33,101 nt of DNA from a virus (taxonomy: Duplodnaviria; Caudoviricetes). The stretch covers positions 1 to 33,101 of IMG/VR virus record IMGVR_UViG_3300020042_001306; one strand, given 5' to 3'. Position numbers and translations under genes: made by a program. Shown here one piece after another: positions 1 to 33,101 of the stretch (within the stretch, counting starts at the first letter, position 1; each line of letters opens with the position of its first letter). Below the pieces are notes generated by a model that ran no database searches, was not told the origin of the DNA, and worked only from the letters and a program-made list of their open reading frames with translations.

Positions 1-1
1 C

Positions 2-181
2 AAAGGCCGTGAGAAGTACAACCGGGAAACTGGCAGTAACTTGAAAGCGCCAGCGCCTAATCCTAAGACCAAGGCTGACCAAGGCCGTAAGGATTCATTT
101 TGTGCAAGAATGGGCGCAGTGGCAGCCAACGCCAAAGATGGCGAACGCGCTAAAGCAGCCCTTAAACGATGGAAGTGTTAA
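2..181 (+). CDS. 5'-truncated small basic phage protein (DUF6321-like, FCARM...RWKC)
   Basis: Hand translation: KGREKYNRETGSNLKAPAPNPKTKADQGRKDSFCARMGAVAANAKDGERAKAALKRWKC*; not in ORF track. Confidence 0.8.
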   Translation, partial: KGREKYNRETGSNLKAPAPNPKTKADQGRKDSFCARMGAVAANAKDGERAKAALKRWKC

Positions 182-183
182 TC

Positions 184-336
184 ATGGCTACTAAACCTGG
201 ACTTTATGCAAATATCGCGGCAAAACGTGAACGTATAGCCGCCGGCTCAAAAGAGAAAATGCGTAAGCCCGGCGCACCCGGCGCACCAACAGCCAAAGAC
301 TTTAAAGAGTCGGCTAAAACTGCAAAGAAGAAATAA
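184..336 (+). CDS. 50-aa Lys/Arg-rich small protein
   Basis: Hand translation MATKPGLYANIAAKRERIAAGSKEKMRKPGAPGAPTAKDFKESAKTAKKK*; packs tightly between neighbours. Confidence 0.8.
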   Translation: MATKPGLYANIAAKRERIAAGSKEKMRKPGAPGAPTAKDFKESAKTAKKK

Positions 337-792
337 ATGAGTTTTACCAAACCTATTGGCGTTGCGTATCTTGACCAAGATATTGATGGCGGCGTTATTG
401 GCGCTACCAATCCGCAGTCTATTAACGGCACAACGGTTTTTGCAACCACACAGCTAGGCTACACCAGCGCAGCTTACGGGACAGTTACCCAGCAAACCAA
501 TAAAGCTACGGGTGTCACGATAAACAAGACTGCTGGAACTATTACAACATCAAACGCTCAATTAGCCCCTAGCGCAGATGTTGCGTTCATTGTCACCAAC
601 GACAAAGTTTCTGCTTTGGACACGGTGATTGTGAATATTGCGTCTGGCGCTACGGCTACTTTTGCATATTCAATTGCGATAGTAACGGTAACTGATGGCG
701 CATTTACAATCAATTTAAGCAATGTGTCGAGCAACGCTTACACAGACACGCTTAAAATCAATTTTGCTGTTCTTCACGTTTTACCCGCATAA
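337..792 (+). CDS. Putative virion surface/head-fibre protein
   Basis: 151 aa, Thr/Ala/Val-rich beta-type composition; N-terminal TKPIGVAYLD motif shared with 10027..10491. Confidence 0.7.
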   Translation: MSFTKPIGVAYLDQDIDGGVIGATNPQSINGTTVFATTQLGYTSAAYGTVTQQTNKATGVTINKTAGTITTSNAQLAPSADVAFIVTNDKVSALDTVIVNIASGATATFAYSIAIVTVTDGAFTINLSNVSSNAYTDTLKINFAVLHVLPA

Positions 793-800
793 GGACAACT

Positions 801-944
801 ATGCCACTGGTCAAATCCAAATCACCCGAAGCCTTCCGCAAAAACGTGAAGGCTGAAGTTGCCGCAGGCAAGCCCGTCAAGCAGGCCGTGGCCATTGCTT
901 ACTCGGTTAAGCGCGAAGCTGCTAAACCGAAAGCCAAAAAATGA
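801..944 (+). CDS. 47-aa Lys-rich small protein (KQAVAIAYS family)
   Basis: AAGGA RBS; MPLVKSKSPEAFRKNVKAEVAAGKPVKQAVAIAYSVKREAAKPKAKK*; not in ORF track. Confidence 0.8.
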   Translation: MPLVKSKSPEAFRKNVKAEVAAGKPVKQAVAIAYSVKREAAKPKAKK

Positions 945-1009
945 AGCACAAAGGCAAAGAATACCTTATGATGCGTGAACCCGATGTGATTGGAGTTTTT
1001 AATGGCTGA
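941..1009 (+). pseudogene. groES: Remnant of the C-terminus of a GroES-like co-chaperonin
   Basis: MKHKGKEYLMMREPDVIGVFNG* matches the GroES C-terminal pattern G-x-E-(Y/L)-L-x-M-R-E-x-D-(I/V)-x-(G/A)-V; ATGA overlap with upstream gene. Confidence 0.6.
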
Positions 1010-3209
1010 TCCTACCGGCATCGTAGCGGCAGCAGCAGTTGCTGTTGGTGGCTCGGCCAAAGACAAAAGTAACGCCGACATTTTAGCGACTGCCAGGTCA
1101 CGTCTTGACATGGCAATGTCTGCGCTTTCCGAGTCTCGCGAGGACGAAATTGACGATCTGCGCTTTTATGCTGGATCGCCTGACAACCAGTGGCAGTGGC
1201 CTGCCGATGTGCTGGCGACTCGCGGCGCGGTGCAGGGTCAAACAATCAACGCGCGTCCTTGCCTGACCATCAACAAACTGCCGCAACACGTTCGTCAAGT
1301 GACAAACGACATGCGCCAAAACAGACCAGGCGCCAAGGTCATTCCTGTAGACGACAAAGCTGATCTACAAGTTGCTGAAATCCTCAACGGCATGATTCGC
1401 CACATTGAATACATATCAGATGCTGACGTTGCATACGACACGGCCTGCGAGAATCAAGTGGCTTATGGCGAAGGCTACATTAGGCTGCTGACCGAATACT
1501 GTGATGACGACAACTTTAATCAAGACATTAAGATTGGCCGCGTTCGCAACAGCTTTTCGGTCTACATGGATCCAATGATTCAAGACCCAACAGGGTCAGA
1601 CGCCAAGTATTGTTTTGTTACCGAAGATGTGTCCAGAGAAGACTATGAGCGCATGTACCCAGATGCAGCGCCCATTACAACTTTGCAATCTTTGGGTGTA
1701 GGCGATCAATCAATATCCAACTGGCTCAATGAAGACACGATCCGCATTGCGGATTATTACTACATTGACTATGACCGCGCTACATTGAATTTGTATCCTG
1801 GCAACGCAACGGCGTTTGACGGCACACCCGAAGACAAGATGTTGCGCCAAGCCTACGGCAAGCCTAAGCGCACACGCGAATCTGACCGTCAAAAGGTCAG
1901 GTATTGCAAGATCAATGGATACGAAATCCTTGAGCAAAATGAGTGGGCTGGCCGATACATTCCCGTGATTCGTATTGTTGGTAATGAATTTGAAGTTGAC
2001 GGTCGTTTGTATGTCTCTGGCCTTGTGCGTAACGCCAAGGATGCCCAGCGCATGTACAACTACTGGGTTTCGCAAGAAGCTGAGATGCTGGCTCTGGCGC
2101 CCAAAGCACCGTTCATCGGATATGGCGGCCAGTTTGAGGGCTACGAAGACAAATGGAAGACGGCCAACACAAACAACTGGCCTTATCTGGAAGTTAACCC
2201 CGATGTGACCGACGGTCAAGGCAGCGCATTGCCGCTACCCCAACGTGCCCAGCCCCCAATGGCCTCATCTGGCTTGTTGCAAGCCAAAGCTGGCGCATCT
2301 GAAGACATCAAAGCTACAACTGGTCAGTACAACGCATCACTTGGCCAAGGCGGTAATGAGCGTTCTGGCAAAGCCATTCTTGCGCGTCAGCGTGAGGGCG
2401 ACGTAGGTACTTACCACTATGGTGACAACTTGACTCGCGGCGTTCGCCACATTGCTCGTCAACTGGTTGATCTAATTCCTAAGATTTACGATACCCAGCG
2501 TATTGCCCGAATCATTGGTGAAGACGGCGAGACAAAGATGGCCAAGATTGATCCTGAGCAGGAAATGCCGGTGCGTGAGATACGCAACCAAGAAGGCATT
2601 TTGATTGACAAAATCTATAACCCAGGCGTTGGCAAGTATGACGTTGTGGCAACCACTGGCCCCGGCTACGCTACCAAGCGTCAAGAGGCATTGGAAGCAA
2701 TGGGTCAACTGTTGCAGGGTAATCCTCAATTGTGGGCTGTGGCTGGCGACTTGTTTGTTAAGAACATGGATTGGCCTGGCGCTCAGGAAATGGCCAAACG
2801 CTTTGCCAAAACCATTGATCCAAAATTCCTCAGTGACGGTGAAGACTCTCCTGAGTTGCAAGCGGCTCAACAGCAGATTCAAGCGATGAGCCAGCAAATG
2901 GAACAAATGGCCGGAATGCTGGACAATGTTCAAAGTTCTGAAATTGTTCGCACAAATGAAATCAAAGAGTTTGAAGCTATGATCAAGGCGTATGCGGCTG
3001 AAACGCAGCGGATTTCTGCTGTTCAAGCTGGCATGTCGTTAGAACAAATTCAAGACATTGTTATGGGCACAATTAGCGGCATGATTACCAGTGGCGATCT
3101 TGTGAGCGAAATGCCTGGACGCGAAATGCCAATGGAAAACATGGGCGAAATGCCACCAGAAGGTATGCAACAGCCTGAAATGATGCCGCCACAAGGAATG
3201 CCACAATGA
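1002..3209 (+). CDS. P22-like portal protein
   Basis: FYAG..QW, RPCLTINKL, GLVRNAKDAQRMYNYW and SGKAILARQ motifs; coiled-coil C-terminus; GGAG at 992-995 favours ATG 1002 over TTG 990. Confidence 0.93.
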   Translation: MADPTGIVAAAAVAVGGSAKDKSNADILATARSRLDMAMSALSESREDEIDDLRFYAGSPDNQWQWPADVLATRGAVQGQTINARPCLTINKLPQHVRQVTNDMRQNRPGAKVIPVDDKADLQVAEILNGMIRHIEYISDADVAYDTACENQVAYGEGYIRLLTEYCDDDNFNQDIKIGRVRNSFSVYMDPMIQDPTGSDAKYCFVTEDVSREDYERMYPDAAPITTLQSLGVGDQSISNWLNEDTIRIADYYYIDYDRATLNLYPGNATAFDGTPEDKMLRQAYGKPKRTRESDRQKVRYCKINGYEILEQNEWAGRYIPVIRIVGNEFEVDGRLYVSGLVRNAKDAQRMYNYWVSQEAEMLALAPKAPFIGYGGQFEGYEDKWKTANTNNWPYLEVNPDVTDGQGSALPLPQRAQPPMASSGLLQAKAGASEDIKATTGQYNASLGQGGNERSGKAILARQREGDVGTYHYGDNLTRGVRHIARQLVDLIPKIYDTQRIARIIGEDGETKMAKIDPEQEMPVREIRNQEGILIDKIYNPGVGKYDVVATTGPGYATKRQEALEAMGQLLQGNPQLWAVAGDLFVKNMDWPGAQEMAKRFAKTIDPKFLSDGEDSPELQAAQQQIQAMSQQMEQMAGMLDNVQSSEIVRTNEIKEFEAMIKAYAAETQRISAVQAGMSLEQIQDIVMGTISGMITSGDLVSEMPGREMPMENMGEMPPEGMQQPEMMPPQGMPQ

Positions 3210-3568
3210 AAGCCGCTGAATTTGTAGGTTTGTTGTTTTTAGCTAGAGATGTCACGCACAGTGTGCATCTGAACACACGTAGCTATTCTAAACATGTAGC
3301 GCTGAACATCTTTTATGACCGCATTGTTGGTGCAGCCGATGACTTTGCCGAAGCCTATCAGGGTAGAAACGGGTTAATCGGGCCAATCACATTGCACTCT
3401 GTTAAAAAAACAAACAATGTCATTGAATTCTTGGAAGATTCGCTTAAACAGATTGAAGACGCAAGGTATGAAGTGTGTGATAAGTCCGACAGTTCATTGC
3501 AACAATTGATTGACAACATTGTTGAAGTTTACTTGCGAACCCTTTACAAGTTAAAATTCTTGGCGTGA
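3206..3568 (+). CDS. Dps/ferritin-like four-helix protein (DUF5856-like)
   Basis: H-L-N...H-V-A-L-x2-F-Y-D...D-D-F-A-E resembles the Dps ferroxidase signature HWN...H...D-x-x-AE; ATGA overlap with portal. Confidence 0.7.
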   Translation: MKAAEFVGLLFLARDVTHSVHLNTRSYSKHVALNIFYDRIVGAADDFAEAYQGRNGLIGPITLHSVKKTNNVIEFLEDSLKQIEDARYEVCDKSDSSLQQLIDNIVEVYLRTLYKLKFLA

Positions 3569-3588
3569 TTTAAACGCTATGTTATATT
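3560..3588 (+). promoter_or_regulatory. Putative sigma70-type promoter TTGGCG-N17-TATATT with extended -10 TG
   Basis: Motif read directly; followed by AAGGAG RBS of the 3608 gene. Confidence 0.4.
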
Positions 3589-3607
3589 TAAGGCATAAGG
3601 AGCCATC

Positions 3608-3910
3608 ATGGAACTTTTAAAACCTCTAGCCGATACGGTGTTCCCCGCCGCGACTGTTTCGTATTCGGGCACGGCTGGATCGACTTCTACATGGGCCGCA
3701 GGCCCACAAGGCGTTGTAGTGTGGTCAACAACACCAGCCTACATTGTAGTTGGCGAAGGCGTTACCGCTACTACCGCCAGCACCCCCATCCCAGCTTTTA
3801 CACCTATTCCGTTTGCTGTGCCGAATGGCTCTGGTGGGCAATGGAGGGTGAGTGCTATTCAGGTATCAGCAACCGGATCAATTTACTGTAAGCCGGTAAA
3901 CATCCAATGA
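3608..3910 (+). CDS. Hypothetical virion-associated beta protein
   Basis: Strong AAGGAG RBS; 100 aa, Thr/Ser-rich. Confidence 0.7.
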   Translation: MELLKPLADTVFPAATVSYSGTAGSTSTWAAGPQGVVVWSTTPAYIVVGEGVTATTASTPIPAFTPIPFAVPNGSGGQWRVSAIQVSATGSIYCKPVNIQ

Positions 3911-4071
3911 GTTTTGGAATTGCTGTCAGAAATGCTGTGTCAATCGGGCTTGGCGGCATCGCCACGCTATTCTCGGGCACTTTTGATAGCAGCTTGACGG
4001 TAGATAATTTGCTGACAGAATCTGGGGCAAACCTTGTGCAAGAAAATGGCGACTATATTCTTTTGGAGTGA
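3907..4071 (+). CDS. 54-aa putative fibre-anchor peptide (LLTESG..LVQENG motif)
   Basis: Hand translation MSFGIAVRNAVSIGLGGIATLFSGTFDSSLTVDNLLTESGANLVQENGDYILLE*; ATGA overlap; not in ORF track. Confidence 0.75.
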   Translation: MSFGIAVRNAVSIGLGGIATLFSGTFDSSLTVDNLLTESGANLVQENGDYILLE

Positions 4072-4075
4072 TTAA

Positions 4076-4723
4076 ATGGCTGACTTAAAAATTTCCCAGT
4101 TGCCAGCGGCAACAACCCCGCTGGCAGGCACAGAAGTTCTGCCAATTGTCCAATCGGGTGGCACTGTTCAAGTGTCAGTCAACAACCTGACGGCGGGCAA
4201 AGCTGTTGCAGCATCCACGGTAACTGCAACAACGGTAACTGCGACCACGTTAGTGGGTAGCTTAGACACAAACGTAGCAGCGGCCAAACTTACAGTGTCC
4301 GGCACAAGCGCGGTAGCAAGTGGCACAGATGGCGACATTAACATAACGCTTACCCCCAAAGGCACTGGCGTAGTAACCACTGCCGCTTCATACAGCGATG
4401 CGGCAGGAAAACTTCGAGCAATTCCTCAGTCTGGCTCGGCCAAAACCACAACTTACACATTGGCAACAACTGATGTAGGCGAGTTTATTGAAGTTGGCAC
4501 AAGCGGGGCAATTGTTGTACCTAACGCCACATTTGCTGCTGGCGACGCGGTTGTAATTTTTAACAACACATCTGGTTCAATTACAATTACTTTGTCAATT
4601 ACGACAGCCTATAAAGCTGGCACTGACGTTGATCAAGCAACTCTTTCATTGGCAACTCGCGGTGTTTGTAGTATTTTGTTTATTAGCGGTACAGTCTGTG
4701 TGGTAACCGGAAACGTATCATGA
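4076..4723 (+). CDS. Short fibre protein with ADLKISQL N-terminal attachment domain
   Basis: MADLKISQLPAATTPLAGTEVLPIVQ N-terminus is typical of phage fibres; VTATT repeats; INITLTPKGTG; C-terminal beta-sandwich. Confidence 0.75.
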   Translation: MADLKISQLPAATTPLAGTEVLPIVQSGGTVQVSVNNLTAGKAVAASTVTATTVTATTLVGSLDTNVAAAKLTVSGTSAVASGTDGDINITLTPKGTGVVTTAASYSDAAGKLRAIPQSGSAKTTTYTLATTDVGEFIEVGTSGAIVVPNATFAAGDAVVIFNNTSGSITITLSITTAYKAGTDVDQATLSLATRGVCSILFISGTVCVVTGNVS

Positions 4724-5547
4724 GTGGGATTATTACTAGCTTTGTGGGCGGTAGTTTTGGCGTAGCTCCCGGCTCAGAAACCTTTACGGCCGGTTCATAT
4801 ACTTGGATTGCGCCCGGTGGAGTAACATCGGTTGCAGTTGTCGCTGTCGGCGCTGGCGGCGGTGCAACTCGTGGCGGCGGCGGCGGTGGTGGCGAGTTGC
4901 GGTATACAAACAATATTTCGGTAACTCCCGGCTTGCCTTACGCTGTTGTTGTTGGCACAAGAGGAAATAGCGGCGTTAATTTAGGCTGCGCGACAGCAGG
5001 CGGGCTTTCATCCTTTAACACGACAAGTGTTATTGCAAATGGTGGAAAGGGTTATTCACTTTCCTTTGGTACAACATTTGGAGGAAGTGGTGGAACTGGA
5101 ACTGGCGGTGGTAACGGCGGGGATGCTGTTACTGGTGGTGCTGGCGGCGGTGGCGGCGCGGGTGGTTATTCTGGCGCTGGTGGTTTTGGTGGTTTTTGCG
5201 GAAGTCAAACAGCAGGCGCGGGCGGCGGTGGCGGTGGCGGTGCTAACAGTGTTTCCGCATCTAGCGGAGGCGGCGGTGGCGGTGTTGGATTGTTTGGCCA
5301 AGGCGCAAATGGTGCTAGGAACGTTGGCAACGGTGGTGGTGGTGGTGGTTCTTGTGGTGTAGCTGGAGGTAATGGTGGTGCTTATCCTACTGTAGGTGGT
5401 ACTGGCGGGGCGTACGGCGGTGGTGGCGGGCATGGGGCAAACTGTGCGTGTTCAAGTTCTGGAGGCTTAGCATCAGGCGGCGGCGTTCGTATCCTTTGGC
5501 CCGGAACTACTCGCTCATTCCCATCAACTTGTGTCGGCGCGCCTTAA
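4720..5547 (+). CDS. Glycine-rich fibre/adhesin-type protein
   Basis: FTAGSYTWIAPGGVTSVAVVAVGAGGG start, GGxG runs and GGGVRILWPG end, typical of polyglycine phage adhesins. Confidence 0.8.
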   Translation: MSGIITSFVGGSFGVAPGSETFTAGSYTWIAPGGVTSVAVVAVGAGGGATRGGGGGGGELRYTNNISVTPGLPYAVVVGTRGNSGVNLGCATAGGLSSFNTTSVIANGGKGYSLSFGTTFGGSGGTGTGGGNGGDAVTGGAGGGGGAGGYSGAGGFGGFCGSQTAGAGGGGGGGANSVSASSGGGGGGVGLFGQGANGARNVGNGGGGGGSCGVAGGNGGAYPTVGGTGGAYGGGGGHGANCACSSSGGLASGGGVRILWPGTTRSFPSTCVGAP

Positions 5548-5562
5548 TTTTGAGAAAAAAAT

Positions 5563-6051
5563 ATGAAACTCTATATTCAGGTAGAAAACAATCAACCCGT
5601 TAATCACCCCGCATTTGAAAATAATTTAATTCAGGCGTTTGGGACAATCCCAAATAATTGGGAAAAGTTTAATCGCGTTGACCGCCCAACAAACCTTGTC
5701 TATCAAGTGTTTGAATCTCAAGACCCGATATACACAAAAATTGATGACGCTTGGACGGACGTGTGGCAACTTCGCAACATGACTACCGAAGAAAAAGCGG
5801 CCAAACAACAAAATGTTCAAGCTGAATTTAATTCCAGAGAACAAGTTGAGAATTGGTCTGCTTGGACTTTTGACGATGCTACTTGCACAATGGTTCCCCC
5901 AATCCCTCGCCCAGAGCCAGATCAGGCCAAACTAACCGCCAACATTATGACTTTCTGGTGCGGTGCGGATGCAAACTGGAAAGATACTCCAGTGCGTCCA
6001 GAAGGCAAATACAAGTTTGATTTCATTGCATGGGCTTGGGTTGCACAATGA
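5563..6051 (+). CDS. Putative fibre assembly/chaperone-like protein
   Basis: Follows the Gly-rich gene; W..VW..R.MT.EEK and SAWTFDD..C...PPIPRP motifs. Confidence 0.55.
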   Translation: MKLYIQVENNQPVNHPAFENNLIQAFGTIPNNWEKFNRVDRPTNLVYQVFESQDPIYTKIDDAWTDVWQLRNMTTEEKAAKQQNVQAEFNSREQVENWSAWTFDDATCTMVPPIPRPEPDQAKLTANIMTFWCGADANWKDTPVRPEGKYKFDFIAWAWVAQ

Positions 6052-6752
6052 ACAAAGTAGTCAAAAAGTCAAAAATGTGCAAAGCTGCGGAGTCGGTAGC
6101 TGAAGTTGTTCTTCAAACACAGCTTCAAGTTGCCCATCACTTTCCGTGCCCAATCTACATTATTGAGCGCCCTGACTTTTTGGATGTAGTTAACACCGTA
6201 TCTGAAGAAGCGTTGGTAGAAGCACGTAAAACGCAATCGCTTAACGAAATTTATCCCCTTTACATGACGGGTAGTTATTTTGGTGACCCGCGCATGGCTA
6301 GGTTTTCTGAGTTTGTTGGCGCTACGGCTTGGAACATTCTTAATGAGCAGGGCTATGTCATGCAAGACAAAGCAGTGCAATTTACAGAAATGTGGACGCA
6401 AGAGCATCACAAGCATTCTGCAATGGACGCACACGTTCACGGATACGGCTCACAAATTGTGGGTTTTTACTTTCTTGAAACTCCAGAAAACGGCTCTAAC
6501 GTGGTGTTTCATGACCCCCGTGCTGCCAAGGTGCAGATTGACTTGCCCGAGCAAGACATAAGCATGGCAACTCCAGCTAGCAAAATGATTAACTTCGCAC
6601 CAAAACCTGGCATGATGATCTTTGCAAATTCATGGCTGATGCATTCGTTTACACGTCATGCAGCAGATAAGCCGATCAAGTTTGTACATTTTAACTTGGC
6701 TGTGATTTTGCAGCCGCAAACTCACCTAGTGCCAGCGGCAGAAATTGTATGA
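6048..6752 (+). CDS. 2OG-Fe(II) oxygenase (TIGR02466-like)
   Basis: W..., HVH, GFYFL, FHDPR, PKPGMMIFANSWLMH and terminal FN motifs; ATGA overlap favours start 6048. Confidence 0.85.
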   Translation: MNKVVKKSKMCKAAESVAEVVLQTQLQVAHHFPCPIYIIERPDFLDVVNTVSEEALVEARKTQSLNEIYPLYMTGSYFGDPRMARFSEFVGATAWNILNEQGYVMQDKAVQFTEMWTQEHHKHSAMDAHVHGYGSQIVGFYFLETPENGSNVVFHDPRAAKVQIDLPEQDISMATPASKMINFAPKPGMMIFANSWLMHSFTRHAADKPIKFVHFNLAVILQPQTHLVPAAEIV

Positions 6753-7003
6753 AAACGTACCAGATTCGGTTCAACAAGTCTCGCGGCCAAACAGGGCGCG
6801 GCACAATGGATCATGTTTGGCGCGTTTTTGAAAACGGCAAAGAATTTTTGCTTAAAAACTTAGATATATCAGTGCCTATTAAAAGCGAAAAAGACGCAAA
6901 TGGGGTTGATTACAATATCACATGCCGTGGGCATATGACTCTTGATCGAGAAACCTCAACGGCCGTCATTACCGCAAGTATTGAGGAATTGGAAAAAGCA
7001 TGA
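6749..7003 (+). CDS. Hypothetical phage protein
   Basis: 84 aa ORF with ATGA overlaps on both sides. Confidence 0.7.
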   Translation: MKTYQIRFNKSRGQTGRGTMDHVWRVFENGKEFLLKNLDISVPIKSEKDANGVDYNITCRGHMTLDRETSTAVITASIEELEKA

Positions 7004-7479
7004 CTGCAACATTAAGCCCATCACCCAAAATGCAGTTTTTTACGGCTGCGGGTGTGCCCCTTGTTGGTGGCAAACTGTTTACTTACGCTAGTGGAACCAC
7101 GGTTCCTTTGGCTACTTATACCGATAGCACCGGGGTCACTGCAAACACAAACCCTGTTATCTTGGACTCGCGCGGCGAAGCAAACGTATGGTTTGGCCCG
7201 TCACGCTATACGTTGTTGCTTAAAGATTCATTGGATAATTTGATCTGGACTGCGGCTGGCGTTAACAGCAGCCCAAGCATTCAAACCGCCACAATAATTG
7301 CCACTGCATCACAAACAGTGTTTACTGTGCCTGAATACGGCCTTGGTGGATATTTGATGGTGATAGTCAATGGACTCGTCAAAGAGTTTAATTACGACTA
7401 TACTGAGACAAACACGACGACGATCACTTTTGGGGTCGGCCTTACTGCTGGCCAACGATTAGTGACTCGGATGCTATAA
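7000..7479 (+). CDS. Short tail protein with tailspike head-binding-like N-terminal domain
   Basis: QFF...G.PL.GGKL.TY.SGT..PLATY...NTNPVILDSRGEA.VW motif, then an ATASQTVF domain. Confidence 0.75.
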   Translation: MTATLSPSPKMQFFTAAGVPLVGGKLFTYASGTTVPLATYTDSTGVTANTNPVILDSRGEANVWFGPSRYTLLLKDSLDNLIWTAAGVNSSPSIQTATIIATASQTVFTVPEYGLGGYLMVIVNGLVKEFNYDYTETNTTTITFGVGLTAGQRLVTRML

Positions 7480-7485
7480 ACCTTA

Positions 7486-7517
7486 CCGGTGAGGTTCACC
7501 GGGGAATCCAAGGATTC
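7486..7517 (+). promoter_or_regulatory. Tandem hairpins in the scaffold gene leader
   Basis: CCGGTGA-ggt-TCACCGG, then GAATC-caag-GATTC overlapping the AAGGA RBS. Confidence 0.6.
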
Positions 7518-7522
7518 ATGTA

Positions 7523-8296
7523 ATGACTGAAGAAGTCCAAGCCCTAGCGGAAGTAGACTCCGCGCCAACCAAGGATGTGACGGCCACACCTGAAGTTGCA
7601 GTATCTTCGCCGGAAGTAGCTGAGAACCAGCCTGCCAAGACATTCTCGCAAGAGGAACTTGACGCTGCTATTGGCAAGCGCCTCGCAAGAGAACAGCGCA
7701 AATGGGAACGTGAACAAGTCGCACGGCAAACCGTGCCAGTTGCTCCCAAGGAAATGCCGTCGATTGACAATTTTGAAAGCACTGATGCGTATGCGGAAGC
7801 ACTGGCGCTCAGAAAAGCCGAAGAATTGATTGCTCAACGGGATCGCCAAAAGGAACAAGCTGAAATTGTAGAGGCTTATGGCGAACGTGAGGAAAAGGCT
7901 CGGGACAAATACGACGATTTTGAAGATGTTGTGTACAACCCCAAGTTGCGAATCACCGACGTAATGGCTGAAACAATTCAGTATTCTGATCTTGGGCCTG
8001 ATCTAGCTTATTGGCTAGGTTCAAACCCCAAGGAGGCTGAACGCATTGCCCGTTTGTCACCTATTTTGCAGGCAAGGGAAATCGGAAAGATTGAAGTCAG
8101 ATTGTCTGACAATCCTCCGGTGAAGAAAACAACTTCTGCGCCAACACCTATTAGTCCGGTGACTGCGCGGTCTTCGGGAAGCCCGAGCCATGATACGACT
8201 GACCCCCGGTCAATCAAAACCATGTCAACATCGGAGTGGATTGAGGCCGAACGCAATCGCCAGGTTCGTAAGTACGAAGCGCAACGCAACCGTTAA
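7523..8296 (+). CDS. Capsid scaffolding protein
   Basis: Acidic helical protein directly before coat; KTFSQEELDA, GPDLAYWLG.NP.EA.RI, MSTSEWI motifs. Confidence 0.85.
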   Translation: MTEEVQALAEVDSAPTKDVTATPEVAVSSPEVAENQPAKTFSQEELDAAIGKRLAREQRKWEREQVARQTVPVAPKEMPSIDNFESTDAYAEALALRKAEELIAQRDRQKEQAEIVEAYGEREEKARDKYDDFEDVVYNPKLRITDVMAETIQYSDLGPDLAYWLGSNPKEAERIARLSPILQAREIGKIEVRLSDNPPVKKTTSAPTPISPVTARSSGSPSHDTTDPRSIKTMSTSEWIEAERNRQVRKYEAQRNR

Positions 8297-8316
8297 TCTT
8301 TTGAAAGGACTTTTAA

Positions 8317-9528
8317 ATGTCTAATAGTATTCTGACGATCGACATGATCACCCGTAAGGCTCTTGAGATTCTTGAGAACAACCTTGTAATTACCCGTAAC
8401 GTGAACCGCCAGTACGACGACAGCTTTGCTGTTGAAGGCGCTAAAATTGGTTCTACACTGCGCATTCGCTTACCCGACCGCGCTTTGGTAACTGACGGTG
8501 CTGCCTTGCAAGTGCAAGACGACAACGAACAGTTCACCACATTGACTGTTGCTTCACAAAAGCACATTGGTGTCAACTTCACATCTGCTGAATTGACAAT
8601 GCAGTTGGACGACTTTGCAGAACGTGTGCTTAAGCCTCGTATCAGCCAGTTGGCATCTTCTATTGATGCTGACGTTGCCAACGCGTACAAAACCATTGGT
8701 AACACTGTTGGCACTCCTGGCACAACTCCTTCAACTTCTTTGGTCTTGTTGCAAGCCCAGCAGAAGCTAAACGAAAACGCGGCTGTAATGTCTCCACGTT
8801 ACGCTACTGTGAACCCTGCTGCTAACGCTGGTTTGGTTGAAGGCATGAAAGGTCTGTTTAACCCAACAGACACTGTCAGCAAGCAATTCAAGAACGGCAT
8901 GATGGGTATGGGCGTGTTGGGCTTTGAAGAAGTCAACATGTCTCAATCAATTAAGCAGCACACAACTGGCTCACGTAGCGCCAGTGCTTCTACATTGGTT
9001 AAGACACCTGGCGTTACTTCCGAAGGTTCATCAACCATTCTGTTGGAACAAGGCTCTGTAACCACCACCATTAAAGCTGGTGATGTGTTTACAGTCTCTG
9101 CTTGCAATGCGGTTAACCCACAGACCCGTGAGTCAACTGGTTCGCTGTTCCAATTCGTTGCTTTGGCTGACGCTACTGCTTCGTCTGGTACTTGGACTGT
9201 GACCGTGGCGGCTATGTATTCTGCTGCACATGCTTTGGCTACCGTAGACGTGTTGCCTGCAACTGGCGCTACCGTAACCTTTGTGGGCGCTGCTTCTACT
9301 CAGTACGCACAGAACTTGGTTTACCACAAAGATGCGATCACATTTGCGACCGCTGACTTGTTGTTGCCCCAAGGCGTTGACATGGCTGCCCGTGCCGTTC
9401 ACAACGGTATCAGCTTGCGTGTGGTTCGCCAGTACGACATCAACAACGACCGTATGCCTTGCCGTATTGACGTTTTGTACGGCTTCAGCACAATGCGTCC
9501 ACAAATGGCCTGCCGTATCTGGGGCTAA
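8317..9528 (+). CDS. Major capsid protein, P22 gp5 coat family
   Basis: 403 aa; KIGSTLRIRLP, NLVYHKDAITFAT, RIDVLYG motifs; strong codon bias. Confidence 0.95.
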   Translation: MSNSILTIDMITRKALEILENNLVITRNVNRQYDDSFAVEGAKIGSTLRIRLPDRALVTDGAALQVQDDNEQFTTLTVASQKHIGVNFTSAELTMQLDDFAERVLKPRISQLASSIDADVANAYKTIGNTVGTPGTTPSTSLVLLQAQQKLNENAAVMSPRYATVNPAANAGLVEGMKGLFNPTDTVSKQFKNGMMGMGVLGFEEVNMSQSIKQHTTGSRSASASTLVKTPGVTSEGSSTILLEQGSVTTTIKAGDVFTVSACNAVNPQTRESTGSLFQFVALADATASSGTWTVTVAAMYSAAHALATVDVLPATGATVTFVGAASTQYAQNLVYHKDAITFATADLLLPQGVDMAARAVHNGISLRVVRQYDINNDRMPCRIDVLYGFSTMRPQMACRIWG

Positions 9529-9530
9529 TC

Positions 9531-9556
9531 TGAATGCCCCCTCGGGGGCTTCATTT
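9531..9556 (+). terminator. Hairpin after the coat gene (weak terminator or stabiliser)
   Basis: TGAA-t-GCCCC-ctcg-GGGGC-TTCA with a short T tail. Confidence 0.5.
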
Positions 9557-9582
9557 CGTAACACTTTTTAAAGGAAAATATC

Positions 9583-9984
9583 ATGGCACTCCCTAATGGC
9601 GCTGGTGGCTACCAGCTTGGTGACGGCAATATCGGTGAAGCTGTTCTGTCGGTTCAAGGTGCGCCCACTGCCGTGGCCGCCGCCGCGACAATGACGGCCG
9701 CTGAACTGTCTAATGGCTTGTTTGTGTTCAACGGCGCTGCCGGTAATCTGACTTTGCCCACCGTGGCATTGGTAGAAGCCGACATTACGGCTGCATCAAA
9801 AGTCAACGCTTCTTTTGACTTCATCATCATCAATATCGACGCTTCCGGTTCTGATTCAGTCACTTTGGCTGCCGGTACTGGCTGGACACTTGTTGGTGTT
9901 GCTGCGGTTGCTGTTAATACGTCTGCTCAGTTCCGCGCCCGTAAAACCGGCGATGGCACTTGGACTGCGTACCGCATTGCTTAA
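9583..9984 (+). CDS. Putative capsid decoration protein
   Basis: Directly after coat; AAGGA RBS; Ala-rich; LTLPT motif. Confidence 0.7.
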   Translation: MALPNGAGGYQLGDGNIGEAVLSVQGAPTAVAAAATMTAAELSNGLFVFNGAAGNLTLPTVALVEADITAASKVNASFDFIIINIDASGSDSVTLAAGTGWTLVGVAAVAVNTSAQFRARKTGDGTWTAYRIA

Positions 9985-9993
9985 ACCTAAATG

Positions 9994-10014
9994 GGGGCTT
10001 CGGCCCCTGTTTTT
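9994..10014 (+). terminator. Rho-independent terminator with UUCG loop
   Basis: GGGGC-TTCG-GCCCC-TGTTTTT. Confidence 0.75.
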
Positions 10015-10026
10015 AAAGGAAACATC

Positions 10027-10491
10027 ATGCCAAATACAAAAGCTGTAGGAGTCGCATATAGCGACCCTGAATTTGATAGCGTAACCGTTACCGGCGCGTC
10101 AGCGTTGCAAACGGTAACCGCTACGACCATAACCGCTACAACCGTAACCGGCAATTCAACCGGCACGTCAACCGGCGCTATTCGCCTTCCTGTTGCTGCT
10201 GTTGCAGCGGCTGGCACTAATCAAGGCAATGCTGCTGCACTAGCTGAAGGTATCAATGTCGTTTCGGCGGCAGATGGTACTAAAGGCGTGATTTTGCCTA
10301 CAGCGGTAGCTGGTATGGTGATCATTGTTAAAAACACTGCTGCTGGCGCGTTAAATATTTATCCCGCCACTGGCGGGGCAGTCAATGCAGTTGCGGCTAA
10401 CGGTGCGTATAGCATTACAAACCTTACCAGTTCGTTGCTAGTGGCATCTTCCACTACCCAGTGGTATTCTGTTCCATTGGTAGCATCCTAA
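10027..10491 (+). CDS. Putative head fibre/decoration protein
   Basis: AAGGA RBS favours ATG 10027; TKAVGVAYSD N-terminus, VTATT repeats, VILPTAVAG...VKN domain. Confidence 0.7.
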   Translation: MPNTKAVGVAYSDPEFDSVTVTGASALQTVTATTITATTVTGNSTGTSTGAIRLPVAAVAAAGTNQGNAAALAEGINVVSAADGTKGVILPTAVAGMVIIVKNTAAGALNIYPATGGAVNAVAANGAYSITNLTSSLLVASSTTQWYSVPLVAS

Positions 10492-10493
10492 CC

Positions 10494-10522
10494 AAAAGGG
10501 GGCTAATCACCCCCTTTTTTTT
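10494..10522 (+). terminator. Rho-independent terminator
   Basis: AAAAGGGGG-ctaatca-CCCCC-T8. Confidence 0.8.
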
Positions 10523-10525
10523 AAT

Positions 10526-10735
10526 ATGAACATTTATCTTAGCCACCCAGTTCACGGCGCTAAAGTTGCCACAATGGAACTTGAAGCCGAAGCAGATGAA
10601 AAAAATGGCTGGACACGCTACAATGTAGACACGCCTTCGGACTCCGAAGATGCGGCCCCCGTAAACGTATTGGGGACAAAACGCAAATCTACCCGTCGAA
10701 CTCAAGTTGTCGAGGGTGCAACCGAAGGAGTCTGA
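10526..10735 (+). CDS. Small hypothetical protein between head and tail-hub genes
   Basis: 69 aa; YLSHPVHGAKVA motif; fills the gap between neighbours. Confidence 0.7.
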   Translation: MNIYLSHPVHGAKVATMELEAEADEKNGWTRYNVDTPSDSEDAAPVNVLGTKRKSTRRTQVVEGATEGV

Positions 10736-10737
10736 GA

Positions 10738-11454
10738 ATGGCAACGTACACCGCTGGCGAACAAATTAACCGAGCATTGCGCTTGCTAGGTGTACTGGCT
10801 GAAGGTGAAACACCTTCGGCAGACATGTCAAATGACGCGCTGACCGCGCTCGATCAGATGATCGACTCATGGAATACCGAGCGACTGTCGGTGTTTGCCA
10901 CACAAGATCAAATGTTTACTTGGCCTGCGGGCCAAATCACCCGAACGCTTGGCCCAACGGGTAACTTTGTGGGCCTGCGCCCAGTGTTGCTAGATGATGC
11001 AACTTATTACCGTGACCCTGGCACAAACGTGTCTTTTGGTATTAAGTTTATCAATCAGCAACAGTATGATGGCATTGCGGTTAAAACCGTAACGTCCACA
11101 TACCCGCAAGTTATTTTTGTCAATAACACATACCCCAATTTTACAATGACGGTGTACCCCCAGCCCACACGGGACTTGGAATGGCACTTCATTTCGGTTG
11201 AAAAAATAAATCAGCCCGCTACGTTGGCAACGCAAATGTTGTTTCCACCGGGCTACTTGAGAGCATTTACCTACAACTTGGCAATGGAAATTGCACCTGA
11301 GTATGGCGTTGAGCCAAGCCCGCAAGTGCAGCGCATTGCCATGACTAGCAAACGCAATCTTAAGCGCATCAATAACCCAGACGATGTGATGTCGTTGCCT
11401 TATGCAATTGTGGCAACACGCCAGCGTTTTAACATTTACGCTGGTAACTACTGA
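10738..11454 (+). CDS. Head-to-tail adaptor (P22 gp4-like)
   Basis: TAGEQINRALRLLGVLAEGETP...AL..L..MIDSW; PPGY..A..YNLA.EIAPEYG. Confidence 0.85.
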   Translation: MATYTAGEQINRALRLLGVLAEGETPSADMSNDALTALDQMIDSWNTERLSVFATQDQMFTWPAGQITRTLGPTGNFVGLRPVLLDDATYYRDPGTNVSFGIKFINQQQYDGIAVKTVTSTYPQVIFVNNTYPNFTMTVYPQPTRDLEWHFISVEKINQPATLATQMLFPPGYLRAFTYNLAMEIAPEYGVEPSPQVQRIAMTSKRNLKRINNPDDVMSLPYAIVATRQRFNIYAGNY

Positions 11455-13115
11455 TGAAGACACCTATTCTTGGGTCGGCCTATGTAGCGCGTAGCGTTAA
11501 CGCTGCCGACGCGCGAATGGTCAACCTTTTTCCAGAAGCCATACCCGAGGGCGGTAAAGAGCCGGGGTTCTTAAACCGCGCGCCAGGACTGCGCCTTTTG
11601 GCAAACATGGGCGATGGCCCTATACGCGGGTTATGGCAGTTTGGCGGCTACGGTTATGCTGTATCTGGTGAAGTGCTATATAAAATTGACAGTATTTGGA
11701 ATGCGTCTGCGGTTGGTACTGTTTCAGGATCATCTGGCCCTGTCAGCATGGCAGACAACGGAACGCAATTATTCATTGCTTGTAATGGCCCTAGTTTTAT
11801 TTACAATAGTTTAACGCTGTCGTTTGCGCAAATTACCGACGTAGACTTTCCCGGCGCGGTCACGGTAGGCTACATCAACGGTTATTTTGTGTTTAATGAA
11901 CCAAATAGCCAACGGATATGGATTACAACCCTACTAAACGGGCAATCAATTGACCCGCTAGATTTTGCAAGCGCTGAAGGCTCTCCTGATGGCTTAGTGT
12001 CGCTTATTGTTGATCACCGCGAGATATGGTTGTTTGGAACCAATTCAGTTGAAGTTTGGTACGACGCTGGCTCATCTCCATTTCCGTTAGTGCCCGTTCA
12101 AGGTGCGTTTAACGAAGTCGGCTGTATTGCAGCCTTTTCGGTTGCCAAACTAGACAACGGCCTTTTCTGGCTAGGTTCTGACGCGCGCGGCCAAGGCATT
12201 GTCTACCGTGCCAATGGTTACGCTGCCCAACGAATATCTACACATGCTGTAGAGTGGCAAATCCAGCAATACGAAAACCTTTCGGATGCCATTGCTTACA
12301 CATACCAGCAAGACGGCCATTCGTTCTATGTGTTGATCTTTCCTTCAGCCAATGCTACTTGGGTGTTTGACGTTGCTACTTCGCTTTGGCACGAACGCGC
12401 TGCGTTTATCAATGGTTCGTTTACCCGTCATCGGTCAAATTGCCAAATGTCGTTTAGTAATGAAATTGTTGTAGGCGACCATGAACTTGGAAACATCTAT
12501 GCATTTGATTTAGATGTGTTTTCAGACGCTGGCGCGGTGCAGAAGTGGCTTCGGTCATGGAGGGCGTTGCCGGTTGGCACAAACGATTTAAAACGCACTG
12601 CCCAACATTCACTTCAACTTGACGCAGAAACAGGCGCTATTAATTCAAGCGTTACTACAACGCCGGTTATTGTAGATACTTCAAATCCTAACGATGATTT
12701 GCTTACCGAAAGCGGTGATTTTCTTGTTTGGGAATACTTAGCGACTCCATTGACCGAAGTGTTATTAACCGAAAACGGTGACAACCTTGTTCAAGAAGAC
12801 GGCGGTCGAATTGTGCTTGCTGTAATTCCAGTTAGCGCTGTGGGTGGTAGGCTGTTAATTCAAAGTGGTTTTTTTACCGCGACTGCAATTGACCCTCAAG
12901 TTATGCTGCGTTGGTCTGATGACGGCGGCCACACTTGGAGCAATGAACACTGGCGGTCTATGGGTTTAACAGGCCAATGGGGGCGGCGTGTAATCTGGCG
13001 TCGATTAGGCATGACGCTAAAGTTGCGTGACCGTGTTTATGAAGTGTCTGGCACAGACCAAGTAAAAATAGCAATCATGGGCGCTGAACTTAATGTGAGC
13101 GCAACCAATGCCTAA
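11454..13115 (+). CDS. Packaged DNA stabilisation/tail hub protein (P22 gp10-like)
   Basis: VSMADNG, FASAEGSPD, TYQQDGHSFY, PQVMLRWSDDGGHTWS, IWRRLG motifs. Confidence 0.93.
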   Translation: MKTPILGSAYVARSVNAADARMVNLFPEAIPEGGKEPGFLNRAPGLRLLANMGDGPIRGLWQFGGYGYAVSGEVLYKIDSIWNASAVGTVSGSSGPVSMADNGTQLFIACNGPSFIYNSLTLSFAQITDVDFPGAVTVGYINGYFVFNEPNSQRIWITTLLNGQSIDPLDFASAEGSPDGLVSLIVDHREIWLFGTNSVEVWYDAGSSPFPLVPVQGAFNEVGCIAAFSVAKLDNGLFWLGSDARGQGIVYRANGYAAQRISTHAVEWQIQQYENLSDAIAYTYQQDGHSFYVLIFPSANATWVFDVATSLWHERAAFINGSFTRHRSNCQMSFSNEIVVGDHELGNIYAFDLDVFSDAGAVQKWLRSWRALPVGTNDLKRTAQHSLQLDAETGAINSSVTTTPVIVDTSNPNDDLLTESGDFLVWEYLATPLTEVLLTENGDNLVQEDGGRIVLAVIPVSAVGGRLLIQSGFFTATAIDPQVMLRWSDDGGHTWSNEHWRSMGLTGQWGRRVIWRRLGMTLKLRDRVYEVSGTDQVKIAIMGAELNVSATNA

Positions 13116-13806
13116 CACCACGCCAAACATCACCAAAATACCTTCTGCGCGGGTAGCTTTGATTGAGGAAAATACAAATTTAGTTTCGCGAGAATGGTTT
13201 CGTTTTTTTAATAACATTTACACCATATCCGGCGGCGCTACTTTAGGTATTACGCAAATTGAAAATGGTGGTACGGGTGCGGATACCGTTGCGGGCGCGC
13301 GGGCTAATTTAGGCGTTGGTACAGTTACCCGTGTTCAAGGAACGGGCACTGTAAGCGGTATAACTTTGACGGGCGATGTAACAACAAGCGGTAGTTTGAC
13401 GTTAGGCGGGGCGTTGTCAAACATTGACATTGGAACCCAAACTATCGGCGCCATTAACTTAACCACACGCGCTGAAGGTGTGCTACCAGTTGCCAATGGC
13501 GGCACGGGTATGGCGGCAACAACTATTGCCACCAAAGCGGCCGACTTTAGCCTTGCTGACAACGAAGGGTGGGTAATCAACAACAAGTCAGGTTCGACTT
13601 GTACGGTCACACTCCCCGCCGCGTCGTTGTGGGGTGGCCGCGCAGTAGGGTTTAAAAACTTGCAAGCGCAGGCGTTGGTATCAGCGTCTAGCAATGTTGC
13701 GCCTATTGGCAGCGCCACGCCGGGCACAACAATTCTTGCTGCCAGCGCAGGCGCATGGGCGACCCTTGTCTCAGACGGCACAAACTGGGTAATCATGGCA
13801 TCATGA
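13108..13806 (+). CDS. Tail needle/short fibre protein
   Basis: Follows gp10; SREWFRFF N-terminus, two NGGTG repeats, C-terminal VTLPAA...LVSDGTNW domain. Confidence 0.7.
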   Translation: MPNTTPNITKIPSARVALIEENTNLVSREWFRFFNNIYTISGGATLGITQIENGGTGADTVAGARANLGVGTVTRVQGTGTVSGITLTGDVTTSGSLTLGGALSNIDIGTQTIGAINLTTRAEGVLPVANGGTGMAATTIATKAADFSLADNEGWVINNKSGSTCTVTLPAASLWGGRAVGFKNLQAQALVSASSNVAPIGSATPGTTILAASAGAWATLVSDGTNWVIMAS

Positions 13807-14651
13807 TTAAATATTACCCAACTTCGGTAACTTACGGCAAGGGCTTCGGGTTAACAACGGCCAAAAAAGTCAAAGCGCTTCAGGACGAACTGTTAAAAAT
13901 GCCACAGGCTGACATTGTTACAACGCACACGTTCCTTCCCGGCGCGTACGAACGCGCGGTTACGATCCCCGCATGGACTGTGCTGACGGGCGCAGAACAC
14001 AAGACTTCCTATCGTGTGCGGCTAGAAAAAGGCACAATTGCGGTAAACACGGACGACGGCGTTAAAGTTCTTACCGCGCCATGTGAGTTTGAATCTAAAG
14101 CAGGGATGCAACGCGCTGGCCGAGTGTTTGATGAAGAAGTAGTTTGGATTGATGTTTACGACAATCCTGACAACTGCACAGACCTTGCAGTTCTTGAAGA
14201 CCGACTGTACGTTGTCCCTGAGTGCGGGCTGGCCGATAGCCGAACAGATGCTCAAAAAGCACGGATTGACTACGGTTTATTTTTGCACCAGTTGGGCATA
14301 GCAGACGCCGACGTAGCTAAAATAGCGCAAATTGAATCAGACCTAATCAATATGCCTGAAGGGTTTTCTGTAGAACTCAAGCCATCAAACATTCACGGTC
14401 TTGGACTTTTTGCGACAAAAGACTTTGAAGTTGGTGAAACTGTTTGTCCGGGTAGACTTGACGGAAAGCGCACTCCCGGTGGAAGATACATCAATCATTC
14501 CCAAAACAGCAACATTCAACCAGAACTGGTTGGGGATAACATATTTGCCGTTGCTTCGCGTAAAATCAACGCAGGCGATGAATTATTGGTTGACTATCGA
14601 GCATCAATGAGAGTTAATTTTGGCTTTGTAATGCAAGGAGAAATATTATGA
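13803..14651 (+). CDS. Cupin-like domain fused to a SET-domain lysine methyltransferase
   Basis: N-terminal PQ...HTF.PG.Y.R.VTIPA.TVLTG.EHK; C-terminal SET motifs IHGLGLFA, RYINHS, GDELLVDY; ATGA overlaps at both ends. Confidence 0.85.
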   Translation: MIKYYPTSVTYGKGFGLTTAKKVKALQDELLKMPQADIVTTHTFLPGAYERAVTIPAWTVLTGAEHKTSYRVRLEKGTIAVNTDDGVKVLTAPCEFESKAGMQRAGRVFDEEVVWIDVYDNPDNCTDLAVLEDRLYVVPECGLADSRTDAQKARIDYGLFLHQLGIADADVAKIAQIESDLINMPEGFSVELKPSNIHGLGLFATKDFEVGETVCPGRLDGKRTPGGRYINHSQNSNIQPELVGDNIFAVASRKINAGDELLVDYRASMRVNFGFVMQGEIL

Positions 14652-15838
14652 GCGCATGGATAGCAGGCACGGCAATCGTTGCCAGTGCGGTAATTTCATC
14701 AAATGCTGCGGGAAATGCTGCGGACACTCAAGCTGCGGCTGCTAGAGATGCAGGCACAACAAGTCTTGAAGGACTTCAATTACAAATTGCCGCTGACAAA
14801 GAAAATGTCACTTTGCAAATTGCGGCTCAAAAAGATGCGTTAACTCAAACGCTTGCGGCTCAAAAAACAGCCGCAGAAGCTGGTAATGCTGCCGCTGCCG
14901 CAGCACTTGACAAGCAACTTAACGCACAAAGAGCAGCGCTTGATCAATCGCTTGGCTTGCAACGTGAATTGTTTAATAAACAAGTTGAAAATTTGCGTTC
15001 ATTTAAAGAAGCCGGTGAAAAAGGCCAAGCTCGTTTAATGGATTTACTAGGCTTAAGCGGCAATAAAGACGCGCCTGGCTATGGTTCTGCAACAACAGCG
15101 TTTAAGGTAGAAGGGTTTGATCCCAACACTTTGTTTCAAGAGTTTAATGCTCAAGAAATGAAAGAAGACCCCGGCTACGCATTTCGTTTGGCCGAAGGTC
15201 AAAAAGCTATTGAGCGCTCAACTGCGGCTAGGGGTGGATTGCAGTCCGGCGCTGCACTTAAAGCGGCGGCTGAGTACGGGCAAAGCATGGGTTCGCAAGA
15301 ATATAACAATGCTTTTAACCGTTTTCAAGCTGGCAAAGCATTTCAAGCCCAAGAGTACGGCAATGCTTTTAATCGGTTTACCGCCGCGCGTCAAAACCAA
15401 CTTGCGCCGCTGTTGTCTTTGACAGCTAGCGGCCAGGCTTCAGCGGCTATGCAAGCAAACGCTGCGGGTAATTTTGCATCTAGTGGATCACAAGCCATTC
15501 AAAACGCTGGTGCTGGCGAGAGCGCTGCGTATGGTAACTATGGCGCAATGACCGGCGATATAGCCGCGCGAACTGGCGCTGGTAACACTGCTGCTTATGG
15601 CAATTACGGGGCTAATCTTTCAAACATATACGGCACGTCCAATGCCAACCGTCAAAGCGCTTATGCCACAAACACAGCTAACCAAATAAATTCAATTACT
15701 GGCGCAGGAAATGCTACGGCCGCAGGACAAATTGGTTCGGCAAACGCGTTTAGCAATGCTATTAACCAAGGCATAAGTTTGTATGGAGCATACAACACCA
15801 ATCAGTTGATGAACAGATACCTTACAAGAACAACATAA
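14648..15838 (+). CDS. Internal virion/DNA ejection protein (P22 gp7-like)
   Basis: Ala/Gln/Gly-rich; DPGYAFRL.EG..AIER..AARGGL.SG motif. Confidence 0.8.
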   Translation: MSAWIAGTAIVASAVISSNAAGNAADTQAAAARDAGTTSLEGLQLQIAADKENVTLQIAAQKDALTQTLAAQKTAAEAGNAAAAAALDKQLNAQRAALDQSLGLQRELFNKQVENLRSFKEAGEKGQARLMDLLGLSGNKDAPGYGSATTAFKVEGFDPNTLFQEFNAQEMKEDPGYAFRLAEGQKAIERSTAARGGLQSGAALKAAAEYGQSMGSQEYNNAFNRFQAGKAFQAQEYGNAFNRFTAARQNQLAPLLSLTASGQASAAMQANAAGNFASSGSQAIQNAGAGESAAYGNYGAMTGDIAARTGAGNTAAYGNYGANLSNIYGTSNANRQSAYATNTANQINSITGAGNATAAGQIGSANAFSNAINQGISLYGAYNTNQLMNRYLTRTT

Positions 15839-15848
15839 GGACTAAGCC

Positions 15849-17240
15849 ATGCCAATCGACCCTAGCATTATTTCTGGCCTAAGGCCGACACAAATTGATT
15901 TTGCGCAGCTTTCGCCAATGAACGCGCTAACGGGCGCTATGAAGTTCAGGCAACTTGACCAAGAAAACAAACTTAACGCGCTAAAAATGCAAGAGTATGA
16001 GCGCGCTCGTACTGAAGAAGAAGGCTTGCGTAACTACCTAAGTGGCGGCAGGGAAATGCCTGCGGCAGACCTTAGTTCGCCGGACACGCGAACAAATTTG
16101 TTGCGATATGGCAAAACTGGCGCAACGTATGCCAAGGCTTTAACCGAACAAGATACAGCAGCTTTGACGCAAAAGAAAGCGCAGTTTGAAATTCAAAAAT
16201 CAAGAAAAGATTTTGTTGCACAAGCACAACGCGACACAAGTCAAAACCCATCGGACGCCAACATTACGGCGTACAAAGAAGACTTGATGGCTAACCCGCT
16301 GTTTACTGAAGCTGAAAAAAAGCAAATGGCTGCGGGGGCTGACCGAATTTTGGCTATGCCTGTTGGTGAACGTAAAGCGTTTATGGCTAGCCAAGGCGCA
16401 AGCGCAAGCGAGTTGAAGCCGGCAATTTCACAAGTTAACCGGTCTGGACAGACTGATGTAATATCAACACCTGCGTTTGGCGGTACGCCTACAACGCTCG
16501 GCAACTTTTCCGACGTTCCATTGCCTGCCAACGTGCAAGCGCAAAAAATTCAAATTGCGCAGCAGAGCCGGCCGCCAGCACAGCCTTCTGCGCCGGTTGC
16601 GGTTATTGGACTAGATGGCAAACCAATGTATGTATCGCGTGAACAGGCAATTAGTCAAGGAATGCAACCCGCATCTAGCGCAGCTAACTTAAAACCTTTG
16701 ACAGAAGGGCAAACAATTAAATTGCGTACCGATGTTGGCAAAGATTACAAAGCCGCATCAACTGCTTTGTCGCAAATGGATGACTTGCTTGACTCAATTG
16801 AGAGCGTCAAAACCGCGCCTGGCTTGTCAGCCGCTACAGGCTTTACGGGTAAGTATCTGCCGTCATTCTCTGAAGGCAAAGCGGCCCAAGCTGAGACACG
16901 CCTTGCTAACTTACGCGGTAAAGTAACTGCGTTAGGCAAGGCGACTGCGGCCATGTCAGGTGCAATTGGATCTATTGCCAATCAAGAATGGAAAATCTTG
17001 TCTGATCAAATTGCAGCGCTTGATGAAGTCAAAGGTAAAGGGCCTTTGCTTGAACAGATTGATTTGGTTGAACAACAAGCGCGTGGCGCTATTGCCCGCG
17101 TTCGAGACACATACGAAAAGACGCGGTCTGAAGACTTTGAGCGCTTCCCTCAGTTCCGCGATTTACCCGCTCCACGCGGTAAAAAAGATTCTGGTGGCGG
17201 TACTGGTGGGTTTAAATATCTCGGAAAAGAAGGTGGATAA
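15849..17240 (+). CDS. Internal virion/ejection protein (gp20-like position)
   Basis: 463 aa helical protein between gp7-like and a large ejection protein; GAIGSIANQEW motif. Confidence 0.7.
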   Translation: MPIDPSIISGLRPTQIDFAQLSPMNALTGAMKFRQLDQENKLNALKMQEYERARTEEEGLRNYLSGGREMPAADLSSPDTRTNLLRYGKTGATYAKALTEQDTAALTQKKAQFEIQKSRKDFVAQAQRDTSQNPSDANITAYKEDLMANPLFTEAEKKQMAAGADRILAMPVGERKAFMASQGASASELKPAISQVNRSGQTDVISTPAFGGTPTTLGNFSDVPLPANVQAQKIQIAQQSRPPAQPSAPVAVIGLDGKPMYVSREQAISQGMQPASSAANLKPLTEGQTIKLRTDVGKDYKAASTALSQMDDLLDSIESVKTAPGLSAATGFTGKYLPSFSEGKAAQAETRLANLRGKVTALGKATAAMSGAIGSIANQEWKILSDQIAALDEVKGKGPLLEQIDLVEQQARGAIARVRDTYEKTRSEDFERFPQFRDLPAPRGKKDSGGGTGGFKYLGKEGG

Positions 17241-19489
17241 TGGCTACCAAATACCGTGTTCAAGGCCCAGATGGCGTAGTCCATGTTTTTGAAGGACCGG
17301 ACGACGCAACGCCGGCGCAAATAGAATCTTTTGCCGCGCAAACTTTTGGCGGCTCTCCTGCCGCCGCCCCTGCTGCACCACGCGGCAAAGCAGGCATGTT
17401 TGACATGCTGTCTGCGCCGTTTGAGATGGGCGCCGCGCTTGCGGCCAAGCCGCGTAAAGAACAAGTAGAGTTTATTGCGCCTGCTGTTGAGGCGTTAGGC
17501 AGCGCTGGCGGTGCAATAGTAGGAACTGGCGCAGGACCGCTTGGCACAGTAGTTGGTGCAGGCGCTGGTTATGCTGGCGCTAAAGAATTGTTACGTTTTG
17601 CGGCTGGCGAAAGTGGTAAAGAGACACTTCCACAAGCCGCTACACGGCAAGCGCAAAATGTGCTTGAAGGCGCGACAATGGAAGCCTTTGGGCGCGGGGT
17701 TGTAAGCCCTGTTATTGCCAAAGGCGCTGAATACGCAAACAAACTTAAAAACATCAAACTTGACCAATACATTAAAGCTGTTGGCGATAAGGGTGAAGAA
17801 ATTGTTAATGCTTTGCGTGGCCGTACACAAATCGTTCCAGGCACATCCCCAACAGCCGGCGAAGTCGCCGCCCCTGTTGGTAGCGTAGGACTGTCGGTAT
17901 TGCAAGCACGCGCCCGTCAAGTGCCAGGCGCGGCAGATATTTACGCAACTAAAGAAGCGCAAAACATTGTTGCCCGTCAAAATCAAGAAGTACGCGCAAC
18001 GGCTAAATTTGACGCATCTAAACAACGTCTTCAAGCAAAAATTGATCGCGGCCTAGTTAATGTAACGCCCGGCGAAATTGGTGGCACGTTGATTGACGCG
18101 GCCAAGGCCGAACAAAAAACAATTAAAACCAAGGTAGTGCAGCCTGCCTATGACGCCGCGTTTGAAGCCGCTGGCGACGCAAAGATCGATGTATCAAAAG
18201 TTGTCAACGAAGCAGAACGTATTCTTGATCGTAAACTGTCAAGTTTTGCCACTGAAACTGCGCCGGATACTGTACGCAAATTGCGCGGGTTTGTACCTCC
18301 TGTGCCTGAAGCGGAAGCAATAACTGTTGGTAAAGCAGGTTTTAGAATTGCAAAAGAACCTACACCCCCGCCAGCAACGCCAGAAGCAACGCTGTTGCAG
18401 CTTGATGATGTTCGCAAAGCCATCAATGCAGATATTGCGGCAGCTTCATCAAGCAACGCGCCCATGGCGGCCACGACCCTGCGCAATCTAAAGCAGTTAC
18501 ATGCTGCAATTGACGACGCCGTTAAGTCAAGCACTGCTTTACCTGATGAAGCCAAAACGCTGTACAAAGGCGCGTTGGATACTTACCGCACACAATACGC
18601 GCCTCGCTTTAAAGAAGGCATCAATGCAAACTTGTTTAAGCAAACAAATTTGCAAGAAACCAAAATCAAGCCAGAAGATGTTGTTAGCAGATACTTTCAG
18701 CCCAAAGGTGAAAGCGAAGCTAAAGACTTCTTGCGTTTGTTTGACAAAAACCCAGACGCAATGAAAATTGCAAGGACCGGCATTGAAGACTTGTACCGCC
18801 GTGAAGTAACGGACGCTACTGGTTTTGTAACACCTGAAGCGCATGCTACGTTTATGAAAAAGTACGCAGAGCCGCTTAAGATTCTTGATGACGCGGGCAT
18901 GAACATTAGCCAACGCGTTGGTGTTGTTGCAAAAGACGCTATTCGGTTAGCAAAAATTGACGAACTTGCAAAAACTAGCGGTAATAGGTTGGCGCCAGCC
19001 TTACCAGCAGGCACTAACGCGCTTGCGGTAGAAAAAAGAATTGGTGAGTTGACCAGAAGTTTTACGCCCGAACAATTAAGCCATGTAAACGCCGTGCGGC
19101 AAGATTTGTTGCGTGAAGGTGAATATCAGCGCTTGGTAAAAGCTGGCGCAGACGCAGGCACTGACATTAAAAGTTTGGCCACAAAAACTGGTAGAGAAGC
19201 TGGCTTGCCTTTACCAAACTTTTTGTCAGTACCAATTACGGTGTTTAACAATGTCGTTAAGCGCCTAGCATTACGCATGGACGATAAGATTGCGTTAGAA
19301 ATTGCGCGTGAACTAACCAACCCTGCCATAGCCGCTGATCAAATTGAGGCTGCTATTAAGTTGCAAGCAACGCGCCGTGCGGCCACGCCTGGCGTCGGTA
19401 CTGCTACAGGATTGGCCGGCACACGGGCGCTCGGCGCGGAGATGTCACGCCGCGCAGAACCTGAAAACCAAAACGCATTGGCCCAATAA
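17240..19489 (+). CDS. Large internal virion/ejection protein (gp16-like position)
   Basis: 749 aa Ala-rich; N-terminal YRVQGPDG...EGPDDAT; Gly-rich hydrophobic segment; TAATG coupling. Confidence 0.7.
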   Translation: MATKYRVQGPDGVVHVFEGPDDATPAQIESFAAQTFGGSPAAAPAAPRGKAGMFDMLSAPFEMGAALAAKPRKEQVEFIAPAVEALGSAGGAIVGTGAGPLGTVVGAGAGYAGAKELLRFAAGESGKETLPQAATRQAQNVLEGATMEAFGRGVVSPVIAKGAEYANKLKNIKLDQYIKAVGDKGEEIVNALRGRTQIVPGTSPTAGEVAAPVGSVGLSVLQARARQVPGAADIYATKEAQNIVARQNQEVRATAKFDASKQRLQAKIDRGLVNVTPGEIGGTLIDAAKAEQKTIKTKVVQPAYDAAFEAAGDAKIDVSKVVNEAERILDRKLSSFATETAPDTVRKLRGFVPPVPEAEAITVGKAGFRIAKEPTPPPATPEATLLQLDDVRKAINADIAAASSSNAPMAATTLRNLKQLHAAIDDAVKSSTALPDEAKTLYKGALDTYRTQYAPRFKEGINANLFKQTNLQETKIKPEDVVSRYFQPKGESEAKDFLRLFDKNPDAMKIARTGIEDLYRREVTDATGFVTPEAHATFMKKYAEPLKILDDAGMNISQRVGVVAKDAIRLAKIDELAKTSGNRLAPALPAGTNALAVEKRIGELTRSFTPEQLSHVNAVRQDLLREGEYQRLVKAGADAGTDIKSLATKTGREAGLPLPNFLSVPITVFNNVVKRLALRMDDKIALEIARELTNPAIAADQIEAAIKLQATRRAATPGVGTATGLAGTRALGAEMSRRAEPENQNALAQ

Positions 19490-19710
19490 TGGATTCTCAA
19501 GTCTTATTTAACATTGCTGTAAGTCTGGCGGGTTTTTTGGGTGGTTGGGTGTTAAACAACATCTACCGTTCGATTGAGCGCCTTGACACCGATGTGCGGG
19601 CGATGCCATTGAACTACGTCACGCGGGATGACTACCGCGCTGACATGCGTGAAGTCAAAGAAATGCTTGGCAAAATTTTTGACAAGCTAGACAACAAGGT
19701 CGACAAATGA
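19489..19710 (+). CDS. Small membrane protein (one TM plus coiled coil), lysis-associated
   Basis: N-terminal TM; YVTRDDY..DM..V..ML.KIFDKLD.KVDK. Confidence 0.7.
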   Translation: MDSQVLFNIAVSLAGFLGGWVLNNIYRSIERLDTDVRAMPLNYVTRDDYRADMREVKEMLGKIFDKLDNKVDK

Positions 19711-19802
19711 AAGATTGGGCCGAAGCATTTATTGCGGCGGCCTTTTTGGTGGTCTTTGTCGTCTTTAGCCTTTACATGATCGCATGGAGTTGGGCGTGGT
19801 AA
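19707..19802 (+). CDS. 31-aa single-TM peptide
   Basis: Hand translation MKDWAEAFIAAAFLVVFVVFSLYMIAWSWAW*; ATGA overlap, abuts next ATG. Confidence 0.6.
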   Translation: MKDWAEAFIAAAFLVVFVVFSLYMIAWSWAW

Positions 19803-20090
19803 ATGCGTTGGCTTATTCTGTTACTGTTGTTAGGGCTGGTTGGAGCCGTAGCCAAGAATGGTTGTCATGTGCGCGAGTTCTATGGAATAGGTCACACTAT
19901 CCACAACCCCGCAGATCGGCATTTGCAAATGGTGCTGTGGCTAAAGAACAATGCGCAGTATTGCAAATCCGAAGACTACGTGGTAATTTGGAACAACCTG
20001 CCTTTATGGGCGGGTACGGCAGATTCAGCAGAAACTAGAGGGCTAATACTTCGTGGATACAAAGATGCAGTTGATCGGGAAAAGAAGTGA
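19803..20090 (+). CDS. Secreted/periplasmic small protein
   Basis: Signal peptide MRWLILLLLLGLVGAVA; two Cys. Confidence 0.65.
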   Translation: MRWLILLLLLGLVGAVAKNGCHVREFYGIGHTIHNPADRHLQMVLWLKNNAQYCKSEDYVVIWNNLPLWAGTADSAETRGLILRGYKDAVDREKK

Positions 20091-20326
20091 AGATCAGTTT
20101 CGACAAATGGTATCCAGTGGTGCTGCCGCAAGTCAATTTGCAGGCAGAAGTTTTTGCCAAGCGGGTAGAGAAGCTAGACGCTGAACGGGCGGTTCAAGTG
20201 CAAGTAGACAGCCAAGTTAAAAAGTTCCATCAATATGAGTATGAAATTTACAAATACAGAATGCGGCAGATCACAATAAACATTGATATTGCAAACCTTA
20301 AACGCGAGATTGACAAACTTGTATGA
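20087..20326 (+). CDS. Hypothetical protein
   Basis: GTGA overlap; 79 aa, coiled-coil-like. Confidence 0.55.
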   Translation: MKISFDKWYPVVLPQVNLQAEVFAKRVEKLDAERAVQVQVDSQVKKFHQYEYEIYKYRMRQITINIDIANLKREIDKLV

Positions 20327-20592
20327 CCAAAAAACCGACACCCAAACCGCCGATGGAGGCAAAGGAAAAGCTGACGCTGTGGGTTACGCTCATGGTAAGC
20401 AGCACCCTATGTATCTCCGTATTGGCCATGGTAATCAGCTTTATGTTAGGTTTGTGGGCAAAGGAAGTGGACAACGCCGAGATTTTCAAAATGATTTCAC
20501 CCGCTTTTTCTACTCTTATCGGCGGCATGATTGGGTTCCTGTCTGGTATCAAACTCATGCAGAACGATGACTCTAAGGACAAAAAATGCTGA
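20323..20592 (+). CDS. Two-TM membrane protein, holin candidate
   Basis: Two hydrophobic helices (ISPAFSTLIGGMIGFLSG), charged termini, in the lysis cassette. Confidence 0.65.
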   Translation: MTKKPTPKPPMEAKEKLTLWVTLMVSSTLCISVLAMVISFMLGLWAKEVDNAEIFKMISPAFSTLIGGMIGFLSGIKLMQNDDSKDKKC

Positions 20593-21101
20593 CTTTACTT
20601 TCAACCCTGATTTCTTTCCTAATGGGCGGCCTGCCCAAATTGCTGGACTTTTTCCAAGACCGCGCTGACAAAATCCATGAATTGGCGCTGGCGCAAATGC
20701 AGATTGAGCGTGAGTTAGAACTGCGCAAGGCTGGCTTTGAAGCGCAAGAGCGCATCGAGAATATCCGGTCAGACCAATTGGCAACCGAAAGCGCAGCCAA
20801 CACCCAGCAAATCCTAATTGGCGCGCAGCAGGCCGAAATGCAGGCCATCTACGCCCACGACACAAGCCTGAACGAAGGTACAAGCCAGTGGATGAAAAAC
20901 TTACGCGCCAGCGTTCGCCCTGTCATTACCTACGGTTTCTTCTTTTTGCTGTTGTTTGTAGACGTCGGCCTGTTTGCCTACGGTTGGCACAGTGGTGCTA
21001 CATTTGTGGAGTTGGCCGAAATGCTTTGGGACTCTGACACCCAGGCGCTATTTGCCAGCATCATCGCGTTTCACTTTGGCGGCAGAGCCTTTGGCAAATG
21101 A
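20586..21101 (+). CDS. Holin-like protein (3TM-holin-type)
   Basis: LRASVRPVITY and IIAFHFGGRAF motifs; directly before the lysozyme. Confidence 0.7.
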   Translation: MLTLLSTLISFLMGGLPKLLDFFQDRADKIHELALAQMQIERELELRKAGFEAQERIENIRSDQLATESAANTQQILIGAQQAEMQAIYAHDTSLNEGTSQWMKNLRASVRPVITYGFFFLLLFVDVGLFAYGWHSGATFVELAEMLWDSDTQALFASIIAFHFGGRAFGK

Positions 21102-21574
21102 ACGTCAGCCCCAAAACCATTGAAATGATTAAACACCATGAAGGTGTTCGATTTAAACCATACCAGTGCCCAGCAAAGCTGTGGACAATAGGAGTAGGCC
21201 ATGTTCTTTACCCAAATCAAGGCAAAATGCCAATTGATCAAAGAGGCGGTTACGCGCTTCATCCAGAAGATAACCGCCCGTTTTCAAAAGACGAAGTAAA
21301 TGCAATTCTTAGGGCCGATCTTGCTCGGTTTGAGAAAGGCGTGGCTACTTATTGTCCTGTGCCTCTTACTCAAGGACAGTTTGACGCGCTCGTATCATTT
21401 TCTTTTAATGTAGGCCTTGGCACTCTCCAAAGATCAACCATGCGCCAAAAAGTTCTTCGGGGCGACATGGCGGGGGCTGCCGAAGAACTTCTAAAATACT
21501 GCATGGCTGGCGGCAAAGTCTTACGGGGTCTTCAGAACCGGCGCATCGACGAGCGCGCCGTGTTCCTTACTTAA
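21098..21574 (+). CDS. Endolysin, GH24 lysozyme
   Basis: HEG...YQCPA.LWTIGVGH, QGQFDALVSFSFNVG, GL.NRR..E...F. Confidence 0.95.
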   Translation: MNVSPKTIEMIKHHEGVRFKPYQCPAKLWTIGVGHVLYPNQGKMPIDQRGGYALHPEDNRPFSKDEVNAILRADLARFEKGVATYCPVPLTQGQFDALVSFSFNVGLGTLQRSTMRQKVLRGDMAGAAEELLKYCMAGGKVLRGLQNRRIDERAVFLT

Positions 21575-21721
21575 CGTCCGGTAAGCCTCAATGGCCGTCT
21601 TAAAATCGCATTGCAAGTGCTGGATGCGGTCGTCTTGATCACACAACTTGGCGTAGGCTTCCTCGGCAAACTTGGCCAAGTTAGCCTGGCTCCATGTCTG
21701 AAAGTCTGGTCTGTTAGTCAT
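21521..21721 (-). CDS. Small coiled-coil hypothetical protein
   Basis: MTNRPDFQTWSQANLAKFAEEAY...; start 21721 overlaps the upstream gene end; 3' end overlaps the lysozyme. Confidence 0.65.
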   Translation of the reverse strand: MTNRPDFQTWSQANLAKFAEEAYAKLCDQDDRIQHLQCDFKTAIEAYRTLSKEHGALVDAPVLKTP

Positions 21722-22346
21722 TTCTCGCCTTAATATCGTAGAACCAATCATCGCCGGCTGACCACTTGCGTGTGCCGTCAACCGTCCACAATCTTTGCGC
21801 TGCTTGGAAGTCAGGGAACTTTGTCTCAGCAGGGATTAGGCTTTGGTCGTACCACAGGCATCGGTTGTTGGGTTGGCAGGCAAACTGGCCGTTGTCCAGC
21901 GCAATCCAATTAAAAGACTTGTGTTCCTCGGCCTGCTCAGTAAAACCCGTGTCCAAGTCCATGCCGTCAGCGCAGAAGTCCACCGTGAACAGATAGCGCC
22001 CAAAGTGCCACTCACGGTCTTTGCCCAAGAACTTAACGCCTAGATTGCGTAGGCCAATCTTTTCAAGGATGGTAAATCGGTAGCCCATGCAGTCCCACAG
22101 TTGCAAAGTGTCAACAGGCAAGTTACCGGCGTCTGCATGCCAGACGTAGGCGTGGATCGGCAGCTTGTCGTACAGCGCGCCGTAGGCCGGCAACAGCGAT
22201 TCAATGCGGAACACCTGACCACGCAAGGCTTTGAGGCTGACCCAGATGGCCGGCTCCAACTCGCCGTGGCCCTTGTGGTCATTGTATAAAAACTCGCGCT
22301 TTACAAAGCATTTAACTGGCGGCAGCGATGCCACGATATAACTCAT
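21714..22346 (-). CDS. Conserved-type phage protein of unknown function
   Basis: 210 aa; AAGGA RBS; EFLY...GHGE, LQLWDC, EHKSFN, LDNGQFACQPNNR motifs. Confidence 0.8.
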   Translation of the reverse strand: MSYIVASLPPVKCFVKREFLYNDHKGHGELEPAIWVSLKALRGQVFRIESLLPAYGALYDKLPIHAYVWHADAGNLPVDTLQLWDCMGYRFTILEKIGLRNLGVKFLGKDREWHFGRYLFTVDFCADGMDLDTGFTEQAEEHKSFNWIALDNGQFACQPNNRCLWYDQSLIPAETKFPDFQAAQRLWTVDGTRKWSAGDDWFYDIKARND

Positions 22347-22355
22347 GTGTTTTCC

Positions 22356-22547
22356 TTAGTCATTGGTTTCCTTCTTAGACGGCGCGTCTAGTTCAAGGCG
22401 GTAATACTTGGCCGGCATCTTGGCGTTCTTGTCCAGTTGTTTGCGCAACCATTCAGCGCCGCCGAGTTCTTGCAAGATCATCCAATGTCTGTCAGACATT
22501 CGGACTTGTCTTCCTATAAGGGGTTCAGGTGGTTTGGGGCGGGGCAT
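22356..22547 (-). CDS. Small putative ribbon-helix-helix DNA-binding protein
   Basis: MPRPKP...RQVRMSD..W..LQELGGAEWLR. Confidence 0.6.
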   Translation of the reverse strand: MPRPKPPEPLIGRQVRMSDRHWMILQELGGAEWLRKQLDKNAKMPAKYYRLELDAPSKKETND

Positions 22548-22730
22548 TTACCTGACTCTCCTTAGCGGCTCTTGATACTTCTCAGGTGGTGGCGGCGACA
22601 TTTTCTCAGACGGCGGTGTCCAACCATGCTTGCGCCAAATGGCTTGGACGTCTGAGCCAGACTCCCATTTAAAATCTTTGTTTGGCACAGAGGGATAACT
22701 GATCTTTGAATAAGGTGGTTTTTCTAACAC
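22548..22730 (-). CDS. Hypothetical protein
   Basis: 60 aa; AAGGAG RBS; DVQAIWRKHGWTPPSE. Confidence 0.65.
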   Translation of the reverse strand: MLEKPPYSKISYPSVPNKDFKWESGSDVQAIWRKHGWTPPSEKMSPPPPEKYQEPLRRVR

Positions 22731-22915
22731 TGTGTTGCTCCTTTTAGTAGTTCTAGTCTCTCCCGCGCTACGCGCAGGGTGTTGTAGCGCTGGTGAAGGC
22801 GCTGAAGCATGGTAGCGCGCTTGGCGCCAACACGTTCTTCATTGAGCAATCTAAGGACTTCTTCTTCGCTCAGACGGCTTAATTCGTTGTTAAGGCTTCG
22901 CCAGGTAGTTGTCAA
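22724..22915 (-). CDS. Hypothetical helical protein
   Basis: GGAG RBS before TTG; RLHQRYNTLR..RER motif; in the helicase operon. Confidence 0.65.
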   Translation of the reverse strand: MTTTWRSLNNELSRLSEEEVLRLLNEERVGAKRATMLQRLHQRYNTLRVARERLELLKGATQC

Positions 22916-23051
22916 TTTTCTTCTCCAATTGCGTTATTGTTGTTTGTACGCGAATGACAGCGCGGGCGGCGGCGTTGGCCTCACGGCCTCTGATGCGCAG
23001 TTCTGCTTTGGCCATTTTGAGTTTGGCCTTCCATAAATCAAATCGTTTCAC
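22890..23051 (-). CDS. 53-aa basic coiled-coil protein
   Basis: Hand translation MKRFDLWKAKLKMAKAELRIRGREANAAARAVIRVQTTITQLEKKIDNYLAKP*; GGAGG RBS inside the helicase end. Confidence 0.6.
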   Translation of the reverse strand: MKRFDLWKAKLKMAKAELRIRGREANAAARAVIRVQTTITQLEKKIDNYLAKP

Positions 23052-24367
23052 TTTAATTCCTCCATTGCAATATCAGATATGGCGCGCTTGTCGTGAAGCG
23101 CCGCCCAGATTTTTTCGTCCACCGTTTTGTTGGTCATTAAGATGTAGCACCACACAGGGTATTTTTGCCCGCTGCGGTGCAAACGGCCAATGGTCTGTTC
23201 GTACAATTCCAGACTCCACGGCAGTGACAGAAACACCATGTGACAGCCGCCGTGCTGAAGGTTAAGCCCGTGGCCGGCTGACTTTGGATGGACGGCCAGT
23301 AGCCTGACCTTTCCATCATTCCATCGCTCGATGGCTCTGTCGTCGTCAAGGGTTGTGACGTTAAAGCGCCGCTTGAGTTCGGCAAGTTCTTCTTGGTAGG
23401 TGTAAGCAATGATGGTGTTGGCATGTTGGTTCTCTTGAATGATTTCCTCTAACCTTTCAAACTTGTGCATGCTGTACCAGATTGGCTTTTGCGTCACAAT
23501 AAACTTGCCAGGCGAGTCAGACGGCGTTGTTGTCGTGTCGTAAACAAAACCTGACGCCAGTTGTTGTAGCTTGCCAGTGACAACCGCCGCGTTGATGGCC
23601 GTGATGCCGTCCAGCACAAAGTCTTTTTTGAGTGTCTGGTAAGGCGTCAAATCCATGTCGCACTTAACTTCGACAGTATGCAAAGGCGGCAGCTTGTCCT
23701 TATACTCGCCTGCCTCCAAGACAAATGTGGCAGGCTTGATCACGTTCATAACCTTCTCAAGCGAACCCACTCTGGGCGCCCATTCGCCAAACTCTTTATT
23801 GATCAGCACAAAGTATTGCTGCATGAACGCGCCCTTAGACCGGCCAAGCAGGCTTTGGTCAACGATCTTGCACTGGCCAAAAACATCTTCCAAGCCGTTG
23901 CTGGTGAATGAGCCTGTCAAGCCCCAGCGCGTTGTCATGGGGTCAACGACCTTGAGAAACGCTTTAAAACGTGTGCCTGACGGGTTCTTGAGCCGTGTCA
24001 GTTCATCAAACACCACGCCATCAAAGTTCAGGCTTTGCTCGGCCAGCCACTGCAAATTGTCGTAATTGGTCACAACTACATGGGCGTTGCTTTTGAGGGC
24101 GTCTAGGCGCTGCTTAGGTGTGCCAACGCACAGAGCCATGCTGATACGGTCAGCCCACTTGGGGCGCTCAACAGGCCACACGTCGGTGCAGACGCGCTTA
24201 GGCGCTAGCACCAGCCAGCGCTTGACGTGGCCGTCGCGCAGCATCTCCCACATGGCCGTTAATGTGATGGCGGTCTTACCCGCGCCCACCGGCGCCAAGA
24301 TCATGGCGCGGTCATGCTCAAAGAGAAAGTCAGCGGCTGTCTCTTGATACGGTCGTAATGAAACCAT
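23048..24367 (-). CDS. SNF2-family (SF2) helicase
   Basis: LRPYQ, GAGKT, VVFDELT, GLTGS, SAGHGLNLQ, QTIGRLHRSGQ. Confidence 0.93.
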   Translation of the reverse strand: MVSLRPYQETAADFLFEHDRAMILAPVGAGKTAITLTAMWEMLRDGHVKRWLVLAPKRVCTDVWPVERPKWADRISMALCVGTPKQRLDALKSNAHVVVTNYDNLQWLAEQSLNFDGVVFDELTRLKNPSGTRFKAFLKVVDPMTTRWGLTGSFTSNGLEDVFGQCKIVDQSLLGRSKGAFMQQYFVLINKEFGEWAPRVGSLEKVMNVIKPATFVLEAGEYKDKLPPLHTVEVKCDMDLTPYQTLKKDFVLDGITAINAAVVTGKLQQLASGFVYDTTTTPSDSPGKFIVTQKPIWYSMHKFERLEEIIQENQHANTIIAYTYQEELAELKRRFNVTTLDDDRAIERWNDGKVRLLAVHPKSAGHGLNLQHGGCHMVFLSLPWSLELYEQTIGRLHRSGQKYPVWCYILMTNKTVDEKIWAALHDKRAISDIAMEELK

Positions 24368-24617
24368 CAACTTGTTCCTTAGTCCACAAACATGCGTAGT
24401 TTTGACGCAACAACGCCATCTCTGACTGAAATAATTTTTGCAATTCAGACATGCGCCCGTTTTTGGTTTTAAGTTCTACAAACCATGTCTGGCCATCGGG
24501 TAAACACGCAATGCGATCTGCTACACCTTTGCGTCCGGGCGAAGTAAACTTCCAAGTCCGGCCACCGATGCGCTGCACCGCCCAATCAAAATAAACTTCA
24601 ATTTCTTTTTCTCTCAT
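24330..24617 (-). CDS. VRR-NUC domain nuclease
   Basis: E..IE, KFTSPG..GVADRI, FVELK, Q motifs. Confidence 0.9.
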   Translation of the reverse strand: MREKEIEVYFDWAVQRIGGRTWKFTSPGRKGVADRIACLPDGQTWFVELKTKNGRMSELQKLFQSEMALLRQNYACLWTKEQVDGFITTVSRDSR

Positions 24618-24624
24618 GTTGTAA

Positions 24625-24673
24625 AGTATACATGTAAAAAAGATTTGCACAACATTATTTTCTGTGCTATATT
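24625..24673. promoter_or_regulatory. Overlapping divergent sigma70-type promoters
   Basis: Rightward TTGCAC-N17-TATATT (24645-24673, extended TG); leftward TTGTGC-N16-TATACT (24652-24625). Confidence 0.7.
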
Positions 24674-24701
24674 TGAATCTCATTAACTAAAGGACAGTAC
24701 A

Positions 24702-25829
24702 GTGCAACATTCAAATATTGTCGGCGGCTCTACAGCAAAGCGCGTTATAAACTGCCCAGGCAGTGTGGCCATGGTGCAAAAGATGCCACCCAAACCTTCT
24801 AACAAATACGCTGACGAAGGCACACTTCTACACAACGTCATTGCTGAATTGATCATGGGCGACGAAGCCCCTGAGCATTACCTTGGCACACGTTACGAAG
24901 ACCAAATTCTGACGCAAGAATTGATTGACAATAAAATCAAACCAGCTTTGGAGGCGCTAGATGCAATCGACCCCGAACAAAAAATGGAAATTGAAGCAGA
25001 GACTAGAGTTGGCTTTGGTGATCTGTTGCCTGGCGTGTTTGGGTCTACTGATCTCATTGGCCGCCTTGGTAACCGCGCCGTCGTTTTGGATTGGAAATTC
25101 GGTGACGGTGTCATGGTCGAGGTGGAAGAAAACCCACAGTTGATGTTCTACGCGGCGGCCGCTATGCGCACCCCAGAGGCACAATGGGCGTTTGATGGCG
25201 TGACTGAAATTGAATGCGTTATTGTTCAGCCGCCTGAAGTGCGTCGCTGGGTGACAACGCCTAAGCGCATCGCCCAGTTTGAAAAAGAGTTAGTCAGCGC
25301 AGTAAAGCAAGCAGAACAACCTGACGCCAAGTTGGCCGTGGGCGATCACTGCCGTTGGTGCGCGGCCAAGCCCGTGTGCCCTAAGATGACCGGCGCTGCT
25401 GACCGTGCCTTAAAGGTGCAGATTGAAGCGTTGCCTGCGCCGCAGATTAGCGATTATCTTAAGACCGCTGACATGCTTGAGGAATGGATTAAAGACTTGC
25501 GCGCCCTTGCGTTGCAAATGCTTGAGTCTGGCGCCAAGTTGCCTGAATACAAACTGGTGGCCAAGCGCGCCATTCGTTCATGGTCGGATGAGGAGAAGGC
25601 AAAGATTGCCCTTTTCGCATTCGGCCTCACAGAATCTGAAGTGGTGGAGACTTCTGTTGTCTCTCCGGCCAAGGCCGAAAAGGCGCTCAAAAAGCGCAAG
25701 ATCGGCCTACCCGAAGACTTAGTTGTCGCCATTTCTTCAGGTAACACTTTGGCAAGCGCGGATGACCCGCGCCCCGAAGTGATGCTCCTCGGGAAGCAGT
25801 TATCTGCGGCCCTTTCTAAACTTCAATAA
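24702..25829 (+). CDS. Cas4-like PD-(D/E)XK exonuclease (DUF2800-type)
   Basis: NCPGS, ADEGT.LH, GSTD, LDWKFG, QL..YA, HCRWC....VCP. Confidence 0.88.
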   Translation: MQHSNIVGGSTAKRVINCPGSVAMVQKMPPKPSNKYADEGTLLHNVIAELIMGDEAPEHYLGTRYEDQILTQELIDNKIKPALEALDAIDPEQKMEIEAETRVGFGDLLPGVFGSTDLIGRLGNRAVVLDWKFGDGVMVEVEENPQLMFYAAAAMRTPEAQWAFDGVTEIECVIVQPPEVRRWVTTPKRIAQFEKELVSAVKQAEQPDAKLAVGDHCRWCAAKPVCPKMTGAADRALKVQIEALPAPQISDYLKTADMLEEWIKDLRALALQMLESGAKLPEYKLVAKRAIRSWSDEEKAKIALFAFGLTESEVVETSVVSPAKAEKALKKRKIGLPEDLVVAISSGNTLASADDPRPEVMLLGKQLSAALSKLQ

Positions 25830-25837
25830 GGACAATC

Positions 25838-26476
25838 ATGTCAAATCTAGTAACCTTCTCTCAAGCTAATCTTCCCGCTGTTTCAACTTTGTCTAGCGCT
25901 TTGCGTTCGATCCAAGCCGAAGTCGGCCCTGCTGGTGTTGTCATTCTCAAGATGGACAAGACCGGCCACTGGGTCTTTGGTGCAGATCAAACCGAAGTCG
26001 AAGACGACGCTATCTGGGCTGTTAATCCTTTCTCTTTTGTGCATGGCTTTATTGCCTGGGGCGACGGTGAAGTGCTGGGCGAGAAGATGACCAGCGTCAG
26101 CAATCCGCTGCCTGAGTTAGATGAAGCGCCGCCTTCTGCCAAGAAGGGTTGGGAAACTCAAGTCGGTATGTCACTTAAGTGCATTTCCGGCGAAGACAAG
26201 GGCATGGAAGCGCGCTTTACCACCACGTCAGTGGGCGGCAAACGTGCGGTTCAAACCTTGGCTGTTGCGCTGGCCGAGCAAGTTGAGAAAGACCAAACCA
26301 AGCCAGTGCCTGTCGTGCGTCTGAAGAAAGACCACTACGCTCACAAATCCTACGGCAAGATTTACACGCCAGTGTTTGAACTTGTCGAGTGGGTGAGCAT
26401 GGATGGCGAAGCGCCTGCCGCTGAAGTAGAGGCTGAAGCCCCTGCTGCACCAGCACGTCGTCGCCGCGCAGCGTAA
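25838..26476 (+). CDS. Putative ssDNA-binding protein
   Basis: Between exonuclease and polymerase; Y.HKSYGKIYTPVF..V.W; flexible C-tail. Confidence 0.7.
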   Translation: MSNLVTFSQANLPAVSTLSSALRSIQAEVGPAGVVILKMDKTGHWVFGADQTEVEDDAIWAVNPFSFVHGFIAWGDGEVLGEKMTSVSNPLPELDEAPPSAKKGWETQVGMSLKCISGEDKGMEARFTTTSVGGKRAVQTLAVALAEQVEKDQTKPVPVVRLKKDHYAHKSYGKIYTPVFELVEWVSMDGEAPAAEVEAEAPAAPARRRRAA

Positions 26477-26484
26477 CCTTTCTG

Positions 26485-26505
26485 ATGGGCGTTATGAGCG
26501 CCCAT
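26485..26505 (+). promoter_or_regulatory. Hairpin just upstream of the polymerase RBS
   Basis: ATGGGCG-ttatgag-CGCCCAT, no U tail. Confidence 0.45.
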
Positions 26506-26521
26506 TGGAAAGGAGATGCCA

Positions 26522-28426
26522 ATGCTTTGGTTAGATTTTGAAACCCGTAGTGAATGCGACCTACGCGCTAAAGGCGTGTACAACTACGCGCAAGATGCCA
26601 GCACCGATGTACTGTGCATGTCCTATGCGTTTGACGACGAAGACGTGGTGACGTGGCTGCCCAGCCAGCCTTTCCCTGCGCGTGTGCTTAATTACACCGG
26701 CCAGATCAGGGCGCATAACTCCGCGTTTGAGCGCTTGATCTTTTGGTATGTTTTACAAATAGATTTTAAGTTGGATCAGTTTTATTGCACTGCAACACAA
26801 GCCCGCGCCAACTGCGCGCCTGGCAGTCTGGAAGACGTTGGCCGCTTTGCTGGCGCGTCTATGAAAAAAGATCACCGAGGCGCGCAACTGATCCGCTTGA
26901 TGTGTGTGCCGCCGTTCAAAGACTCGCCAGAACTTATGGCTGAGATGATCCAGTATTGTGAGCAAGACGTGCGCGCCATGCGGGCGATCAGCAAGGCCAT
27001 GCGCGATCTGTCTGACGAAGAATTATTGGACTACCACGTCAACGAACGCATCAACGATCGCGGCGTGTTGGTTGACGTGCCGCTGTGCCAAGCGGCCGTT
27101 AAGTTTGCCTCAGAAGAACTAACTGAGATTGAGCAAATCGTGCAAGAAGTCACGGGCGGCGCCATCGCGTCTGTCCGGTCGCCGCGTATGCGTGAGTGGG
27201 TACTTGAGCGTGTTGGGCCAGAGGCCAAGAAGCTGATGGAGAAAGACGGCAAGTATTCGATTGACAAAACAGTCCGAGCCAATTTACTTTTAATGGAGAA
27301 CCCCGATGAAGTCCCAGCCGATGTCCAAGAAGTCATTCAATGCGCAGACGACCTTTGGGCGTCGTCGGTTGCAAAATTCAGTCGACTTGCCGCTTTGGCA
27401 GATGTCGAAGATGAGCGAGTCCGAGGAGCGTTTGTATTTGCAGGCGGTTCAGCAACAGGACGCGCATCGTCCTATGGCGCCCAGGTTCACAACTTCACCC
27501 GAAAATGCGCAGATGAACCCGACGATGTCCGTCACGCAATGGTGCGAGGCCATGCAATCGTGCCAAGGTATGGAAAGCGCGTTACCGATGTTCTTAAAGG
27601 AATGCTCCGGCCTGCAATCATTCCCGCCGCCGGCAAACACCTTGTCGTCGCCGATTGGGCAGCCATCGAAGCCAGAGTCAACCCCTGGCTCTCCGGCCGA
27701 GGTCAAGACAAGCTGGAACTATTCCGCACTGGGGAAGACGTTTATAAAGTCAATGCAGCCGCCACCTTCGGCGTCCGAGTGGCCGACGTCACCAAAGACC
27801 AACGCCAAATTGGAAAAGTTCAGGAACTTGCCTGTGGCTTTGCTGGTGGCGTCGGCGCTTTTGCTGCCATGGGCCGCGCTTATGGAATTAGCCTTCCAGA
27901 ACATGTGGCTAAACGCATGGTGGATAGCTGGCGCCGCGCTAATGCTTGGAGCGTTCCTTATTGGTCGGCGCTAGAAGAATCTTATACCCGCGCCATGCGC
28001 AACAAAGGGCGTGAGTTTAAGGCCGGCCGTATAACATATTTATATGATGGCCAGCACCTATGGTATGCCCTACCCTCTGGCCGGATTTTGTGCTACCCCT
28101 ATGCAAAATTAGAACCTGAGGGTGTCAGTTATGCCAAAGCGGCATGGAAGCCTGCGCAAGACGCAAAAGAATGGCCACGCGCCCGTCTGTGGAAAGGCTT
28201 GGCATGTGAAAATGTAACCCAGGCCGTGGCCAACGATCTGCTTCGCCACGCCCTGCGCCAACTCGATGACGTTGTGCTGCATGTGCATGATGAAATCGTA
28301 TTAGAGACAAACCGCGCAGACGCCGCTGAAAATCTAAAACGTGTGATGTGTACAGCGCCAGCATGGGCCGATGGCTTGCCCTTGAACGCTGAAGTTGAAA
28401 CTATGACCCGCTACGGAAAGGGCTGA
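26522..28426 (+). CDS. Family A DNA polymerase with 3'-5' exonuclease
   Basis: LDFET, AHNSAFE, YCEQDV, ATGR, ADWAAIEAR (motif A), RQIGKVQELACGF (B), HVHDEI (C); AGGAG spacing favours ATG 26522. Confidence 0.95.
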   Translation: MLWLDFETRSECDLRAKGVYNYAQDASTDVLCMSYAFDDEDVVTWLPSQPFPARVLNYTGQIRAHNSAFERLIFWYVLQIDFKLDQFYCTATQARANCAPGSLEDVGRFAGASMKKDHRGAQLIRLMCVPPFKDSPELMAEMIQYCEQDVRAMRAISKAMRDLSDEELLDYHVNERINDRGVLVDVPLCQAAVKFASEELTEIEQIVQEVTGGAIASVRSPRMREWVLERVGPEAKKLMEKDGKYSIDKTVRANLLLMENPDEVPADVQEVIQCADDLWASSVAKFSRLAALADVEDERVRGAFVFAGGSATGRASSYGAQVHNFTRKCADEPDDVRHAMVRGHAIVPRYGKRVTDVLKGMLRPAIIPAAGKHLVVADWAAIEARVNPWLSGRGQDKLELFRTGEDVYKVNAAATFGVRVADVTKDQRQIGKVQELACGFAGGVGAFAAMGRAYGISLPEHVAKRMVDSWRRANAWSVPYWSALEESYTRAMRNKGREFKAGRITYLYDGQHLWYALPSGRILCYPYAKLEPEGVSYAKAAWKPAQDAKEWPRARLWKGLACENVTQAVANDLLRHALRQLDDVVLHVHDEIVLETNRADAAENLKRVMCTAPAWADGLPLNAEVETMTRYGKG

Positions 28427-28427
28427 C

Positions 28428-28820
28428 ATGACAGAACAATGGCGCGCAGTGCCAAATTTTGAAACGTATTACGAAGTTAGCGATCACGGAAACGTGCGTT
28501 CGTTGCCTCGTTATGTGCCGTATGGCCGACACAAAGGGGCAACCTATGCCGGTCGTGATTTAAAGCAGTTTGTAACAAATGATTATTTGAGCGTAAAACT
28601 GGCAAGAGGCGGCATCACAAAAACAACGTATGTACACGCGCTTGTATTGCAGGCGTTTGTCGGTGAACGCCCAATTACAGAAGATCGCGGTGAGATACGT
28701 CACCTTGATGGCGACAGAACAAACAACACGCTGTCCAACTTGGTTTATGGAACCGTGGTGGAAAACGGCGCAGATCGAGTTAAACACAACAAAATGAAGG
28801 CAACCTATGAACTTTCTTGA
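28428..28820 (+). CDS. NUMOD4-HNH homing endonuclease
   Basis: EQWRAVPNFE..YEVSDHGNVRS; VH.LV..AF, IRHLDGD.TNN.L.NL...T..EN. Confidence 0.9.
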   Translation: MTEQWRAVPNFETYYEVSDHGNVRSLPRYVPYGRHKGATYAGRDLKQFVTNDYLSVKLARGGITKTTYVHALVLQAFVGERPITEDRGEIRHLDGDRTNNTLSNLVYGTVVENGADRVKHNKMKATYELS

Positions 28821-31110
28821 ATTTTTAACGTCTTTGGCTCCCGAAGGTGAGACTGCGCTGATCGTGCGTCAGAAGCCCCAACTGAAAGATGGGCAGATGC
28901 AATTCTTCCCAGACGGCGCGATCAAATGCACATGGCCGGCTATGTTGCCGACCGCCAAGATCAAACCCGAATGGGCAATCTATGGCAACACTGCCAGCTT
29001 TATTGTCGACCGCTTTAAAGACGGCTATCCAAGCGCCAGCGTGGCGCATTGCGAGTATGTGCTTGTGATGGTGTTGGATGACGTGGGCGACCCTGAGAAG
29101 GCCCCTAACATTCCGACCCTAGACCCGACTTGGAAAATAGAAACGTCGCCTGGTTCTTTTCAATGGGGTTATGCTTTTGTCGAGCAGCCCACCAAAGCAG
29201 ATTTTGCCGCCGCCATCAAAGCAATCGCCGATGCAGGCTATACCGACAAGGGCGCAGTCAACGCCGTGCGCAACTTTCGCCTGCCCGGCTCGATCAATCT
29301 GAAGCCCGGCCGTGATAACTTTGCGGCCAAGCTGGTGGCGTTTAACCCTGAACGTGATTTCACCCTAGACCAAATCTGCGCCGCTTTGAACGTGACGCCG
29401 GCCCCTGCCGAGTCGGTCGGTGTGCGTCCGATCCGATTGTCAGATGACGGCGCCGATGATGTCATGGCGTGGCTTAGTGGCCATGGCGCGCTACTGTCAC
29501 GCCCCAACAATGAAGGCTGGGCTGGCGTGATCTGCCCCAACAACGCCGAGCATACCGATGGCAACCCTGAAGGCCGCTACATGCCAGCGAACCGCGCCTA
29601 CCGTTGCCTGCATAGCCACTGCATCGAATTTGACTCTAATGCATTTCTAAAATGGGTCGCTGACAATGGCGGCCCCAAGCATGCCCCAGGTCTTCGGGAT
29701 GAGTTACTTGCCTTGGCCATGGATGCGGCGCTTTCCAAGCTGACACCGTCCGACATGTTCACAGATGACGCCGCCGCCGTGATCGCCGAGGTTGAGCGAA
29801 AAGAACTTGGCCGCGTTGAGAAGTCGCAATGGTATGAGCGCTTCGCGTACATTCAAGACGACGAATCTTATTTCGACATGCAAGACCGCCGCGAAATCTC
29901 GCGCCAGACCTTTAACGCTTTGTTTCGTCACATCCCTTGCAAGTCAATACATGGTAAAAACCCTAAGGTTGAAGCCTCAGTGTGCTTTGACGAGAACCGC
30001 CAAAAATACGGCGCGAAGGCCCTTGTCGGCATAACGTACGCCGCTGGCGAATCGGTCATTGTGGCCCGTGATGGTGATCTGTATGGCAACCGCTGGCGTG
30101 ATGCCAGGCCGCCAGTGGCCGCCGGTAGCGTCGCCCCATGGATGGACCACTGCAAAACGCTTGTGCCTGATCAGCGCGAACTAGATCACATCTTGAACGT
30201 GATGGCCTTTAAGTTACAGCACCCCAACATCAAAATCAATCACGCCGTGTTGCATGGCGGCGACCAAGGGTCCGGTAAAGATACCATGTGGGCGCCGTTC
30301 ATTTGGGCCGTATGCGGCCCGCACCTTAAAAACCGTGGCCTGCTGGACAACGACACAATGAGCAGCCAATTTGGCTACGCCCTCGAATCCGAAATCTTGA
30401 TCTTGAATGAGTTGAAAGAACCCGACGCAAAAGAGCGCCGCGCGCTGGCCAACAAATTAAAGCCCATCATCGCCGCGCCGCCTGAAATGTTGACAGTGAA
30501 CCGCAAGGGCCTGCACCCCTACCAAATGGCGAACAGGGTTTTTGTGTTGGCATTTTCCAATGACCCCGTGCCGATTAGCCTAGATTCTCAGGACCGTCGT
30601 TGGATGTGCATTTGGTCCCATGCCCCGCGTATGGCCGCCGACGCCGCCGCGCGTATGTGGGAATGGTACAAAACCGGCGGGTTCGCGGCCGTGGGCGCCT
30701 GGCTGCAAGCGCGCGACGTGAGCGCCTTCAATCCTGGCGCGGCGCCGATGATGACCGAATTTAAATTAAACCTTGTCGAGCATGGCATGAGCATGGCCGA
30801 AAGTTACCTTGTCGAATTGATGCGCGGGCGCCTGGGCGAGTTTTCTAAGGGCGTGGTCGCGTCGCCCTTTCATGCATTATGTGACCGCGTGGCTGGCGCC
30901 GCTCCGGCCGGTGTGAAGGTCCCCCAGCCAGCGCTATTGCATGCGTTAAAGGAAGCCGGCTGGGTCGACCTGGGCCGCGTTGCGTCGGGTGATTGCCCCA
31001 GTAAAAAGCATATGTTTTGCGCGCCTGAAATGGCCAACATGAGCAAATCGGACATGCGCCGCATGGTCGAAGATCTGCCGGCGCCCATGGCCGTGCGTTT
31101 GGTGAGATAA
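28807..31110 (+). CDS. Primase-helicase (RepB-like primase, Zn-binding region, SF3/DUF5906-like helicase)
   Basis: LDD, IETSPGSFQW, RLPGSIN.K; CP...H...C.H..C; Walker A GDQGSGKD; LNE; FSN; DRRW. Confidence 0.9.
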   Translation: MNFLEFLTSLAPEGETALIVRQKPQLKDGQMQFFPDGAIKCTWPAMLPTAKIKPEWAIYGNTASFIVDRFKDGYPSASVAHCEYVLVMVLDDVGDPEKAPNIPTLDPTWKIETSPGSFQWGYAFVEQPTKADFAAAIKAIADAGYTDKGAVNAVRNFRLPGSINLKPGRDNFAAKLVAFNPERDFTLDQICAALNVTPAPAESVGVRPIRLSDDGADDVMAWLSGHGALLSRPNNEGWAGVICPNNAEHTDGNPEGRYMPANRAYRCLHSHCIEFDSNAFLKWVADNGGPKHAPGLRDELLALAMDAALSKLTPSDMFTDDAAAVIAEVERKELGRVEKSQWYERFAYIQDDESYFDMQDRREISRQTFNALFRHIPCKSIHGKNPKVEASVCFDENRQKYGAKALVGITYAAGESVIVARDGDLYGNRWRDARPPVAAGSVAPWMDHCKTLVPDQRELDHILNVMAFKLQHPNIKINHAVLHGGDQGSGKDTMWAPFIWAVCGPHLKNRGLLDNDTMSSQFGYALESEILILNELKEPDAKERRALANKLKPIIAAPPEMLTVNRKGLHPYQMANRVFVLAFSNDPVPISLDSQDRRWMCIWSHAPRMAADAAARMWEWYKTGGFAAVGAWLQARDVSAFNPGAAPMMTEFKLNLVEHGMSMAESYLVELMRGRLGEFSKGVVASPFHALCDRVAGAAPAGVKVPQPALLHALKEAGWVDLGRVASGDCPSKKHMFCAPEMANMSKSDMRRMVEDLPAPMAVRLVR

Positions 31111-31141
31111 AAAAAAGGCCCCTATCACTAGGGGCCTTAAA
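31108..31141. terminator. Terminator between convergent units (U-tail on the - strand)
   Basis: A8 overlapping AAGGCCCCTA-tcac-TAGGGGCCTT, a 10-bp stem. Confidence 0.8.
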
Positions 31142-31155
31142 GGTTTTGGCAACTG

Positions 31156-31218
31156 CTACAGATCCAAAAGAACCGCCAGCAGCGCCGCGATTATAACCGC
31201 GATCAGGACAAAAATCAT
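31156..31218 (-). CDS. 20-aa hydrophobic micropeptide
   Basis: MIFVLIAVIIAALLAVLLDL*; ATGA overlap with the upstream gene. Confidence 0.5.
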   Translation of the reverse strand: MIFVLIAVIIAALLAVLLDL

Positions 31219-31424
31219 CGCATCATCGCTTCCATGGCGCCCCGGCTCATAAGCCGGCGGGCCTCGGGGCCTTCGGCTATGGCCATTTTATATTCGTGAT
31301 CGTCGACCTTGCCTAATTCGTGCCTATAGCCCAGGTCGACATAATAATGGTCGGCATAGGTGAGCGGGCGCATGGTCGCGATTATTTCCCGCATCAGTGG
31401 GTGTAGATTGTCTTTAACTTTCAT
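31215..31424 (-). CDS. Hypothetical early protein
   Basis: GAGG RBS; 69 aa. Confidence 0.65.
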   Translation of the reverse strand: MKVKDNLHPLMREIIATMRPLTYADHYYVDLGYRHELGKVDDHEYKMAIAEGPEARRLMSRGAMEAMMR

Positions 31425-31722
31425 ATTGATCCTCTTGGGTGTAAGTGGCCGCTGGCGCTTCGCTTAGGTTTTCATAAAAGCCGGTCAACGTGTTTTCGCC
31501 GCCGTACGGCGCGCCCCGGCCCTGGTGGCCCCGGCCACTGTTTAGCGCGTAATAGCGCGTTACATAATCGGCCGTTGAATAAAAATAGTCGGGAAAGTAT
31601 CGGCGCTCCGGCCCCTTACTTTTGACAATCTTATGCTTACCGGTGCATTTGGCATGCGCTGCGAAAATGTCACGGTCGTCATTTATTTTGTAGGCCGTGC
31701 GGCCAATAGTTACGGTTTTCAT
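31414..31722 (-). CDS. Hypothetical early protein
   Basis: AAGGGG RBS; 102 aa; RYFP....STADYV..Y motif. Confidence 0.7.
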   Translation of the reverse strand: MKTVTIGRTAYKINDDRDIFAAHAKCTGKHKIVKSKGPERRYFPDYFYSTADYVTRYYALNSGRGHQGRGAPYGGENTLTGFYENLSEAPAATYTQEDQYES

Positions 31723-31946
31723 GGTAGCCCCTTAAAAAAATCAATTGAATAAACAATGTCGCCCTCAAATTCAGAAGGGATTAAATAACTGTCATACCCT
31801 TGCGCCGTCAAATACTCTTCAACGTCGACCGGGTTCATAATGGCCCGTTCGTCAATTCGATTGACAATTACCATGGGCGCCGCGTCGCCCCCGATTAAAA
31901 ATTGGCCGTGCGTCATATGGCCGAATAAAATTTCAACATGTTGCAT
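31719..31946 (-). CDS. Hypothetical acidic early protein
   Basis: 75 aa; ATGA overlap downstream. Confidence 0.6.
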   Translation of the reverse strand: MQHVEILFGHMTHGQFLIGGDAAPMVIVNRIDERAIMNPVDVEEYLTAQGYDSYLIPSEFEGDIVYSIDFFKGLP

Positions 31947-31978
31947 TTTTACTGTACCCTTAGGTTATAGCGCGCACC

Positions 31979-32025
31979 AGCGCGCGCCCCTATACGGCCA
32001 CCAGGGCCGCATAAGGTCGCGCGCT
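31979..32025 (-). promoter_or_regulatory. Long intergenic RNA hairpin
   Basis: 21-position stem with 5-nt loop; on the - strand 18 Watson-Crick pairs, 2 G-U pairs and 1 mismatch. Confidence 0.6.
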
Positions 32026-32251
32026 AGATAGTGCAGCAGCCGCAGCATGGTGCGTCAATACACCGGCCGCGCGGGTTTCGGTAGAACGTGCTGGGGCCGT
32101 TTTCACCGTAAAAAACGACCTTAGAATCGCCCGGTTCGGTTAACCATGCGCGGCGCGTTATCGTGTCGAATTTAATGTCATCGCCCGGGTTTATACGGGC
32201 GCCGCTTTGGGCACAGTGGCCGGGGTATTTGGCCCGCATGGTTTTAATCAT
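32024..32251 (-). CDS. Small Cys-rich protein (RCIDAPCCGCC tail)
   Basis: AKYPGHC..SG..I.PGD.I; AAAGGG RBS favours ATG 32251. Confidence 0.7.
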   Translation of the reverse strand: MIKTMRAKYPGHCAQSGARINPGDDIKFDTITRRAWLTEPGDSKVVFYGENGPSTFYRNPRGRCIDAPCCGCCTI

Positions 32252-32423
32252 TGTGTGCCCCTTTATCAAAAAATGTAAACATGTCGCACGCGCTGCAATA
32301 CGTGCGCCATTGGCCGCGCTTTGGCGGGTTTTCTACTGGCGCCGGCTGGCCAGCCAATGGCCGGCTGCAATTGAAGCATGGGACCGGCTGGCCGGGCGCG
32401 ATAATCGGGAATAATTTATTCAT
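32244..32423 (-). CDS. Small Zn-ribbon protein
   Basis: CFNC...CSAC; ATG 32423 in an ATGA overlap. Confidence 0.65.
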   Translation of the reverse strand: MNKLFPIIAPGQPVPCFNCSRPLAGQPAPVENPPKRGQWRTYCSACDMFTFFDKGAHND

Positions 32424-33079
32424 GATGCAAGCCTTAAATTGATAACGCGATGACGCGAACCATGCGCCGGGAAACCTACAATGACCGCGCGCTGGCGCTG
32501 GCACAATTGGCACGTCGCGCACGATACGTCGTCGCGCTGGGTGGCTGGGCAAACGACGACCGGCCGGCCGGCTGGCGTTTTTAGGTTTTCGTTTTGCGTT
32601 GACGGTAAGACAACAACGACCGGGCCAGCGTTTTGATCGGCCAAATAATCGGCGTCATTTAAATCATTGGCCGATAAATTGACGGTGAAACCCCAGGCAT
32701 TCGCATGCCGGATCCAATCAATCGACGCCGCGTCGCGGTGGTGCGAATAAGTAAACCCGCGTTTATCTTTATTGGCCGCGACCAATTGGCCTAATTTGAC
32801 CGGGTCAATTGTCCCGTTTTGCTGGGGCAAATCGCCAGCCTGGTTATGGCGCCACAATTGGCCAGCGGGTAGCGCTTCGATTGTGTCGCAGAATTCGGGC
32901 CATGATGCGCCGCGCTTTTTATCGCTCACGGCGGCCCAGTGTAGCGCCAGCGGGCCGCTGGCCGCGTAGCATTCGGCCTTCATTTTGCAATCGGCCGGGC
33001 AACTGTCGCGTTCGGTCGTTGACACTGGAATTGGGCCGGTTTTGACGTTCGCGCTTTTTAGTGTGAGATGTACTTGCAT
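32420..33079 (-). CDS. Cys-rich Gp88-like phage protein (possible Fe-S enzyme)
   Basis: N.KTG.IPVS, CPADC....ECYA, RHNQAGD, FTYSH, NLSAN, CPA...SCATCQLC, GFPAHG. Confidence 0.75.
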   Translation of the reverse strand: MQVHLTLKSANVKTGPIPVSTTERDSCPADCKMKAECYAASGPLALHWAAVSDKKRGASWPEFCDTIEALPAGQLWRHNQAGDLPQQNGTIDPVKLGQLVAANKDKRGFTYSHHRDAASIDWIRHANAWGFTVNLSANDLNDADYLADQNAGPVVVVLPSTQNENLKTPAGRPVVVCPATQRDDVSCATCQLCQRQRAVIVGFPAHGSRHRVINLRLAS

Positions 33080-33101
33080 GTTATTTCACCAATACATCAA
33101 A

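Follow-up and report, generated by a model that had tools for sequence, protein, structure and literature searches.

Genome context and gene organization

The DNA analysed here, referred to as the window, is a stretch of 33,101 nucleotides from a P22-like podophage. The gene of interest encodes a fusion protein and is located between a tail hub gene and the ejection genes, in the following arrangement:

990-3209: portal
8317-9528: coat
10738-11454: gp4-like gene
11454-13115, (+) strand: P22 gp10-like tail hub (head closure Hc3), the upstream anchor of the slot
13108-13806, (+) strand: gene 5′ of the fusion, with ATGA overlap, variable among relatives, weak tail-fibre similarity
13803-14651, (+) strand: cupin and minimal SET fusion gene, 282 aa, in the P22 gp14 / T7 gp13 slot
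13908-14201, (+) strand: cupin (double-stranded beta-helix), residues 36-133, from structure
14247-14327, (+) strand: two helices before the SET domain, residues 149-175
14355-14621, (+) strand: minimal SET domain, residues 185-273, from Pfam and structure
14391-14414: motif IHGLGLFA, residues 197-204
14484-14501: motif RYINHS, residues 228-233
14574-14597: motif GDELLVDY, residues 258-265
14648-15838, (+) strand: gp7-like first ejection (pilot) protein, the proposed substrate, phrog_598
14648-14710, (+) strand: N-terminal segment of this ejection protein, M-S-A-W followed by an Ala/Val/Ile/Gly run, in which residue 3 tracks SET
15849-19489, (+) strand: two more genes in the gp20/gp16 ejection positions, assigned by position alone

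The fusion gene overlaps both neighbours by the sequence ATGA, at 13803-13806 on the 5′ side and 14648-14651 on the 3′ side, as the original prediction had it. An alternative in-frame ATG at 13755 would give a protein of 298 aa; the majority of close homologues begin near 13803. At E≤1e-3 the protein has 1235 homologues near its own length, so that the reading frame is not a chance one. The neighbours had been described as a tail gene and a gp7-like ejection gene. The latter assignment stands, the gene at 14648-15838 matching phrog_598 ('DNA ejection') with E=9e-21, whereas for the upstream gene at 13108-13806 a weak tail-fibre match (E=7e-7) is the sole match. The genes within 15849-19489 gave no Pfam or PHROG match.

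The window also encodes a lysozyme and a Pol A replication block; a NUMOD4-HNH endonuclease (28428-28820) separates the genes for Pol A and the primase-helicase. A 210-aa gene at 21714-22346 (-) matches phrog_3704 ('ferredoxin') with E=5e-71 and has no Pfam match. The portal-to-scaffold cassette (3206-7479) comprises a DUF5856/Dps-like gene, a Gly-rich 275-aa protein, small fibre-like genes and a 2OG-Fe(II) oxygenase (6030-6752), and is possibly a second virion-protein modification module.

Overall fold and the cupin domain

An AlphaFold model of the fusion protein, built on a 111-sequence alignment, has a pLDDT of 92 and contains a beta-barrel (residues 39-121), helices (149-175), a SET core (190-265) and a closing helix. 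The model was compared with 48,161 PDB chains by VIA-align, and the top rows are cupins and SET domains. The complete SET motifs and cupin-like N-terminal domain that had been read from the letters of the DNA are thus confirmed by the motif positions, by the Pfam SET match and by structural matches of both folds, each domain of the model finding its own fold. A GNAT fold is absent from the model and from the Pfam matches, and no fibre architecture is present in the two compact globular domains. Helices 149-175 also accompany the SET domain in SET-first fusions and in stand-alone SET proteins.

Residues 36-133 match cupins in the PDB, the best being 4e2g (Z 11.0, RMSD 2.7, 92 aligned). Many further PDB cupins follow at Z 9-10.5, and a viral Foldseek search also yields cupins. 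The cupin region of the window's protein has no Pfam match; the cupin-only relative phiAp1 gp43 matches Cupin_2 weakly (E=0.0035). The PDB matches are generic, and no cupin (enzyme) family stands out among them. For a His/His/Glu/His metal site, the candidate His residues are found across the family (phmmer-based alignment) at frequencies of 85% (H42), 80% (H66), 53% (H70) and 57% (H119). The window's cupin retains two of these four, H42 and H66; at the other two positions, which are His in many relatives, it has Tyr (Y70 and Y119), and both tyrosines are invariant in its close relatives. Because of these two substitutions, the cupin probably acts as a binder in the lineage of the window. In the sample derived from a DNA pattern (see below) the frequencies of H42 and H66 are inflated, since the search pattern fixed both residues.

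The SET domain

The fusion protein matches Pfam SET (PF00856) with E=1.1e-9 and 39.1 bits, against a cut-off of 22.4. Residues 185-282 of the model match the SET domains of MLL1 (Z 10.7, RMSD 3.9, 89 aligned), EZH2 (Z 10.1, RMSD 2.1, 83 aligned) and SET8 (Z 9.8), the matches to these three and SET7/9 together spanning Z 9.3-10.7. The SET profile finds vSET (PBCV-1 A612L, PDB 1n3j) with E=4e-12 and MLL1 with E=1e-15. The fusion shares the fold and the GxG, RxxNHS and ExxxDY motifs with vSET, MLL1, EZH2 and SET8, but unlike these proteins the phage SET domain is fused to a cupin, is encoded among virion genes, has no histone target and has its SET-I insert cut. Across 111 diverse sequences there is no variation at S195, G201, N231, H232, N237, E260 and Y265, with G199 at 99% and R228 at 97%, and the SAM-site motifs GxG, RxxNH and ExxxxY are conserved. 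Invariance of the SAM-site residues at a mean column identity of 27% argues for a functional SAM site.

None of the SET motifs is missing, yet the domain departs from the standard form, as the central SET-I insert, which forms part of the substrate (peptide) groove in standard SET domains, is nearly absent. The insert occupies ∼9 profile positions, compared to 44 residues in MLL1, and the spacing from GxG to NH is 32 in 91 of 102 sequences. SET-I is variable in length within the SET family, so that a short SET-I marks a variant and membership of the Pfam family stands; by sequence and fold, the fusion is a SET-family member, in a variant form without SET-I. In motif register, the channel tyrosine of the standard EYxG motif presumably falls on an Ala/Gly column (Ala 68%, Gly 14%). 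Judged from the aligned residues, the active site may be more open than that of a standard SET domain.

Family members and domain arrangements

The family comprises 2907 cluster representatives at E≤1e-3, in the forms cupin-SET, SET-cupin, cupin alone, SET alone and a three-domain protein, P0260. Isolates that carry a full-length fusion relative include Rhodoferax phage P26218 (gp30) and Pseudoalteromonas phage PH1 (gp49). Phages of Ralstonia, Vibrio, Shewanella and Alteromonas have cupin-only forms, which are annotated as tail fibre or adhesin. Three PHROGs are relatives by sequence, with database labels of 'unknown' or tail fibre: phrog_34170 (function not annotated) spans residues 18-274 with E=1.6e-40, and phrog_12032 ('short tail fiber protein') and phrog_24280 ('tail fiber adhesin'), which are PHA00672-type, match residues 19-138. 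A term search of the main text of the P26218 genome paper (PMC4657236) gave no mention of methyltransferase or cupin, and titles and abstract openings in the open-access literature contain nothing on a phage SET or cupin-SET virion gene of this family.

Several further arrangements were observed. A gp13/GNAT-like domain is joined to a cupin in loci L530 (1134-2051, (-)), L431 (2467-3309) and L549; that of L530 belongs to the T7 gp13 family (phrog_308, E=4e-33). In the single chain of P0260, SET and cupin are preceded by a domain that looks GNAT-like by eye and has no Pfam or PHROG match; a locus search with P0260 as query found no locus. Stand-alone mini-SET genes of 125-133 aa, with the motif R-T-x-A-G-R-Y and without a cupin, are found in other gene contexts (L262, L267, L273, L275, L276, L283 and about ten more). 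Three loci have near-identical cupins in different arrangements, with the cupin only in L403, a SET gene of its own next to it in L436 and a SET fusion in L449; L449 is a recent fusion, and residue 3 of its downstream protein is still aromatic.

The slot before the first ejection gene

In all seven annotated phage records opened, the cupin or fusion gene lies directly 5′ of the first ejection-type gene. The gene at this position is the fusion in P26218 and PH1, and the cupin alone in Firinga, VvAW1, X14 and the T7-like phiAp1, where it has tail tube B on one side and the gp14-like gene on the other, which is the position of T7 gp13. Among 80 close loci the downstream gene is readable in 74, all of which overlap the fusion gene and start with M-S-G/A. 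The proposed positional link to virion genes is therefore seen both in isolates and in close loci.

To tabulate the occupants of the gp10-to-gp7 slot, as had been suggested, 80 loci were anchored on the gp10 gene (61-86% identity), 24 of which fall short of a scorable ejection gene. The 56 scorable relatives have cupin-only (28), cupin-SET (7) and other or empty slots (21). Twelve of the 'other' slot proteins were scanned: five are GNATs by Pfam, one has a weak acetyltransferase PHROG match, one is sulfotransferase-like with a GNAT-like C-terminal part, three are helical (phrog_21390 type or fragments, two with DDxxD) and two have no clear match. By eye, ∼8 of the 56 seem to have an empty slot, which suggests that the step is dispensable in some lineages. 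Twelve annotated gp10 relatives show the same mix of slot genes. The idea of an exchangeable slot is thus borne out, with the qualification that its constant element is the cupin, SET being an add-on that is found in both domain orders.

Two of the rarer slot types deserve description. In L252 (6624-7691) the slot is occupied by a 355-aa fusion of sulfotransferase-like and acetyltransferase-like parts. In L220 (6189-6644) and L234 (8566-9018), with fragments in L187 and L207, it contains a helical protein of ∼150 aa of the phrog_21390 type with a DDxxD-like motif, and the adjacent ejection proteins start with M-P-D/E-P-V/I. The DDxxD proteins have no Pfam match, and their atlas score of 0.77 to isoprenoid-synthase clusters serves as a lead only; they could be isoprenyl transferases acting on the pilot tip.

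The same position, just before the first ejection protein, is taken by T7 gp13 (PF11090, phrog_308) and by P22 gp14, which we take to be DUF2824 (PF11039). Unlike these proteins, the fusion has no GNAT fold and is predicted to transfer methyl rather than acyl groups. The natural gp13-cupin fusion in L530 ties the T7 gp13 family to the cupin family. A published account links a GNAT beside internal virion proteins to T7 gp13 (PMC6775973). No substrate for T7 gp13 or P22 gp14 is named in titles and abstract openings of the open-access literature.

Residue 3 of the ejection protein covaries with SET

The downstream proteins begin with Met and a small residue (S/T/A/G at residue 2 in nearly all), followed by a run of Ala/Val/Ile/Gly. 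At a first look at distinct N-termini, M-S-G/A was present in 53/53 accompanying cupin-SET; M-S-G was present in 1/71 accompanying cupin only and in 0/30 accompanying other slots. To lessen clade bias, later loci were drawn by DNA motif alone; this sample is limited by the pattern and includes only loci with full flanks, after dropping 16 loci with a downstream ORF that is not hydrophobic at its start and those cut by contig ends. The 432 loci among the matches listed form 141 clusters, at 65% cupin identity and split by architecture and residue-3 class. Among these listed loci, residue 3 is G/A/S in 38 of 42 SET clusters, compared to 7 of 99 cupin-only clusters, in which it is mostly Trp (35) or Phe (33). 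The rule breakers thus amount to 11 clusters, four SET clusters with a bulky residue 3 (L258, L272, L449, L507) and seven cupin-only clusters with a small one. In the genome_contigs loci, for which the rule was fixed beforehand, a small residue 3 is present in 7/8 with SET and 2/57 with cupin only.

The contrast is limited to residue 3, which is small in 90% vs 9% and aromatic in 7% vs 73%, while positions 4-15 differ far less, and ejection proteins that are up to 90% alike differ at residues 2-3 according to slot class. A constraint from the gene overlap was considered as the cause of M-S-G/A and rejected, because the pattern persists in non-overlapping genes (small residue 3 in 25/25 with SET vs 2/27 with cupin only). 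Ser2 is encoded by both serine codon families in the 42 SET clusters (TCN 19, AGY 18), a sign that selection acts on the protein. Within each slot class, selection on residue 3 at the protein level is well supported, and the covariation of this residue with SET is a new point of the present analysis.

A scan anchored on the SET motif gave 80 full loci, and all counts from it refer to the loci listed. Cupin fusions make up 63 of these, of which 60 show the downstream gene; all 60 have a hydrophobic, pilot-like start, and in 58 residue 3 is G/A/S; 15 of these do not score as gp7 homologues by HMM. The rule also holds with such non-gp7 downstream genes, e.g., those for proteins of 840-1100 aa. 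In the other 17 loci SET occurs without cupin, and the downstream gene, read in three of them, is not pilot-like, so that this type of SET can work elsewhere. In small samples, GNAT slots accompany other starts (MAI-G/A-T, MG), and the DDxxD type accompanies M-P-D/E-P.

Tree-based contrasts

A tree built from the body of the ejection protein shows at least 24 changes of slot class, and in 21.9 of 24 pairs residue 3 changes accordingly (p 6e-6). This result is confounded, since the slot gene adjoins the start of the ejection gene and a swap can carry codons 2-3 along with it. The cupin tree is the fair test, and on average none of its pairs is opposite; it is a quick tree of 114 columns and is poorly resolved. 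In a first set, nine independent pairs gave 4.7 in the same direction, 0 opposite and 4.3 without difference (p 0.06), and in a second set seven pairs gave 2.6, 0 and 4.4 (p 0.25). With so few pairs the contrast is not significant, and residue 3 could therefore follow the cupin lineage and not SET. It is likely that SET, rather than cupin lineage, imposes residue 3.

Possible N-terminal maturation of ejection proteins

Conlin et al. 1992, in work on P22 genes 7 and 14, reportedly linked gene 14 to the processing of gp7. Before assembly, 20 residues are removed from the N-terminus of P22 gp7 (PMC4992974), a precedent for N-terminal maturation of this protein. Similar leaders were observed in the present loci. 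In L381, L425 and L451, all cupin-only, a leader ending in C-L-C-N precedes the usual A/S-W-V start, and in L090 (7577-8632) and L092 (8140-9066) a leader ending in N precedes D-P-V-T-A; the leaders in all five resemble the one removed from P22 gp7.

In L532 (1801-3189, (-)), L510 (1567-3219, (-)) and L423 (2848-4746, (+)), a cupin, a middle domain and a pilot-like segment form a single chain. The middle domain contains an N-C motif, and the pilot-like segment starts with T/A-W after Gly or Gly-Ala. The middle domain of L532 has a weak match to peptidase C39 (Pfam E=0.055) and none in the PDB, and is 15-19% identical to those of L510/L423. Cleavage may occur at these leader and junction sites, and the three chains are possibly self-processing polyproteins.

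T7 gp14 exits first and enters the outer membrane (PMC8954989). A term search of the main text of PMC9011153, PMC4657236 and PMC10975493 gave no virion proteomics for these genes, and titles and abstract openings in the open-access literature hold nothing on modification of ejection proteins in this family.

Proposed function

The N-terminus of the downstream protein is probably the partner of the fusion. As the main reading, to which we assign a probability of roughly 0.45, the fusion matures this N-terminus during assembly, and its SET domain is predicted to methylate the α-amine of Ser2 and not a lysine. Methionine aminopeptidase of the host removes Met1 when residue 2 is small, and would do so in the ejection protein (residue 2 = S/T/A/G). 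The cupin would bind the freed hydrophobic N-terminus, and the SET domain, having lost its peptide-binding insert, would take the N-terminal Ser plus small residue and methylate the amine. Once modified, the tip may assist either in loading the protein into the capsid or in its entry into the outer membrane. The parts of this scheme are tied together by the gp13-cupin fusion (L530), the SET-first fusions and the cupin-pilot chains (L423, L510, L532). The proposed chemistry is that of the N-α methyltransferases NTMT1/2, METTL13 and PrmA, and the comparison is restricted to how they work, since these are seven-beta-strand enzymes unrelated to SET. In the part of a review drawn on here, the N-α methyltransferases are seven-beta-strand enzymes, none of them a SET, and PrmA methylates both α- and ε-amines (PMC10293735).

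The original prediction had lysine methylation, and it is conceivable, if rather unlikely, that the cupin docks the fusion on the ejection N-terminus while SET methylates a Lys ε-amine further along or on another virion protein. The nearest relatives of known structure are without exception lysine methyltransferases, the catalytic-type Y265 and the NH motif are invariant, and many pilots have Lys at positions 20-31. However, Lys within residues 2-30 is not enriched with SET (18/31 clusters with, 22/40 without), a conserved Lys near the pilot N-terminus was not found across clusters, and the window's ejection protein has no Lys before residue 51. Lysine methylation would also leave the change at residue 3 alone unexplained. 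As the signal lies at residues 2-3, lysine appears doubtful as the methyl target.

The SET domain might instead be a passenger with a host or non-virion target, the residue-3 pattern then arising from cupin-lineage specificity and linkage. This we judge unlikely, although it would fit the cupin-less mini-SETs with the same motifs in 17/80 of the loci listed, the non-significant cupin-tree contrasts, and L449, which apart from its fusion is nearly identical to cupin-only L403 and has kept the aromatic residue 3. Against it, SET cupins scattered in the tree (L001, L419, L082/L567, L304, L285/L297/L544) all have a small residue 3, cupin-only rows near the main SET group (L389, L540, L611) have an aromatic one, and both domain orders occur in the slot.

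Two-step tailoring, in which the cupin would alter the N-terminal residues (e.g., by metal-dependent oxidation) and SET would methylate the product or the Ser hydroxyl, is improbable. The common candidate metal ligands, the aromatic residue 3 kept in cupin-only phages and the fusion of the cupin to gp13/GNAT-like domains are in its favour, but the Tyr70/Tyr119 pair of the window's protein and its close relatives and the generic nature of the cupin matches are not.

It is more improbable that the protein is a non-catalytic assembly chaperone, covering the hydrophobic tip and assisting entry of the ejection protein into the procapsid. The loss of SET-I would agree with such a role, as would the existence of cupins that only bind, CENP-C and seed-storage cupins being among the structural matches; an inactive protein would nevertheless hardly account for the invariance of the SAM-site and catalytic-type residues at 27% mean identity.

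A structural short tail fibre or adhesin, as cupin-only relatives are labelled in PHROG and GenBank through phrog_12032 and phrog_24280, is extremely improbable given the compact cupin and SET fold, the location of the phiAp1 gene and the replacement by GNATs in relatives; these labels on the cupin family are very likely wrong.

Implications

Methylation of the Ser2 α-amine by the fusion would give an orphan phage SET domain a substrate, and the two could be tested as a pair. If true, cupin-SET would provide the first case of protein α-amine methylation by a SET enzyme, and SET chemistry would be wider than known. More tentatively, at less than even odds, the podophage slot as a whole may hold interchangeable tip-tailoring enzymes (GNATs, cupin, cupin-SET, DDxxD prenyltransferase-like and sulfotransferase-like proteins), each matched to its own N-terminal code and sometimes combined with a leader or a built-in protease through which the tip is exposed. 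The same logic would, if true, give T7 gp13 and P22 gp14 their substrate, and it offers a hypothesis for the long-unexplained gene 5′ of the T7 and P22 ejection genes, which may serve to mature the N-terminus of the first-exiting protein.
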